NCBI GenBank assembly: GCA_016182185.1
Contig: JACOXU010000002.1
Location: 86,874 to 150,873, forward strand
DNA from: Candidatus Levyibacteriota bacterium
GTDB lineage: Bacteria; Patescibacteriota; Microgenomatia; Levybacterales; UBA12049
Reading direction: 5' to 3'
DNA: 64,000 nucleotides
Below are positions 1-64,000 of this stretch, piece after piece; the stretch's first letter is position 1, and the number at the start of each line of letters is the position of its first letter. The notes under the pieces were generated by a model. That model did no database searches. It was not told the origin of the DNA and worked only from the letters and a program-made list of their open reading frames with translations. Both the position numbers and the translations under genes were made by a program.

Positions 1-78
1 GAAGCAAATATCGATACGAAGAGAAAAGAGATGATTATTAAGAAAAATGCAGAGAATAATTTAGCCCCGAAGCCTATT

Positions 79-246
79 TTAATCACCTAATCCCATATCA
101 TCTATACAACCTTTGGTAATTGTTATTTCGGCAGTTACTCCGCAGCGAGTACATACTATTTCTTTATCATCAATTTTTTTACCACAAATCTTACCGTCAT
201 GGTCATGTCCTGATTTTGTACATATGCATATTGCTATAATTTTCAC
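79..246 (-). CDS. hypothetical small Cys-rich protein (55 aa, GTG start); low confidence
   Basis: Minus-strand ORF not in the track (<60 aa). It has a CxC...CxxC...C cysteine pattern and starts 5 nt after the stop of the upstream small ORF. It is antisense to track ORF 113..304. Confidence 0.2.
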   Translation of the reverse strand: MKIIAICICTKSGHDHDGKICGKKIDDKEIVCTRCGVTAEITITKGCIDDMGLGD

Positions 247-250
247 ATCC

Positions 251-415
251 TTAATGGAGTTTTACATCTGTAATTTCATATTTATCGGTAGAGAGCGTGA
301 ATAGTCTCTCATCTCGATTAAAAGCAAGTTCATAATTAACTAATTTAGCTAACTCTTTCAAAGATCCTACATATTCATCGTTAGATCTATTTTTTATTTT
401 AAATGTAATAGTCAT
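251..415 (-). CDS. hypothetical small protein (54 aa)
   Basis: The track ORF 251..439 is trimmed to the ATG at 413-415, which sits 7 nt downstream of an AAGGAGG Shine-Dalgarno (rc of 423-429). No recognisable domain. Confidence 0.35.
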   Translation of the reverse strand: MTITFKIKNRSNDEYVGSLKELAKLVNYELAFNRDERLFTLSTDKYEITDVKLH

Positions 416-486
416 AATCTTACCTCCTTTCATAACCATAAATATATATCAAATCTTGAATTTGTCAAGCATACCTATTTGAGCTA

Positions 487-515
487 TTGACACTTAAATT
501 TTCCTGTGTTAAGAT
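487..515 (+). promoter_or_regulatory. sigma70-like promoter (TTGACA-17nt-TAAGAT) upstream of the tRNA-Ala/23S/5S unit
   Basis: TTGACA lies at 487-492 and TAAGAT at 510-515 with a 17-nt spacer. A second possible -10 (TATAAT, 645-650) lies nearer the tRNA. Confidence 0.4.
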
Positions 516-695
516 GAAGATCGTGAACAATTATCATCCCGCTCGGCGGGAGATAAGAGGTAAACGAAAAGATATGACATCAAACAAAATATTTCTTTTG
601 ACCCATTACGGGTTTTTGCTGTCTTCTTAACTTTTCCCTCTTAGTATAATTTTTCAAAGTACTTTAATTTGAATCAAGTGGAATCTTGAGTAGTC

Positions 696-768
696 GGGCC
701 CGAAGTTTACCCGGTTGAACGCCTCGTTTGCAACGAGGAGGCAAGGGGTTCGATTCCCCTCGGGTCCA
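696..768 (+). tRNA. tRNA-Ala (anticodon UGC)
   Basis: Cloverleaf folded by hand. The acceptor stem is gggcccg/cgggtcc and carries the G3:U70 wobble that is the Ala identity element. The anticodon arm is cctcg-tttgcaa-cgagg (anticodon TGC), the T-arm is agggg-ttcgatt-cccct, and the discriminator is A. CCA is not encoded. Confidence 0.85.
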
Positions 769-1108
769 CAGAGATCATCCCGCCTTGGTGGGATCAGGTC
801 CACAATTGTTATCTGGTGCGTAGCGTCTGCTCCGATTAGATCGCGAGCCGCTACACACCAGATAATAAATGAGTAAAATTTGGCGGTGCGGAGCAATTCG
901 CCCTTTGGGCGAGGCTCTTTTCCACCACATCTTACTTCAAGTTTTTTAGAACTATTCGTTCACGACTTGAAGAGCGATTGTTGGCGGATGCATCGCAATC
1001 CATAGCCCTTTTGGGCGACGGATTGCTCTTTGAAAAGTGAAGAGAATCCCCGTTTAATCTGGGGTCACTCTGTTGACAGAGATTTGAACGGGGTAAAAAT
1101 GTTTTAAA

Positions 1109-1125
1109 CCCCGCCTTTGGCGGGG
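1109..1125 (+). repeat. 17-nt hairpin ccccgcctttggcgggg, copy 1 (23S 5' flank)
   Basis: Perfect 7-bp stem with a 3-nt loop. The identical 17-mer recurs at 1256-1272 and 2474-2490. Confidence 0.6.
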
Positions 1126-1255
1126 TAAATCTACTCATAATGCCGATAATGGATGCCTTGGAGGCTTTGGCCGAGGAAGGACGTATATGACGGCGATACT
1201 CGTCGGGGAGGTGTCATAAACCTTCGATCCGGCGGTTTCCGAATGGGGGAACCCC

Positions 1256-1272
1256 CCCCGCCTTTGGCGGGG
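1256..1272 (+). repeat. 17-nt hairpin ccccgcctttggcgggg, copy 2 (inside 23S domain I variable loop)
   Basis: Identical 17-mer to 1109-1125. Confidence 0.6.
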
Positions 1273-1621
1273 AGCCAAATATGAAGTTATAGCCGTAAGG
1301 CTGTATATTAGTGTTTGGCTGGGCACGGTGTGAACTGAAACATCTAAGTAACACCAGGAAAATAAATCAAATGAGATTCCCTAAGTAGCGGCGAGCGAAA
1401 TGGGAATAGTCTAAACTTCGGAGCAATCCGGAGGGTTGCAGGGCAGACAATATTCGATGTATTTTTTGTAGCAGAAGAACCCGGAATGGTTCTCCAAAGA
1501 GAGTGAAAGGCTCGTATGCGAAACAAAAGATACCGATAGTTTGTACCTAAGTACCATGGGGTACGGTGAAACCCTGTGGGAATCTGGGACGTCCACGTTC
1601 CAAGACTAAATACCAAAGTCT

Positions 1622-1660
<39 letters not shown>

Positions 1661-1736
1661 CACCCCGGAAGGGGAATGAAATAGATCTGAAATTGTCGGC
1701 TAACAAGCAGAGAAAGCTTGTCCTTTGGACAAGGCT

Positions 1737-1767
1737 AAATTTCTAATTTCTAATTTCTAATTTCTAA
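1737..1767 (+). repeat. tandem heptamer repeat (tttctaa)x4 inside the 23S expansion segment
   Basis: aaatttctaatttctaatttctaatttctaaac. It belongs to a ~100-nt AT-rich insertion in 23S that also contains aattag-type repeats. Confidence 0.7.
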
Positions 1768-2357
1768 ACAAATTCCAATTTTGAAAAATCCAAAAGTTTA
1801 GATCAATTAGTAATTAGTTCAATTAGGTTAATTTATCCTCGCCCAGAGGGCGAGTGATCTCGTGCCTATTGAAGAATGAACCGGTGAGTTATTGATTGCA
1901 GCATAGTTTAACCAAGTAAGACTTGGGAAGACGTAGTGAAAGCATGGCCTAATTGGCCGATTAGTTGCAGTCAGTAGACCCGAAACCGGGTGAGCTAACC
2001 TTGGGCAGGGTGAACCCCATCGAAAGTTGGGGGGAGGCCCGAACCCGTATCTGTAGCAATAGGTTGGGATGACCTGAGGTTAGGGGCAATATGCCTAACG
2101 AACCCGGAGATAGCTGGTTCTCCCCGAAATATATCTAGGTATAGCGGGATATTACATCAACCTGGGGGTAGAGCACTGAATGGCCTTCGGCGGGGCAACC
2201 TGTCGAGTCCAATCAAACTCCGAATACCAGAAATTGTTGATATCCTAGTCAGACTGTTCGGGCTAAGCTGATCAGTCGAAAGGGAAACAGCCCAGACTCT
2301 CATCTAAGGTCTCTAAATAAAGACTAAGTTTTGAAGGAAGTCAAGTTCCATAGACAA

Positions 2358-2388
<31 letters not shown>

Positions 2389-2473
2389 TAAAGATAGCGT
2401 AACAGCTCACTGGAGGATGGTACTTGGCGCCGAAAATTTATCGAGGATTAAGTCTTTTACCGAAGATAGAGAT

Positions 2474-2490
2474 CCCCGCCTTTGGCGGGG
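2474..2490 (+). repeat. 17-nt hairpin ccccgcctttggcgggg, copy 3 (inside 23S)
   Basis: Identical 17-mer. It occupies a helix tip that is variable in E. coli. Confidence 0.6.
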
Positions 2491-3692
2491 GTGGTAGGGG
2501 AGCGTTCTGTTTGTAGCGAAGCTGTGCTGTAAGGCATGGTGGAACGGACAGAAGTGAGAATGCCGGTATGAGTAGCGAAATGCCGATGAGAAGTCGGCAC
2601 GCCGAATACCCAAGGTTTCCTCCGCAATGTAAGTCAGCGGAGGGTTAGTCGGCCCTAAGGGTGTCCCGTGAATAATTGCGGGGTAGCCCGATGGACAAGT
2701 CGTTGAAATTCGACTACATGGGGAAATGCGTTATTACTCAAGGATCGACCGGACTGGAAAAAAGATGCCCTGCCTCGGCGGGGTCTAAGCCATAAAGCAG
2801 TTTTGATTGGTAAATCCGTCTAAACGTTTTAACTGAGTGGCGATGGTGAAGATTCTAGATTCTAGAATTTAAGATTTTCTTTTTCAGTTTGCAAGAAATG
2901 ATTCGTGAGGAGTGTTTTTCTATGCCGTACCGCAAACCGACACAGGTGGGTTGGTCGAGAAGACTAAGGCGATCGGGAGAAGGATGGTCAAGGAACTCGG
3001 CAAAAAAGCTGGGCGTAACCTTTGGGAGATGCCCTGCCCGGTTAATCCGGGCTACAACAAAAGATTGCTTAGCGACTGTTTATCTAAAACACAGGCCTCT
3101 GCAAAACCGAAAGGTAAAGTATAGGGGCTGACGCCTGCCCAGTGCTGGCAAGTCAAATATCGAGAATGAAGTTCGCAAGAATCAGTTTTTGATATAAGCT
3201 CCAGTAAACGGCAGCAGTAACTATAACTGTTCTATGGTAGCGAAGTTCCTTGTCGGGCGAGTTCCGACCCGCACGAAAGGCAGAACGACTGAGCAACTGT
3301 CTTGATCATCTACCCGGCGAAATTGAGATGGCCGTGAAGACGCGGCCTAGTTGTCCTTAGCCCCCTCTTTCTGTGTTTGAGTCTAGACTAATAATCTTTG
3401 GTTCGAACCTAGAAAGAGGGGGCATAAGTGAAATACCTCTCTTTGAATTGAGTAATCATCACCTCTTTGCCGCATAAAAATCCGGCAGAGGGACAGTGTC
3501 TGGTGGGCAGTTTAACTGGGGAGGTTGACTCCTAAAGAGCAACGGAGTTGCACAAAGGTTGGCTATCCGCCGAAAGAAATGGCGGAGATAGTGTAAAGGC
3601 ATAAGCCAGCTTGACTGCGAGACCTACAAGTCGAGCAGATGCGAAAGCAGGTCTTAGTGATCCTCCGTAGCGTAGTGGTACGCTCGGAGCTT

Positions 3693-3725
<33 letters not shown>

Positions 3726-3801
3726 GATCGCATCCAAGCGTCCACAGCGACGATGCGGTTTGGCACCTCGATGTCGGCTCATCCTATCCTGGGGCTGAAG
3801 A

Positions 3802-3834
<33 letters not shown>

Positions 3835-4005
3835 AGGGTACGCGAGCTGGGTTAAGAACGTCGTGAGACAGTTCGGACTCTATCCAGGACAACCGTTTGA
3901 GATTTGAGGAGATCCGTTCCTAGTACGAGAGGACTGGAATGGGGGAATCCCTGGTGTGCCAGTTGTTCCTTATAAGGGCAGCGCTGGGTAGCTATATTCC
4001 CAACT

Positions 4006-4036
<31 letters not shown>

Positions 4037-4385
4037 AGCCTCCAAGATAAGATCTCGTTTTTCCCGCCCTCGGGTGGGATTAGACCCCTTGTAGACTACA
4101 AGGTTGATAGGCGGGCGGTGGAAGTGCCGTAAGGTATTGAGCCTACCCGTACTAATGGTCGAGAGTAGATTAAACCCTACACATCTTACCATTCGTCTTA
4201 GTTCATTTGAACTGCGACTTATGGAGCGATTGTTGAGGGGCAAAGCATTTTCTCTTCACTTTTGAGCGAGTCGATTGACGAGCGAAACCCGCCATGAATC
4301 GCAGTATGAGGCGTGAATGAATAATTCTGGAAAGCCGAATGCTAAGATGAGGAGGGTCGAGTACTTTAACTTTTGAAGAAAGAAA

Positions 4386-4501
4386 TTCCTTGGTGATTGG
4401 AGCGATGTGGCAACACCTTTTCCCATTCCGAACAGAGAAGTGAAACGCATCAGCGCCCACGATACTATCTTTTTGATGGGACAATGGGTCATTGCCAGGG
4501 G
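4386..4501 (+). rRNA. rrf: 5S rRNA
   Basis: ccgaacagagaagtgaaacgcatcagcgcc matches the conserved 5S loop B/helix III (E. coli: ccgaactcagaagtgaaacgccgtagcgcc). The terminal helix is ccttgg...ccaggg, followed by a T-run (gatttttttcttc) that is a likely terminator. Confidence 0.8.
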
Positions 4502-4569
4502 ATTTTTTTCTTCAAAACCCCAAATTCAACTTTATTGCTTTATTCAAATAAGATTGTTACTATTCATTC

Positions 4570-5232
4570 ATGGTCATTTCGCATAGAGGAAAAGGGACTG
4601 GGGAGAAGGAGAATTCGATTGCGGCTTTTGAAAAGGCTCTGAAGATGGGAGCTGGAGGAATCGAATGCGATGCAAGAGTAGCCTTTAATAATCAAGTTGT
4701 AATTACCCACGATAAAGTTTCAAAAAACGAAAAAAATTTGCTTACCCTTCGAGAATTTTTGACATTTGCAAAGAAAACAAAAGCCTCTTTTTTTATTGAG
4801 CTTAAGAATTCTTCTCCAATTTTGGCCGAAAAAATCACAGAAGAAATCCAAAAAGAAAATCTTTGGGACAAAGTCCACTTGATTGGTTTTTCAATTATGA
4901 TTAAATCAGCCTTAAAACTTCAGAATAAATATCCAAAACTCAGAGTTATTCCATTCGTGAACGTTCCAATTCTTTCTTTTATAAAAATTCCATCCAGGAG
5001 CTACGGCCTTTTTTTAGGATGGATAGAGCAGTGGCGGGGAAGCAGGTTCCTATTTCAAAATTTAATAAGACCGGGAATTTTGAAAAAATTAAGACGGCGT
5101 TATGAAGAAAACGGATTCAAAGTTATAGCAGGGGTAATAAACGATAAGAAAGGTTTACAATATTTCAAAAATGCAGGAATTACAGATATCGTAACCGACG
5201 AACTAAAACTCGCCTCAAGAATCCTGAAATAA
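4570..5232 (+). CDS. glycerophosphodiester phosphodiesterase (GDPD/UgpQ family)
   Basis: N-terminal HRG motif and ENSIAAFEKAL...G..IECD...V.THD, typical of the GDPD family. Confidence 0.6.
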   Translation: MVISHRGKGTGEKENSIAAFEKALKMGAGGIECDARVAFNNQVVITHDKVSKNEKNLLTLREFLTFAKKTKASFFIELKNSSPILAEKITEEIQKENLWDKVHLIGFSIMIKSALKLQNKYPKLRVIPFVNVPILSFIKIPSRSYGLFLGWIEQWRGSRFLFQNLIRPGILKKLRRRYEENGFKVIAGVINDKKGLQYFKNAGITDIVTDELKLASRILK

Positions 5233-5237
5233 TTGCG

Positions 5238-6158
5238 CTAAGATGTCTCCCTGTAGTGGTCCATAAGTGCTTTTAGTATTTTATTATATTGGATCATTTC
5301 GGCAAGATTGGCAACGTTACCATCGGAGTTTAAGATTGAATAATCTTCTTCTAAATAATCTATCGTTTCGCCTTCAATCTCAAGCTTTAATGAATACAAT
5401 GGTCCAAGACTTCCTCCAGCGGAGTATCTTGTTGCCCATACAATTATTTTTTTTCCTTTTAATGTGAGGGGTACGCGACTGGATTCATCATACGCATATT
5501 CATTTTTGACTTCCGTACCTTTTTTGGCATCTTCGATTTCAAAAATTTTCCTGAACTGTTCTTCAAGTCTGTCTTGTTCTTTGTATAGTTCTTCCAGATA
5601 ATGTTTGTCCGCTCGAATAATTGCATTGCGTAGGGCTTGGGCAAGCCTTTCCTGATTTGAATTTGCTTGTTTTGATCCTCTAGGTTTTCTTGATTCTGCG
5701 GAATAATAATCATGAAGAGAATTCAAAATTTCCATGTACTCTCGAAACTCTTCATTATTTGCCGATTCTTCGTTCGCATTATGAATATGAGATTCAGTAC
5801 TGCTGAAATAGTCTAATGGTTCGCCCCATGTGCCAATTTTTAAACTTAATTCAGGAGCGTATGGGCCAAATTCGTATTCTTGTCCGGAATATTCGACAGT
5901 ATGCGCGTCTGGAGAATAAGACCATTGCATCCAAACACTTAAGTTCCCGTTATTTGTTTTTATTTTAACAGGGTTGGTTTTTAACACCTGTTTTCCATCT
6001 TCAGCTACAGCAGTCGTTATTCCTTTTATTTCGAAGATTTTTATACAAAGAGGCAAGAACTCTGTTTGTCTTTCTCTACTTCTCTCATCATAGGAAATAG
6101 CTTTATAGTCCGCGACATCTTGGAGCGCCGAGGTAAGTATTTCTTTACTCATGTCCAA
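5238..6158 (-). CDS. hypothetical protein (306 aa)
   Basis: Long intact ORF with no motif I can name. Confidence 0.45.
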   Translation of the reverse strand: MDMSKEILTSALQDVADYKAISYDERSRERQTEFLPLCIKIFEIKGITTAVAEDGKQVLKTNPVKIKTNNGNLSVWMQWSYSPDAHTVEYSGQEYEFGPYAPELSLKIGTWGEPLDYFSSTESHIHNANEESANNEEFREYMEILNSLHDYYSAESRKPRGSKQANSNQERLAQALRNAIIRADKHYLEELYKEQDRLEEQFRKIFEIEDAKKGTEVKNEYAYDESSRVPLTLKGKKIIVWATRYSAGGSLGPLYSLKLEIEGETIDYLEEDYSILNSDGNVANLAEMIQYNKILKALMDHYRETS

Positions 6159-6195
6159 ATATTATAGGCTTTATTGTAGGGAAAGTCAAGGAAGA

Positions 6196-6843
6196 TTACT
6201 TATTTTTGTCGATAACAAACCTCTTGATAATAAAATACCCGGTTCCGAGGAAAAATAAAGCTCCTACTGCAATGATCACAGATTTACCAAAGACTGTCCT
6301 GAAAAGCTGTTCGCCAAAATAAAAGATAGCAATATCAGGAAGAGAGGCAAGAAGAGTTGCGAGAAAAAATTTGGGAAAACTTATTCTTGTCAACCCGGCT
6401 GCATAGCTTGAAAAATCCATTACGGGTACTGTAAAAAGCCTTATGGCAAGAATTGCTGCAAATCTTTTTCGTTCTGAAAGCTCGCCTTCAAGTTTGTGTA
6501 ATTTTTTAAGAGGAACGAACTTGGCAACTAATGGTTCTTTGAATCTTCTGGCCAGCCAAAAACTGATTGAAGTGCCAATCAAAATTCCAGTTAGTGTATA
6601 AAGATAGGTTTTGAGCCAGCCAAATACGGGAACTACAGCAAAAGAAACAACCCCTGCCGGAACAGCAGGAACTATAATTCCTATTACTCTCCAAACTATA
6701 AGAAGGACAGGTCCAATAAAAGGATTGTTTTCAATAATTTTTACCAGGTTATCAATATAATTATTTGACAGAATATAGATAATAAAAACTATTAAAATAA
6801 ACGATATTGAAATTGCAAAAATAGGAATATGCGTTTTTCCCAT
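6196..6843 (-). CDS. DedA/TVP38/TMEM64-family membrane protein
   Basis: Multi-TM protein with a VPAVPAGVVSFAVVPVFG glycine-rich DedA-type motif. Confidence 0.55.
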   Translation of the reverse strand: MGKTHIPIFAISISFILIVFIIYILSNNYIDNLVKIIENNPFIGPVLLIVWRVIGIIVPAVPAGVVSFAVVPVFGWLKTYLYTLTGILIGTSISFWLARRFKEPLVAKFVPLKKLHKLEGELSERKRFAAILAIRLFTVPVMDFSSYAAGLTRISFPKFFLATLLASLPDIAIFYFGEQLFRTVFGKSVIIAVGALFFLGTGYFIIKRFVIDKNK

Positions 6844-7047
6844 AAATTTACTTAATTATATCATTTAATCTAGCGCAGAAATGTATATTTGTATTGACTA
6901 AATCTTTTATAAATAGGTCAATACTATATTTAATGAATAAATTAAATGAACATTCATAAATTCCCCTAAAAGTACTTAAATTCTAATTGTTCTGGTTTTT
7001 ATTTTGTGATAGAATGGTCTTATCTTGAATTAAGGGGGAATAAATGA

Positions 7048-8235
7048 GTGGCAGTCAAAAATCAAAAATCTCAAACATCATCAAGTAAACCTCGGACCCG
7101 TTCGGTAAACACAGGTCATTCGAATCTGAGGGAAGAGCCCTCAGGCTCAGACTCGAAGAGGTCAATAACAATGGCAGAGCTCTTGGCAGCTCAAAAAACT
7201 TCGTTTGTTTCTGTAGCTAAAGGCGCAATTATTCCTGGTGTAATTACTAAGCTTACTCCATCTGAAATTCTGGTGGACATAAATACCAAGGCAGAAGCAG
7301 TTGTTCTTGAAAAGGATAAAAAGATTTTAAATGCGCTTTTATCATCTCTTTCTGTTGGAGACAGGGTAACAGTTCAAATTTTAAATCCGGAATCAGAGAT
7401 GGGTTTTCCGGTTGTTTCTCTTCGCAGATTTTTGGATGATAAGCTTTGGAAAAAAATAATTGAGTATAAAGAAAAAAAAGAAGTTTTGGAGATTACGGTT
7501 AACGATGTAGTAAGGGGAGGTTTTTTGGTTTCAACAAGTGACGGCATATCTGGTTTTCTTCCTAATTCCCAAGTCTCTTTTGCATCGCAAATTCCTGAGG
7601 CAGGAGAAGATTCTAGGAATTTAATTGGCCAAAATTTGAAGGCGATAATACTCGAAACCGACCGCACTAGTCACAAAATTATTTTTTCCCAAAGCCATGC
7701 AATTGAATCAAAAGATTTTGATAGAACAATCAGGAATTTGAAACGTGGGCAAAAAATCGAAGGGATGGTTACCAATGTTTCTCAATTTGGATTATTTATT
7801 TTGGTGCCGGTAGACGAAAATCAAATCGATGGATTTGTCCATATATCTGATGTGTCGTGGAACAAAATCTCAGACCTTGAGTCTATGTATAAAAGTGGAG
7901 ACTCAATTGAAGCTTCGATAACGGGAATAGACAAAGAGGCAAGGAGAATAAATCTTTCCATAAAGGTACTTGAAGAGGATCCATTCAAAAAACAGGTAAG
8001 CGGCTTTTCGGTTGACAAAAAAATTAAAGCTAGAATCGAAAAAATTTCAGCAACTGGATTAGTTTTGGATCTCGGAGATGATATTAAGGGAATAATCAGA
8101 AAAGACAAAATTCCACCCAATGTAAGCTACAGAGAAGGAGAAGAAATTGATGCTGTGGTGTCATTAATAGATGAAGGAAAGCGTCGAATTATTCTCGTAC
8201 CTGCTTTAAAAGAAAAGCCAATCGGATACAGATAA
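7048..8235 (+). CDS. rpsA: 30S ribosomal protein S1 (four S1 domains)
   Basis: Repeated S1 OB-fold signatures (G..V.G.V..V..FG.F...). The true start may be an internal Met near 7162. Confidence 0.8.
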   Translation: MAVKNQKSQTSSSKPRTRSVNTGHSNLREEPSGSDSKRSITMAELLAAQKTSFVSVAKGAIIPGVITKLTPSEILVDINTKAEAVVLEKDKKILNALLSSLSVGDRVTVQILNPESEMGFPVVSLRRFLDDKLWKKIIEYKEKKEVLEITVNDVVRGGFLVSTSDGISGFLPNSQVSFASQIPEAGEDSRNLIGQNLKAIILETDRTSHKIIFSQSHAIESKDFDRTIRNLKRGQKIEGMVTNVSQFGLFILVPVDENQIDGFVHISDVSWNKISDLESMYKSGDSIEASITGIDKEARRINLSIKVLEEDPFKKQVSGFSVDKKIKARIEKISATGLVLDLGDDIKGIIRKDKIPPNVSYREGEEIDAVVSLIDEGKRRIILVPALKEKPIGYR

Positions 8236-8248
8236 CAATTTAATATTT

Positions 8249-9556
8249 ATGAAATTATCGACCTCATTTGTCTGTCAGGAATGCGGATATGAGTCGCCCA
8301 AATTTTTAGGGAAATGTCCTGAGTGCGGAGAATGGAACAGTCTTCGGGAAATAAAAATTGAAAGCAAAGCTTTAAAAATATCAGGCAGAAAAGAAAGCGC
8401 ATCTGTTAAAAAACTTTCAGAAATTAAACTCGAAGAAAAACAAAGACTTCTGACTGGATTTTCTGAAATGGACGGTGTATTGGGCGGAGGAATAGTTAAG
8501 GGCAGCGTGATTCTTTTGGCCGGAGATCCTGGGATTGGAAAATCAACACTTCTTCTTCAGGTGAGTTTAAATTTAGCCAAGAAAAGTAAAATTTTATATA
8601 TATCCGGTGAAGAATCAGAGGGGCAAATAAAACTTCGAGCAAAAAGAATTACAAAAGAAACGAATCAGGCTGATTTTTTTCTCGTTTCAGAAACTAATAC
8701 GGATTCCATTTCTTCAATTGTGCAGCAACTTGAACCAGCTTTGATAATTGTCGATTCAATACAGACGATGGAATCTGAGAATCTCTCCGGTCTTTCAGGA
8801 AGCGTAGGACAGGTAAGGTATGCCGCTTCTCAGTTTATCAAAATAGCCAAAAATCTGAATATTCCAATTATTATCGTTGGTCATGTGACTAAAGAGGGAA
8901 TGGTGGCAGGACCCATGGTCTTGTCTCATATGGTTGATACTGTTTTGTTTCTTGAAGGGGAGAAATTTACTTCAACCAGAATTTTAAGGAGTCTTAAAAA
9001 TAGATTCGGTCCGGTAGATGAAGTTGGAATCTTTGCAATGGAGGAGAAAGGGTTGGCAGAAGTAAGAAATCCCGAGCAATATTTCTTGGGCAAAAAAGAT
9101 GAAAACTCACCCGGGTCAGTATTGGTAGCCACTCTTGAGGGATCAAGGCCTTTCTTGGTTGAAATACAGGCCCTGGTGGTGTTCTCAAAACTTCCGATGC
9201 CAAGAAGAGTAACGTCTGGGATTGACTACAAGAGACTCGAACTTCTTTTGGCGGTTCTTCAGAAACATTGCCGGCTTCCTTTGGATACCATGGATGTTTT
9301 TGTAAATGTGGCAGGAGGACTAAAATTGGCAGACAGAGCAGCAGATCTTGGAATTTGTCTTGCAATATTTTCAAGCTTCAAGAATATTCCGCTTCCCAAA
9401 ACAGTGGGAATTGCAGAAGTAGGTTTATTGGGCGAGCTTCGAACTGTTCCATTTCTTGAAAAGAGGGTAAAAGAGGCAAAAAAACTCGGATTCAAAAATA
9501 TCTTCAGTAGCAGCGAAAAATCACTTTTGAATGTACTAAATTTTATAAGCAAATAA
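8249..9556 (+). CDS. radA: DNA repair protein RadA/Sms
   Basis: N-terminal C4 zinc finger (CQECGYESPKFLGKCPECGEWNS), RecA-like Walker A (GDPGIGKSTLLLQ), and a C-terminal Lon-protease-like domain. Confidence 0.9.
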   Translation: MKLSTSFVCQECGYESPKFLGKCPECGEWNSLREIKIESKALKISGRKESASVKKLSEIKLEEKQRLLTGFSEMDGVLGGGIVKGSVILLAGDPGIGKSTLLLQVSLNLAKKSKILYISGEESEGQIKLRAKRITKETNQADFFLVSETNTDSISSIVQQLEPALIIVDSIQTMESENLSGLSGSVGQVRYAASQFIKIAKNLNIPIIIVGHVTKEGMVAGPMVLSHMVDTVLFLEGEKFTSTRILRSLKNRFGPVDEVGIFAMEEKGLAEVRNPEQYFLGKKDENSPGSVLVATLEGSRPFLVEIQALVVFSKLPMPRRVTSGIDYKRLELLLAVLQKHCRLPLDTMDVFVNVAGGLKLADRAADLGICLAIFSSFKNIPLPKTVGIAEVGLLGELRTVPFLEKRVKEAKKLGFKNIFSSSEKSLLNVLNFISK

Positions 9557-9559
9557 AAT

Positions 9560-10333
9560 ATGGCAAAGAAAAAGATTGTTAAAAAGAAAGAAAAAGATAT
9601 AGAAAGACATCTATCTCCTTTTTCCCCGAAGGTTGTTGGTCTTATTGCAGATGAGGTGGCAAAAACAGTAGTAAGACGACTCACTCCATTTAGACGCACA
9701 AAGAAGAGAAAAAAGACCAAAAAGATCGAAAACGCAATGTTTCTCGACACTTCGGCAATAATAGACGGAAGAATATTTGATGTGATAAGTCTTGGTCTTT
9801 TTTATGGAACATTCGTAATTCTTGAAAGCATACTTCTTGAGCTTAAGCATATTGCTGATTCCCAAGATACGGTAAGAAGGGAAAGGGGAAGAAAGGGGCT
9901 CGAACTTTTGGACAAAGCCAAGAAGGCAAAAAAAATAAAATTTGTCATTATGCCGGATGAAAAGAGTGAACTTAAAGAAAGAAATCTCAAAGAGGTTGAT
10001 GAAAGACTTATTCATGCAGCCCGCGTCAATAAGGGGAAAATAATCACCTGTGATTACAATTTGGAGAAAAAAGCAAATATCAGCGGAATCTCTGCTATCA
10101 ATATGAATACTTTAGCTTCCTCGCTTAAAGTTCGTGCGGTCCCAGGAGAAGCCCTTCACATCAAAATTTTGCATACGGGAAAAGAATCAACACAAGGAGT
10201 GGGTTATTTGGATGATGGAACAATGATTGTAGTTGAAAATGCAAGTTCTGAGTTAGGGAAGGCGATAGACGTTCTGGTAGCAAGAGTTATTCAGACGACC
10301 GCTGGAAGAATCTTATTTGCGAAGAAAATTTAA
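9560..10333 (+). CDS. yacL: PIN/TRAM-domain protein (YacL-like)
   Basis: A PIN domain (LDTSAIIDGRI) plus a C-terminal TRAM domain (GEALHIKILHTGKESTQGVGYLDDGTMIVVENA...). It sits in the conserved radA-yacL/disA neighbourhood. Confidence 0.7.
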   Translation: MAKKKIVKKKEKDIERHLSPFSPKVVGLIADEVAKTVVRRLTPFRRTKKRKKTKKIENAMFLDTSAIIDGRIFDVISLGLFYGTFVILESILLELKHIADSQDTVRRERGRKGLELLDKAKKAKKIKFVIMPDEKSELKERNLKEVDERLIHAARVNKGKIITCDYNLEKKANISGISAINMNTLASSLKVRAVPGEALHIKILHTGKESTQGVGYLDDGTMIVVENASSELGKAIDVLVARVIQTTAGRILFAKKI

Positions 10334-10340
10334 TTTTAGA

Positions 10341-10385
10341 AGAGGTAGGAATCCCTGCCCAAGACTCCTACCTCGTCTAAAATTT
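10341..10385 (+). terminator. putative intrinsic terminator after the yacL-like gene
   Basis: 9-bp stem gaggtagga/tcctacctc followed by a weak T-tract (gtctaaaatttg). Confidence 0.3.
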
Positions 10386-10930
10386 GTAAATATACGAATT
10401 TTTTTTCTTAAAATATCAAACTATATCAAGAAAAACTCTAATTTTTAGCTTCATCAATTTTCCTTGACAATTTTTTTTATTTTTGATAATAACTTAATAA
10501 GGCAAATAGTTTTATTTCCTGCCTAGGAACTAGTTGCCGTTTTTCGCAAGAGCATTGCTTATCGTACCTGAAATTATCATTGTGTGTAACGAAAGCGATG
10601 CTCTTTTTTCGCTATACTTACAAAAGTGCAATTGGTACTGAAAGCCCTCTTTTAAGAAGAGCCTTAAACTGCTCCCTGCCCTGTTTTACGAGCAATTCCT
10701 GTTTGTAATCCATTACCTGCTTATTTACAGTTCTCCTTTTTAATTTTAAAAAATTAAGGCTCATATCTAAAAGTATTTTATCACACCTTGTCAAGTCCTG
10801 TCAATCCTATAGCCTAAAATAAGACCAAATATTTCTAGTCTCATAGTAAAATATAGATAGATTAGATTGATTTTACAGCCCTTTGTATTTTCCATGGAAA
10901 AATGTGGATAACTTGTTGGAAACTTTATGC

Positions 10931-11713
10931 TTAGAGAGTTCTTATAAAAGGAGCAAAAAATGAACGGAATGGGGAACTGTAGCTATAGAAAGCCTTAGAT
11001 TTAAGAAAAAGTTTGATAAATGAAACAGGATTTTTCCTAAGATCGCTGAAATATGTTCCTGGATGATTTCTGTGATAATGGAGATAGTCATCCAAGTTTA
11101 CCACCTTGCCGTATGGAAGAACCTTAAGAAATACATCGCTATAGATGAAAGTTTTGGACTTGGTATTGAATTTAAGAACATCTTTGGGCAGGAGATTTCT
11201 GTTGATCATGATGGTTTCAAATTGCATGGATACTCCATGAAGAGGAGACTGATATATATCTTGATTGTGTCTTGGGAAATTGCTTTTGCCTATTCTCTTA
11301 TTTCTACCCTCAATAAAAACGCATTGCGTTCCTACCGCGACTACATCGATATTTTTTTCAAGAAAATTTACTTGTTTTTTAATTCTATCCTTAAGACTTA
11401 CATCTTCTGCGTCCATAAAAGCAACAAAGCTTCCTTTTGTGCGTCTTAGGAGTCTATTTAATGTGATCGAGGGACCATATCGTTTGATATTGCGAAGCCC
11501 ACGGATTCTTTTATCTTTTCGTGCAAAAGTACGTAGAATTTTGTATGAACTATCATAAGAATTATCATCAATAGCTATAATTTCAATATTTTTGTGAGTT
11601 TGTCTCAAAAGACTTGATAAACAGTCCGAAAGAAACTCTCCTGAATTATGAATGGGCAAGATAATAGAAACTAATGGCTTATTTTTTGTCATGGATTTAA
11701 GTGCTTGGGGCAA
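10931..11713 (-). CDS. family 2 glycosyltransferase (GT-A fold)
   Basis: VSIILPIHNSGEFLSDCLSSLLRQTHKNIEIIAIDDNSYDSS followed by a D.ED motif (FMDAEDV). Confidence 0.7.
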   Translation of the reverse strand: MPQALKSMTKNKPLVSIILPIHNSGEFLSDCLSSLLRQTHKNIEIIAIDDNSYDSSYKILRTFARKDKRIRGLRNIKRYGPSITLNRLLRRTKGSFVAFMDAEDVSLKDRIKKQVNFLEKNIDVVAVGTQCVFIEGRNKRIGKSNFPRHNQDIYQSPLHGVSMQFETIMINRNLLPKDVLKFNTKSKTFIYSDVFLKVLPYGKVVNLDDYLHYHRNHPGTYFSDLRKNPVSFIKLFLKSKAFYSYSSPFRSFFAPFIRTL

Positions 11714-11715
11714 TT

Positions 11716-14700
11716 TTATTGATTCATGAAGGCAGAAGTTTTAGATAAATTGAGTTTACCAAAATTAATATTTTGTGTCAACCTAAAGAGAAGAAAAATA
11801 AAAGTTAATATGCTCAAAGATATGCCTAGATATTCTAGATATTGAGGAAGATAAAGGATGATAATTGACGATTGACCGATTTTCCAACCATTCTGCCAGT
11901 TGTTGACTTTAACATGATCTTTAATTTCTTTGCCAAAGAAGAAAGGAAAAGTGGCTGTCAACAGACTTTTGACCTTTGAGTTTTGAGTTTTGAGTTCTAC
12001 TTCGTATGCTTTCCAACCTTCATCGTAAGCCTGGGATAGTACCAAATAGGATCCTTTATCTGGGGGATTAAATCTGTAGAGAGAAGGATTTAATTTTTTG
12101 TAATCAAGCGGAACTGTTTCGGTATTTTTTGCAATTGTCGGAGTATCCGGATTTATAAAAATCTTCATATTTCTGATTGTTTTTTCAGGGAAAGGATATA
12201 AAGCGACTTTGGATATCTCTGCCTTTGCCTTTTCAACCCCAACCGATTTGACTACAAAATGAAATCCGTATCCGCTAAATACCTCTTCAGTTTTAGGAAC
12301 AATAAATACATTTTTTCCTTTTTTTGTTGAAAGTTTTGTTTCAAGCTCAGGCCGTTTTTCGAAAGTGTTGTCCATATAAAAACTTACAGGAAGACCGGAT
12401 TCGTGCTTACTGTCAACAATCAGAATGTACGATGCCTGATGAAAAAGATTATCTCTTGAAAATGCCATTTCAGCGGATGAATTTCCCGCTGCTTCAAAAG
12501 TTACTTTGTCTTTTCCCCGAACCATTTTTGAAAACACTTTATCAGGGTATAATTCAAATCCGCCAACATTTCTTCTAAGGTCATAATTTTCAGAGATTAT
12601 ATTATCAAAACCAAATGGGCCCTTAATTTTTTTTACTACAATTCTTAAATTATCAATTCTCTCTTCTTTTATAGGCATTAAAAATGTATAAATATTGATA
12701 TTTCTTGTATCGATCATGAAAGACTCTCCCCGTGTTCCGTCACCGACCCTTATGGTATTTGGATAATTGTTTAAAAGATATGACTTGACAATGCCGTTCC
12801 TAAATGGAACAGAATAATTTATATCCTCAAAGGTTATATGAGATATACTGCCAAGACTGGTTTCAATAACAGTTGGGTTTTCAACAATTTCTATTTCCCC
12901 CCCGTTTATATAAATAGTTGGGTAGATTAGATTTATGCTAATTTTTGCTCCTGAAGCTTTAACTTCAACTGGAATAAAAAATTCATTTGAATAAAGAGAA
13001 GGAATCTCAAGAACTGAATTTTTCCCCAAGGTTTTAGAATAAGGCTTTTTAGAAATAAATGTAATTGCATCTTTATCTTCCTTTATATCGAATTCTAAAT
13101 TTTCCTGCAGTTTACCTGAGAAGAGAGATGGCATTAGGTATGAAATCTTCGCAGAGTTTTCATCGACAATATAATTCCCCAAATTGTTGTAAATAACATC
13201 TTCTTTTTGAAATTTTGAAGAGGCATATATTTTCTCGGCTTTATCGATTGAAAATATCGGTGACGTATTTCCGTTGAATTCATAAATTATAAGCTTACCA
13301 AATATATTTTTCTTCACCAGAAGTTCACTTTTCTCGATGAATTCCCTAAGGCTGTTATAATTTATTGCGTAACGAGTCAGTGAATTTAAAACAGAAGTGT
13401 CAAGAAGAATATACTTGACGTTATATTTAAGAAGGGCATCTTTAAATAAGTTTTGGTCTCTCGTATCGACGGCATTTGCCATTTCATTATAGAACTGTTC
13501 ATTATAAGTACTCCATGGATCAAATGCACGCTCCATAAGAGGCTGGGGGATACCATACCAGAAAAAACCTGATCCTCTGTTGCCCCAATCTCTATACTGC
13601 CAGTTCCAGAACGAATACATGGGAAATACGGCAACTCTTCCGTTGTCATTTTGGTCTTTGAAGTAGGAAAAAGCCTCTTTATAATTTGATGGAACCTCGA
13701 GTCTTAGAAGCGGGCTGATAAAGTGACCCCTAAAGGCTGGAAGAGAAAGATAGAAAATAATAAAGATAAAAATTATCCCGAGAACAAAGCTTACCCTTCT
13801 TTTGTTAATCCAAGCAAGAATTGAATATAGCCCGAAAATAAGAAATAGGGAGAAGCAAAAGGCAAAAAGAATTATAAATTTGGTGAAGGGGAATCTGAAC
13901 GCTTCTCCAAGAACAGGGATAAATGTTCGAAAGAGATCATTAACCTGCGCAAAGAAAATAGTATTATTCGCAAGAAAAACAAAGGTAATCAACATCGAAA
14001 CTGCATAGGGAAGAAGGTTCCAGTTTTTTCTGACAAAAGTAATTATAATGCCAATTAGAGTAACGACGAGAATTAACAGAAAGCCAATCTGATAGGGAAG
14101 TGATTTATAATTCTGATACCAGCGAAGCATAAAAAGCACATCTGCCCCGAATGCCTGATCGTACTCAATGCTGTTTAACATGAATCCTTTAAGCGTCAGA
14201 ACGCTTTTTATATCTCCGTGAGCTTTATTTCTGTAGAAGATTTCCTCAGAGGAAAACTGATTAATTCTCGTGTTTCTTATCTCTGATTGGGTTTTAACTG
14301 CGCTGTAAGTATAAGGAAGAAGCCAGAATGCATTTGCCAAAAGTACGGTTAGAATTACCATAAGCCCTACTTTGATTTGTCCGGTTTTTATGATATGAAA
14401 AAGAGAAATTGTTCCCAAAAGAATAAGGAATACCAAAAATACCGTAGGGACAAATCCTTGAGGGCTGGCAAGAAGGGAAGCAAGAAAAAGTATCAAGTAA
14501 TTCTTGGGAGCTGGTTTTCTTAGGGCTTTTGTGATGAAAAGCGCAAGCCAGGGAAGTGCTGCAAAATGAAAAGCAAAGACTTCAAGAGGAGCAAAATACA
14601 TTTGAATAACTCCGAGGTTTAACATATAAAATAAGGCTCCCACAAAACAGAAGATTTTATTTTTGGTCTTCTCAATCTCGTTTTTGAAAATATAGCTTGA

Positions 14701-15012
14701 AAATATGAAGAAGCCTATACCTCCGACAAGATGAGTAAGCATGATAAAAGTAAAGCGCAAGAGATCTTGTGGCAGAATAAGAGACAGCAAAAAAATATAA
14801 ATAGTATGGAAAAGATTTGCAGCCTGAGCCATTCCATCAAGTACCCCTAAGCCTCTGTAATCTTGCCAGACACCGAAGAGTGACCGCTCAAGATTAAGTC
14901 CAAGATTGAATTCAGGCATTATATTGTCCCAGCCAATCAGATAGCGCCCGGGCGAATAATTTGTAATAAATAAAATGATCTCCAAAAGTATAAGGGCGGC
15001 TATGTAAATCAT
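11716..15012 (-). CDS. large polytopic membrane protein, putative GT-C-type glycosyltransferase (YfhO/AftD-like)
   Basis: 1098 aa, with about 12 N-terminal TM helices and then a large soluble domain. It is flanked by GT2 genes. The family assignment is an inference from architecture only. It carries an in-frame heptamer repeat (ELKTQNSKVKS). Confidence 0.4.
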   Translation of the reverse strand: MIYIAALILLEIILFITNYSPGRYLIGWDNIMPEFNLGLNLERSLFGVWQDYRGLGVLDGMAQAANLFHTIYIFLLSLILPQDLLRFTFIMLTHLVGGIGFFIFSSYIFKNEIEKTKNKIFCFVGALFYMLNLGVIQMYFAPLEVFAFHFAALPWLALFITKALRKPAPKNYLILFLASLLASPQGFVPTVFLVFLILLGTISLFHIIKTGQIKVGLMVILTVLLANAFWLLPYTYSAVKTQSEIRNTRINQFSSEEIFYRNKAHGDIKSVLTLKGFMLNSIEYDQAFGADVLFMLRWYQNYKSLPYQIGFLLILVVTLIGIIITFVRKNWNLLPYAVSMLITFVFLANNTIFFAQVNDLFRTFIPVLGEAFRFPFTKFIILFAFCFSLFLIFGLYSILAWINKRRVSFVLGIIFIFIIFYLSLPAFRGHFISPLLRLEVPSNYKEAFSYFKDQNDNGRVAVFPMYSFWNWQYRDWGNRGSGFFWYGIPQPLMERAFDPWSTYNEQFYNEMANAVDTRDQNLFKDALLKYNVKYILLDTSVLNSLTRYAINYNSLREFIEKSELLVKKNIFGKLIIYEFNGNTSPIFSIDKAEKIYASSKFQKEDVIYNNLGNYIVDENSAKISYLMPSLFSGKLQENLEFDIKEDKDAITFISKKPYSKTLGKNSVLEIPSLYSNEFFIPVEVKASGAKISINLIYPTIYINGGEIEIVENPTVIETSLGSISHITFEDINYSVPFRNGIVKSYLLNNYPNTIRVGDGTRGESFMIDTRNINIYTFLMPIKEERIDNLRIVVKKIKGPFGFDNIISENYDLRRNVGGFELYPDKVFSKMVRGKDKVTFEAAGNSSAEMAFSRDNLFHQASYILIVDSKHESGLPVSFYMDNTFEKRPELETKLSTKKGKNVFIVPKTEEVFSGYGFHFVVKSVGVEKAKAEISKVALYPFPEKTIRNMKIFINPDTPTIAKNTETVPLDYKKLNPSLYRFNPPDKGSYLVLSQAYDEGWKAYEVELKTQNSKVKSLLTATFPFFFGKEIKDHVKVNNWQNGWKIGQSSIIILYLPQYLEYLGISLSILTFIFLLFRLTQNINFGKLNLSKTSAFMNQ
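11974..11997. repeat. heptamer tandem repeat (ttttgag)x3, in-frame in the 1098-aa gene
   Basis: ctttgagttttgagttttgagttct. On the coding strand it reads caaaactcaaaactcaaag and encodes TQNSKVK. Confidence 0.7.
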
Positions 15013-15014
15013 GA

Positions 15015-15932
15015 TTAATTAACAGAAAAGGGAATAAATCTTTGCAAAGGAAGTATTAGATCTTTTATTTTTATGATGCCTTTTGAGATCAAATATAAAT
15101 CTTTCGTGACGCGCTCAGGCAAGGCAAAAAGCAGTACAGATTGAATAAAACTTATCAGTACATCTTTGGGTGTAGGTTTGTAGTTATAATGCATGAACAT
15201 CCTAAGCCTTATCTTTAAAGTATTCATGAATTTATTTTTTATATTCACAAATGTATCATTCGTACTATGAATCCTATAATAGACAAGTTTTTCCTCAAGA
15301 TTTGCAAATTTGAAACCCGTACAGATGAGTTTGAAGAAAGTATGATAGTCATTGTTGGCACTATATTTAATTTGATAATAAAATCTTTTAGCCGAAATTA
15401 AACGTCTTAACATGATACTCGGATGAATAATCGGGTGAAATCTTGCATACGATTTGTAAATGTCGTTGTTGGTCAGAGGCTCAAGTTTCTCGCCGATAAT
15501 AATTCCTCTCGTATTTATTACATGAGCATTAGACCCTACCATAAAGATATCAGGATTTTTTTCCAGGAATTCAACCTGCTTTTCGAGGCGGTCAATTCCT
15601 GAAATATCGTCGGCATCCATACGAGCGATATATTTTCCCCGGGCATATTTTAAGGCAATATTGGCACAAGAATCGCCGCCCTTATTTAAATTCTTTTTAA
15701 GCCTGATTGTTTTTATTATAGACGGATATTTTTTTTGGTAACTCTTGATTATTTTCCACGATTCATCCGTTGAGCAGTCGTCGACAATAATAAATTCAAT
15801 GTTTTTGTAAGTTTGATGAAGTATACTTTCGATTGCATCAGTCAAGAAACTTCCTGCATTGAAAACAGGCATGATAACAGAAACCAAAGGTTTGGTTTCT
15901 GTAATTTTGAATTTTGAATTTTGAATTTTCAT
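15015..15932 (-). CDS. family 2 glycosyltransferase
   Basis: VSVIMPVFNAGSFLTDAIESILHQTYKNIEFIIVDDCSTDES and MDADDIS. The N-terminus MKIQNSKFKI is encoded by an aaaattc heptamer repeat. Confidence 0.7.
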   Translation of the reverse strand: MKIQNSKFKITETKPLVSVIMPVFNAGSFLTDAIESILHQTYKNIEFIIVDDCSTDESWKIIKSYQKKYPSIIKTIRLKKNLNKGGDSCANIALKYARGKYIARMDADDISGIDRLEKQVEFLEKNPDIFMVGSNAHVINTRGIIIGEKLEPLTNNDIYKSYARFHPIIHPSIMLRRLISAKRFYYQIKYSANNDYHTFFKLICTGFKFANLEEKLVYYRIHSTNDTFVNIKNKFMNTLKIRLRMFMHYNYKPTPKDVLISFIQSVLLFALPERVTKDLYLISKGIIKIKDLILPLQRFIPFSVN

Positions 15933-15957
15933 TGAAAATTTTAAATTTTAAATTCCC
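15903..15957. repeat. heptamer tandem repeat (attttga)x4 plus (aaatttt)-type repeats at the GT2 start and upstream
   Basis: gtaattttgaattttgaattttgaattttcattgaaaattttaaattttaaattcc. Confidence 0.7.
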
Positions 15958-16367
15958 TTTTGAATCCGCAAGTTTACTTATGAACTCAAAAGGGAAGGTA
16001 TGCAGAAGCGTAAAGATCAAATTGATCAGTCTTGTTATCACCGCAATTGGTGAAGCAAGATTGAATCAACGATCCAAACACTACGCCTAAGCGCTTGTTG
16101 TGCCTTCCCAGGCTGTGTCTCGCCAAATGGCTGGACTTGAGAAACCCCCGGAAGGGGGAGCTGATAACGGAGCTACCCGTCTCAATACGCTGGCTGCGTA
16201 TCTTGCCTCATCTGCCCGCTCTTCAGATGAGTTTAAAAGATATATGCAGTGGGGAAGGAGGTAATACCCACTGCCGAATTGTCCCCGAAGGGGAAGACAT
16301 TTCTAGGTGGACTCCTAACGAGGGGTCGAAGACTCCACTATGTCCTCAGAAATTGTCGACCGACGAC

Positions 16368-17690
16368 TTAACGCCCAGCAGGGTTAGGGTTGGCGGCGTA
16401 TTCCGCTTCTGCTGCCTGTTGGCAGTTAGCCGGCCATGAATGGCTGTCTCCACCACCTTGGAAGTTTGGCTCCTCACCGGGCCAGAGCAGGAACTTGGTC
16501 ACCTTGGTTTGGTCGAATCCAGGCCAATTGCTCCACAGGTTTACAACCCGGAAGCTGTCTGTCGGACCAGGACTCCAGTTGGTGCCCGGTATAGGCTTGA
16601 AATCCTCGCGGATTCCGTCGGGACAGCTGGCCGCAGGAGCCGGTGCTGGCTGAGCCTGTTGAATAGACTGCTGTTGCGCTGGCGCTTGGGCCTGCGGTGC
16701 CGGTGCGGGAACGTTCGAACTGGTCGAAGCTGTTCCGGGTTGGAACTGCTGTCCGTCCCTCTGCATCGCAGCGTAGTCCTGTGCGAGTAGCGCGGCGATC
16801 GCGTCCTGGCTCATGTTGACGACGTTGGCTACCACCTTGGGAGGTGATGTGCGCAGGTCGACCACAAGGCCGGAGTGATCGCTGTCGAGCCGAGCCCGAG
16901 CGTATGCAGTCGCGTCAGCGACGTAGTCATACGTACAGCCAGGCGGGTTCCATTCCCAGAGGCTGCCGTAGCCGAAGGCAATGCTCGGAACGCCATCCGG
17001 ATTGGCAATCGGGTCCACGATGAAGCTGACGGCCTTGACCCCCACTTGTGGGTAGAAGTCAAAGTGCTGACCGCCGTGTCCGCCCATTTCGATGCGGTAA
17101 GGCGGAATAGGGTTCTGAATTGAACCCTCGCTCCATGTCCCCACCTTGTCACCGGGCTGGCACGGACCGGAATAGGTCGTGCTACCGTTGCCGCTGGTGG
17201 TGACTGTCGTGTTGCCGTTGCCGTTCCCGTTGCTGCCAGGGTAGCTGGTCGCGTCGTTCGGGTCGGTGCCGTTGGCGCTCTCGACCACGTCGGAGTATCC
17301 GTCGCCGTCTGAGTCGGACGTCTGCACGATCGCCTTGCCGTTCCCGCCGTCATCGATCAGGTCATCGTCCAAAAGGCCGACGTCCTCACCGAAGAACAGG
17401 AGAAAACCGAGGAGCGCAGCAGCACCCAGAACGAGTCCACCGACATAGCGCTTAAGCCATGGTCGTGCCGCAGGCGCTGTAGGCGTCCATCCTGCCGCGG
17501 TTGCCGCTGCCGCCGGAATCGCAGCTGTCATATCCGGCTGCATACCGATGTGTACCCGGAGCGCGTTACGGACATCGTCGATCGTTGCTCCGGCAACGAT
17601 AGGTAGGCCGAAGGTGACACGTACCGCATCAAGTTCCGCCTGTGTTCGCGCTGGATCATTGACCCAGTTTAAGAGCTGAGCCCAAGTCAT
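16368..17690 (-). CDS. membrane-anchored extracellular protein with Asp-rich calcium-binding (thrombospondin type 3-like) repeats
   Basis: Start moved to MTWAQLLNW, 7 nt after a GGAGGT site. One TM segment (VGGLVLGAAALLGFLLFF), then DDDLIDDGGNG and DSDGDGYSDVVESANGTDPND repeats, and a Gln/Pro/Ala-rich linker. Confidence 0.45.
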   Translation of the reverse strand: MTWAQLLNWVNDPARTQAELDAVRVTFGLPIVAGATIDDVRNALRVHIGMQPDMTAAIPAAAATAAGWTPTAPAARPWLKRYVGGLVLGAAALLGFLLFFGEDVGLLDDDLIDDGGNGKAIVQTSDSDGDGYSDVVESANGTDPNDATSYPGSNGNGNGNTTVTTSGNGSTTYSGPCQPGDKVGTWSEGSIQNPIPPYRIEMGGHGGQHFDFYPQVGVKAVSFIVDPIANPDGVPSIAFGYGSLWEWNPPGCTYDYVADATAYARARLDSDHSGLVVDLRTSPPKVVANVVNMSQDAIAALLAQDYAAMQRDGQQFQPGTASTSSNVPAPAPQAQAPAQQQSIQQAQPAPAPAASCPDGIREDFKPIPGTNWSPGPTDSFRVVNLWSNWPGFDQTKVTKFLLWPGEEPNFQGGGDSHSWPANCQQAAEAEYAANPNPAGR

Positions 17691-17835
17691 GTTTTTACCT
17701 CCATGACTATTCTTCACGGCTTTTGACCATGAAGTCTAAACGGGATTGATAATTGGTCCCAAACCCTCCCTAAGGGCTATAAGGTTTTACCTCCTATTTT
17801 TCTCTTTACAGTTAGCTGTAAAGGCTAGGCTTTCG

Positions 17836-17991
17836 TTAGGAGGTCGTTGAGGCCTCCATGTTGATTGTGACAGGACTCGGTTCACTTCCTGTGCCGCTTG
17901 AGCTATCCAGATCTCCGCCGAGGAGACCGGTGCACAGTGCGCCCAGAAGGATGAGGACTGCCAAAATCGCGATGATCATCACGTACCGCAT
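17836..17991 (-). CDS. small membrane peptide (51 aa)
   Basis: AAGGAGG lies 6 nt upstream of the ATG at 17989-17991. An N-terminal TM segment (MRYVMIIAILAVLILLGALCTGLL) is followed by a Ser/Thr-rich tail. It lies just downstream of the dockerin gene's stop. Confidence 0.4.
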   Translation of the reverse strand: MRYVMIIAILAVLILLGALCTGLLGGDLDSSSGTGSEPSPVTINMEASTTS

Positions 17992-18002
17992 GTTCTGCCT
18001 CC

Positions 18003-18749
18003 TTACGTCCATGCCCAGCAACCGCCCCATCCGTACGCATTGACGCCGGCATTCACCCAGTAGCTCTGGACTGTGCCGATGATCGGTACGGAGAACTTGA
18101 ACCGCGCTGAACTCCAGCTCTGGCCCCAGGTGCCGTAGTTGTACGGTCCAGAGGTGCTGAGATTGTCGACATCCCAGCCGAGCATAGAGCCGGCAGTTCG
18201 GAAAGGCGTGAACATGGTCATTACGCGCGAGCCGTCGTACAGAAACGACTGGTTGTGCTTGAGCCAAGCCACCTTCTGGCCGAAGATATTCTTGGCTGCA
18301 ATTTCACTCCAGCACGACCTGTAGTACGAGGCAGCCGCTGTTGGGCCTGATCCCTCGCCTGCGATCCCCACCAGAGAGCCTATTGTCTTCCCATTGGGAT
18401 CGACGAGAGCTTGGGTCGAGATCACGGCCTCTGGATCATCTGCCGGAACAGTATTGCCAGGAGCACAAAGTGCTTTCCCGGGCATTCCGGCCACGAAGCG
18501 CAGGATGCTGAGAGCGTCCACGGTATCGATGTCGACGTCGCAGTCTACATCAGCAAGCGAGAGGCAATCGCTGTAGTCCACAAGTCCTGCGGAGAACCGC
18601 AAGGCCAAGGACGCATCGACTGCACTCACACTGCTGTCGCAGTTAGCATCGCCGAGAACCGGCTGGTAGGGAGCCGCTTGAGCTTCGGCAATCATGAAAA
18701 AGCCGATCAGCCCGAGCAAGCTCGCCAGGATCAGTACTAGGTTTCTCAA
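18003..18749 (-). CDS. secreted dockerin-domain protein
   Basis: Signal peptide MRNLVLILASLLGLIGFFMIAEAQA. Two dockerin-type Ca-binding repeats (GDANCDSSVSAVDASLALRFSAG and DVDCDVDIDTVDALSILRFVAG). TTG start, with GAGG 7 nt upstream. Confidence 0.55.
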   Translation of the reverse strand: MRNLVLILASLLGLIGFFMIAEAQAAPYQPVLGDANCDSSVSAVDASLALRFSAGLVDYSDCLSLADVDCDVDIDTVDALSILRFVAGMPGKALCAPGNTVPADDPEAVISTQALVDPNGKTIGSLVGIAGEGSGPTAAASYYRSCWSEIAAKNIFGQKVAWLKHNQSFLYDGSRVMTMFTPFRTAGSMLGWDVDNLSTSGPYNYGTWGQSWSSARFKFSVPIIGTVQSYWVNAGVNAYGWGGCWAWT

Positions 18750-18971
18750 GATGGAACCTCGCTTTCCTTGCTAGGATTGTTTAGTTCCATCACTGATTGC
18801 CCCCGGTATTCAGTTGTGTTGTCTTGGAACTACCACCTCCTTTGCGGTAGATTTGTCGCTAGATGTCGGCGTTCCCGTCGTCCTGCTGAGCTATCGGGCC
18901 AAGCCAATCACTGAATAAGAATCCAGCAAGGAAACCAAGCGCGAACACACCTACATAGATGAGCCACTTCA

Positions 18972-19892
18972 TCAGTGTTTCCTCCGCTCGTACCTTGCCC
19001 ATACCCAAATTGCCGCCGTAATGATGAGCCCAAGACCCATTACTGCAGTAGGCCATTCAAGAGAACTTTCCCTTTCGGGATCGCCTCCTGTGGGCGGGAA
19101 GCAGCAGGGTGTAGGCGCCGGCGATCCCGTCGGTGTCGGGTATGGTGTACTCGACCACGGCGGAATAAGCGTAGGCGTTATGGTTGGGCTCGGCGCTGGT
19201 GTCCGTGTTGGCGTCTCAGTCGGCGTAGGCGTCACTGTAGGTGTCGCTGTAGCCGTAGGAGTCGCTGTCGGAGTTTCCGTCGGACTCGAACTCGGAGTCG
19301 CCGTAGCAGGCACCGTTGTTGTCGGCGTCGGTGTGCTGACAGGCGTCCGGGTAGGTGTCGCCGTAACAGTTGGCGTTTCCGTCGGGCTTGGTGTAGCCGT
19401 CGGAGTAGGCGTTGCCGTGGGTGTTGGCGTCACTGTGGGTGTCGCTGTCACCGTAGGCGTTGCCGTCGGCGTTTCCGTTGGTGTGGCCGTTGGCGTAGGA
19501 CTAGGCGTTTGGGTAGGCGTTACGGTCGGCGTCGCAGTAGGTGTACTAGTGGGTGTGCCACCAGCACAATGAGAAAGTTGAAGATGATTGCGATCATCCC
19601 CAGTCCCTACGTATGTCACGAACGCGACTGTTGAGCTTGTGATCGAACCGATTGAATCGGCTGACCACGAACCTTGGCCGCTCTGTGACATGGTGTACTG
19701 CGTACCATCGACCGTGAGAGTGGCTGACTCAACTCCAAAGGAGGGAGCCAGAACCCAGTGTCCTCCGTTTGCGCACGGAAGATTCTCTGAACCGTTGCCA
19801 GTCCAGGGAATCGTACCATCCGCATCGGCCTGTCCTGTGATCGCTACGACCGCGAAAACCATCGCTACAAGAGCGATGAAAATCTTAGTCAT
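18972..19892 (-). CDS. cell-surface protein with a ~170-aa Thr-Pro repeat linker and a C-terminal sortase-type sorting signal
   Basis: Signal peptide, a ~90-aa globular domain, then a (TPTATPTV)n linker. The C-terminus has FPPTGG, a TM helix and a basic tail (RYERRKH). AGAGG lies 6 nt upstream. Track ORFs 18975..19634 and 19021..19572 are antisense artefacts of the repeat. Confidence 0.6.
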
Positions 19893-20226
19893 TCCTGACC
19901 TCTTTCTTTCTCCGACAGCTGTCAGCTGTAGGGTAGGCTTGACAATAGTTTCGGGTCGCCGTTAGAATGAGTATCGCTTTACGCGTCCTATCGGGGGCGA
20001 AGGTTGGCACGGCGCTTGTTTGGGCGCTTAGCCTTCTTTCGCTTGTGTCCGGGTCCCCAACTCAAATTAAGCCTCCTTAGGCTTGACGATGGATTGTTGC
20101 TTTTGCCTCCTTTGGTCGGATTAGAGATCGCGAACGATCTCGCATATTGTTACCGTTGGTGTGGCGTCTGCGCAACTTCCCATTATTCGGTTGTTTGACG
20201 GGTTTCTTTTTCCCGGTCACATCCGA

Positions 20227-20394
20227 TATTCCTCCTTGTGTCTGTCTTTGAACTGGATTGTGTCATCATTGATGTCGTTATAGCCTCCGCCTCCGTTACG
20301 ATCCTCTCGTCTCCGCCTCATCGTCGCTCGCCGATCCGCTTGTTTGCGGTTCTGCTTTTCGTGCTTACGCTTGTTGCGGGACATGATGCTCCTT
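20227..20394 (-). CDS. small highly basic protein (55 aa)
   Basis: AAGGAG lies 4 nt upstream of the ATG at 20392-20394. Sequence MSRNKRKHEKQNRKQADRRATMRRRREDRNGGGGYND..., Arg/Lys-rich. Confidence 0.35.
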
Positions 20395-20576
20395 TACGGC
20401 TCGAGGTTTACTTCATCTGTTTGTGCGCGTGTCTCGTCCACCTCGCGGGTGAAGTTGACTTGAACGAACACAAGCTTGAGCAATTCCCAGTAGGCGCTGA
20501 AAAGGCTTTTCAAGCTCACCACCTTTCACCAAGTAAATAGTTGATTATTCGGTTGTGTCTGGTCGAGGGAAGGTTG

Positions 20577-20690
20577 CTACTTGTGCATCCTTCCGGATTT
20601 TCTCGGCCGTTTGGCGTCCTTTTTGTGTTCACGCCTCTCAGCCTTGGTCTGCCCGTTTTTCTTAGGCCTCTTGTGCATCCGTGATGCCAT
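20577..20690 (-). CDS. small highly basic protein (37 aa)
   Basis: GGGGGA lies 5 nt upstream of the ATG at 20688-20690. Sequence MASRMHKRPKKNGQTKAERREHKKDAKRPRKSGRMHK. Confidence 0.3.
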   Translation of the reverse strand: MASRMHKRPKKNGQTKAERREHKKDAKRPRKSGRMHK

Positions 20691-20999
20691 AAAATCCCCC
20701 TTTAGCCGAATACGCCTAAAAAGGCGAGTAGTGAGAACGAGATGAAAGCTGCACAGATCAGAAGCATCAGAAAGAGAACTTCACCGTCGCTCATCTCTTG
20801 TCCTTTCCCGCCAATTTTGGCGAAGCTAGCTTGAATTGACTTGTGTGCGCATCTTGTCAGCTTCATTTTCACGTCAAACGTGACTTTGCTGAAGCTAGAC
20901 TTGAGCGAACATAAGTTTCCTCCAAGCACCGGATGGATATGAGCATCACCTCCTCTCAGAGGTCTCTTCGCTTGCCGCGTTTGACGCGATTTGCGAAGG

Positions 21000-21167
21000 C
21001 TAGGTTGAGCTCGCCTGTGCGGCGAATGCTCCAGCTAGGATTAATAGGGCGGTAGCCATGAAGCAAACACCAGCGGATCCGTAGAACCTGCCGGCCAAAG
21101 CTGAGCCTGCGGCTGCGCCCGAAATGAAAGCACCGATGCCTACTATTGCAACTATCACGAAGTCCAT
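21000..21167 (-). CDS. small hydrophobic peptide (55 aa)
   Basis: GGAGGA lies 4 nt upstream of the ATG at 21165-21167. Sequence MDFVIVAIVGIGAFISGAAAGSALAGRFYGSAGVCFMATALLILAGAFAAQASST, predicted as two TM helices. Confidence 0.35.
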   Translation of the reverse strand: MDFVIVAIVGIGAFISGAAAGSALAGRFYGSAGVCFMATALLILAGAFAAQASST

Positions 21168-21796
21168 AACTTCCTCCGTATTCTTCGCTTGCGCGAAGCT
21201 AAATCCAGGTTGGTTATTCGGTTTTAGCCTGAGATCAGTGCTAGTACGAAGAGGGCGATTAGGATCAAGGTAGCCAAGGAATATACGAGTCCAGCCATAT
21301 GCGTTAGAATCGTAGCCTCGCTGTCAAGATCGTTATACCACTCGTACAAAGCACAACAGGTCTTAACATGTTTAACCCCCTTTAGGTTAATTAATTAGGG
21401 TTGATTTATCCGCCTGACTTTACCCTTCGGCCTTATCTCGCCAATTGGCGGATTCGGCTCAGGGAGCAGTCTTTGGCGGATTTCGTCACGCATAAATGCG
21501 TAACTTTATCTGCATACCTTGTTAAAGTGCGTCTCATAAAGAGAGTGGTCCTTGCGGATCAAACTCCTTAAGAGCGTACTGTTTCGCATCCGCCTCCGCT
21601 AAAGCTTCGGCGAGACAAACAAAATACCCGCAAAATGGGTACAAGGCGAAAAAGTTCAAGAATTCTATCAAATATTATAGGCTTTGTCAACTTAAATGAG
21701 TTCAAATCCCATTTTATTTTCTTATAGGATTTATTAGTGAAATTTATTTAAGATAGTTGTAAAAGTTAGGTAAAAGATTTAAGATTTAAGAAGTAT

Positions 21797-21868
21797 AAAT
21801 TTAAATTCTAAATTCGAAATTCTAAACTCTAAATAAATTACAAATTCAAAATCTTAAAATAATAAACA
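21797..21868. repeat. degenerate heptamer repeat array (aaattct/aaattca-type) upstream of the T4CP-like gene
   Basis: taaattctaaattcgaaattctaaactctaaataaattacaaattcaaaatcttaaaat. Confidence 0.65.
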
Positions 21869-21883
21869 AATTATAATTTAACC

Positions 21884-24052
21884 ATGAAGAATCAATTTGA
21901 TCGGGTTTTATTGGAAATCAAAACTTCAAGGACAGGGGAGGAAACTCCTGAGGCAATGGTCCAGTTTCTCTCAAGTCTTATCGGGCTTAAGAAACGTTAT
22001 TTAAATCTTATTTCATTTGCAATTCCGATCACACTTGAAATCGGAGTAATTGATCAGACAATTCATTTTTATATCTCTGCCCCAGCCACTCTTGCTACTT
22101 TTATAGAATCCCAGCTTGTTTCCCAGTATCCCAAGGCCTTGATAACCAAAACCCGTGATCCCTTGCCGGAAATGTTGTCAAATTCTTCATTGCTTGCGCT
22201 GGCTCAAATGAAACTTTCCTCAGGATTTATTTATCCAATCAAAACCTACAAAGATTTTAAAGATGTTGATCCGATGTCCTCAATCCTTTCTGTCCTTTCA
22301 AAAGCTCAGAAAGAAGACAAGGCTTGGATTCAACTAGTTCTTGTTCCGGTAGGGAATTCCTGGCAGGGAAAAGGCGAAAGAATAGCAACTGTCAAGAACA
22401 AAGACTCAGCCGGAGTAACTCACACCAATCCATATTCGAAGGTAATTATGGAAAAGATTAGCCTGAATGGCTTCAAAACTGCCATAAGGCTTGCTGTTTC
22501 TTCACATTCCAAAGAGAGAAGACTGCAGCTTCTTTACGAAATGGCCAATAGCTTCTCGTCCTTTAATAATCCTTCCGGAAACAGCCTTGGTTTCAGGCGT
22601 GTGCTTCTTTGGCAAAGAAGTAGGCTTATAAATGGAATGATCAAGAGAAATAAAAGATTTATTCCCTCCAGCCAAATTCTAAATGTAGGAGAGATCGCCA
22701 CTTTTTTCCATTTTCCGACTCAAAAATTCGCAACTCTTCATAATATTTCCTGGCACAAAACCATACTTTCCGAGCCTCCGCAAAATCTTCCGGTTGCAGA
22801 ATACTTGAGTCCTGAAGAGAAGGAAGAAACCAATTTTTTTGCGGCAACAGAATTCAAAAATAAAATTACAAATTTCGGAATAAAAACGACAGACCGAAGA
22901 AAGCATTTTTATATCATCGGAAAGACCGGAACCGGAAAATCGACTCTTATCGCGAATATGGGAATAAATGATATAAGAAATAAAAAGGGAGTTTGTATTA
23001 TAGATCCGCATGGAGATTTATGCGAGATTATCTTAAACTATATCCCATCCTACAGAGTGAATGATGTAGTTTATCTTGATCCGGCTGATGCTGCTCATCC
23101 TTTTTCATTAAATCCTCTTACGGTTGATAACCCCGAACAAAAGGAGCTGGTTGTCTCAGGAATTGTTGCCATCTTTCATAAACTTTATGGTCACACTTGG
23201 GGTCCGAGACTTGAGTATATCTTAAGAAACGCCCTTTTGTCAGTCATTAGTCTTCCTGATGCCACACTTCTTATGGTCCAGGATATTTTGACAGATGATG
23301 CTTTCAGAAGAAGAGTGATTGAAAGACTGACAGACAGGGTTCTTCGAAACTATTGGGTGAATGAATTCGAGAACATGCATCCTAGGATAAAAAGCGAATC
23401 AATTTCTCCGATCTTAAACAAAGTCGGGCAGTTTACTTCATCGCGTCTTATGCGAAATATTATTAAAAATCCACGGTCTACTGTAAATCTTGAGAAAATA
23501 ATGAACGAGGGGAAAATCGTGATTATGAATTTGTCCCAAGGAAGAATAGGGGAGGATAATGCCGCACTTTTGGGTGCCATGACAATCACCAAAATTCAGC
23601 TTGCGGCCATGAATAGAGTTTCAATGCCTGAGGCAGAGAGGAAGGATTTTTACCTCTACGTAGATGAGTTTCAAAATTTTGCCACAACCAGCTTTATTAA
23701 AATATTATCTGAAGCCCGCAAATACCGGCTTAACTTAATTCTGGCCAATCAGTATATATCTCAAGTGCCTGAAGATGTCAGAGCCGCAATATTTGGAAAT
23801 GTGGGAACGATGATGTCTTTTATAATCGGCGCTCAGGACAGTACCTATGTGGGTAAAGAATTTGGAGAAAGATTCAAAGCAGAAGATCTATTGCTGCTTA
23901 ATAACTATCAGGCAATTATCAAGCTTTCAATTGACGGAATCACCCAATCGCCGTTTTTGTGCAATACATTACCACTTCCCAAAAGTATTACTCAAAATAG
24001 GGAAAAGGTTATAAGATTATCTAGGGAGAAGTACACGAAACCCGTAGGGTAA
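21884..24052 (+). CDS. VirD4/TraG-family (type IV coupling protein-like) P-loop ATPase, orphan
   Basis: Walker A HFYIIGKTGTGKST is followed by IDPHGDL (matching the DPKGE/D motif of TraG/VirD4). Walker B is FYLYVDEFQNF. A ~330-aa N-terminal domain has no recognisable function. No other T4SS genes were seen in the window. Confidence 0.55.
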   Translation: MKNQFDRVLLEIKTSRTGEETPEAMVQFLSSLIGLKKRYLNLISFAIPITLEIGVIDQTIHFYISAPATLATFIESQLVSQYPKALITKTRDPLPEMLSNSSLLALAQMKLSSGFIYPIKTYKDFKDVDPMSSILSVLSKAQKEDKAWIQLVLVPVGNSWQGKGERIATVKNKDSAGVTHTNPYSKVIMEKISLNGFKTAIRLAVSSHSKERRLQLLYEMANSFSSFNNPSGNSLGFRRVLLWQRSRLINGMIKRNKRFIPSSQILNVGEIATFFHFPTQKFATLHNISWHKTILSEPPQNLPVAEYLSPEEKEETNFFAATEFKNKITNFGIKTTDRRKHFYIIGKTGTGKSTLIANMGINDIRNKKGVCIIDPHGDLCEIILNYIPSYRVNDVVYLDPADAAHPFSLNPLTVDNPEQKELVVSGIVAIFHKLYGHTWGPRLEYILRNALLSVISLPDATLLMVQDILTDDAFRRRVIERLTDRVLRNYWVNEFENMHPRIKSESISPILNKVGQFTSSRLMRNIIKNPRSTVNLEKIMNEGKIVIMNLSQGRIGEDNAALLGAMTITKIQLAAMNRVSMPEAERKDFYLYVDEFQNFATTSFIKILSEARKYRLNLILANQYISQVPEDVRAAIFGNVGTMMSFIIGAQDSTYVGKEFGERFKAEDLLLLNNYQAIIKLSIDGITQSPFLCNTLPLPKSITQNREKVIRLSREKYTKPVG

Positions 24053-24114
24053 ATTACAAATCTAAAATTACAAATTCCAAGCCTTTAGAATTTTGTATTT
24101 TGATTTTTGAATTT
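24051..24114. repeat. heptamer repeat array arranged as an imperfect inverted repeat, downstream of the T4CP-like gene
   Basis: aaattacaaatctaaaattacaaattcc...gaattttgtattttgatttttgaattt. The two arms are near reverse complements, which could form a long hairpin or terminator. Confidence 0.6.
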
Positions 24115-24144
24115 ATTCGGAGCTTGAGATTTTGAAATTGGTGC

Positions 24145-24828
24145 TTACTTTGAAGCTCTCTTTCTGAGGTAAAATCCTAATGCTCCTGATGGGATAAGTC
24201 CCAAGAGCCCAAGCATCTCAGGTCCGGTTGCCGGAGCCTTAGTTACCGGCTGAGATGGAAAGACTTTTAATCCTCCCTTGGTAGTAACTTCTCCGAGAAC
24301 AGGCTTTTCAATACAAAATTGAGCATTGTCAGAGCTTTCCTGACCGTTATTATTTGCAGTTGATTGATTTACAACGCAAGTTATTCCTTGAGAAAATTTG
24401 TCTTGGGTCTGAGTCTTACCAACAACTGTAAATGTTCTTGATTCTCCGGCTTTTAAGTCTCCAACCTCAAAAGTAAGAGTTTTGGAATTTGAGTCAAAAT
24501 TTCCCGTTCCTGAAACAAAATCAACAAATTGAGGAAGAATATCTTTTACTGTAACTTTTGAAATAGTATTTCCTCCATTGTTGGTGACAGTAATTTGGAA
24601 GGTTACATTTGACGAAGGAGAGTGTTTTGGATCATTTACTCCAAGATTGTCGACAAATGATCCTGTCTGGGGATTTTGGACTGTTTTGTTAATAAAGACA
24701 TTGCCAACCTGAATACAGGTTTCTCCACCACCATAAATTGGCTGACACGATACATCAGCATTTGCTGAAACACTCATTGCCATAAATAGCACTGAAGACA
24801 AAAATAAAGATGAAATGATTTTCTTCAT
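24145..24828 (-). CDS. secreted surface protein (DUF11/CARDB-like beta domain) with a C-terminal sortase-type sorting signal
   Basis: Signal peptide. NVTFQITVTNNGGNTISKVTVKDILP is a DUF11-like repeat. The C-terminus has APATGPE, a TM helix (MLGLLGLIPSGALGFYL) and RKRASK. Confidence 0.5.
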   Translation of the reverse strand: MKKIISSLFLSSVLFMAMSVSANADVSCQPIYGGGETCIQVGNVFINKTVQNPQTGSFVDNLGVNDPKHSPSSNVTFQITVTNNGGNTISKVTVKDILPQFVDFVSGTGNFDSNSKTLTFEVGDLKAGESRTFTVVGKTQTQDKFSQGITCVVNQSTANNNGQESSDNAQFCIEKPVLGEVTTKGGLKVFPSQPVTKAPATGPEMLGLLGLIPSGALGFYLRKRASK

Positions 24829-25051
24829 ATTTCGACTTTGCTCAATATCCAGATATTAAAAATGATACTGAAAACTTTATCAAGTTGGGCAGTATCATTA
24901 AGATAGCCCGAAGAATATCATATATTATAGGTTATGTCAAGTGTCCCATTTTTAGTTCTTGACCCCACATCATTTTCCTTTCGCCTTTTCAATTCTTTTC
25001 GAATACGGCTCAAGGGGCATAAGATCGAGGGGTCTGCGAGGCAAGTGCCTC

Positions 25052-25080
25052 TTGACAAAGGAATAGGGATGTGGTGTAAT
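25052..25080 (+). promoter_or_regulatory. sigma70-like promoter (TTGACA-17-TGTAAT) in the long rho leader
   Basis: TTGACA at 25052-25057 and TGTAAT at 25075-25080. A ~140-nt leader precedes rho, as is typical for rho autoregulatory leaders. Confidence 0.4.
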
Positions 25081-25222
25081 ACACTTGGTTTAAATATTTC
25101 CTTCTTGGAAAGAATCCCGCTTAAGAATAACTTTCACGGATCCATGTTTAAGAGTCTTATTTAGCATCACGCTTATACAATTATTAAATTAATCTCTTTC
25201 TCTTTCCAAGCATTTTAAAGAT

Positions 25223-26476
25223 ATGCCAGTCAGAAAATCTACAATTTCCAAAAAGCCTACGGTTACTGATATTGTCGGTGAACCGGAGCTAACCAAAGTA
25301 AAAGCTCAGACAATTGAGGAGCCTCAGTCTGTCGAACCAGCTGTGCCTCAGATTAGAGTCGAACCTTCCGTACAGACCCAAGAAGTCTCAGGAATTTTAG
25401 ATATTCAGCCTGAAGGACACGGATTTTTACGTCCGAAGTTTATCCCATCAACGCGGGACGTGTATATTTCCCAATCTCAGATTAGAAGATTTCTTTTGCG
25501 ACCGGGTGATTTAGTCGAAGGAGTCGGCCGGCCTCCCAAGGATACAGAAAGATATTTTGGGCTTTTGAAAGTTGAGAAAGTGAACAACGTCCCCGCTGAC
25601 GATTCTATGAGGAGACCTTATTTTGATGACCTTACTCCGATTTATCCTAAGAAACAGGTTGTCTTAACGACAGGAAAAACCCCTCTCTCGACAAGGATCA
25701 TAGATTTGGTAGCTCCAATCGGATTTGGGCAAAGAGGAATGATCGTCTCGCCCCCTAAGGCGGGAAAAACAACAATTCTCAAGGAATTAGCAGCCGGAAT
25801 TTCCCAGAATTTTCCCAAGGCACACCTTATGGCAGCTCTCATCGGAGAAAGACCAGAGGAGGTAACTGACATAAGCACTTCAGTTAAGGGAGATGTAGTT
25901 GCTTCAAACTTTGATGAACCGCCTGAAAAACAGACGAAGGTGGCAGAAATAACTTTGGATCGGGCAAAGCGTTTGGTTGAACAAGGAATTGATGTAATCA
26001 TCCTTCTTGATTCAATTACCCGTTTGGCTCGAGCATATAATCTTTCAGTTGCGCCGTCCGGAAGAACTTTGTCCGGTGGTTTTGATCCTGCGGCTCTTTG
26101 GCCCGCCAAACGTTTCTTCGGCGCAGCAAGAAGCTGTAAAGAAGGAGGATCCCTAACTATTATAGGAACTGCACTCGTTGATACAGGTTCACGCATGGAC
26201 GATTTAATTTATGAAGAATTTAAAGGTACCGGAAACATGGAGCTGCACCTCGACAGAAAACTCTCAGACAGAAGAATTTTCCCAAGCATAGATGTAGAGC
26301 GTTCTGGGACAAGACAGGAAGAGCTTATTCTCCCTGAGATAGAGCTTAAGAAGGTTGTTACCATGCGAAGAATGCTTGATATGTTATCTCCTGAGGAAAG
26401 AACGAGTGCCTTAATTGATCGCTTGGCAAAAACAGAAACCAACGAAGCCTTCCTCTTATCTCTAGGAAAGGGATAA
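25223..26476 (+). CDS. rho: transcription termination factor Rho
   Basis: The N-terminal extension is followed by an RNA-binding domain (GFGFLR-like GHGFLRP) and a RecA-like ATPase (PPKAGKTTILKELA). The C-terminal Rho signature is LDRKLSDRRIFPSIDVERSGTR. Confidence 0.9.
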   Translation: MPVRKSTISKKPTVTDIVGEPELTKVKAQTIEEPQSVEPAVPQIRVEPSVQTQEVSGILDIQPEGHGFLRPKFIPSTRDVYISQSQIRRFLLRPGDLVEGVGRPPKDTERYFGLLKVEKVNNVPADDSMRRPYFDDLTPIYPKKQVVLTTGKTPLSTRIIDLVAPIGFGQRGMIVSPPKAGKTTILKELAAGISQNFPKAHLMAALIGERPEEVTDISTSVKGDVVASNFDEPPEKQTKVAEITLDRAKRLVEQGIDVIILLDSITRLARAYNLSVAPSGRTLSGGFDPAALWPAKRFFGAARSCKEGGSLTIIGTALVDTGSRMDDLIYEEFKGTGNMELHLDRKLSDRRIFPSIDVERSGTRQEELILPEIELKKVVTMRRMLDMLSPEERTSALIDRLAKTETNEAFLLSLGKG

Positions 26477-26694
26477 AACGCCTTGGGTTGACAGATCAGT
26501 TTTAATCTGTTAACCTTTTTATTTGAGCTATGCGCAAGAACCGTCTTTCGTACTTTTTTTGGACATTTTTCCCTCAATTCATATCTGAATTTATCATTTT
26601 CTTCCGCTTTCTACTCTCTTATCTTAAGAAAAAAATTATTACTTGGTACATTTTCTTTGAAAGGAACAAGAATATTCTGGTTAAGTTTTTTACA

Positions 26695-27648
26695 ATGAAA
26701 AGAGGCCGTTACAATCGGTCTTTTTTGCATTTTTCAGCCGCCGGTGTATTGGGCATTGGAATAATTTTGGCTCCCTTTCTGGCGAGTACCTATCCGGTTT
26801 TTTCGACCAATGCATCAGTCAAAATAGATTCCCCGTCAACAAGTCAATCAATTATAGTTGGGGAGAACTCGCTTCAGACTGAAATTTCTGAGAAGCCAAG
26901 AGATAAGATTATAATTTACACTGTTCAAAAGGGAGATACCGTATCGACAATTGCCCAGAAATTCGGAATATCAGCCAATACTGTACGTTGGGAAAATGGT
27001 CTTTCAAATGACAATCTTTCTGTCGGAGATGAATTAAGGATACTGCCAGTAACAGGAATTGCTCACAAGGTAGTAAAAGGTGATACAGTTTATTCTATTG
27101 CGAAGAAGTTTGATACAGAAGCCCAGAGGATCGCAGACTTTCCCTTTAATGATTTTGCCAATCCTGAAACTTTCTCACTCGTCGCAGGGCAGATTCTTAT
27201 CGTTCCTGATGGTGTAAAGCCCTCTGAACAGCCATACATTAAACGACAAGTATATATTGCCCAAGGTCCTGTATCTGTGTCTTCAGCCGGATTCACATGG
27301 CCGGTCCGCGGAGTTGTCAGTCAGTTTGCCACATGGTATCACATGGCAATCGATATCTTGTCTCCCATTGGAACGCCAATTGTTGCCGCACAAGACGGGG
27401 TAGTTTCAAGAACAAGTGTAGGCACTTGGGATGGAGGGTATGGAACAAGTGTTTATATCTCAGGCGACACATATGGATCTCATTACGCACACATGAGCGC
27501 TGTAAATGTATCTGCCGGGGATAAAGTTGCGGCAGGAAAGACAGTTATTGGTTGGATAGGAATGACTGGAAGAACAACCGGTGCTCATGTACATTTCGAG
27601 ATCTCCCGAAACGGAACTTTGATCAATCCTCTTCCGTTCCTTCAGTAG
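26695..27648 (+). CDS. LysM-domain M23 family peptidase (cell-wall endopeptidase)
   Basis: Two LysM repeats (YTVQKGDTVSTIAQKFGIS... and HKVVKGDTVYSIAKKF...). C-terminal M23 motifs (HYAHMS...GMTGRTTGAHVHFEI). Start chosen at MKRGRYN, followed by a TM segment. The track ORF begins at 26530 with an implausible N-terminal extension. Confidence 0.7.
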   Translation: MKRGRYNRSFLHFSAAGVLGIGIILAPFLASTYPVFSTNASVKIDSPSTSQSIIVGENSLQTEISEKPRDKIIIYTVQKGDTVSTIAQKFGISANTVRWENGLSNDNLSVGDELRILPVTGIAHKVVKGDTVYSIAKKFDTEAQRIADFPFNDFANPETFSLVAGQILIVPDGVKPSEQPYIKRQVYIAQGPVSVSSAGFTWPVRGVVSQFATWYHMAIDILSPIGTPIVAAQDGVVSRTSVGTWDGGYGTSVYISGDTYGSHYAHMSAVNVSAGDKVAAGKTVIGWIGMTGRTTGAHVHFEISRNGTLINPLPFLQ

Positions 27649-28342
27649 GCAATCTTTGATTTTGGCCAATAAGTTGATCAATCGTTGTTCGATCGTCGAT
27701 ATGAAATGAACTTCTTATTCTCTGCAAGAAACTTATTAAATCGTTTCTTGACTCTCTATGACCTGAGCTTGTTCTTTCCAAATTGGACAATATAGAGCTG
27801 AGGGTTTCAAGATTGTCGACGAAATTCCTTTTCCGAACTTGAGGATTAAAACTTGTTATTAATTCGTAGTAAGGATCAAGGTCAGTTAAGTAAATTTTAT
27901 CCGCAGGATCTTTCTTGGTATGTCCATAGGAAAAATCATCGTCATTTAAATCATATATAAGGAATCCGCCATTTTCGAAGATATCTGTATGATATTCAAG
28001 GAGAAGAGAGAAGAATTTCCTTGCTTCTTTTTCTTCAATACTTGCTTCGCTCAAGCATTTGCCTTCGACCTTTTCAGCAATTGTAAATGCTGAAATCTGT
28101 CCGTTCTCATCTAATCCGACAACAGCACTAAAAGGTACGACTGCAATTCCGTAATCGTTTTCAAGATTTTGGAACAAGGCCATTGCAATATCAATTTCAT
28201 ACAGCGGATAACCTTTTATAGTTTCAAATGGTCCTTTTCTAACGACAAAACTTCTGTTATTACCGAATGTATAGAGAGTTTCGGAATCGGAGAAGGGTAT
28301 TAAAGATTCTTTAAATGGAGTCTGTCCAGCAATTTCTTTCAT
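27623..28342 (-). CDS. hypothetical protein
   Basis: Track ORF 27623..28432 is trimmed to Met MKEIAGQ, because the upstream 90 nt overlap tRNA-Ala(GGC). Confidence 0.4.
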   Translation of the reverse strand: MKEIAGQTPFKESLIPFSDSETLYTFGNNRSFVVRKGPFETIKGYPLYEIDIAMALFQNLENDYGIAVVPFSAVVGLDENGQISAFTIAEKVEGKCLSEASIEEKEARKFFSLLLEYHTDIFENGGFLIYDLNDDDFSYGHTKKDPADKIYLTDLDPYYELITSFNPQVRKRNFVDNLETLSSILSNLERTSSGHRESRNDLISFLQRIRSSFHIDDRTTIDQLIGQNQRLPTEGTEED

Positions 28343-28395
28343 GGAGGAGATATTATACAAAAGCAGGGGAGAAGTATCAACTATAGGACAATTTG

Positions 28396-28467
28396 TGGAC
28401 CGGAAGAGATTCGAACTCTCAACCCCCTCCATGCCATGGAGGTGCGCTACCGTTACGCTACCGGCCC
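28396..28467 (-). tRNA. tRNA-Ala (anticodon GGC)
   Basis: Reverse complement is gggccggtagcgtaacggtagcgcacctccatggcatggagggggttgagagttcgaatctcttccggtcca. G3:U70 is present, the anticodon loop is atGGCat, and the T-loop is ttcgaat. Confidence 0.8.
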
Positions 28468-28470
28468 TTG

Positions 28471-28541
28471 TGGACTTGCCGAGAATCGAACTCGGAACTC
28501 GGTCATGCGAAGACCACGGTATACCATTTACCTACAAGCCC
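28471..28541 (-). tRNA. tRNA-Ala (anticodon CGC)
   Basis: Reverse complement is gggcttgtaggtaaatggtataccgtggtcttcgcatgaccgagttccgagttcgattctcggcaagtcca. G3:U70 is present and the anticodon loop is ttCGCat. It sits 3 nt from the previous tRNA. Confidence 0.8.
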
Positions 28542-28775
28542 GTTCATGCTTATCATTTTAACAGAAAACGTTGTCTATGAAAATACTTCTACTTGCTATT
28601 TTGCCTTTGACCATCTATAATCAGGGAAGTTGAGACAGTCTTCACTTCTCTCTGAAGTTTAGCGGGAGAAAATAGAAATTGCTCACAGAGAAAATAAATG
28701 AAAATAGATTTTCAGAGAGGAGGTGACCACTAATTCCAGTTCAAGCTTATGATAAAGCTTGAATAAGAAACTTAA

Positions 28776-29060
28776 ATGGCCTTTCAAGATCAAACATTAA
28801 CTTGTAAAGATTGCGGTAAAGAATTTGTCTGGACTGCTTCTGAGCAAGAATTTTATCAGCAAAAAGGATTTGAAAATGCTCCAGTCAGGTGCCCTGAATG
28901 CCGAAGTTTGAAAAAAGCAAGAATGGGGGGAGGACGAGGAGGACAGAGACAACTTTTTGAAATTACCTGTTCACAATGTGGAAGAAAAGATACAGTTCCT
29001 TTTCAACCAAGAGGAGACAGACCGGTACTTTGTAGAGATTGTTTTCGAAAGAAGCAATAA
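28776..29060 (+). CDS. small zinc-ribbon protein (two CxxC...CxxC modules)
   Basis: CKDCG...CPEC and CSQCG...CRDC. A TTGCTA-17-TATAAT promoter at about 28592-28620 lies upstream. Confidence 0.5.
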   Translation: MAFQDQTLTCKDCGKEFVWTASEQEFYQQKGFENAPVRCPECRSLKKARMGGGRGGQRQLFEITCSQCGRKDTVPFQPRGDRPVLCRDCFRKKQ

Positions 29061-29136
29061 ACTCCTTCTTAAATAAATCCCATATAACTTAGAAATTATA
29101 TTAGTAATTAATTATCTTTCTATTGTTTTAAAGGCT

Positions 29137-31287
29137 CTATTTTGTCTTAGAGGATTTTGTTGCGTCTTCTGTGGGCGGAGGAATCTTAACCGGAGGATTT
29201 TGAGGCGGCAATTGAGACTCCGGAGCATTAATATTTAACCCTTGCTGGACAGACTCAGTAGAAGTTGTAGCTTCCGTTGGAGCTGCCCCTGTTTGAAGGC
29301 GTTTCTCCAAGGCGGCAATTTCCTGGTTTATTCTATCTAAATTAACCTTATCATTAGCGACCAATCTTTGTACAATTTGGTATTGAGACAAAGCATCTGC
29401 AAGACTTCCTTTTTGCTCAAGCGCATGCCCGAGGTTATAGTATGCATTGGCATAATCCGGCTTTAAGGATGCAGCGATTTGAAATTGCCTGATAGCATTA
29501 TCCCATTGTCCCAGCTGGTAATAAATTCCACCAAGATTAATATATTCTGTCGGGTTATTTGGGTCAAGAACAATTGCCTGTTGATTGCTAAGTATCGCAA
29601 AGGAATCTGCATTTTGCCCAAATCCAATTAAACTTCTATAAATTGAAGCAAGATTCTGCCAATTAAGAGCTGTTTGCGGAGAATAAGTAGCGGCTGAACG
29701 CCCAGCGTTAATTGACTGCTGGATTAATGTTAATATTGTTTGTTGTGTTTCCTGGTTTGGCGTCTGACCTTGTGGCTGCTGAGACGCAAGGGAATTGGCA
29801 AGAGCAAAATTTGTCTGAGAGAAAATTCTATAGTACGCGTCCCTATATGGAAAAACCTGGATGGCATTGGCCTGCTTGATGTAGGTTAGAGTTCCGTTAT
29901 TTTGAGAGGCTGCCACGAGAGATTGTTGGAATACCACATCAGATACAAGATATTTAACACTAAAAAATCCAATAGTTCCAGCTATCAAGGCAATTATAAT
30001 AAAGCTTATGATCGACAAGATTGCGTTCTTTTCTCTACTTGGGTTATCAAAAGATATCAAGCCTTGTCGAAGAGCCACAATTTGAAGCTCTATGTCAAAA
30101 TATCCTTCAGAAACAGCATTGTTCTTAAGTCCTTGCATGGCCGATGCAATTGCAAGCACAATGAAGAATAGAGCAATTATTACGAAGGAAAAGGGGAGTA
30201 CGAAACTCGCCAATATTCCTAAAAGAGTGATGGTCAATATTGTTCTTTTTCTAATTATTTTAAATAGAATAAACAGGAAAGATAATAAGCCTGCTACACC
30301 TGTGGTTGCCAAAAGTTCCAAGATAAAGCTTGATGATCTGAAGAAAGTCAGAAGCCAAAGATCTTGACTCTGGTTGAAGGCAATCTGTTTAAATCTGGTA
30401 AAATCTGTGGCAAACGTGCCAAAACCGCTGCCAAAAAGCAATCCCAAAACAACTCTTCCTGCATCCTGAGAAATTGCGGCAAAGGCAGTTTGAAATCCTG
30501 TTTCGAATGGCAAAATTAGGAATCCGCCTGATTGCTTGCTGAAGGTGAATAACTCAAAAACAGATAAAATAAATCCTACAAAAATTAAAATAAATCCTAC
30601 TCCAAAGGCAATTTCATTCACTGTAATCTTTTGCCGTCTTGCATGTTCATGGTGCTCGCTAGCCTGATCTGCAAGCGGAGTTTCATCTTTTGATCTTTTA
30701 ACAAAATGAGAAAAGAGAGGCCAAACAAAATAAAGAGCAAGAGGAAGGGAAATAAATAAATAAAGAGCTTGATCTAAAATTGAACCTGTCGTGCTGAAAG
30801 CTTGTACTCGGGTAAATTCAAAAGGCAGGATATATACTTTAAGAAATGTCAGAATCCCAATTATTGCAAGAAGAGCAGCGCCTCCAATAAGAGAAATTGC
30901 CATAAAAAGAACTGAATTTTTTTCTCTTGAATTATTTACAATAATGAAGAAGAGTAACACGACCAGCAATAGAGGTACGACTGAAATTATAGAATCAGCT
31001 TTATTTACAGCAAAAAACGAAGATACAAGAGCAACCGCCGCAAAAATAATCACCGGCAAGTCAAAGGGGGTTCTTCGTATAACAACATGCCCGCTCGCAA
31101 TAATTTTTATACCGAAGAATATAAGAGAAAGAAGGGCAACGCCCACCAGGAGAACTTGCTTGGGGAGGATAAATGGATCGGTAGTAGCTGTAGTTATTAC
31201 AAGAGGGAATAATAACAGCATTATTCCCAGAAGGAAAACTGTTGCGTTTTCAAGATATGAGATAATTTCGTTTTTCGACTGGGCCAT
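29137..31287 (-). CDS. O-antigen ligase/Wzy-like polytopic membrane protein with C-terminal TPR repeats
   Basis: About 12 TM helices with a large periplasmic loop, in a Wzy_C-like arrangement. Several C-terminal TPR units (YANAYYNLGHALEQKGSLADALSQYQ), then a Pro-rich tail. Confidence 0.45.
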   Translation of the reverse strand: MAQSKNEIISYLENATVFLLGIMLLLFPLVITTATTDPFILPKQVLLVGVALLSLIFFGIKIIASGHVVIRRTPFDLPVIIFAAVALVSSFFAVNKADSIISVVPLLLVVLLFFIIVNNSREKNSVLFMAISLIGGAALLAIIGILTFLKVYILPFEFTRVQAFSTTGSILDQALYLFISLPLALYFVWPLFSHFVKRSKDETPLADQASEHHEHARRQKITVNEIAFGVGFILIFVGFILSVFELFTFSKQSGGFLILPFETGFQTAFAAISQDAGRVVLGLLFGSGFGTFATDFTRFKQIAFNQSQDLWLLTFFRSSSFILELLATTGVAGLLSFLFILFKIIRKRTILTITLLGILASFVLPFSFVIIALFFIVLAIASAMQGLKNNAVSEGYFDIELQIVALRQGLISFDNPSREKNAILSIISFIIIALIAGTIGFFSVKYLVSDVVFQQSLVAASQNNGTLTYIKQANAIQVFPYRDAYYRIFSQTNFALANSLASQQPQGQTPNQETQQTILTLIQQSINAGRSAATYSPQTALNWQNLASIYRSLIGFGQNADSFAILSNQQAIVLDPNNPTEYINLGGIYYQLGQWDNAIRQFQIAASLKPDYANAYYNLGHALEQKGSLADALSQYQIVQRLVANDKVNLDRINQEIAALEKRLQTGAAPTEATTSTESVQQGLNINAPESQLPPQNPPVKIPPPTEDATKSSKTK

Positions 31288-31358
31288 AGTATTAATCTAT
31301 CAACATAAATATTCCTTGTCAACAATAAATTACCGATATTTAATGTATCAATTGCCTT

Positions 31359-34300
31359 TTAATTTAAGATGAACCAATTAAAAGGAATGTCCTTATATAA
31401 TGGTGTATTTATTCCTACGGTGAATGAAACATTTGGCACTTGCCTTATCAAATAAAGCACCAGATTATAGGTATCTACGGTAGGAGTAATGTAGATTAAA
31501 GATTTATCGGTAATTGATTTATTAAATATGGTAATCTCTTTCTGACCGCTCTTTATAGTTGCGATACCCGCTGATCCGGTTGCAAGAGCCTGAGTTTCAG
31601 AGATTGCCAAAGCAGGCTGAACCAGGGAGAAATTTAATTTGGAAAAGGTTCCGCTTCCCGATGATATGATATCCCCAAGTTCATTTACAGAAAGAACGGC
31701 CGAATTACTTGAGTTTCTGATCTGAAATGAGGGACTATTATAGTTCTCACTCGATTTGAGAGCAAAAACCAAATCTTGATCCGGAATTGGAGCAATTATA
31801 TTGGCAGATATTGTACCTCTAACCTTTAGATCTTTTGCAAATTCAGCGTTTCCTGAGACTTTTAAATTACCCTCCGTATCAATATATACCAATCCACTCA
31901 AAAGGGAAATTCCGCCTTGTCTTAAAGGCTGAAGCTCAAGATCGCTTCCCAAGACATTTATTGACCTGTTGGCAAGGATTAAGTTTGAGTCGACAGATAA
32001 TTCTCCTACTATAGATACATTGGATAGAGAGGAGGGACCAAGAGATATAAATCCCTGTTCAAAATAAGCAGTTGATGCTTTCAGCTCATCTATGTATGCC
32101 AATTGAGCTGAAAAGGTAGCAAGGTTTAAAATTTCAGATAAGTCTTTGGGATTAATCTGAGATAGTGTTGTCCTGCCAGAATCATTCGGTTGTAAATCAG
32201 ATTCCTCTGAGGCAAATTTTGCTTCCAGCGATTCAATTTGATCTGCTATTATTTTATTAACCCTTAAGATCCCGCTGATTGATGCATTATCGGAATTAAG
32301 ATTTTTCGCTTCTACGTCTTGAGCCGTTAATTTTCCACTGATTGATGCATCCCCGTTACTATTTATAGTAGCCACATCCTGATTTTGCGAATTTTTTATC
32401 ACTAAGGCAGTGTTCTGACCGGCTGAGCCTGAAGCAAGCTTAATTACAAGATTACTGTCTTTTGATAGGGGGCTTATAATATTTGCATATAAGCGGTCGG
32501 TTTTAACCACTGGGGAAATGATTTCATTACTTAAGTTTTCCGCAATAATATCTTTAACGTAATCCTTAAGACTCTGCCCGTTTATAAACACAGAATTAGT
32601 AGCAACTGTCAAAGAATCAGTTGATATTTCACGAGCCTTAATAATTCCTGCCTCTAAATTTTCAACTACTGCCTGAGCCAGAAATTGAGCCGCAGATAAG
32701 GTTTCGTCAATCGCTTGGATTGGGAAAGGATTGGGATTTTGATAACCAATGCCAAGAAGTAGCAAAATCTCTCCCTTGCAGTTTGAATTTTCAATTAAAC
32801 CAAAATTATCACTCGGTGCTTGAACGTTGAGGCAAGAGGCAGGATTGAATGACTGAAGAGCCCTTCCAACAACCATGCCTTCTTTGGTTGCTTTCATGGC
32901 ATAGCCAGGAATTTCTGATGACGTGAGCAGATCTCCCTCATTGATAGGACCATTAATACTGGAAACTTTGGTAGAAACAATTCCCACAAGACCAACAGGT
33001 ATTGATTTTTCTCCAAGATTTTCACCACCTAAGAAACTCGGGTTTCTTGAAGCTACACCAACGATCCTTTCATTCTGTTTACAGGGGGTTGCAAAACCTT
33101 TTTCGTCAAGACACAATATTTCTCCATAATCAATCTTTTGATTCTCATCTTTCCTTAGATATTCGGCAAAATCAGCAATTCCGTTTGTTTGATACTGTAT
33201 TCCTGTTGATCCATTTCCCCTTATCATACCGACTGTTCCCATTCCATCCTGTTCAAAATTGACCCATTTGTTTGAAGTTTGTGTATTGACCGAATTATTA
33301 CCAAGCCTTATTATTAGACCGCTTGCGTCATTTGAGGTACTACTATTATATATACGCGCCGCAGCGGTTGCTGCTTGAGCTTCCTGGACATCCAGACGGT
33401 AAGACGGATCATTTGTTCCAACCGCAACATTTCCTGCAAAGCTTGATTCAACCGATGAGTCATAAACTCTCAATGATCCGGAGATCTCAAGATCACCTTC
33501 AGAAGAAAATGTATTGGCGGTTGAGAAAAAATTTATATTTCCGCTTGAAAAGGATTGGAGCGTTAATCCTCCTTTACCTTTTGAGCTTAGAAAAAGGCCA
33601 GTATCATTAGTAGTAGTTATCTCAGAACTTAATCCGGAAAGGAATAAGTCGCCTGCAATTGTTGTATTTCCACTATTATCCACGGTAAATTTAGCAATTC
33701 TGCTTGCCGATGCGCTAATGAGTGGTCCTAAGTCGTTTTGATTGATGGTAAGGGCCGATTGAGCACTTGAGGTAGCAAGAATTGCAAACAAATCATCTAC
33801 TTCTACTGCTCCAGGTACGTCTGATAGGTTGTTATTGTTTGTGCTATTTTGTAATGGTTTCTGTAGATCAATTTTTCCCAACCCGTCAGGGGATAGCTGA
33901 ACATCTGAATTACTACCGAAAATTGTAGATAAGTATAATATATTTCCCGAAAGACTTAATTTACTATTTACAGCCTGGATAATATGGGGAATTTCGCCGC
34001 CTATCGAGAGATTTCCCGAAGAATCAAGCGCAAGAATTGCATTTGAATCAAGGGGTTCTTTTCCTGAGTTCGTAATAAGTTTAAGACCTTCAATTGATTT
34101 TGCATCCGAGGAAAGAGCAGTATTGGCAATCTGCTGACGAGGGATTAATTCATCTTTGTCTTCAATTGTTATACCAAGCCAGAGTGAAGAATTTTGCATG
34201 AAGATAGATTGAGGTATTTCGTTTTTCTCCCCTAGGCTTATCGTATATTCCCCGTTTTCATTTGGCCTAACCTGATCTAATTCTTCCCAAAGTAACGCTG

Positions 34301-35618
34301 ATCCTGATGCCTTATGATCATTATAAAGCGCAAAACGCAGATTTGTAGGCAATGTGACAGGATTACCTAAAGAGTCGGTGAGCTTTTGCCTGAAGGAGAG
34401 AACCTTTGTTTGATTAAATGGAGACTCTGCTTTAGCAAATTGTTTTCTGTCCAGTGTATTTCGAAAAAGCGATTGATATAATCCAAAACCCAAAGCAGAT
34501 GTGAAGATTATAAGTAAAGCAAAATGTAAATAATGAGATATTGGAAAAGAATGATATGCTTTGTACCATTTTGGTCTTTTATGCAATACATAATGGCTTA
34601 ATTTCTTATGTAGCGTAAGGTATTTTATTGATATAGGAGCGTAGAACGCTTTATTAATATTTGTAACTTGAGGGCCCAGGTTAATATCAGGTTTTTCTAT
34701 AAGTCGTCCTTTTTTGGTAAAAATTGATACTGAAGCAAAAATGGGTTTCTTTTTGAATCGCCAGATTAGATATTGAGTTTCATCCATAGCGCTTATGATC
34801 GGGTTTACCAGCGTATAGTCGAAGACTTTATCAAAGACCCGTATAATTTTTTGTCCTACTCTTACCGGAGGTATTTTTGAATATGAGGCGTAAAGAGGCT
34901 CAGGTCTAATAAGATCTGCCTTTTGATCAGATATGTTTGATCGTAGAGGTTTTTTTAAATCGATCGGACTAATTGATTCCAGTTCTTCCTTAGGGGTGTT
35001 TATTAAACCTGCTTCATGGCACCAGCTCAAATATTTTCTAATAGAAGAAAGCTTACGATTTACACTTGAGGGAGAGAAGTTGCTTTGTATTAGACGAGTT
35101 TTATACTCTTCAACTAAGCTACTGTTCAATTTTTCATAAATATTATCTTTTTTTACAATCCAAGCCTCTTTTGCTTCGGTAACCTTGTCAGCCCATAAAA
35201 GGAACTGCTTGATGTCATTTAAATAGTTTTTTATGGTAATCGATGATGATCCATTTGTATATAGATAGTTCTTGAAATTCCTGAAATTAAATTTATCTGA
35301 ATCCCTACCGTTGCCTTTAATCGATACTTCGAATGGATTAATTTGGATGTTTTTTTGGATTGTCAGAAAAGAGAAAAACTTTCGTAGTGAAGATAGGTAG
35401 CGCAAAACAGAATTTATTGACTGAGTGTTAGAAAGTTCTTTATTAAAAATATTAATTATTTCGGGAGTGATTAGAGAGGGAGTAAAACTAGTTTCAAAAG
35501 TATGTTCATACCAGTTGATAAATTTTTTAATATCAGCAGAATAATTTTTAACCGTTAATTTTGACGGAGGAGTTTGTTGTGAAAATAAATAATCCCTAAA
35601 TTGGACAATAAATTCCAT
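31359..35618 (-). CDS. giant (1419 aa) membrane-anchored surface protein with three N-terminal integrase-type SAM-like (core-binding) domains
   Basis: Three tandem ~70-aa repeats (LTVKNYSADIKKFINWYEHTF, ITIKNYLNDIKQFLLWADKV, SVNRKLSSIRKYLSWCHEAGLI) resemble the phage-integrase N-terminal SAM-like domain, but no catalytic domain follows. A single TM helix lies near aa 365-385. A ~1000-aa Ser/Thr/Asn/Gly-rich, beta-rich extracellular region follows. Confidence 0.5.
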   Translation of the reverse strand: MEFIVQFRDYLFSQQTPPSKLTVKNYSADIKKFINWYEHTFETSFTPSLITPEIINIFNKELSNTQSINSVLRYLSSLRKFFSFLTIQKNIQINPFEVSIKGNGRDSDKFNFRNFKNYLYTNGSSSITIKNYLNDIKQFLLWADKVTEAKEAWIVKKDNIYEKLNSSLVEEYKTRLIQSNFSPSSVNRKLSSIRKYLSWCHEAGLINTPKEELESISPIDLKKPLRSNISDQKADLIRPEPLYASYSKIPPVRVGQKIIRVFDKVFDYTLVNPIISAMDETQYLIWRFKKKPIFASVSIFTKKGRLIEKPDINLGPQVTNINKAFYAPISIKYLTLHKKLSHYVLHKRPKWYKAYHSFPISHYLHFALLIIFTSALGFGLYQSLFRNTLDRKQFAKAESPFNQTKVLSFRQKLTDSLGNPVTLPTNLRFALYNDHKASGSALLWEELDQVRPNENGEYTISLGEKNEIPQSIFMQNSSLWLGITIEDKDELIPRQQIANTALSSDAKSIEGLKLITNSGKEPLDSNAILALDSSGNLSIGGEIPHIIQAVNSKLSLSGNILYLSTIFGSNSDVQLSPDGLGKIDLQKPLQNSTNNNNLSDVPGAVEVDDLFAILATSSAQSALTINQNDLGPLISASASRIAKFTVDNSGNTTIAGDLFLSGLSSEITTTNDTGLFLSSKGKGGLTLQSFSSGNINFFSTANTFSSEGDLEISGSLRVYDSSVESSFAGNVAVGTNDPSYRLDVQEAQAATAAARIYNSSTSNDASGLIIRLGNNSVNTQTSNKWVNFEQDGMGTVGMIRGNGSTGIQYQTNGIADFAEYLRKDENQKIDYGEILCLDEKGFATPCKQNERIVGVASRNPSFLGGENLGEKSIPVGLVGIVSTKVSSINGPINEGDLLTSSEIPGYAMKATKEGMVVGRALQSFNPASCLNVQAPSDNFGLIENSNCKGEILLLLGIGYQNPNPFPIQAIDETLSAAQFLAQAVVENLEAGIIKAREISTDSLTVATNSVFINGQSLKDYVKDIIAENLSNEIISPVVKTDRLYANIISPLSKDSNLVIKLASGSAGQNTALVIKNSQNQDVATINSNGDASISGKLTAQDVEAKNLNSDNASISGILRVNKIIADQIESLEAKFASEESDLQPNDSGRTTLSQINPKDLSEILNLATFSAQLAYIDELKASTAYFEQGFISLGPSSLSNVSIVGELSVDSNLILANRSINVLGSDLELQPLRQGGISLLSGLVYIDTEGNLKVSGNAEFAKDLKVRGTISANIIAPIPDQDLVFALKSSENYNSPSFQIRNSSNSAVLSVNELGDIISSGSGTFSKLNFSLVQPALAISETQALATGSAGIATIKSGQKEITIFNKSITDKSLIYITPTVDTYNLVLYLIRQVPNVSFTVGINTPLYKDIPFNWFILN

Positions 35619-36175
35619 AAAATATTATTGAGATAATGATGTGAAAATTTACTACATAGCCTCAAAATTATACTAATTATACGGATTATCTTAGATAAAA
35701 CTGATAATTTTATCTAGAATAAGTTATATAATATTTTATGTCAAGAACCTAGAGTAATTTGCTTAGTTTAATTCGATATATATTGATGTACTTTATTGCT
35801 AAAATTTTATATGTGAAAAAATATGAATCAGCCGTGAAATAGTAAGGTAGCATTATTATTCTGTTAATTTTCGTATTTAATCTATTTTTTACTATATATA
35901 AATCTATATATTTTAATATCAAAATCTTATTTTTTGCAAATGATTGATTTTGATGTATTTAATTGAAAATTTAGAGTTGAAGATGGGTGCTTGTTAAATT
36001 TGGGTCGATTTTGTGGATTTATTTTGAGGCTAACAGCCATAACTATAGTCCTATATTTGGCGCTTTCCGACTTCAAGTGATAAATTATTGTAAGTAGCTA
36101 TTTAGATTGGTTTGACAGTTAATGTTTTTTAAAGCGGGTAATTATTGACTCAATTTTCTTCTCTTTTTTTGATTA

Positions 36176-37180
36176 CTATCTATTTTTTAATTTTCGTGCC
36201 ACTTTTTTGGCTAAAGTTAATGTAGCAAATAAACCGATCAAGACAATAATAGCATATTTAACAGGAAAAGCAATAAACGAGAGCGATTTACTAATGGTCG
36301 GGCTGTTATCGGATAGAGAGATATTAAGCTCAGCAGTATAATATCCAAGTATAAATCGCTTTGGCAAGTAAATCTTTGTTTCATTACTTCTACTTGATGA
36401 ATTAAAAATTTTGTTTTCCTGCTCATTGTAATTTGACATCAATCTTGATGAATTTGATAATATATTAACTGAATCAAGTTTAATCCTGCCTACAGTTTTA
36501 CCAAAGATGTTTTTTATCGTTATGTTTCCCTGGGGAGAAATAAATGAGCTACCCTTATTTGTAATTTCCAGATCAAATTCAATAGGCGAGTCATTAAAAA
36601 AAGTTTTTGAATCAAACCTAGAGATTTCAGCTTGAATTTTATTATTTCTAACAATAGATAAAAGCACGTTGCTTGCTATTCCTTGAGAAATCTGTGAGTG
36701 ACTAAATTTAGAATCATTTTTTGGTAGGGATAGAAAGATAATTGAAAAGTAAAGATCTAAAGATGTATAATTTTCCGGTATATTTACTCTCAGGTTAAGT
36801 TTTTTCTTCTGTTTGGGAGCAAGGATAATGTTTCCTTCCAAGGCTTTTTCTCCATCATATATTCTTATCTTATTTAGAAGCTCTGTCTTTTCTATGCTTA
36901 GTTGATTTGATTCAACGGACTCGACCTCTCCGTTTTTCTTATCTGTTGCTGTAAATGGCCTTAAAATTATTTGGATTTCAACTGGTTCTTTCTCAAGATT
37001 ATTTATCCAAAATTGGGCTGATACATCAGCAGGGGGAATAGCACTGATCGCGATAACTGGTGGAGAAATAGAGAGCGATTGCGGAGCCGCCATGGTCTCA
37101 AGCGATAAGAGCAAAAAAATCACACCAAAAAATGCGAAGGCAACAATCTTATTTTTCATCTTAGAAATTTGGCAAAGCAA
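36176..37180 (-). CDS. hypothetical secreted/membrane-anchored protein
   Basis: N-terminal signal/TM segment and a C-terminal TM helix plus basic tail. Confidence 0.4.
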   Translation of the reverse strand: MLCQISKMKNKIVAFAFFGVIFLLLSLETMAAPQSLSISPPVIAISAIPPADVSAQFWINNLEKEPVEIQIILRPFTATDKKNGEVESVESNQLSIEKTELLNKIRIYDGEKALEGNIILAPKQKKKLNLRVNIPENYTSLDLYFSIIFLSLPKNDSKFSHSQISQGIASNVLLSIVRNNKIQAEISRFDSKTFFNDSPIEFDLEITNKGSSFISPQGNITIKNIFGKTVGRIKLDSVNILSNSSRLMSNYNEQENKIFNSSSRSNETKIYLPKRFILGYYTAELNISLSDNSPTISKSLSFIAFPVKYAIIVLIGLFATLTLAKKVARKLKNR

Positions 37181-37892
37181 TATATGTAAGTGTATTGATA
37201 TATTTTGTTATCTTTTGAGCATTTGAGATATTGACCTTATAGGTTATTTTTGCCTGTTTTTTCTTGTCTTCTGAATGGCCGCTTAGGACTTTTTCCCATG
37301 CTTCTTCTTTGGATAAATCAGGGAGTTGTTTAAATAACTGATCAGCCTCAAAATCTATACAGTCATTTCCGATCAGTTTATCGCATCTATAGCCGAATCC
37401 GTAAACGGTTGCTTCTTTCCAAACGGCAGGAATTGTTTGAGTGCAGCTTCCATTGTCGCAGGTTGTATCAGGAATTGGGATGTTTTCAGAAGATTTAAGC
37501 TCTTGATTTTCGCTTGCAAGAACAATATAGCCAGTTGAATTAGAGTAAATTGTCAGCAAATTTGTTCTCGTAACGGGATTGTTGGGTGATAAAATTCCAA
37601 AATCAATTAGGTCAGATGACAAGGAGAAGGAAAAATTTGAATTTTGCTTCTCGAAACCATATTTCACTTTAAAATTTTTTCCAATATAAATATCAGATGG
37701 AGAATCAGTTAGGCGAGGTTTTTCTTTTTTTGGCATGCTTATTGTTTCTGTAGGAACAATTGGTTCAGATTGTAGATTAATTTTATCTCCTGACATAACC
37801 TGGGCATTTAATACTTTGATATATTTTGATCCAGTAAAGAAAATTGAAATGAGCATGGAAAAGATGAAGAAAACTACAGGAGGTCGTGTCAT
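37161..37892 (-). CDS. hypothetical secreted protein
   Basis: N-terminal TM/signal. Overlaps the downstream gene by 20 nt, suggesting an operon. Confidence 0.4.
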   Translation of the reverse strand: MTRPPVVFFIFSMLISIFFTGSKYIKVLNAQVMSGDKINLQSEPIVPTETISMPKKEKPRLTDSPSDIYIGKNFKVKYGFEKQNSNFSFSLSSDLIDFGILSPNNPVTRTNLLTIYSNSTGYIVLASENQELKSSENIPIPDTTCDNGSCTQTIPAVWKEATVYGFGYRCDKLIGNDCIDFEADQLFKQLPDLSKEEAWEKVLSGHSEDKKKQAKITYKVNISNAQKITKYINTLTYIALPNF

Positions 37893-37893
37893 A

Positions 37894-38514
37894 TCAACTT
37901 ATTTCGTCTCTAATTTTCTCAGCATCTGAGACAATATTTTTAAGCTCGATAATTTCTTCAGGACTTCTAGGGGTTTCTTTTTCAAGTAAATCTTTGCTTG
38001 TATCTTCGATCTCATCTACATAACCCTCTACTTTTTCTTTCTCGAGATGATCATCCGAATCGGCACCTTTTTGATACTCTCTTCCAAACAGGAATGCAAT
38101 AGGAGAAACCAAGAGTAATGAACCGAGTCTTATAAAATTTCCGGTGACATCGTCTTTTAGAGCATCCGGAAGAAAGACCATGATGACACTTGCGCAAAAA
38201 ACAGCGATCGTAATCGGATCAAATACAAAAACCAAAGCAAATACGACAAAATATAGAAGAAAGAAGAAACTTGATGCAATACTGCCGGTTGAGAAGATAA
38301 AAAGAAGAATGATTGTGTTTAGTATAAATACTGAGAGGGGACCTCCTAAAAATATCATTTTTATTTTCTTTGTTCCAGCGAATGTACTTACTACATATAT
38401 AAAGATCAAAAAACCGATAATCTGAATTGTGTAATTCGCAAGAGGACTTTGTTGCCATATAAATACCAGGATAAAAGATAAAAGCAATAGGAGAGATTGA
38501 AGGAGTATTTTCAT
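37894..38514 (-). CDS. hypothetical polytopic membrane protein
   Basis: 4-5 TM helices, then an acidic C-terminal tail. Confidence 0.4.
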   Translation of the reverse strand: MKILLQSLLLLLSFILVFIWQQSPLANYTIQIIGFLIFIYVVSTFAGTKKIKMIFLGGPLSVFILNTIILLFIFSTGSIASSFFFLLYFVVFALVFVFDPITIAVFCASVIMVFLPDALKDDVTGNFIRLGSLLLVSPIAFLFGREYQKGADSDDHLEKEKVEGYVDEIEDTSKDLLEKETPRSPEEIIELKNIVSDAEKIRDEIS

Positions 38515-38649
38515 ACTTCGAATTCCTCAGCATGATCCTGAGTTTGTCGAATGGTCATAATCCAATCGTATAGAATTGCGCCTCAAAAAGCAAGATATAA
38601 ATTAATTTTTAATATGGATAGGTTAATTTTCTTGTGATATACTTCGTTT

Positions 38650-41238
38650 ATGGCTAAATCTAGCTCAAAAAAAGAAATTCCAAAGTATAATCCTACAGAA
38701 GTTGAGCCTAAATGGCAAAAATATTGGCTTGAAAATAAAATTTACCAGCCGGATATGGATAAGGCCAAAAAGCCCTTTTATAATCTCATGATGTTTCCAT
38801 ATCCATCAGCCGAAGGTATGCATGTGGGCAATATGTATGCTTTTACGGGCTCAGATGTTTATGGGCGATTTAAAAGGATGCAAGGACACGATGTTTTTGA
38901 ACCGATCGGACTTGATGGATTTGGAATTCACAGCGAAAATTATGCTTTAAAAGTTGGTAAACATCCTAAAGAACAGGCAAAGGTAAGCCAGGAAAATTTT
39001 TACAGACAGCTTCGAGTAACCGGAAATAGCTTTGCCTGGGATAATAAACTCGAAACCTATGACCCAGATTATTACAGATGGACACAATGGATATTTATCA
39101 AGCTTTTCAAAAAAGGATTAGCCTACCGCAAGAAAGCATCAGTTAATTTCTGCCCATCCTGCAAGACAGTTCTTGCAGATGAACAGGTGATTGCCGGAAA
39201 GTGTGAGCGCTGCGGTACCGAGGTTGTCAAAAAAGAGCTTGAGCAATGGTTTTTTAAGATCACCGACTATGCCGAAAGGCTCCTTAATAACATTGATGGG
39301 CTGGATTGGACAGAAAAAGTCAAAATCGCCCAAAGACAATGGATAGGGCGATCAGAGGGAGCGTTAATAAAATTCAAAATTCAAAATTCAAAATTCAAAA
39401 TGAAGACGATAGAAGTATTTACGACTCGGCCTGATACTCTTTATGGTGCAACCTTTATGGTTTTGGCTCCTGAGCATTCTCTTTCAAGAGAGATTGCAAG
39501 AGGCAATAACGAAATTGCGAAATATATCAAGGAATCTCAAAGCAAAACAGATCAGGATAGAATTGCAGAAGGCAGGGATAAGACAGGCATCGACTCAGGC
39601 TTGAGGGCCATAAATCCGGTAAGCAAAGAGGAAATTCCCGTATGGATTGCTGACTACGTGCTTATGGGCTATGGAACAGGTGCAATAATGGCAGTTCCTG
39701 CTCATGATGAGCGCGATTTTGAGTTCGCCCAAAAGTATAATCTTAGTATAAAATTTGTTATCAAGCCGATAGAAAATGATTTAGATACCAGAAAAGCTTA
39801 TTTGGGAGCAGGACAAGTAATCAATTCCGGGAAAGATTGGAATGATTATTTTGTGCCTGATGCAATCCCACGGATGATTGATGATCTTGAAAAGTGGGGA
39901 ATGGGAAAAAGACAAATCCAATATCACCTTCGGGATTGGCTTATCTCGAGGCAAAGATACTGGGGGCCGCCGATTCCCATGATTGATTGTCCAAAGTGTG
40001 GGTGGCAGGCAGTTGCTGAGAAAGATTTACCGGTACTTCTTCCCGATATTAAGGATTGGAAGCCTACAGGAGCTGGTAAATCACCGCTTGCTACGGTTGA
40101 GAGCTTTGTAAATACAAACTGTCCCGTATGCGGAGGACCTGCCAAACGAGAAACCGATGTATCTGACACATTTCTTGACAGCGCATGGTACTTCTTTCGT
40201 TACATAGCTACAGATTTTAAAGATGTTCCATTCCCTTCTAGTGCGTTTCATGATGATGCTGAGGTTGCTTCCAACAATTTTCGTCTTCACAAAGCGGGTA
40301 AATCTTCTGATTCATCCCGGAATGTCAGTGACGCAAATGTTCAGAGCGAAAATTTTAAAAGCTCCCCGCACCAAAGTCAAAACCGAACTGAAAAATGGCT
40401 TCCGGTGAACATGTATATAGGAGGAGCAGAACATTCGGTCTTACATCTGCTTTATTCAAGGTTTCTGACAATGGTTTTTAAGGATTTAGACTTGATATCT
40501 TTCGAAGAGCCATATTCTAAATTCAGAGCGCATGGGTTGCTCGTAAAGGAAGGGGCTAAAATGAGCAAGAGCAAGGGGAATGTAGTCATTCCGGATGAAT
40601 ACATTAAAAAATTTGGAGCAGATACCTTAAGGCTTTACTTAATGTTCCTCGGACCTTTTACTCAAGGAGGAGACTTTTACGATACGGGAATTGAAGGTAT
40701 GTATAGATTCGTCAGAAGAATCTGGACTCTAATTCATACAGTTAATTTCTCAACTCAATCCACAGGTGAAGGATTAAAAATAATGAACAAGACTATTAAA
40801 AAGGTAACAGAAGACTTGGAGGCTCTCAGGTACAACACAGCTATTGCAACGCTAATGGAATATTACAATTTTTTGTCAAAGGAACAAACTATATCAAAAG
40901 AGCAGATCGAAATATTAATTATTTTAACTTCACCCTTCGCTCCGCACATTTCTGAAGAAATTTGGGAGTTCTTAGGTCATAAAAATTCCATAAGCCAAAC
41001 AAATTGGCCCAGGTTTTCAGATAAATTTCTCGTCGAAAAAAATACGATAATCGTATTACAAGTGAATGGCAAAATTAGGGACACTTTCATGGTAGAAAAA
41101 TCTGAAATTGACAATAAGCAGACAATTGAAAAGATTGCTAGACAAAGTAAAAGAGCCAAAAAATACTTTGAAAACAAGCAAATCAGAAATGTCGTTTACG
41201 TAAAGGGAAAAATAATTAACTTTGTAATTGACAATTAG
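38650..41238 (+). CDS. leuS: leucyl-tRNA synthetase
   Basis: HVGNMYAF matches the HIGH motif (HMGH-type in LeuS). Also FTTRPDTLYGATF, WISRQRYWG and KMSKSKGN. It contains a ~43-aa in-frame insertion at 40258-40378 and an in-frame heptamer repeat at 39368-39400. Confidence 0.9.
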   Translation: MAKSSSKKEIPKYNPTEVEPKWQKYWLENKIYQPDMDKAKKPFYNLMMFPYPSAEGMHVGNMYAFTGSDVYGRFKRMQGHDVFEPIGLDGFGIHSENYALKVGKHPKEQAKVSQENFYRQLRVTGNSFAWDNKLETYDPDYYRWTQWIFIKLFKKGLAYRKKASVNFCPSCKTVLADEQVIAGKCERCGTEVVKKELEQWFFKITDYAERLLNNIDGLDWTEKVKIAQRQWIGRSEGALIKFKIQNSKFKMKTIEVFTTRPDTLYGATFMVLAPEHSLSREIARGNNEIAKYIKESQSKTDQDRIAEGRDKTGIDSGLRAINPVSKEEIPVWIADYVLMGYGTGAIMAVPAHDERDFEFAQKYNLSIKFVIKPIENDLDTRKAYLGAGQVINSGKDWNDYFVPDAIPRMIDDLEKWGMGKRQIQYHLRDWLISRQRYWGPPIPMIDCPKCGWQAVAEKDLPVLLPDIKDWKPTGAGKSPLATVESFVNTNCPVCGGPAKRETDVSDTFLDSAWYFFRYIATDFKDVPFPSSAFHDDAEVASNNFRLHKAGKSSDSSRNVSDANVQSENFKSSPHQSQNRTEKWLPVNMYIGGAEHSVLHLLYSRFLTMVFKDLDLISFEEPYSKFRAHGLLVKEGAKMSKSKGNVVIPDEYIKKFGADTLRLYLMFLGPFTQGGDFYDTGIEGMYRFVRRIWTLIHTVNFSTQSTGEGLKIMNKTIKKVTEDLEALRYNTAIATLMEYYNFLSKEQTISKEQIEILIILTSPFAPHISEEIWEFLGHKNSISQTNWPRFSDKFLVEKNTIIVLQVNGKIRDTFMVEKSEIDNKQTIEKIARQSKRAKKYFENKQIRNVVYVKGKIINFVIDN
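39368..39400 (+). repeat. heptamer tandem repeat (aaaattc)x4.5, in-frame in leuS
   Basis: taaaattcaaaattcaaaattcaaaattcaaaatg, encoding IKFKIQNSKFKM in a variable loop just before the FTTRPDT motif. Confidence 0.75.
40258..40378 (+). mobile_element. RPE-like ~120-bp palindromic element inserted in-frame within leuS
   Basis: About 75% identical to the intergenic copy at 57833-57936 (shared gctgaggt, caaaatttt, gcgggyarat, cagygacgcaaatg, gctccccgc). Its termini are inverted (aattttcg...cgaaaatt). It sits where E. coli LeuS has 20 aa between the ARY and WLPV motifs and this gene has 63 aa. Confidence 0.5.
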
Positions 41239-41253
41239 CTTCAATTTTTAGTC

Positions 41254-41880
41254 ATGGAGAGACAAGAAATTATCGACAAGTATTCGTCTTTTTTTAAAAA
41301 AAATTGGATTGCTGTTGTTCCGGGAATAATTGGGTTGATATTGTTAGGTTATGGTTTGATAGGGTTACTGACTTCGTCTAATGACCCAAATGATATCTCA
41401 TTTACAAAGAGAGGCGAAGCCGAAACTTCACAATTAGAAAATAATAATAAACGAGAAATAATGGTAGATGTAGAAGGAGCTGTTCTTTCTCCGGGTGTTT
41501 ATAACTTGTCCCAAAATGCAAGAATAAAAGATGCACTTATTGCCGCTGGCGGATTATCAGGTAGCGCAGACAGAGATTGGATTGCCAAAAATCTAAACCT
41601 AGCCGCAAAATTATCTGATGCGGCTAAGCTCTACATTCCATTCAAAGGAGAGGCGGGTATTCAAAGTTATAATTCGGGAGGAATTAATTTAATATCAAGC
41701 TCAATCAATATAAATTCAGCAAGCATGAAAGAATTAGACAGTCTTTCTGGAATAGGCCCAGTTACAGCCCAAAAAATTATCGACGGGAGACCTTATCAGG
41801 CAGTAGATGAATTAATTTCAAAGAAAATAATCGGGAATAGTGTTTTTGAGAAGATAAAGGATAGAATAACCGCTTATTAA
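41254..41880 (+). CDS. comEA: competence protein ComEA (SLBB domain plus helix-hairpin-helix DNA-binding)
   Basis: N-terminal TM, then the C-terminal HhH motif INSASMKELDSLSGIGPVTAQKIIDGRPY. Confidence 0.75.
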   Translation: MERQEIIDKYSSFFKKNWIAVVPGIIGLILLGYGLIGLLTSSNDPNDISFTKRGEAETSQLENNNKREIMVDVEGAVLSPGVYNLSQNARIKDALIAAGGLSGSADRDWIAKNLNLAAKLSDAAKLYIPFKGEAGIQSYNSGGINLISSSININSASMKELDSLSGIGPVTAQKIIDGRPYQAVDELISKKIIGNSVFEKIKDRITAY

Positions 41881-41883
41881 TCA

Positions 41884-43122
41884 ATGAGGCTTCTTATTAT
41901 CGGAGTAACACTTCTGGGTCTACTGTTCTTTCGCTTTTTTCTATTTTATGATAAATCAGATTTACCTCAGGATGGAGAGCAGATAAGTTTTCGTTCAACA
42001 CTATTCTCAGAGCCGAAGATTTACCAGAGCTATCAGCGAATAGAAGTAGATTATCAGGGTAAAGAAAAGATTTTTGTATTTGCAAATATTTATCCCGAAT
42101 ATCATTACGGCGATTCATTAAGTATATCTGGCAGAGTAAAATACAGATTGCTAAATAATGGCGATAACTTTATCTCCATGAGTTACCCCAAAATTGAAGC
42201 CGTGAAAACTAGTGAAAATTATTTTTTAGCATTTATATCATTGGTTCGCCAAAAAATAATCTCACTTTTTCAAAAATCAATGCCTGTAAAATCTGCCAGT
42301 CTTTTGCTTGGAATTGTCTTTGGAATAAAGGAAACGATGCCCAAAGATTTCTCAGATAATTTGAAAAATGCTGGCGTTATGCATGTAATTGCAGCATCAG
42401 GAATGAACGTTACGCTTGTCGGAGGCTTTATCAGCAGTATAATGGTTTTCTTTGTCAAGCGCAGGTTAGCACTTTTTATAAGCATTTTTGGTATCTTGTT
42501 TTATGCGATTTTGTCTGGACTTGAGTCATCGATTATCCGCGCTGCGATAATGGGAATATTAACCTTTTCAGCTCAAATTTTAGGAAGACAGAGACTTGCT
42601 GCTTTTGCATTATTGCTTACAGGTTACGGTATGCTTTTTTTCCGTCCTAATCTTTTGTTTGATATAGGTTTTCAATTATCTTTTGTCTCAACAGCAGGAA
42701 TTTTATACATAAAACCCATAATTGAAATTAATAAAGGAATTAAAATGATTTTGAATAAATCGATAATAGGCGAGGAAGCAGTTACTACAATATCAGCTCA
42801 AGCGGCAGCCTTGCCAATTCTTATTGCTAATTTTGGTACATATTCCCTTTGGTCAGTCTTAGTAAACATTTTGGTGATTTGGACAATTCCTATTCTTATG
42901 ATTTTAGGAGGAGTAGGGGCAATCTTGGGAATATTAATAATTCCCATAGGAAAGATATTTTTATTCTTCAGTGTACCACTTTTGATATATTTTGAGATGG
43001 TAGTTAATTTCTTTGCAGAGCAGGGAGTAGTAAAAATCGAGAGTATTTCGTGGCCATTTATTCTTGGTTATTACTGTATTTTGTTTTCATTAATTTATAT
43101 GATTAAAAGAAATAGCGAATGA
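41884..43122 (+). CDS. comEC: ComEC/Rec2 competence channel, N-terminal (DUF4131 plus competence domain) part
   Basis: Polytopic membrane protein containing the ComEC competence-domain block MHVIAASGMNVTLVGGFI... Confidence 0.7.
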   Translation: MRLLIIGVTLLGLLFFRFFLFYDKSDLPQDGEQISFRSTLFSEPKIYQSYQRIEVDYQGKEKIFVFANIYPEYHYGDSLSISGRVKYRLLNNGDNFISMSYPKIEAVKTSENYFLAFISLVRQKIISLFQKSMPVKSASLLLGIVFGIKETMPKDFSDNLKNAGVMHVIAASGMNVTLVGGFISSIMVFFVKRRLALFISIFGILFYAILSGLESSIIRAAIMGILTFSAQILGRQRLAAFALLLTGYGMLFFRPNLLFDIGFQLSFVSTAGILYIKPIIEINKGIKMILNKSIIGEEAVTTISAQAAALPILIANFGTYSLWSVLVNILVIWTIPILMILGGVGAILGILIIPIGKIFLFFSVPLLIYFEMVVNFFAEQGVVKIESISWPFILGYYCILFSLIYMIKRNSE

Positions 43123-43982
43123 AAAAATCTATCAGTATGTCCATACTAATCATATTGCTGACTGCTGGAACGGTTCTTTTCCAATATTTCAGGTACAATG
43201 ATGGGCGTTTGCATCTAATTTTTTGCGATGTTGGGCAGGGAGACGCAATACTTATCAGAACCCCGAAGAATAAGAATATTTTGATCGATGCAGGGCCGGG
43301 AGATAAAGTTTTATCATGCCTGTCTAATCATATTCCATTTTGGGAACGGAAAATCTCTCTTGCAATATTAACACATCCTCACAATGATCATTTTGCCGGC
43401 TTTAGCGAGGTTTTAAAAAGATATGAAGTTCGGGCTTTCGGAATGGAAGAGCTTGAAAATAAAACATTAGGATATAAAAAACTAACTCAAGATATAAATA
43501 AAAATAAGATAAATGTTAATTATCTGGTTGAAGGCGACTCATTTAATACTCAGGATGGTGTAAAACTTTATGTGCTTGCGCCATCTGACGAGTTTCTCCA
43601 AAGAACAAGTCCGAATAAAATGATCGGCGAGACAAATGAATTCAGCTCTCTAATTATTCACGTATCTTACGGAGCCTTTGATGCTATATTAACTGGAGAC
43701 AGTCAGGTAGATCAACTTAAAGAAGCTCTAAGCATTTATGGTGGAACATCAGTCGATATATTCCAAATTCCACACCATGGTTCAAAAACCGGAATAGATA
43801 GAGAAATTTTGGAAGATTTGAAACCTGGGGCAGCTATTATATCAGTAGGAAAGAATCGGTATGGTCATCCCACTTCATATGTTTTGGATCTATTAAAATC
43901 AATGGAAATTTCGGTTTTTCGAACTGACTTAATGGAAGATGTCGAAATAGCGGCAGATAAAAACAGTTGGGCTATAAAATAA
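43119..43982 (+). CDS. comEC: ComEC C-terminal metallo-beta-lactamase domain, encoded as a separate overlapping ORF
   Basis: MBL motifs HLIFCDVGQGDAILI, THPHNDH and IPHHGS. Its ATG overlaps the upstream stop (ATGA). Confidence 0.7.
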   Translation: MKKSISMSILIILLTAGTVLFQYFRYNDGRLHLIFCDVGQGDAILIRTPKNKNILIDAGPGDKVLSCLSNHIPFWERKISLAILTHPHNDHFAGFSEVLKRYEVRAFGMEELENKTLGYKKLTQDINKNKINVNYLVEGDSFNTQDGVKLYVLAPSDEFLQRTSPNKMIGETNEFSSLIIHVSYGAFDAILTGDSQVDQLKEALSIYGGTSVDIFQIPHHGSKTGIDREILEDLKPGAAIISVGKNRYGHPTSYVLDLLKSMEISVFRTDLMEDVEIAADKNSWAIK

Positions 43983-45722
43983 TTAAACTTGAATTGGCTG
44001 TGGTTGGATTGGAGGTTGGGACTCATGAATTTGCGAGCCCTGGTGATTAACAGTATTTTCTTGAGTAGGTAGAACGAAAGAAATTGTCGTTCCATGTCCT
44101 TCCTCAGATTCGACTTCGATAGTTCCTCCATGCGCCTCAACTATTCGTTTTACGATGTAGAGTCCCAGACCAGTGCTATCTGGTGAATTTTTAGTCTGGT
44201 TTTTTTCAACTTGATGAAATTTTACAAAGATATCCTTTTGTTTCTCTTTCGGTATTCCAATTCCGGTATCTGAAACAGATATTTTAACCCCTTGGGACCC
44301 ATTTATCATTCTAGTTAAGATAGTAATCTTTCCGTTTTCAGGTGTAAATTTAAGACTATTTGAAAGAAGATTGTTGATCACCTGAGCAACTCTAATCTTG
44401 TCGGCCGTTACCAGAGGAAGTTCATGTTCAAGATCTGAGGAAAGTGCAATATGCTTTTTTTCAGCTTGAGGCTGAAAGATCTTAACCCGCTCGTTTATAA
44501 TTTCTTCAAGGTTTATCGGTTTTTTATTAAGCACCAAGCTTCCTGAATCAAGTTTCGCCGCATCAAGAATAGATCCAACCTGATCCAAAAGCACTCTTGA
44601 CTGCTTGTTGATTATTTCTAAAAATTGATGTCTTTCCTGTTCTCCAAGGTTAATTTTCTCAGAGAGCAAAAGCTCTGTTGAGTCTTTTATGGCAGTAAGA
44701 GGGGAGCGTAATTCATGGACCATCATATTTGTAAAGTTCTCTTTTATTTGTTCCAGATTTTTTTCTATAGTAATATCATGGAGCATTACAGAGACTCCTA
44801 GTGGTTGATCATGTTGATTTGTTCGGTTTCCTGAACTTATAGAAACAGGAGTGATAAACAATTCAAATGATTGACCCTCTATAACCAAGTCTTTTTCCTC
44901 AACAACTTTATTTTGTTTGATTGATTCATTTATTTTTGCCATTAAATCATAGGTTTTAGGAAAAGAGGCAAGAATATCTTGAAATATTGGGTCCTCGGCG
45001 CCGACTTTAAGAAAATGTTTTGCAGCATCATTTATGATTAGCAGCTGATTTTTAGAATCGATCATAAATACTCCGTCTGCCAAGCTCGAAATAGTTGCCA
45101 TAAGCTTCTCTTTTTCTGTTTTAAGTACTTTCTCGAAATTCGAAAGGGCATTGGATACTTGTTCAACAATTTGGTAGAGAAGTATCATCTCCTTTTCTTT
45201 ATAAAGATTTGGCTTTGTAGAGGAAACATTAATTACGCCCTGCGCCTTGCCATTTATAAAAAGAGGAATATGAAAAAAAGAAGCCAGATTCTGTTCATGT
45301 GAGTCATCAAGAGGCAGTCCATAAAAGCTTTCTTCAACCTTGGTTGGAATGCTTCCTAGGATGGCTGCAAGAGAGGCGAGCATACTCTCTTTGACCTCAC
45401 CTAAGAACTTGCGGCTTACGGGTTCATTGATGCTACTTTTAAAAATTAAATGGTTGTCTTTAAGAACGAGGGAGGAAACACTGGAGTAGGGGAAAAGATT
45501 TTTAAGACTGCCGTTTATCACATCAATAACTTTTTCAATATCCAAAGAATATCCAATTCTGTCCTGTATCTCTTTAAGAATTGATATTTCATACAATCTA
45601 TGTTTTTCCAAATTTTCCCTATCAAGAATTGATTTTTTAGCCCTCTCCTCACGGATAGAAAATATTATAGTCATGATTCCAAAAATGACTGCTGTAGCAA
45701 TTGAAGCAATTAAAGAGAGCAT
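43983..45722 (-). CDS. sensor histidine kinase (TM, GAF/PAS-like, HisKA, HATPase_c)
   Basis: The H-box is HELRSPLTAI. N, G1 and G2 boxes are present (SNSLKFTPENGKI, DTGIGIP, GLGLYIVKRIVEAHGG). Confidence 0.8.
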   Translation of the reverse strand: MLSLIASIATAVIFGIMTIIFSIREERAKKSILDRENLEKHRLYEISILKEIQDRIGYSLDIEKVIDVINGSLKNLFPYSSVSSLVLKDNHLIFKSSINEPVSRKFLGEVKESMLASLAAILGSIPTKVEESFYGLPLDDSHEQNLASFFHIPLFINGKAQGVINVSSTKPNLYKEKEMILLYQIVEQVSNALSNFEKVLKTEKEKLMATISSLADGVFMIDSKNQLLIINDAAKHFLKVGAEDPIFQDILASFPKTYDLMAKINESIKQNKVVEEKDLVIEGQSFELFITPVSISSGNRTNQHDQPLGVSVMLHDITIEKNLEQIKENFTNMMVHELRSPLTAIKDSTELLLSEKINLGEQERHQFLEIINKQSRVLLDQVGSILDAAKLDSGSLVLNKKPINLEEIINERVKIFQPQAEKKHIALSSDLEHELPLVTADKIRVAQVINNLLSNSLKFTPENGKITILTRMINGSQGVKISVSDTGIGIPKEKQKDIFVKFHQVEKNQTKNSPDSTGLGLYIVKRIVEAHGGTIEVESEEGHGTTISFVLPTQENTVNHQGSQIHESQPPIQPQPIQV

Positions 45723-45724
45723 GG

Positions 45725-46057
45725 TTAATTAACTAAAGATTCAAGATTATCCCCTGTTTTTTTACTGCCGATTACGATCGTATAAGTGCCAAGTAAAAAT
45801 AATATTTCCTTTACAGCAATGAAGAACGGGCTATAGCTTAGATTAAATATTGTTTGGAAGTATACCTGAAATGCATCAAATATTATCCCAATTGCGATTA
45901 ATCCAATTCCTAGGGCAACTGTCTTAAATCCTGAAGCAAGTATGCCCGTTCCGAATCTCTTATTAATCCTAAGCATAATTATGGCTGCGGCTATTCCAGC
46001 AAACACTGAAATGAAAGAAACTGCCTCTATCAATATGAATAAATAATTATTAACCAT
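45725..46057 (-). CDS. hypothetical small membrane protein
   Basis: Three predicted TM helices. It lies between the kinase and the receiver genes. Confidence 0.35.
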   Translation of the reverse strand: MVNNYLFILIEAVSFISVFAGIAAAIIMLRINKRFGTGILASGFKTVALGIGLIAIGIIFDAFQVYFQTIFNLSYSPFFIAVKEILFLLGTYTIVIGSKKTGDNLESLVN

Positions 46058-46067
46058 TTTACTATTT

Positions 46068-46388
46068 CTAAGAGCCCGCTCCGGGATTGGAAGGACCGGT
46101 TTCTATAGAGTTTGATATTTTTCGATTCTCCTTTAGATGATAATTTGCTAAGAGAGGCTCCATAGTTTTTTCAACAATTTGACCGGAGAGTTGAACAAAC
46201 TGATTAATAAGCTCTTGAATTAATTCTTGAGGATTGCCTGACATCTGAGAAACTGTGCCGTCATTTTCGATCGTAAGCCCCTTTACATTCCTTGCTTTGG
46301 TAAGAGTAATATCCGGGCCTAAAACAACAATCTGTTTTTTTATTACCTCTGTGAGAAGTTTTTTATAATCTGTGTTTTCCTCTTGCAT
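46068..46388 (-). CDS. hypothetical protein
   Basis: 106 aa with no recognisable motif. Confidence 0.35.
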   Translation of the reverse strand: MQEENTDYKKLLTEVIKKQIVVLGPDITLTKARNVKGLTIENDGTVSQMSGNPQELIQELINQFVQLSGQIVEKTMEPLLANYHLKENRKISNSIETGPSNPGAGS

Positions 46389-46395
46389 AATTTAG

Positions 46396-46779
46396 CTACG
46401 TCTGCGGCGGACTTGCCGCTTTTAATACATCTTTTACCTTATTTACAATATCCTGCGTTTCTACGCTGTATTTATAAATGTAATCGACTGCACCTTTTTC
46501 CATAGCCTGTTTGACAAGCGCTTCGTGGCCGAAGTTTGAGATCATAAGAACCGGGATATCATGAGTCAAATAATCAGCCTTGAGTTGCGCCAACACATCA
46601 TTACCGGTTATGTCAGTAAGCATTTGGTCAAGAAGAACAAGATCCGGTTTTTCACCTTTGGCCTTATCGATTCCTTCCCGCCCATTTTTTGCCACAATCA
46701 CATTTATCCCCTCTTTTTCAAAGGCAGCGGTAATAATCTGTCTAAAATTCTCCTCATCGTCCACAAGAAGAACTTTCAT
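46396..46779 (-). CDS. stand-alone response regulator receiver (CheY-like) protein, paralog 1
   Basis: REC signature LLVDDE...D(57)-like LLDQMLTDITGNDVL...K. No output domain. Confidence 0.8.
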   Translation of the reverse strand: MKVLLVDDEENFRQIITAAFEKEGINVIVAKNGREGIDKAKGEKPDLVLLDQMLTDITGNDVLAQLKADYLTHDIPVLMISNFGHEALVKQAMEKGAVDYIYKYSVETQDIVNKVKDVLKAASPPQT

Positions 46780-46822
46780 TCTAATTTAAAGCTATCAGGA
46801 ATAAAATTTATTGTCAAGATAA

Positions 46823-47212
46823 TCACTGATCAAGCGGAGGAAGACTTGTGGGACTTAGAATTTTTTTTACCTTGTCTACGATATCTTGCATTTGTACTTG
46901 ATACTTAAAGACATAATCGACTGCACCTTTTTCTATAGCCTGCTTGACAAGCATCTCGTGGCCGAAGTTTGAGATCATAAGTATTGGTATGTTTTTAATT
47001 TCAAAGTCCGCTTTTATTTGGCCAAGAACATCATTGCCTGTTATGTCAGTTAGTACTTGGTCAAGAAGAATAAGATCCGGTTTTTCCTGCTTGGCCTTAT
47101 TGATTCCCTCACTTCCGCTTTTGGCGATACTTATATTGACTCCTTCTTTTTCAAAAGCGGCTGTTGCGACCTGAATAAAATTGTCGTCATCATCAACCAA
47201 AAGGATCTTCAT
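46823..47212 (-). CDS. stand-alone response regulator receiver protein, paralog 2
   Basis: About 70% identical to the neighbours, with the same REC signature. Confidence 0.8.
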   Translation of the reverse strand: MKILLVDDDDNFIQVATAAFEKEGVNISIAKSGSEGINKAKQEKPDLILLDQVLTDITGNDVLGQIKADFEIKNIPILMISNFGHEMLVKQAIEKGAVDYVFKYQVQMQDIVDKVKKILSPTSLPPLDQ

Positions 47213-47254
47213 GTTAATTAGACAGTATCAGGAAGAGAAAAAGTTGTCAAGAAA

Positions 47255-47647
47255 TCAGACTTGGGGAGGCGCTTGCTGTGCCGGGGTTTTCAAAACGTTT
47301 TTTACTTTGTCGACAATATCCTGCATTTCTACCTGATATTTGAAGACATAGTCAATTGCGCCCCGATCAATTGCCTGCTTTACAAGTTCTTCCTGGCCAA
47401 AATTTGAGAGCATCATAACCGGTATACTTTTGGTATTAAGATCTGCCTTGAGCTGCTGGAGAACATCATTTCCTGATATGTCCGGAAGTACCTGGTCAAG
47501 AAGAATAAGGTCGGGTTTTTGTTCCTTGGCAGTATTCAGGCCGCTTCTGCCGTCTTTTGAAACTATCACGTCAAAACCTTCTTTTTGAATAGCGGTTGAA
47601 AAAACCAAACCTAGTGCCTCATCATCGTCCACAAGAAGAACTTTCAT
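47255..47647 (-). CDS. stand-alone response regulator receiver protein, paralog 3
   Basis: About 65% identical to paralogs 1 and 2. The upstream intergenic sequences are also similar, which indicates tandem duplication. Confidence 0.8.
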   Translation of the reverse strand: MKVLLVDDDEALGLVFSTAIQKEGFDVIVSKDGRSGLNTAKEQKPDLILLDQVLPDISGNDVLQQLKADLNTKSIPVMMLSNFGQEELVKQAIDRGAIDYVFKYQVEMQDIVDKVKNVLKTPAQQAPPQV

Positions 47648-47702
47648 TCTATCTTAAACGTTATCAGGAATAAAATTTATTGTCAAGACTTCAGATTTTA
47701 AT

Positions 47703-48617
47703 TTATTTACCTTTCTTCCAAATAAGAGCTGAAACTGGAAAAGGTTGGTGACGTCTTTTAATGGTAACTTTTCCAGGCTTAACCTGTTTTTCATCTCCAT
47801 CAAGATTTATCCCTGCTGTTTCCTCTAAGCTTTCTATTTCCCCAGAAAAAGATGTACTCACCTCTGTTTTTACCAATTGTTTTGGTGCTTTTACTTTCAT
47901 CTGCCAAAAACAGGAAGCCACAGCACCTCTTAAAAAAGGCCAGTAATAGCTTTTTTTATCGACTTCAACAAGACCTAATTTATCGCCAGAAAGACTTAGC
48001 TCATTTTCTCCAAAAACCCTGAATGGTCCAAGATACTGGCTTGTTACATATGCACGAAGCAACGGTTCGTGAGAAGACATTGCGGACAAGAAATTTTGCG
48101 CAAAAGCTACAAGTCCGGCAGCATATGCTCTTGTCCTATGAGGAATCCTTGAATTTCTTACCTCTTCAAAGGCACGAGTAAAATCTTTTTCAAAGTCTCC
48201 CAATCCGGCCGAAATTACCCAAAAATCTTTTTCTCCGTCTTCATGCTCAATAACCGCAGGTTTGTAATCAATCGCTACGTGATTGTCTCTTTTTACAGCT
48301 TGAACTGGAGTTTTTGCTCCTTCTTGGATTAACGCAGTCTTGAAAGTATTGGTGCTTCCGCCGCCTGCGATAAGAAGCTGTGGATACTCATCGTGAGTTG
48401 CCAGCCAGGAAACCGCGGTTCGAATAGTCCCATCTCCTCCGATAATCACAACCGTAGGCGGAATATTTTTAATATTTCCATTCTCAAGATCTACAAGATT
48501 GAAACTTTGGGTTTCCTGGAATGTTTCAGAGACGACTCTCAACACACGATTTCTCTCCTGTTTATCACCGGCTTTTGAATTGATAATAACGCCTGTTTCT
48601 CTTTCTTTTCTTCCCAT
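47703..48617 (-). CDS. DAGK_cat-domain lipid kinase (YegS/BmrU-like)
   Basis: VVIIGGDGTIRT carries the GGDGT signature of the diacylglycerol-kinase catalytic domain. Confidence 0.55.
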   Translation of the reverse strand: MGRKERETGVIINSKAGDKQERNRVLRVVSETFQETQSFNLVDLENGNIKNIPPTVVIIGGDGTIRTAVSWLATHDEYPQLLIAGGGSTNTFKTALIQEGAKTPVQAVKRDNHVAIDYKPAVIEHEDGEKDFWVISAGLGDFEKDFTRAFEEVRNSRIPHRTRAYAAGLVAFAQNFLSAMSSHEPLLRAYVTSQYLGPFRVFGENELSLSGDKLGLVEVDKKSYYWPFLRGAVASCFWQMKVKAPKQLVKTEVSTSFSGEIESLEETAGINLDGDEKQVKPGKVTIKRRHQPFPVSALIWKKGK

Positions 48618-48652
48618 GCTTTTCTTAAAAATGAAGTATCTGAGGCAGTGGA

Positions 48653-48991
48653 TCAGCTTCTTTTTAGGATCGGTTCTTTATGATCCTGTTTTTTAATCAT
48701 GACTATGGCGCAAGATATTATAAGGGTCAAGATCAAAGCCCACCAGATTGTGTCTTCAATAGCCACACCCAGAAGTCGTATTTCCAAGATTTTGTCTGTT
48801 GAATAGGACCACGCCTTAACTCGCAAGGCAACGGTCATCATTATCGAACCATAAATAGTCAGTAGTATGACCAATAGAGATATGAGTTTTATCGCCTTTT
48901 TAAGAATTGGCCAATAATAAAACCATGTGATGATGATCAAGGGGAGAGTAATGGACAACGTATAAAATAAATAAGTAAATTTACCAAACAT
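48653..48991 (-). CDS. lycopene-cyclase-domain membrane protein (CrtYd-like), trimmed start
   Basis: Start moved to MFGKFTY, avoiding a 200-nt out-of-frame overlap. Has hydrophobic helices and a ...EDTIWWALIL motif. Confidence 0.35.
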   Translation of the reverse strand: MFGKFTYLFYTLSITLPLIIITWFYYWPILKKAIKLISLLVILLTIYGSIMMTVALRVKAWSYSTDKILEIRLLGVAIEDTIWWALILTLIISCAIVMIKKQDHKEPILKRS

Positions 48992-49313
48992 ATTTTTTAA
49001 AATATTGCCATCCAATAATAACAACAGTCGTAATAAAAAATGGCCATAGAAAATTAAAAAATATGAATTCTTCAAGAGGAAGACCTGTGGATGGATTACC
49101 GAAAAACCAAATACCCAAAGTCCCTGAAGTATTGTAATTCCATAGTCCGCTTCTAACCGATAAGAGATCCCAGGGAGTTCCAAAAAGAAAAGTTGGAATT
49201 ATGGTAAATAAATAAATTTTTATGTATGGTAAAAGCATTTTCCAAAAGAAGAACCAAAGTAAAATAAGCGGAATTACAAAAAATATAAGTTGTAGATTCA
49301 GGTACACAAACAT
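48981..49313 (-). CDS. lycopene-cyclase-domain membrane protein (CrtYc-like)
   Basis: About 110 aa with three TM helices. GLPLEEFIFFNFLW resembles the PxEE(x)xFF signature of the lycopene cyclase domain family. Confidence 0.4.
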   Translation of the reverse strand: MFVYLNLQLIFFVIPLILLWFFFWKMLLPYIKIYLFTIIPTFLFGTPWDLLSVRSGLWNYNTSGTLGIWFFGNPSTGLPLEEFIFFNFLWPFFITTVVIIGWQYFKKYVW

Positions 49314-49389
49314 AGTTATCTATTTTAATGAATTTTGGAGTAGAACACAATATTTTAAAACAAGTAAATTTGACGATTATAGGCCCAAA

Positions 49390-50283
49390 ATGTTATTATC
49401 CGTTGTTATGCACGAAAAATTACATTCGATTGTTCATAACGGACGGATATTTGTTGATGCAGCCTGGGGAGCTGCTACAAGAAGAAGTATCTTAAGATCA
49501 GGTCTTGAAACATATCTTAAAAAGGTAAATCGGAAGCCTGAATCATCTTATAATCCGGATGATGAAATTATACTGCGTGAATTTTTTCCGAGAATATCTC
49601 AGGCAGTCAAAGAAAAAAATCATTCAAGACAAAGCCTACTTACACTTCCTTGGAGTACTCAAAAAATTGAGCTCCATCGTTTGGCCAAGGCCATTATTGC
49701 ATTTTCAGACGATCATGGTAAAGAAACTGTGCCCGAGTTTTTTCCAGTTGAAGAAATGTTTCAATTTCTAAATGAAGTAAGATGTCAGTTTCAGCAGACA
49801 GGAAAGCAGTTGACTTTAATAAATCAACTTGATATTGCCTTGCGTCAAACAGACAATCATCCCACTGCTGCAGCAATTCTGACAAGTGTTTCTTACAGAG
49901 CGTTACGTAATTGTGACAGAAGAATTGACCCGAGACTTTCTTTTGCAATAGATTCAGACACAGAATCAATTACCATGATGGATATTGCCAGAAGCACGGC
50001 TGATTTTGCTATGGCAGATAAAAGAGATCCTTTAGGTAATACATACCATTGGAGGTCACAGTTTTCTTTTGTAATGACTTCGCCCTTATTCAAAACTGAT
50101 TCCCCAACGCAGGTAAATGCATATAACACCGCATTTCATTTTGGGCCGGAATTAACACGAGGTATAAGAAATAAGCTTTTGGGCATGCCGCTTGCAGCTG
50201 GAGATCATAAAGATGTTGACAGACAAGGCATGCGTATAGGAAGAGGAATAGGAAGCCTAGTCATTAGTAGACTCTGCAAATAA
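49390..50283 (+). CDS. hypothetical protein
   Basis: Track ORF 49222..50283 is trimmed to MLLSVVMHEK, because the N-terminal part is antisense-overlapped by the divergent gene. Confidence 0.4.
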   Translation: MLLSVVMHEKLHSIVHNGRIFVDAAWGAATRRSILRSGLETYLKKVNRKPESSYNPDDEIILREFFPRISQAVKEKNHSRQSLLTLPWSTQKIELHRLAKAIIAFSDDHGKETVPEFFPVEEMFQFLNEVRCQFQQTGKQLTLINQLDIALRQTDNHPTAAAILTSVSYRALRNCDRRIDPRLSFAIDSDTESITMMDIARSTADFAMADKRDPLGNTYHWRSQFSFVMTSPLFKTDSPTQVNAYNTAFHFGPELTRGIRNKLLGMPLAAGDHKDVDRQGMRIGRGIGSLVISRLCK

Positions 50284-50331
50284 AATTAGTAGTCAAACTT
50301 CAAACTGCGACTTCTGTGGTACAATAGGTTT

Positions 50332-52035
50332 ATGCAGAATGTTGAAAAAGAAATTGCTGATGCGCTTAAAAAAATATTAAAAGAAGAAATTGGAGAAGAT
50401 GTAAAAATAGAGATTTCTCGTCCTCAAGATTCTTCTCATGGAGACTACTCAACCAACATTATACTTCGGATTTTTCACAAATTAGCCCAAAAATACCAAA
50501 ACCCCCATGATCTTGCAGAATTTATAGTAAATCAGCTTCAAAAAAAATTACCCAATATAGAGAAAATTCAAGCTTTTCCGCCCGGATTTATAAATTTTTG
50601 GTTGTCAGGAAAATATCTTTTTGAAAAACTGGATCATATTACAACACAACAAGATAATTTTGGAAAAGAGGCACAATTGAGAAATAAAAAAATAATGCTA
50701 GAATTTGCTGATCCAAATCCTTTCAAAGAATTTCATATCGGCCATTTAAGAAATATAACGCTGGGAGAGTCATATGCAAGACTTCTAGAGTTTCAGGGAG
50801 CGGATGTCTGGCGGGTGAATTATCAGGGAGATGTCGGGATGCATGTGGCAAAAGCCCTATGGGGAGTTCAAAATTCAAAAGTCAAAATGCAAAATTTAAA
50901 GTCAAAAGATGAAAGGTCAAAGTTTTTAGGAGAGGCATATGCATTAGGCGCTAAGGCATACGATGAAGATGAAAAAGCCAAAAAAGAAATAGAGGAGATA
51001 AATCTTAAAATTTATCAAAAGAGCGATCAGAGTCTTAATAAACTTTGGGAGAAGGGAAGAAAATGGAGCCTCGATCACTTTGAAGAAATTTATAAAAGAC
51101 TCAGGACAAGATACAAAAGATATTACTTTGAAAGCCAAACTGCAGAACCTGGACGTGAGATAGTTTTGAAAAATATTGAAAATAAAATATTTGAGAAACA
51201 CGACGGCGCTGTAGTTTTTAGAGGAACGCACACGAGAGTTTTTGTTACCAGCGAGAATTACGCAACTTATGAGGCAAAAGATCTTGCCTTGGCCAAAATC
51301 AAATTTGAAGATTTTAAATACGATAGGTCGATAATCATCACTGCCAATGAACAGATAGAATACTTCAAAGTTGTTTTAGAGGCGATGAAAAAAGTTTCGC
51401 TTGAGCTTGCTAATAAAACTATCCATGAATCTTTTGGATTTGTAAAACTTAAAGAAGGTAAAATGTCATCAAGAAAAGGAAGTGTGATAACAGGGGAATG
51501 GCTTCTGGATGAGGCGAAGAATAGATTAAAGTCGCAATTTCCCAAAATGGATGGGGAAACACTGGAGAAAGTCGCCGTTGGAGCCGTAAAGTATTCCATG
51601 CTGAAATTTTCCCGTAAATCCGATATTACCTTCAGCTTCGATGAGTCGATCAGTCTTGAGGGCAATTCAGGACCGTACCTGCAGTACTCCTATGCTCGTA
51701 CGCAAAGCGTGCTGGCGAAAATCCCAAATCCCAAATCCAAAATCCCAAATAATTCTAAACTTCAAAATATAAAACTGGAAAGAGAAGAGGAATTACTACT
51801 CAGGTTATTAATCCATTTTCCGGAGGTTGTCAAGGATTCTTCTGAGAATTTTGCACCGAATATTCTCTGCAATTTCCTTTTCGAGCTTGCCCAGAGTTTT
51901 AATAATTTCTATCAAAAGCACAAGATTATCGGAAGTAAAACTGAAGAATTTAGATTAAATCTAACCTTAGCAGTCGGCCAGATCCTCAAAAACGGCCTCT
52001 TTCTTTTGGGTATTGAGGCGCCTGAGAAGATGTGA
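50332..52035 (+). CDS. argS: arginyl-tRNA synthetase
   Basis: Class I HIGH motif (PFKEFHIGHLRN) and KMSSRKG (the KMSKS equivalent). Contains two in-frame heptamer-repeat tracts. Confidence 0.9.
   Translation: MQNVEKEIADALKKILKEEIGEDVKIEISRPQDSSHGDYSTNIILRIFHKLAQKYQNPHDLAEFIVNQLQKKLPNIEKIQAFPPGFINFWLSGKYLFEKLDHITTQQDNFGKEAQLRNKKIMLEFADPNPFKEFHIGHLRNITLGESYARLLEFQGADVWRVNYQGDVGMHVAKALWGVQNSKVKMQNLKSKDERSKFLGEAYALGAKAYDEDEKAKKEIEEINLKIYQKSDQSLNKLWEKGRKWSLDHFEEIYKRLRTRYKRYYFESQTAEPGREIVLKNIENKIFEKHDGAVVFRGTHTRVFVTSENYATYEAKDLALAKIKFEDFKYDRSIIITANEQIEYFKVVLEAMKKVSLELANKTIHESFGFVKLKEGKMSSRKGSVITGEWLLDEAKNRLKSQFPKMDGETLEKVAVGAVKYSMLKFSRKSDITFSFDESISLEGNSGPYLQYSYARTQSVLAKIPNPKSKIPNNSKLQNIKLEREEELLLRLLIHFPEVVKDSSENFAPNILCNFLFELAQSFNNFYQKHKIIGSKTEEFRLNLTLAVGQILKNGLFLLGIEAPEKM
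50867..50909 (+). repeat. degenerate heptamer repeat (caaaatt-type), in-frame in argS
   Basis: ttcaaaattcaaaagtcaaaatgcaaaatttaaagtcaaaag, encoding VQNSKVKMQNLKSK. Confidence 0.65.
51717..51750 (+). repeat. heptamer repeat (aaatccc)x4, in-frame in argS
   Basis: gaaaatcccaaatcccaaatccaaaatcccaaat, encoding KIPNPKSKIPN. Confidence 0.7.
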
Positions 52036-52089
52036 TATCATGACAGAATCGATCAGCTTCAAGTCTGATCTTTTTTATCTTCAAACCTT

Positions 52090-53367
52090 ATGAATTACCA
52101 AAGAACAGTTCTTTCAAACGGCCTTAGTGTTTTGACTATCCCTATGCCTTCCTTCAAGAGCGTGACCGCAATGGTGATGGTGGGCGCCGGCAGTCGTTAT
52201 GAAACAAAAAAGAATAGCGGAATCTCTCACTTTTTAGAACACATGGCATTTAAGGGAACTAAAAAACGGCCCTCCGCGCTTGATATCTCAAATTTAATTG
52301 ATGGAATTGGCGGAGAATTTAATGCTTTTACAGGAAAAGAGGCAACCGGTTACTATATCAAATCATCTGCAAACCATACAGAGCTTTGTCTTGATGTTCT
52401 TTCTGACATGCTTCAGAACTCCCTCTTCGATGAAAATGAAATAGGTAAAGAGAAAGGTGTAATTTTGGAAGAAATTAATCTTTACGAGGATACACCGGTT
52501 CGAAAGATAGGAGATATATTTGAAAGATTGGTTTACGGAGATACGCCCATGGGATGGGACATAGCAGGAGTAAAAGATGTCATAAAGAGCGTTCAAAGGA
52601 AGGATTTTATTTCATACATGGATAGTTTATATAGCGCAGATAATATTACCGTTGTACTCGCGGGAGGCATCACAAGTAAAAGAGCCAATGAGTTAGTAGA
52701 AAAATATTTTGGAAAAATGAAGAAGTTTGATATATTACGATATAATAAAGTAGTAGAGACCCAAAAGGAACCCGGTCTTCTTATAAAGCAGAAGAAAACA
52801 GAGCAAGTCCATGTTGCTCTTGGGGTTAGGACAGTTCCCCTTAATCATAAAGACCGCTATTCACTTTCTGTCCTGTCAGCTATATTGGGCGGCGGAATGA
52901 GTTCAAGACTATTTCATGAAGTTCGTGAAAGAAGAGGACTTGCTTACTATGTCAGAACCAGCTCCGACCACTATCAGGATTGTGGGAATCTTGTCTCAAC
53001 AGCCGGAGTGGATCCCAAGAGAGTGGGTGAGGCAATCGAAGTTATGATTTCTGAGTATCATAAAATTAAAAGCGAAAAAAATGGCATTAGTAGCAAAGAG
53101 CTTAAGAAAGCAAAAGAATACTTAAAAGGACACTTAATCTTGGAGCTTGAAGATTCAAGATCAGTTGCAGGTTTCTATGCGCATCAGGAGCTTCTTGAGA
53201 AGAAAATCGATAATCCTTCAGAAACAATTGTCAAGATAAACAAGGTAACCGCAGATGAGGTTCAGAAAACTGCTCGTAAATACTTAAACGAGCAGGGATT
53301 AAACCTGGCAATAATCGGTAATTTTCCCAATGGACAAGAGTTTAAGAAACTATTAAAATTAACCTAA
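52090..53367 (+). CDS. M16-family zinc peptidase (insulinase-like)
   Basis: Inverted zincin motif HFLEHMAFKGT (HxxEH), with a downstream E. An M16 C-terminal domain follows. Confidence 0.8.
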   Translation: MNYQRTVLSNGLSVLTIPMPSFKSVTAMVMVGAGSRYETKKNSGISHFLEHMAFKGTKKRPSALDISNLIDGIGGEFNAFTGKEATGYYIKSSANHTELCLDVLSDMLQNSLFDENEIGKEKGVILEEINLYEDTPVRKIGDIFERLVYGDTPMGWDIAGVKDVIKSVQRKDFISYMDSLYSADNITVVLAGGITSKRANELVEKYFGKMKKFDILRYNKVVETQKEPGLLIKQKKTEQVHVALGVRTVPLNHKDRYSLSVLSAILGGGMSSRLFHEVRERRGLAYYVRTSSDHYQDCGNLVSTAGVDPKRVGEAIEVMISEYHKIKSEKNGISSKELKKAKEYLKGHLILELEDSRSVAGFYAHQELLEKKIDNPSETIVKINKVTADEVQKTARKYLNEQGLNLAIIGNFPNGQEFKKLLKLT

Positions 53368-53440
53368 TTAACCTAATTGACCTAATTAATCTAATTGATC
53401 TAAAATAGATTTAGTAATTAGAAATTAGAATTTAGAAATT
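53357..53440 (+). repeat. tandem 9-mer/7-mer AT-rich repeats (acctaatta, attagaa) in the M16-ndk intergenic region
   Basis: aattaacctaattaacctaattgacctaattaatctaattgatc...taattagaaattagaatttagaaatt. The array starts within the last codons of the peptidase gene. Confidence 0.7.
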
Positions 53441-53448
53441 TTCAGGAT

Positions 53449-54021
53449 ATGGAACAGACAGTGGTATTATTTAAACCGGACGCAGTCAAAAGAGGACTGG
53501 TTGGAGAAATACTTAAAAGACTTGAAAGAACAGGACTTAAAATTGTTGCAATGAAAATGGTGACAGCATCCGATGAACTTCTTCTCAAGCACTACCAAAG
53601 CGACAATCCTGCAACTCTTAAAAGATGGGGAGAGAAAACCCTTAAGACATACACTCAATATGGAAAAAATGCCAAAAAAGAATTAGGAACTGATGATCCT
53701 ATGGAGCTTGGGAAAATGGTCAACAAATGGCTCTTTGACTACGTAAAATCAGGACCGATTATTGCCATACTTTTGGAAGGAAAACATGCAGTTGAGAACG
53801 TAATTGCTCTTGCCGGCCCGACTATGCCGGTTCAATCTCCGGCAGGAACTATAAGGGGTGATTTCTCAACCGATTCGGCCGCTTATGCCAATGATGAGAA
53901 AAGGGGAGTAATGAACCTTATTCATGTTTCAGCAAGTATTGAGGAGGCAAATCTTGAAAAAACCCTTTGGTTTACGCCTTCTGAAATTCACGATTACAAA
54001 AGAGTAGAGGAGTATATTTAA
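53449..54021 (+). CDS. ndk: nucleoside diphosphate kinase with a ~35-aa insertion
   Basis: VVLFKPDAVKRGLVGEILKRLERTGLKIVAMK and NLIHVSASIEEANLEKTLWF (the His active-site region). At 190 aa it is longer than the usual ~140-150 aa, because of an insertion after the HYQ motif. Confidence 0.8.
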   Translation: MEQTVVLFKPDAVKRGLVGEILKRLERTGLKIVAMKMVTASDELLLKHYQSDNPATLKRWGEKTLKTYTQYGKNAKKELGTDDPMELGKMVNKWLFDYVKSGPIIAILLEGKHAVENVIALAGPTMPVQSPAGTIRGDFSTDSAAYANDEKRGVMNLIHVSASIEEANLEKTLWFTPSEIHDYKRVEEYI

Positions 54022-54211
54022 AACTTTTTTCTTGTTCTTTTTCCGCAAAAGAACCAAAACTCCCGTCAAGCCTTGTCTCATGCTCTCAAAGTTTCGCTCA
54101 TTTGTCGGGTGATAACACCCCCTCCGAATTCACGGGTTCCCCCTGACGCACTCACTTAACTTCTCGTGCATTCGACATGCGGATTGGCGAAAAGTATTCC
54201 TCCTTCCTCGC

Positions 54212-54239
54212 TTGACTTTTGGTTTTTTGGGTTTATAAT
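54212..54239 (+). promoter_or_regulatory. strong sigma70-like promoter (TTGACT-16-TATAAT)
   Basis: TTGACT at 54212-54217 and TATAAT at 54234-54239. The predicted transcription start lies ~8 nt before the ATG at 54249. Confidence 0.4.
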
Positions 54240-54248
54240 ATTCCTATT

Positions 54249-54590
54249 ATGTCGGGAATAGAATCAAGGACCCGAAATCAATCAGTAGACGTAGAAATAA
54301 GAAGAGGACTTTTTGGTTTAAGAAAAAGAGTTGTTCACATGGAAGCGGGAGATGGAGTTCCTATTGGTAAAGGATTACATGTCGAAAATGGAGGTTCCTA
54401 TTTTTGGATAGCTGAAAAAGGATTAGAAGGAAGAAATGTCTCAGTTAGGCGAGCGCTAAAAGTTAGTAGGAGACGAGAGGAACCATTCATGCACAAAGCT
54501 AAAAGTAATTTTTTCCCCTATCACATTCCCGAGGGATTTGAAATAAAAATAAAAACACCTTCGATGCGAGTAAAAGTGAGTAGAGGATAA
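54249..54590 (+). CDS. hypothetical protein (113 aa); low confidence, possibly a gene remnant
   Basis: In-frame Met of track ORF 54219..54590, directly downstream of the promoter and near-leaderless. Composition is unusual. It is followed by a start-less ORF in another frame. Confidence 0.2.
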   Translation: MSGIESRTRNQSVDVEIRRGLFGLRKRVVHMEAGDGVPIGKGLHVENGGSYFWIAEKGLEGRNVSVRRALKVSRRREEPFMHKAKSNFFPYHIPEGFEIKIKTPSMRVKVSRG

Positions 54591-54929
54591 TTATGCCGGA
54601 GATTGATTTTAACAAACGAAAAGAATAGAGAAATTTTTAACTTGGAGACACGGAAAGTTTGCGTTTGGCGAAGCAAAGACAAGAGGTGAAGGTGAACTTT
54701 ATGATAGTGGCGAATATCTTTATGCAGATTTAATTAACGGAGAGCCAGTAAACACTTTCGCAGAAACTAGAACTACTAGTGTATTACCAGAAGCACTTAT
54801 TAGAGCTGATGTCAGTGAGAAACATGCAGAACAACTCAAAAAGCGCGGGGTAATTTTTGATTCTAAGGAAGGCCCTCGACAACCCGAACCTAGAATCTCT
54901 ATAGAGCAGAGATCTATGGGTGAATGGAT

Positions 54930-55406
54930 TTAACTACTCTTAGCTTCTTCTTTTTTTTTCCCCTTTTTAAACAGCGAGTAGCTTAGGAAGAAAATTGATA
55001 GATTGATAATTTCTGAAAGTACGCAATACTGACAAAAATTCTTAAGAATAGCCAGTTGTATATAAAAAAGTAGAATTGAGGCAATAACACCCGTTGCTGC
55101 AATAAAAAATATTGCATTTGAAAAAATCTTTCTTGAATTGTGATAAAACATCAGGCAGACTGCAATAATTGATACGTAAAATAAACTTCCTAAGAGAGCT
55201 ATCGGCACGCCGAATATGGTTGCGAATTGACTCGTTAAGACTGTTTCGCATCCTTTAGTTATGGTACAGGGAGGAAAAGCATTTTTATAATGCAGAATTG
55301 TTAAATATGTTGCATCAAGGAATCCCAAAAAAGCTAAAAAGCCAATTAGAGGAAGAATATATTTATTTTTTATCAATTTCATTTTGGACGAGTTGTTTAA
55401 AATCAT
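54930..55406 (-). CDS. vitamin K epoxide reductase (VKOR) family membrane oxidoreductase
   Basis: Loop Cys pair PPCTITKGCETVL, FGVPIALLG, and active-site CQYC in the last TM helix. Confidence 0.6.
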   Translation of the reverse strand: MILNNSSKMKLIKNKYILPLIGFLAFLGFLDATYLTILHYKNAFPPCTITKGCETVLTSQFATIFGVPIALLGSLFYVSIIAVCLMFYHNSRKIFSNAIFFIAATGVIASILLFYIQLAILKNFCQYCVLSEIINLSIFFLSYSLFKKGKKKEEAKSS

Positions 55407-56091
55407 TATATGATCTTGGATTCTGAATCTTCACTCCATTGAGAAAAAAGGTAGGAGTGGAATTAACACCAATTGAAAGACCCTGGCTATATTGTTCGTT
55501 AATGATCTTCTTGCCCTCATCAGATTCTAGATCAGCTTGGAATTTTTCCATATCAAGTTTAAGCTTGCTGGCATAATCTATAAAAATTTCTTTTGCATTT
55601 GAAGCATTTTCCCAGGATTTTTGATCTGTATAGAGCAAATTATCCATTTCCCAAAATTTACCCTGCTTATGAGCTGCAAATCCTGCCTGCGCAGAGATCA
55701 TTGCGTTTTTGTGAGTTTGAATGAGGGGAAAAAATCGGTACACGAAATAAATGTTATCTTTAAAATCTATTATCAGCTGGTTCACGAAGGGTTGATAGGC
55801 TGCGCAGGCAGGGCACTGAAAATCAGCGTATTCGACCAATACTGCCTTGGCTTTCGGGTTCCCAATTGCTATGTCTGAACTTGTGATTGGTGGAAGCTTA
55901 ACAAGCTCGGGGTTTGTTTGAGGAGAGTTTGCAATTTGAATAAGTCCCCAGACCGATACGATCAAGATAAATACTGCACCTGCCCAAACTGCTATCTGTT
56001 TGAGCATTTTGCTCCTTTTTTCTTTATTAAGCTTTTCTTCCCATTCCTGTTTTTTAAGTTCTTTCCTTTCTTTTTTAGTCAATTTTTCCAT
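55363..56091 (-). CDS. DsbA-like thioredoxin-fold thiol:disulfide oxidoreductase (membrane-anchored)
   Basis: N-terminal TM, then the active site CPAC in YADFQCPACAAY. It overlaps and is co-oriented with the VKOR gene, so they form a probable redox pair. Confidence 0.7.
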   Translation of the reverse strand: MEKLTKKERKELKKQEWEEKLNKEKRSKMLKQIAVWAGAVFILIVSVWGLIQIANSPQTNPELVKLPPITSSDIAIGNPKAKAVLVEYADFQCPACAAYQPFVNQLIIDFKDNIYFVYRFFPLIQTHKNAMISAQAGFAAHKQGKFWEMDNLLYTDQKSWENASNAKEIFIDYASKLKLDMEKFQADLESDEGKKIINEQYSQGLSIGVNSTPTFFLNGVKIQNPRSYNDFKQLVQNEIDKK

Positions 56092-56165
56092 TTTGTAATC
56101 ATGACATAAATTATTTCTAATTTCAATATGGTTGAAGTTTTAATTTTTATGTTAATATATATATT

Positions 56166-56465
56166 ATGTTACATCCTCATAAAGAAATGAAACATGGCGG
56201 AAATTTGTTCCACCGTATCTTGACCGGAATAGTAATGGTAGTCGCGACTCTAAGCCCTCTTATTACAGCTCCTCAACTCATAAATATTTATATAAGCAGA
56301 AATGTGAGCGGTGTTTCTCAAGTAACATGGCTGGCTTATGTTTTTACTGCGTCCATGTGGTTTTCTTATGGAGTTATTCATAGAGAGAGGGTTCTTATTA
56401 TAAACGGAGCATTGGGGGTAATTCTGGGATCCTTGATTTCGCTTGGAATCGTACTCTACCGCTAG
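56166..56465 (+). CDS. SemiSWEET/PQ-loop family transporter
   Basis: About 99 aa with three TM helices and the PQ motif (LITAPQLINIY). Confidence 0.5.
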   Translation: MLHPHKEMKHGGNLFHRILTGIVMVVATLSPLITAPQLINIYISRNVSGVSQVTWLAYVFTASMWFSYGVIHRERVLIINGALGVILGSLISLGIVLYR

Positions 56466-56536
56466 CCTGCGTAAACTATATCTTCCTCGGCACCTTGATT
56501 TATGACTAGATTTTGTTTGGGGTTTGGGGGTTAAGT

Positions 56537-56875
56537 TTAGTCAAGTCGTCTAGTTGCTCTGGGTTCCCATTTTGATTTAATATATTCTTCTACAGAACGA
56601 CCTTTTGTTTCATCGGCGCCAGTTACATGTCCTCTCACAATATGGTACGCATATAGATCTGGATTAGTCTCTTGGTTTCTGCCCTCTTCATGAACAAGAT
56701 AAACTAATACTGAATCATTTGGATTATTGTTGTTGGGAATTGCCCAATGCCCTTCATACCTTAACTTATATGGATAATCTGCGGAAATATTTTCAGGTTT
56801 GTAGCCTGGCTCAACGGACGCATACTCATAATATAAGTATTCATTTATTCCTTTTCTGGTTTTTGGCGTATCCAT
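56537..56875 (-). CDS. hypothetical protein
   Basis: 112 aa with no motif I can name. Confidence 0.4.
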   Translation of the reverse strand: MDTPKTRKGINEYLYYEYASVEPGYKPENISADYPYKLRYEGHWAIPNNNNPNDSVLVYLVHEEGRNQETNPDLYAYHIVRGHVTGADETKGRSVEEYIKSKWEPRATRRLD

Positions 56876-56900
56876 TATAAAATTATAGCAAAATTTCTTG

Positions 56901-56972
56901 TCGGGGTAGCCCGATTTGAACGGGCGACCTCACCGTCCCGAACGGTGCGCGCTACCACTGCGCCATACCCCG
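56901..56972 (-). tRNA. tRNA-Pro (anticodon CGG)
   Basis: Reverse complement is cggggtatggcgcagtggtagcgcgcaccgttcgggacggtgaggtcgcccgttcaaatcgggctaccccga. The anticodon loop is ttCGGga and the T-loop is ttcaaat. Confidence 0.8.
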
Positions 56973-57025
56973 TAGATTTTTTTTCATTTTAAATCTTTCT
57001 ATGCTAAAATACAAATGATCTGATT

Positions 57026-57098
57026 GTCCTCGTAGCTCAATGGATAGAGCAGTCCCGTCCTAAGGGAAAGATTGGAGGTTCGACTCCTCTCGAGGACG
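57026..57098 (+). tRNA. tRNA-Arg (anticodon CCU)
   Basis: gtcctcgtagctcaatggatagagcagtcccgtcctaagggaaagattggaggttcgactcctctcgaggacg. Acceptor stem is gtcctcg/cgaggac, anticodon loop is gtCCTaa, T-loop is ttcgact. Confidence 0.8.
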
Positions 57099-57099
57099 C

Positions 57100-57810
57100 A
57101 TGTCCAAAACTGAAATTATCCGTTTCCTAATTCTTCGGACTATCGGGAATTTTTTGGTTCTTTTTGCCGTCTTCGGGGTAGTTGCAACCTTCGGACCGTC
57201 GCTTTACTATGAGGTTTCATTCCGTATTGTACAGGCAAGAGGAGTCAAATATGTAGTTGCGGATGAAACCTCACCGCTCGGAGAGATTCTAAAAAAGCAG
57301 AATGTTCAAACCGAAGGCCTAAGTGGAGGATTTGCAAGTGTATTGGCCGGATCCAAGGAGCAAATATTGATGCCAAAAGATACAGATTTTAGTATTTTGA
57401 TACCAAAGCTTGGTATTTCTTCGAAGGTTTTTGCCAATATCAATCCAGCCAGCGAAAATGAGTTTTTGCCCATTTTGCAGCAAGGAGTAGCTCATGCAAA
57501 AGGAACAGTTTTTCCTGGAATACCAGGAAATATTTATTTATTTGCTCACTCAACGGATAATTTTTGGAATGTCGGTCGATATAATGCAGTATTTTATTTA
57601 CTTAAAGATCTTGTACCCGGGGACGACGTGATTATATTCTTCGAGAATCAAAGACATAATTACATCGTTACTGAGACTAAGATTCTTGATGGAGATGACA
57701 CATCATTTCTGACCAATTCGCAGACTGGAAAGGAAGTATTAATTCTTCAGACATGCTGGCCGCCAGGGACCACATGGAAACGTTTATTAGTTTTTGCAAA
57801 GCCAAAGTAA
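57100..57810 (+). CDS. sortase-family transpeptidase
   Basis: N-terminal TM anchor. Catalytic Cys in VLILQTCWPPG (a TLxTC-like motif), His in IYLFAHS, and Arg in KRLLVFA. The window contains several proteins with xPxTG, TM and basic tail, which are candidate substrates. Confidence 0.55.
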   Translation: MSKTEIIRFLILRTIGNFLVLFAVFGVVATFGPSLYYEVSFRIVQARGVKYVVADETSPLGEILKKQNVQTEGLSGGFASVLAGSKEQILMPKDTDFSILIPKLGISSKVFANINPASENEFLPILQQGVAHAKGTVFPGIPGNIYLFAHSTDNFWNVGRYNAVFYLLKDLVPGDDVIIFFENQRHNYIVTETKILDGDDTSFLTNSQTGKEVLILQTCWPPGTTWKRLLVFAKPK

Positions 57811-57832
57811 GTTAGATTTTACGCTGAGGTCG

Positions 57833-57936
57833 CTCACAAAATTTTTCTGTTCGCAACGCGGGCAGATTATTTCCAAAAGAAGGTTCAGCGACGCAAATGC
57901 TTACATCAAAATTTTGCAAGCTCCCCGCGCAGGGTT
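57833..57936 (+). mobile_element. RPE-like palindromic element, intergenic copy
   Basis: gctgaggtcgctcacaaaatttttctgttcgcaacgcgggcagatt...cagcgacgcaaatgcttacatcaaaattttgcaagctccccgcgcagggtt. Homologous to leuS 40258-40378, with inverted-repeat termini. It lies between convergent genes. Confidence 0.5.
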
Positions 57937-57955
57937 TTAATATTTGAACTTATAT

Positions 57956-59149
57956 TTATTTTAATCCTATTGTGTAAAGATTAGGGGCGGTGTCTGTGTT
58001 GCCGAGGTTAGTTAAAATTACTATTTTTGTACCGTCAGGCCAGGGGAAAACGAAGCTATCTACAAAAGGACCGGCATAAATCTTAGTCGTATTTTTTCCG
58101 TCATATTCCATTATTTCCACTTTTTGATCGTGAACAAAAATAATGTGTTTTGAATCAGCCAACCAGTTCAAAGATTTTTCGAATCCAGCTTTATAATCAA
58201 GAATTTTATAATTTCTGTCTTCTTTTAGATCGTAAACATAAATCTCTCCGGGCTTTAATAATCTTTGCTCGGGTGTAGAATTAACTCCAATAAGCGGTGG
58301 CTTAATGATTATAGGCAAGGTCGACTGTTTTGAAACCCGATATAAAATTTTTAATTCATCAGGAGACCAAGCAATGATCTCGAAGTTGTTTTCGGCAAAT
58401 TTTCTTAATTCTCTTGGCAGGGAATCAATTTGAGATCTATGTTTTTCAAGTGTTTGTCTTTGCCAAGTAAGACTTGTAGTGGAGATTGTTTCTGTAATAT
58501 CTGAAGGATTCTGGTTTAAGCCGTCCCCCTTAAGTAGATAAGTGGTATTTAAATTTAGCGCAGAGATAGTTGCTATGATGGACGATCCATCAGGAGTCCA
58601 AGACAGCTTTGTCCTAGAAAAGGAATTTAAAGTATCTTCTACAATCTGGATCGATAGTCCTTGGAGCGTAATAATGGGCTTTGCGGTCATATCGAGCACA
58701 TATATTCCGTTTTTCTTAGCAGATTGCGAAGAGACTGTATAGGCAAGTTTTGTCTGTGAAGGATCCATAACCGCAACATTCACGCCGGTATTTGTGATAC
58801 TTTCAAGCTTAGGCGCGGTAGGGAAAAGAAGCGCCTCTGCCTTTGTAACCACGCCTTTTTCAATTTTTAGATGTTTTTCCCAAGAAAAGTATCCCTGTTT
58901 GAAGATCTTAATGTCGTACTCACCCGGGGTTAGATTAATCGTATTGTTCGTAGCAGTCGTCAAGTGATCATTTACAAAAACTTGTGCTCCATCAGGTGAA
59001 CTTGTTGCGACCAAAAGCCCTGTGCCTGATACGTCCGGTTTTATGCCGTCGAAGAATATTCGATATCCCCTTCCGAAAAGAATTACGACAACGGTTATAG
59101 ATATTAATGTCAAAAGGATTCCTAGGGAGATTATTAGTTTTTTCACCAC
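57956..59149 (-). CDS. membrane-anchored PEGA-domain / beta-propeller (TolB-like) protein
   Basis: N-terminal TM. A PEGA-like block (GAQVFVNDHLTTATNNTINLTPGEYDIKIFKQGY) is followed by repeats resembling WD40/TolB-type blades. The assignment is tentative. Confidence 0.4.
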   Translation of the reverse strand: MVKKLIISLGILLTLISITVVVILFGRGYRIFFDGIKPDVSGTGLLVATSSPDGAQVFVNDHLTTATNNTINLTPGEYDIKIFKQGYFSWEKHLKIEKGVVTKAEALLFPTAPKLESITNTGVNVAVMDPSQTKLAYTVSSQSAKKNGIYVLDMTAKPIITLQGLSIQIVEDTLNSFSRTKLSWTPDGSSIIATISALNLNTTYLLKGDGLNQNPSDITETISTTSLTWQRQTLEKHRSQIDSLPRELRKFAENNFEIIAWSPDELKILYRVSKQSTLPIIIKPPLIGVNSTPEQRLLKPGEIYVYDLKEDRNYKILDYKAGFEKSLNWLADSKHIIFVHDQKVEIMEYDGKNTTKIYAGPFVDSFVFPWPDGTKIVILTNLGNTDTAPNLYTIGLK

Positions 59150-59299
59150 AGAAATTATACAAGTTAATAATCACTCTTGCAAGACGTCCTTATCAAGGAT
59201 ATAATCATTAGACGAGGCTAAAAATATTTTTGATAGATTTAAATAATAGTTTGATATAGATTTTAACCTCGCTTCACTTATCTAATATTTGGTTATCAA

Positions 59300-60326
59300 A
59301 TTTAATCTTATGTTTTCAAAAAGAATCGGAATTGACTTAGGTACGGCAAATACTCTTGTTTATCTGGCAGGACAAGGAATAGTTTTAAATGAACCCACAG
59401 TAGTTGCGGTGACTGCAGAAGAAAATAGAGTAGTAGCTGTTGGTCGTGAGGCAAAAGATATGCTTGGAAGAACTCCTGGGAATATAGTTGCTATGAGACC
59501 TTTGCGAGACGGAGTGATTGCTGATTACACAATTACAGAGGCAATGCTTTCTTATTTTATTGACAAGGCAGCTGGGCGTTCCCGCTTTTTTAAACCAGAA
59601 GTTATGATATGTATTCCATCAGGCGTAACTCAGGTTGAAAGAAGAGCCGTTCTTGATGCCACAATGGCAGCAGGAGCAAAAACTGCCTACTTAATTGAAG
59701 AACCCCTCGCAGCCGCGATCGGAGCCAAAATCCCAATTGCTCAAGCCGCAGGACACATGGTGGTTGATATTGGCGGAGGCTCAACTGAATGTGCGGTAAT
59801 TTCACTGGGCGGCGTTGTCGTTCATAATTCTGTTAGAGCAGGAGGGAATAAAATCGATGAAGCAATTGCAAATTATACAAAAAGGAAATTTAATCTTCTC
59901 ATCGGAGAAAGGACCGCCGAAGAAATAAAAATAGCAATCGGGAATGCACTCATCGAAGAGAATTTAAAATCAAATGCAAAAAAACTAGAAATAAGAGGAA
60001 GAGACAGTATATCAGGATTACCTCGAACAGTTGAACTGACCGAAACTCAAATAAATGAAGCAATCACCCCTGTTCTTATGGAAATAATTTCAGCAGTTAA
60101 AGGAGTGCTGGAGCAAACACCTCCTGAGCTTGCAAGTGATATTATAGATAAAGGAGTTGTTATGAGCGGCGGAACGTCCCTCTTAAACAATTTTGACAAA
60201 TTAATTACGAAGATTACTGGTGTGCCTTGTCACGTTGCGGAAGATTCTCTTCTTTGTGTCGTAAGAGGGACGGGAGTAGCGCTTGAGAATATAGAATTGT
60301 ATAAAAGAAGCATCGCCCGTAAATGA
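59300..60326 (+). CDS. mreB: rod shape-determining protein MreB
   Basis: MFSKRIGIDLGTANTLVY, the actin-fold phosphate motifs, and VDIGGGSTE. Start placed at MFSKR rather than the track's 59289. Confidence 0.9.
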
Positions 60327-60581
60327 TTCCTCTATATGATATAAATATCCTATAATTTTTAGAAGATTATCATGAGTCCAGATAATAATATAGGAGAGAA
60401 ACAATATTTTTCACAATATAATAGATTTATAGTAATTATATTATTATGACAATAAAAATATATTATTTTGCATCGGCTCAAGCAAGAATTAAATTTGGTA
60501 AATTTGAGTATAATAATTACCCAAACGGGTGATATTTAGAGATAAGAATATTCTCTAAATTAATCTTATAGTATAATTGAT

Positions 60582-61307
60582 ATGTTTGAGAAAAAAAATA
60601 TCCTTGGAGTAGGTCTTAATAGGGACTCTAAGAAATTAATCCTAGAGTATATAGTAAAAAGTATTGAAAAATCATCGGAAAAGTACTATATAGTGACACC
60701 AAACCCTGAGTTATTAGTAATTGCCTCAAGAGACTCGAGGTACAAAAAAACCCTAAATGATGCAAAATTAGCTTTGCCCGACGGAATGGGTGTTATTCTA
60801 GCAAGTAAGTTACTCAAAAAAGGTATCACTACCCGAATTACTGGTGTTGGCTTGGTAAATAGCCTCTGTGAAACAGTTGCAGAAAAGCCTATAACAGTGG
60901 GGTTTTTGGGAGGTAAACCTGGTGTAGCAGACAAAACGTCCGAATGCTTACGCGAAAAGTACCCCAGTTTAAAGGTAGTCTTTGCCGAAAGCGGAAACCC
61001 GGATGAACAAACTTTAAAATTAATAAAGCAAAAAATTGATATTCTCTTTGTTGCTTTTGGTTCTCCAAAACAAGAAATTTGGATCAGTAAACACTTGAAA
61101 AATTTACCGGTAAAAATTGCAATTGGCGTAGGAGGAGCATTTGATTTTATAAGTGGAGAAGTAAAAAGAGCTCCTTTTTGGGTTAGAAATATTGGACTTG
61201 AATGGTTATTTAGACTAATTATCCAGCCCTGGAGAATAAAGCGACAATTTTCTCTTCTTGTTTTTCTTTTGCTCATCTTAAAAGAAAAATTTTTAGATTT
61301 TCAGTGA
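60582..61307 (+). CDS. WecB/TagA/CpsF-family (GT26) glycosyltransferase
   Basis: Characteristic GT26 blocks: YYIVTPNPELLV, LALPDGMGVILASK, LKVVFAESGNP, LFVAFGSPKQE. Confidence 0.75.
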   Translation: MFEKKNILGVGLNRDSKKLILEYIVKSIEKSSEKYYIVTPNPELLVIASRDSRYKKTLNDAKLALPDGMGVILASKLLKKGITTRITGVGLVNSLCETVAEKPITVGFLGGKPGVADKTSECLREKYPSLKVVFAESGNPDEQTLKLIKQKIDILFVAFGSPKQEIWISKHLKNLPVKIAIGVGGAFDFISGEVKRAPFWVRNIGLEWLFRLIIQPWRIKRQFSLLVFLLLILKEKFLDFQ

Positions 61308-61323
61308 TGGTATAATATAATTC

Positions 61324-62544
61324 ATGAGAATTCTTTATCTTCAAACTTTTCCTTTATATGGTTCTGGATCAGGAACTTATTCCAGAGATTTAGCTAGAGA
61401 AGTTGCCAAAATTCACAAGGTAGCAATGGTTGTTCCTGATAAGCGAAGTGTCAAAAACGTAAAAATGTATAAGGTTGATCTTCCAGTTAAGATTTCTTTT
61501 ACGGGTCATCCTGAGTGGCCCGACTCACTTCTTTATACTAAAGTATCCGGTCAAGAACTCTCAAGTAATTATCTTGCTTATTTTAAAGCCATTGTCCATG
61601 CAGTCAATGAATTTAAGCCTGATATCATCCACGTCCATCACATAATGCCTTTGACCTGGATAGCAAGATTTATAAAAATAGCTTACAACCTGAATTTTAT
61701 AGTCACGGTTCATGGATCAGAACTTCCCACAATTGAAGATGACAAGAGATATACTTATCTTACAGAAGAAGCACTCACTCGCGCAAAAAGAATCGCAGCA
61801 AACAGTTTTTGGACCAGAGAATGGATTCAAAAGATCTACGGTAATAAATTTCAGGATCAAATAAGAGTTATTCCGGGCGGAGTAAATATTTCAGATTTCC
61901 CAGAAGATATGGACACGCGGGAAATTGACAGTAAATATAGATTAGGCGGTCAAAAATTGATTCTTTTTTCAGGCAAGCTTACAAAATACAAAGGCGTAAG
62001 GTACCTAATACAGGCCGCAAGAAATATAAATGCTGTTGTGGGAGTTGCAGGAGACGGGCCTGAAATGGAAAATTTAAAAAAAATGGTTAAAAAATTAAAG
62101 TTAGACAATGTCAAATTTTTTGGTTTTATTGACAACCATGATTTGATTAAACTTTATTACAGGGCAGATATTTGTGTTGTTCCAAGCGTCTGGGATGAAC
62201 CTTTGGGGCTGGTCGTGCTTGAGGCAATGGCGACCAAGACTCCAGTTGTAGTGACCAGAAAAGGTGGTATTCCTTTGGCCGTTAAGGATGGGATAAACGG
62301 AGTTTTTATAAGACCTCGGAACGCAAAAGAGATAGCTGAGAAGGTAAATATTCTGTTGGCAGATGATGAATTGAGGCAAAAAATTGGGGAGAGAGCAAGA
62401 AAAACAATCCTTGAAAGATTCACTTGGGATAAAATCGCCCATAGGTATGAAAGAATATACCAAGAATTCAGAAAAACAGCTGATTTAAGAGATGCCGGAC
62501 CTTTAGATAAATGGGTTAATAAGGTTCTGAAAAAACCATCATAA
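61324..62544 (+). CDS. family 4 (GT-B) glycosyltransferase
   Basis: The E..G....EAMA.G.PVV motif (EPLGLVVLEAMATKTPVVVT) is typical of GT4. Confidence 0.75.
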   Translation: MRILYLQTFPLYGSGSGTYSRDLAREVAKIHKVAMVVPDKRSVKNVKMYKVDLPVKISFTGHPEWPDSLLYTKVSGQELSSNYLAYFKAIVHAVNEFKPDIIHVHHIMPLTWIARFIKIAYNLNFIVTVHGSELPTIEDDKRYTYLTEEALTRAKRIAANSFWTREWIQKIYGNKFQDQIRVIPGGVNISDFPEDMDTREIDSKYRLGGQKLILFSGKLTKYKGVRYLIQAARNINAVVGVAGDGPEMENLKKMVKKLKLDNVKFFGFIDNHDLIKLYYRADICVVPSVWDEPLGLVVLEAMATKTPVVVTRKGGIPLAVKDGINGVFIRPRNAKEIAEKVNILLADDELRQKIGERARKTILERFTWDKIAHRYERIYQEFRKTADLRDAGPLDKWVNKVLKKPS

Positions 62545-62546
62545 TT

Positions 62547-63617
62547 ATGAGGATAGCAATTTTGGGTTCTATAGCTCTTCCGGTTCCTCCTCCTTTTCAA
62601 GGCGGGACAGAATGGATTGCATATTATCAAGCAAAGGGACTCTCGGAGAAGGGGCATAAAGTTCTTCTTTTTGCGCCCGGAGAAAGCAGAAGTTATTTAA
62701 AGAATTTAAGTGTTGATTTTATCGAAGTTGGCGAAGGGAATTTAGCCTTAGGGAGCAATCTGGAAAAAAAAATTGATCCAAGATATACAGAAGCATCCAG
62801 AAAACTTCGACTTGAGGCGGTCGGATTATCTGAGGTTATCAAAGAACTGATAGAAAGAAAAGATGAATATGATTTAATTCTAAACAATATTAGGGGCGAA
62901 GCAGTTTTTGTTCCGATTGCAAAGTATTTAAATAAGAAATTTGTGAATGTCATGCATCTTAACATTTTTGATGAATTAGCAGATTTATTTAAACATTTTT
63001 CTACAAATATAATAACCATCAGCAATTCACAGAGAAAAAATTACCCTCAACTTTCTTATCTTGATACCGTTTATAACGGGGTGGATACCAATATATTTTC
63101 TTTTAGTTCTGATCCTCATGGTTATTTTCTGATGATGGGATCAATCGGAAGGCATAAAAATCAAAAAATAGCTATAAAAATTGCCAAGAGGCTTAAAATA
63201 AAACTCATCATTGCCGGAAAAATCAGAGACAATGATTATTTTGAAGAAATCAAAAGGGATATTGATGGAGAGATGATTAAATGGATCGGCGAAATAGATC
63301 TTAAGGATAAAGTGAAACTTTATCAAGGCGCAAAAGCGCTTCTTTTTCCAATCCTTTGGGAAGAGCCCTTTGGACTGGTTATGATTGAGGCAATGAGTTG
63401 CGGAACGCCAGTCATCGCTTTCAATAACGGCGCCGTTTCTGAGGTATTAATTAACAATAAAACTGGTTTTGTTATAGAAAGTGATAGTCAGATGATTGAG
63501 GCAATTCATAAAATTGATTCAATTAACCGCGTTGATTGCAGAAAACATGTTGAGGATAAATTTACCATTGAAAAGATGGTTGATAATTATGAGAAATCAC
63601 TTCTTAAGCTGGATTAA
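62547..63617 (+). CDS. family 4 (GT-B) glycosyltransferase
   Basis: EEPFGLVMIEAMSCGTPVIAF. It starts 3 nt after the previous gene. Confidence 0.75.
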   Translation: MRIAILGSIALPVPPPFQGGTEWIAYYQAKGLSEKGHKVLLFAPGESRSYLKNLSVDFIEVGEGNLALGSNLEKKIDPRYTEASRKLRLEAVGLSEVIKELIERKDEYDLILNNIRGEAVFVPIAKYLNKKFVNVMHLNIFDELADLFKHFSTNIITISNSQRKNYPQLSYLDTVYNGVDTNIFSFSSDPHGYFLMMGSIGRHKNQKIAIKIAKRLKIKLIIAGKIRDNDYFEEIKRDIDGEMIKWIGEIDLKDKVKLYQGAKALLFPILWEEPFGLVMIEAMSCGTPVIAFNNGAVSEVLINNKTGFVIESDSQMIEAIHKIDSINRVDCRKHVEDKFTIEKMVDNYEKSLLKLD

Positions 63618-63642
63618 TTTTGTGTTATTATTAAATTAATCT

Positions 63643-64000
63643 ATGAAGATTGCACAGCTTGCTCCGCCTTGGCTGTCCGTTCCTCCTTCCGGATATGGGG
63701 GAACCGAACTTATAGTTTACTATCTAACCCAAGGATTGGTAAAAAGAGGTCACGATGTAACTCTTTTTGCTTCAGGAGACTCAAAAACGGATGCTAAGCT
63801 TTTCTCAATCTACCCAAAGTCTATAGGCAACAACGGAGAACTTAAAAATCAGCCGCTTAGCCCCATGCTTCATTACATTGAGTGTTTTGAAAGAGCATCG
63901 GAATTCGACATTATCCACAACCATGCCCAATATTATGCCATGTTTCTGGCTGATTTGGTAAAAACTCCTGTAGTTCATACCATTCACGGTTCTTTTAGCA
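63643..64000 (+). CDS. family 4 glycosyltransferase, N-terminal part (runs off the window end)
   Basis: MKIAQLAPPWLSVPPSGYGGTELIVYYLTQGLVKRGHDVTLFASGDS is a GT4 N-terminal (Glyco_trans_4-like) domain. No stop codon occurs within the window. Confidence 0.6.
   Translation, partial: MKIAQLAPPWLSVPPSGYGGTELIVYYLTQGLVKRGHDVTLFASGDSKTDAKLFSIYPKSIGNNGELKNQPLSPMLHYIECFERASEFDIIHNHAQYYAMFLADLVKTPVVHTIHGSFS

What the first reader, a model, noticed from the sequence alone, without database searches (positions are those of the whole stretch)
39368..39400. The same AT-rich heptamer tandem repeat is embedded in-frame in several unrelated genes and also inside 23S rRNA
Short tandem heptamers of the aaaattc / aaatccc / tttctaa type occur throughout the window. 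Intergenic copies lie at 15903-15957, 21797-21868, 24051-24114 and 53357-53440. Copies also lie in-frame in essential genes. They are found in leuS at 39368-39400 (KFKIQNSKFKM), in argS at 50867-50909 (VQNSKVKMQNLKSK) and 51717-51750 (KIPNPKSKIPN), at the GT2 N-terminus at 15932 (MKIQNSKFKI), and in the 1098-aa membrane protein at 11974-11997 (KTQNSKVKS). The near-identical peptide QNSK(F/V)K therefore recurs in four proteins, because the same nucleotide repeat was inserted or expanded in a frame-preserving 21-nt unit. A related (tttctaa)x4 array and aattag repeats sit inside a ~100-nt expansion of 23S rRNA (1737-1767), and attctag is duplicated at 2852-2878. Such dense 7-nt microsatellites in coding sequence and rRNA are unusual for a small bacterial genome. 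They suggest a slippage-prone replication or repair background, or a tiny mobile repeat. The T4CP-like gene is bracketed by two such arrays, the downstream one forming an inverted pair.
Basis: seen in the sequence. Interest (0 to 1): 0.6.

Follow-up and report, generated by a model that had tools for sequence, protein, structure and literature searches.

The report
Seven-base microsatellites pervading CPR bacterial genes
This tiny-genome (CPR/Patescibacteria) bacterium and its relatives carry many short tandem repeats of 7-base units, even in frame inside essential genes and in 23S rRNA; the arrays sit at the same sites in relatives but with different repeat units, which points to a lineage-wide, 7-base-specific slippage process rather than a mobile element.

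Summary
All listed arrays exist. The window has 7 exact period-7 arrays of at least 2.5 copies, against 0.04 expected, and no other period from 5 to 15 is enriched.

The source is a Candidatus Levybacteria MAG (Patescibacteria). The feature is lineage-wide. TRF finds 158 period-7 arrays in 1.27 Mb of CPR DNA and 3 in 1.19 Mb of non-CPR DNA, and the contrast holds in GC-matched loci.

Arrays are as common inside ORFs as outside. Coding arrays have the A-rich strand as sense and mostly stop-free units. Read in three frames, they give 7-residue peptides such as KIQNSKF.

Units are diverse (74 among 158, consensus AAAWTTS) and have no conserved flanks, so this is not one mobile repeat.

At the leuS site, both argS sites and one intergenic site, relatives carry arrays with different units, each internally homogeneous. 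That is concerted evolution.

Two assemblies of one relative differ across 22.8 kb only by one heptamer, and the shorter allele frameshifts argS.

The LeuS tract is not a net insertion. The 23S insert is a hairpin at the helix-25 tip.

Best explanation: heptanucleotide microsatellites from 7-nt slippage, filtered by selection. This is a known kind (cyanobacterial STRR, Xanthomonas, Geobacter) in a new lineage, with new coding and positional behaviour. The pile-up of array length at ~32 nt is unexplained.

The parts
39369..39401 (+). leuS in-frame array (AAAATTC)x4.7, perfect; encodes KFKIQNSKFK in the hairpin just before the TTRPDT motif
50867..50921 (+). argS site 1: degenerate TTCAAAA/GTCAAAA array of about 6-7 units; encodes VQNSKVKMQNLKSK
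51719..51750 (+). argS site 2: (AAATCCC)x4.6; encodes KIPNPKSKIPN in the linker before the anticodon-binding domain
11967..11996 (-). 1098-aa membrane protein array (sense AAAACTC/AAAGGTC); encodes KTQNSKVKS; about +6 aa relative to the array-free ortholog in L172
15903..15954 (-). Inverted pair of arrays spanning the GT2 start codon (ATG at 15932-15930 on the - strand). The sense AAAATTC array encodes MKIQNSKFKI, and an AAATTTT-type array lies in the 5' leader. Together they fold as a hairpin.
21774..21834 (.). Two adjacent intergenic arrays, (AAGATTT)x2.6 and (TAAATTC)x5.7, upstream of the T4CP-like gene
24051..24114 (.). Inverted pair (AAATTAC)x4.3 / (TTTTGAA)x4.4 between the convergent T4CP-like and DUF11 genes; hairpin of -14.1 kcal/mol
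53357..53440 (.). Intergenic peptidase M16 / ndk spacer: a 9-mer array (AATTAACCT)x4.4 followed by (TTAGAAA)x4.3. The orthologous spacer in L084 and L086 holds a CTAGCCA array.
1722..1844 (+). ~125-nt insertion at the tip of a 23S rRNA hairpin (Rfam LSU model positions 583/584; helix-25 region). It contains (AATTTCT)x4.3 at 1738-1767 and complementary AATTAG-type repeats at 1798-1833, and it folds as one long hairpin.
2850..2866 (+). (AGATTCT)x2.4 in a small variable 23S hairpin (model ~1573-1590); no extra length; weak member

Best explanation
The arrays are heptanucleotide microsatellites, short tandem repeats with a 7-nt unit. They are a genome-wide mutational signature of this lineage (Candidatus Levybacteria, and Patescibacteria/CPR more broadly).

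Inferred mechanism:
- Strand slippage, or misaligned repair, needs about 7 nt of re-pairing. It creates tandem copies of AT-rich 7-mers (consensus AAAWTTS), adds and removes copies, and homogenises them.
- Selection then decides which arrays persist.
  - In coding DNA, arrays persist when the A-rich strand is the sense strand, the unit has no stop codon in any frame, the net length keeps the reading frame, and the site tolerates a 7-residue periodic, K/N/Q/S-rich peptide.
  - In rRNA, they persist at the tip of an expansion-tolerant helix.
  - In spacers, they often persist as inverted pairs that form hairpins, or just upstream of start codons.
- Turnover is fast relative to point mutation, so each array stays internally uniform while its unit drifts. 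Orthologous sites therefore hold different units in different lineages (concerted evolution).

Shown:
- the period-specific enrichment and its restriction to this lineage;
- the strand and stop-codon rules for coding arrays;
- the diversity of units;
- conservation of array position with turnover of the unit;
- one natural single-unit polymorphism.

Inferred:
- that slippage is the generating process;
- why 7 nt is preferred;
- why arrays pile up at about 32 nt.
For: 1. Only period 7 is enriched in the window: 7 observed against 0.04 expected.
2. The enrichment is lineage-wide. Exact arrays occur at about 10 per 100 kb in 1.0 Mb of related CPR loci, 7.9 per 100 kb in other CPR phyla, and 0.34 per 100 kb in 1.19 Mb of non-CPR loci. 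TRF gives 158 against 3. GC-matched controls agree.
3. The period spectrum has a threshold at 7. Periods 5 and 6 are at background, then p7 = 102, p8 = 10, p9 = 2. This fits a minimum slipped-duplex length, with seeds becoming rarer as the unit gets longer.
4. There are 74 distinct units among 158 arrays and no conserved flanks.
5. Array density is about the same in ORFs as outside: 83% of arrays lie in the 86% of DNA that is ORF. In 91 of 111 coding arrays the sense unit is stop-free, while most intergenic units contain stops.
6. The same leuS site carries (AAAATTC), (GTTCAAA), (AAATTCC), (AAGATTT), (TTCAATT) or (AATTCTC) in different relatives, several of them in register and differing by 1-2 substitutions per unit. 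The same holds at both argS sites and the M16/ndk spacer.
7. 7-residue periodic peptides are frequent in CPR LeuS homologs: 34 runs, against 1-5 for any other period.
8. L086 and L088 have 0 SNPs over 22.8 kb. Their only internal difference is one CAAATCT unit in argS (4 vs 5 copies), and the 4-copy allele is out of frame.
9. Published precedent: heptameric SSRs are over-represented in many bacteria, and a polymerase-footprint slippage hypothesis has been proposed for this (PMC4692102, citing Mrazek 2007).
Against: 1. Array length is not geometric. It piles up at 30-34 nt (~4.5 copies) and drops sharply beyond that, in coding and non-coding arrays alike. Simple stepwise slippage does not predict this.
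2. At several sites a perfect 32-34-nt array occupies exactly the length seen in array-free orthologs. This needs homogenisation without net length change, or very old arrays that have decayed in other lineages.
3. Within one genome, different loci tend to share a unit. In the window AAAATTC occurs in leuS, argS site 1, GT2 and 24084. In L086/L088, CAAATCT occurs at both argS sites. This hints at cross-talk between loci or a genome-specific bias.
4. Direct evidence of instability is a single event. Other near-identical locus pairs show no array difference, and the two assemblies may not be independent samples.
5. No enzyme or repair defect was identified.
Confidence: 0.72

Rival explanations
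1. A tiny mobile or templated element: pre-formed cassettes of about 32 nt, or 21-nt increments, made of heptamer repeats are written into permissive sites by a dedicated enzyme such as a retroelement, a template-switching polymerase or a site-specific system.
For: - Arrays have a discrete preferred size (30-34 nt, ~4.5 units) in both coding and non-coding DNA, with a small second mode about 21 nt longer.
- Loci within one genome tend to share a unit.
- Some sites show insertions of about +7 aa or multiples of it.
- Separate GC-rich ~24-nt sequences do sit inside some arrays in relatives.
Against: - There are 74 different units among 158 arrays and no conserved termini, flanks or target duplications.
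- Arrays at orthologous sites are in register and differ by 1-2 substitutions per unit, as expected for in-situ evolution.
- A 32-nt cassette would break the reading frame.
- Many arrays cause no length change.
- The observed polymorphism is a single 7-nt unit.
- No candidate enzyme lies next to the arrays.
Confidence: 0.08
2. The arrays are maintained by selection as functional sites, recognised through their 7-bp periodicity or A-tract shape rather than their sequence. The reader could be a DNA- or RNA-binding protein, for example a nucleoid or partition-type protein that reads heptad repeats, or RNase III acting on the hairpins. This would explain their conserved positions and size.
For: - Array position is conserved across relatives with 55-75% protein identity while the sequence turns over.
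- Array size is uniform.
- Non-coding arrays are more often in inverted pairs: 28% against 13% for coding arrays.
- Identical (AATTAGA)n arrays lie just upstream of start codons in L097 and L109, and a similar one lies upstream of ndk in the window.
- G. metallireducens four-heptamer elements were annotated as putative regulatory elements (PMC2700814).
Against: - The units are too diverse for a sequence-specific reader.
- Array sites inside LeuS coincide with structurally variable segments, which fits tolerance rather than function.
- Density is the same in coding and non-coding DNA.
- Promoter and terminator scans give nothing specific at the arrays.
- The inverted-pair enrichment is modest.
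Confidence: 0.1
3. The arrays are contingency loci: copy-number changes switch genes on and off (phase variation), as simple repeats do in Haemophilus and Neisseria.
For: - The GT2 array begins at the start codon. This is the classic layout for phase-variable glycosyltransferases.
- An out-of-frame argS allele exists in nature.
Against: - Most arrays lie mid-gene in essential single-copy housekeeping genes (leuS, argS), where an OFF state should be lethal.
- Arrays also occur in rRNA and in spacers.
- Orthologous arrays keep the reading frame in every intact gene examined.
Confidence: 0.07
4. The arrays are an assembly or sequencing artefact, or a by-product of AT-rich composition and protein-level selection for K/N/Q-rich loops.
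For: The genome is AT-rich (about 38% GC), and lysine/asparagine-rich loops are common in such genomes.
Against: - Composition-preserving shuffles give 0.04 arrays.
- AT-rich non-CPR loci have none outside Balneolaceae and Omnitrophota.
- The same arrays appear in independent assemblies from JGI, ENA, NCBI and Logan.
- Protein-level selection cannot produce a 7-nt nucleotide period that is read in three frames, and it cannot explain arrays in rRNA or spacers.
Confidence: 0.02

Closest known systems
Heptanucleotide SSR excess in prokaryotes (Mrazek et al. 2007, as summarised in PMC4692102) and cyanobacterial STRR repeats (Calothrix, Nostoc)
   Same: - Tandem 7-nt units.
- A period-7-specific over-representation while neighbouring periods are normal.
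- Length and sequence variation between related strains.
- A slippage explanation linked to the polymerase footprint has been proposed.
   Different: - Those repeats are mainly intergenic and use one or a few G-rich units per genome (GGGAATC, GGGGAYT, CCCCAGT).
- Here the units are AT-rich and highly diverse.
- Arrays are as dense inside ORFs as outside and occur in essential genes and in rRNA.
- Arrays occupy orthologous positions, with the unit turning over across a deep radiation.
Geobacter metallireducens elements of four tandem heptanucleotide repeats (PMC2700814)
   Same: - About four copies per array.
[quoted passage not shown]
- Many copies per genome.
   Different: - A single GC-rich consensus (GGACCGG) matched by BLAST as one family and interpreted as a regulatory RNA or binding site.
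- Here there is no single consensus and no evidence of regulation.
Phase-variable simple sequence repeats (contingency loci) of Haemophilus, Neisseria and Campylobacter
   Same: - Slippage changes the copy number.
- Units that are not a multiple of 3 shift the reading frame.
- One array here sits at the 5' end of a glycosyltransferase gene.
   Different: - Those use mostly 1-5-nt units in non-essential surface or restriction-modification genes, and they exist to switch the gene.
- Here arrays sit mid-gene in aminoacyl-tRNA synthetases and keep the frame.
23S rRNA intervening sequences at helix 25 (Salmonella, Leptospira, Campylobacter; from my own knowledge) and CPR rRNA insertions
   Same: An extra long stem-loop of about 125 nt is inserted at the tip of the same variable helix. 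CPR rRNAs are known for insertions; L172 also has a LAGLIDADG gene inside its 23S.
   Different: - Here the insert is built from two complementary heptamer arrays.
- Whether it is excised, leaving a fragmented 23S, is unknown.
Tandem repeats in Borg elements that create disordered protein regions (PMC9879509)
   Same: - Perfect nucleotide tandem repeats inside ORFs.
- Rapid evolution.
- Arrays recur at similar places.
- The translated repeats add low-complexity peptide.
   Different: - Borg coding repeats have units divisible by 3 and are much longer.
- They occur in an archaeal extrachromosomal element.
- Here the unit is 7 nt and is therefore read in three frames.

Membership tests
Prokaryotic heptanucleotide SSRs (STRR-type microsatellites) | Head-to-tail tandem copies of a 7-nt unit | tested here: met
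   TRF period 7 with up to 100% matches; exact runs
Prokaryotic heptanucleotide SSRs (STRR-type microsatellites) | Period 7 over-represented relative to shuffles and to neighbouring periods | tested here: met
   7 arrays against 0.04 expected in the window; 158 against 3 arrays in CPR vs non-CPR DNA; holds when GC-matched
Prokaryotic heptanucleotide SSRs (STRR-type microsatellites) | Copy number varies by whole units between closely related strains | tested here: met
   L086 and L088 differ only by one CAAATCT unit across 22.8 kb. This is a single case; other near-identical pairs show no difference.
Prokaryotic heptanucleotide SSRs (STRR-type microsatellites) | Mainly intergenic, with one or a few characteristic units per genome | tested here: not met
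   83% of arrays lie in ORFs; at least 9 different units in the window; 74 units among 158 arrays
Geobacter-type four-heptamer elements | About four tandem heptamers, located both inside and between genes | tested here: met
   Mode of 4.5 copies in both coding and intergenic arrays
Geobacter-type four-heptamer elements | One shared consensus sequence that defines a BLAST-detectable family | tested here: not met
   Diverse units and no conserved flanks
Miniature mobile repeats (MITE / REP / small dispersed repeats) | A conserved element sequence with defined ends (terminal inverted repeats, target duplications) in many copies | tested here: not met
   Flank profiles are flat and units are diverse; orthologous arrays evolve in place
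Phase-variable contingency loci | A repeat in the 5' coding or promoter region of a non-essential, usually surface-related gene | tested here: inconclusive
   True for GT2 (array at the ATG). Not true for leuS or argS (mid-gene, essential) or for rRNA.
Phase-variable contingency loci | ON and OFF alleles coexist in populations | tested here: inconclusive
   One out-of-frame argS allele in an assembly; no read-level data
23S rRNA helix-25 intervening sequence | An extra stem-loop inserted at the tip of helix 25 | tested here: met
   ~125-nt insert at Rfam LSU model positions 583/584, between the two arms of one hairpin; it folds as one long hairpin within a 171-nt stretch (window 1690-1860) that has an MFE of -49.8 kcal/mol. 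Naming the helix as H25 rests on my own knowledge.
23S rRNA helix-25 intervening sequence | Excised by RNase III, leaving a fragmented 23S rRNA | not testable with these tools
   Needs rRNA or metatranscriptome reads

The most novel reading that the evidence does not exclude
CPR bacteria may have a dedicated, 7-nt-register DNA process, not ordinary slippage. It would write and maintain arrays of a fixed size (~32 nt, 4.5 units) at heritable positions, including inside essential genes and rRNA. It would homogenise the arrays without changing their length, and it would tend to give different loci within one genome the same unit. Such a process, or a reader of the arrays, would be a new lineage-specific feature of genome maintenance. 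It could also supply new 7-residue peptide segments in surface loops of conserved enzymes.
Probability: 0.12. Interest if true: 0.85.

Novelty: new variant of a known kind. Interest (0 to 1): 0.6.

Why it matters
A 30-50-fold, period-7-specific excess of microsatellites appears to be a genomic signature of Patescibacteria. I found no description of it in the searchable literature.

- **Origin of odd insertions.** It offers a simple nucleotide-level origin for some of the low-complexity K/N/Q/S-rich insertions in CPR proteins and for at least one rRNA expansion.
- **Concerted evolution in essential genes.** Arrays stay at the same site for very long periods while the unit changes.
- **Mutational load.** A single-unit slip inactivates argS, so the arrays are a source of harmful mutations.
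- **Annotation errors.** The same slips produce split genes in MAG annotations.
- **A testable question.** Why 7 nt is favoured has been open since the 2007 survey. This lineage, with its sharp threshold at 7 and its ceiling at ~32 nt, could be used to test explanations based on the polymerase footprint or on a minimum homology length.

Tried and rejected
1. The look-up of encoding contigs with the window's LeuS found nothing. The source was identified later through ArgS and GDPD (P0121 and P0241, 100% identical).
2. The genome-contig scan with LeuS returned only relatives of 49% identity or less. I used them as CPR and non-CPR controls.
3. I tried to get relatives' 23S helix-25 region through the gene downstream of the 5S rRNA. 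L172 starts at model position 1072, and L176 starts after helix 25. The Logan contigs of the window's own organism stop before the rRNA and match the window exactly. The rRNA insert therefore could not be compared across relatives.
4. Promoter and terminator scans were uninformative at the arrays.
5. An all-against-all comparison of near-identical loci found only one heptamer polymorphism.
6. Reading-frame selection as the cause of the 4.5-copy mode is rejected, because non-coding arrays show the same mode.
7. A protein-level origin of the periodicity is rejected, because the 7-nt period is read in three frames and arrays also occur in rRNA and spacers.
8. Mrazek 2007 could not be read, so it is cited only through PMC4692102.
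9. The claim that the second 23S site (2850-2878) is an expansion is rejected.
Full report
**1. What is in the window**

- leuS 39369-39401 is a perfect (AAAATTC)x4.7 encoding KFKIQNSKFK.
- argS carries a degenerate TTCAAAA-type array at 50867-50921 (VQNSKVKMQNLKSK) and (AAATCCC)x4.6 at 51719-51750 (KIPNPKSKIPN).
- The GT2 gene starts inside an AAAATTC array (MKIQNSKFKI).
- The 1098-aa membrane protein has an AAAACTC-type array (KTQNSKVKS).
- Non-coding arrays lie at 21774-21834, 24051-24114 and 53357-53440.
- The 23S rRNA contains (AATTTCT)x4.3 at 1738-1767.

With a strict definition (exact repeats of at least 2.5 copies), the window has 7 period-7 arrays. One hundred third-order Markov shuffles give 0.04 on average. 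No other period from 5 to 15 departs from expectation.

Homolog searches confirm LeuS and ArgS.

**2. The organism, and how far the feature extends**

ArgS and the GDPD protein next to the rRNA operon are 100% identical to proteins of a Candidatus Levybacteria MAG on a 164-kb NCBI contig. All close LeuS relatives are Patescibacteria.

I collected three sets of DNA:
- 8 loci from close relatives;
- 80 loci from related metagenome contigs;
- 80 loci from diverse genomes, of which 9 are CPR and 71 are not.

Density of exact period-7 arrays, per 100 kb:

| Set | Arrays per 100 kb |
|---|---|
| Window | 10.9 |
| Close relatives | 14.3 |
| 1.0 Mb of metagenome relatives | 10.0 |
| Other CPR phyla (Shapirobacteria, Paceibacterota, Saccharibacteria, Parcubacteria, Daviesbacteria) | 7.9 |
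| 1.19 Mb of non-CPR DNA | 0.34 |

Periods 4-6 are alike in all sets. TRF counts 158 period-7 arrays in CPR DNA and 3 in non-CPR DNA. The contrast is not a composition effect. Non-CPR loci below 42% GC have 4 arrays in 542 kb, all in Balneolaceae or Omnitrophota, against 115 in 1.0 Mb for CPR. The period spectrum has a threshold: periods 5 and 6 are at background, then p7 = 102, p8 = 10, p9 = 2.

**3. Rules the arrays obey**

- Arrays are not depleted from coding sequence. 83% lie in long ORFs, which cover 86% of the DNA.
- In coding arrays the A-rich strand is the sense strand, and the unit is stop-free in all three frames in 91 of 111 cases. Most intergenic units contain a stop on both strands. 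This follows from arithmetic: 7 and 3 share no factor, so a 21-nt stretch is read in all three frames.
- That arithmetic also explains the recurring peptide. AAAATTC gives K-I-Q-N-S-K-F, and AAAAGTC and AAAACTC give the V and T/L variants.
- Units are diverse. There are 74 among 158 arrays, with consensus AAAWTTS and 25% GC against a 40% background. The flanks show no conserved bases. This excludes a single mobile sequence.
- Non-coding arrays are somewhat more often in inverted pairs, 28% against 13% for coding arrays.
- The pairs at the GT2 start and downstream of the T4CP-like gene, and the 23S insert, all fold as hairpins.

**4. Orthologous sites**

This was the most informative result.

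*leuS site.* Relatives carry different, internally perfect arrays at the window's leuS site:
- (GTTCAAA)x4.5 in L081, L087 and L145;
- (AAATTCC)x4.5 in L082 and L124;
- (TTCAATT)x5 in L097;
- (AATTCTC) in L148;
- degenerate AAGATTT in L085 and L086;
- a decaying AAATTCA array in L084.

Several of these are in register with the window's array and differ by one or two substitutions that are fixed in every copy.

*Other sites.*
- Both argS sites behave the same way. L084 has (GAGTTCG) and (CAGAATT), and L086/L088 have (CAAATCT).
- Most close ArgS homologs have a 7-residue periodic peptide at site 2.
- The M16/ndk spacer holds an array in L084 and L086 as well.
- Across 120 LeuS homologs, 7-residue periodic runs number 34, against 1-5 for any other period.
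- Arrays cluster at about nine hot spots along LeuS.

Conserved position, changing unit and internal uniformity together are the signature of concerted evolution.

**5. Insertion or not?**

The answer differs by site.
- **leuS.** The segment has the same length as in the nearest relatives. It is only 3 residues longer than the same hairpin, just before TTRPDT, in T. thermophilus and E. coli LeuS. Array-bearing and array-free orthologs do not differ in length at this site, nor at ~aa 281, 746 and 815.
- **Other LeuS sites.** At ~aa 181, 450, 525 and 775, arrays come with extra residues, often about 7 or a multiple of 7.
- **Membrane protein.** The tract is about 6 residues longer than the array-free ortholog in L172, and it is shared with L176 and L175.
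- **argS.** The tracts fill a variable segment that has a similar length in distant homologs without arrays.

**6. Direct evidence for slippage**

L086 and L088 are two assemblies that carry an identical LeuS. They are identical over 22.8 kb except for one CAAATCT unit in argS site 1, 4 copies against 5. The 4-copy version splits argS into two ORFs, and the 5-copy version is intact.

An A8 run directly follows the array. Transcriptional slippage at that run could in principle rescue the frame; this is my inference and was not tested.

The case is single. Other near-identical pairs show no array difference, and the two assemblies may derive from related read sets.

**7. 23S rRNA**

The ~125-nt insert lies between the two arms of one hairpin, at Rfam LSU model positions 583/584. 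From my own knowledge this is the helix-25 region, a classic site of intervening sequences.

Within a 171-nt stretch (window 1690-1860) whose MFE is -49.8 kcal/mol, the insert folds as one long hairpin whose arms are the AAUUUCU array and complementary AAUUAG-type repeats. I could not obtain this region from any relative, so I cannot say whether the position is conserved there. Whether the insert is excised also remains unknown.

The second rRNA site (2850-2866) is a 2.4-copy repeat in a small variable hairpin with no added length.

**8. Mechanism**

The best-supported reading is a lineage-wide slippage-type process with a 7-nt register, followed by selection. The published hypothesis for heptamer excess in bacteria is that 7 nt matches the DNA segment held in the polymerase active site (PMC4692102, citing Mrazek 2007). 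The sharp threshold at 7 seen here, with the decline at 8 and 9, fits that idea.

Three features are not explained by simple stepwise slippage:
- array length piles up at 30-34 nt and drops sharply beyond, in coding and non-coding DNA alike, with a small second mode about 21 nt longer;
- some perfect arrays cause no net length change;
- loci within one genome tend to share a unit.

One untested idea for the ceiling: once the misaligned overlap (array length minus 7) reaches about 25 bp, homologous recombination may remove units efficiently.

Rival explanations are a mobile or templated element, a shape-reading protein or RNase III function, and phase variation. Each has some support but fits fewer of the facts, as set out in the rival entries.

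**9. Comparison with what is known**

Heptanucleotide repeats are known in Calothrix and Nostoc (STRR), Xanthomonas (GGGAATC) and Geobacter metallireducens. The Geobacter genome has 49 elements of four heptamers, within and between genes (PMC4692102, PMC2700814).

The present case shares the period, the array size of about four copies and the presumed slippage origin. It differs in four ways:
- the lineage;
- the AT-rich and highly diverse units;
- equal density in coding DNA, including essential genes and rRNA;
- deep conservation of array position with turnover of the unit.

Searches for any description of this in CPR or Patescibacteria found nothing. The library is incomplete, so this is absence of evidence only.

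**10. Verdict**

It is a new variant of a known kind of repeat, of moderate to fairly high interest.

Noticed in passing
L095 12392-12406 and 11594-11608; L175 9400-9414 (-); L081 5065; L115 6602; L120 14268; L131 7337; L133 18804; window 38537-38551 (-), 1 mismatch: A ~24-nt GC-rich sequence (CCATTCGACAAGCTCAGGACGAGC, peptide ..PFDKLRT..) recurs only in CPR loci. In L095 (LeuS) and L175 (membrane protein) it sits in frame directly between heptamer repeats, and ArgS homolog P0182 has the same peptide inside its array. Other recurrent in-frame inserts within ArgS arrays are ..FAKASAGKQ.. and ..ILKQVQDD... These may be tiny dispersed elements that prefer heptamer arrays, as I recall was reported for Nostoc small dispersed repeats (not verified here). 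The window copy lies in the leader of the gene at 37894-38514, not in an array.
   Followed up: partly
L086 17449-17487 vs L088 17449-17494: The argS gene of a relative (GCA_900218215.1, ORJL010126076.1) is frameshifted by the loss of one CAAATCT unit. An A8 run follows the array directly. That run could allow transcriptional slippage to rescue the frame, or it could be a sequencing-error site.
   Followed up: partly
window 16000-20500: A 57% GC island sits in a ~38% GC genome. It holds ORFs with bacterial TSP3 repeats and G-rich 12/18/24/48-nt tandem repeats at 19225-19532. It lies between the GT2 array and the arrays upstream of the T4CP-like gene, so it may be horizontally acquired DNA linked to a conjugative element remnant.
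   Followed up: no
L172 1-2893 (23S), LAGLIDADG ORF at 976-1476: A relative's 23S rRNA gene contains a LAGLIDADG homing-endonuclease ORF, probably an intron. This is typical of CPR rRNA genes.
   Followed up: no
L068 8082-8164; L054 9654-9686: The only non-CPR loci with clear heptamer arrays are two Balneolaceae MAGs, one with an 83-nt GTTCAAT array, and one Omnitrophota MAG (L020).
   Followed up: no
L097 10295-10319 and 11049-11073; L109 12316-12340; window 53411-53440: An identical 25-nt (AATTAGA)n array, preceded by TTGATTAGGT, lies 7-22 nt upstream of start codons of different genes and in two genomes. A similar TTAGAAA array precedes ndk in the window. AAATTAG is the most common intergenic unit. 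The arrays may have a promoter or leader role.
   Followed up: partly
window 28395-28541: Two adjacent tRNA-Ala genes (GGC and CGC anticodons) lie on the minus strand, and a third tRNA-Ala (TGC) lies upstream of the 23S at 696-769.
   Followed up: no
LeuS homologs P0007, P0027, P0110: Some CPR LeuS proteins carry a ~190-aa alpha/beta-hydrolase-like domain (PF06821/PF00561/PF12697) inserted at exactly the same hairpin site that holds the heptamer array in the window.
   Followed up: no
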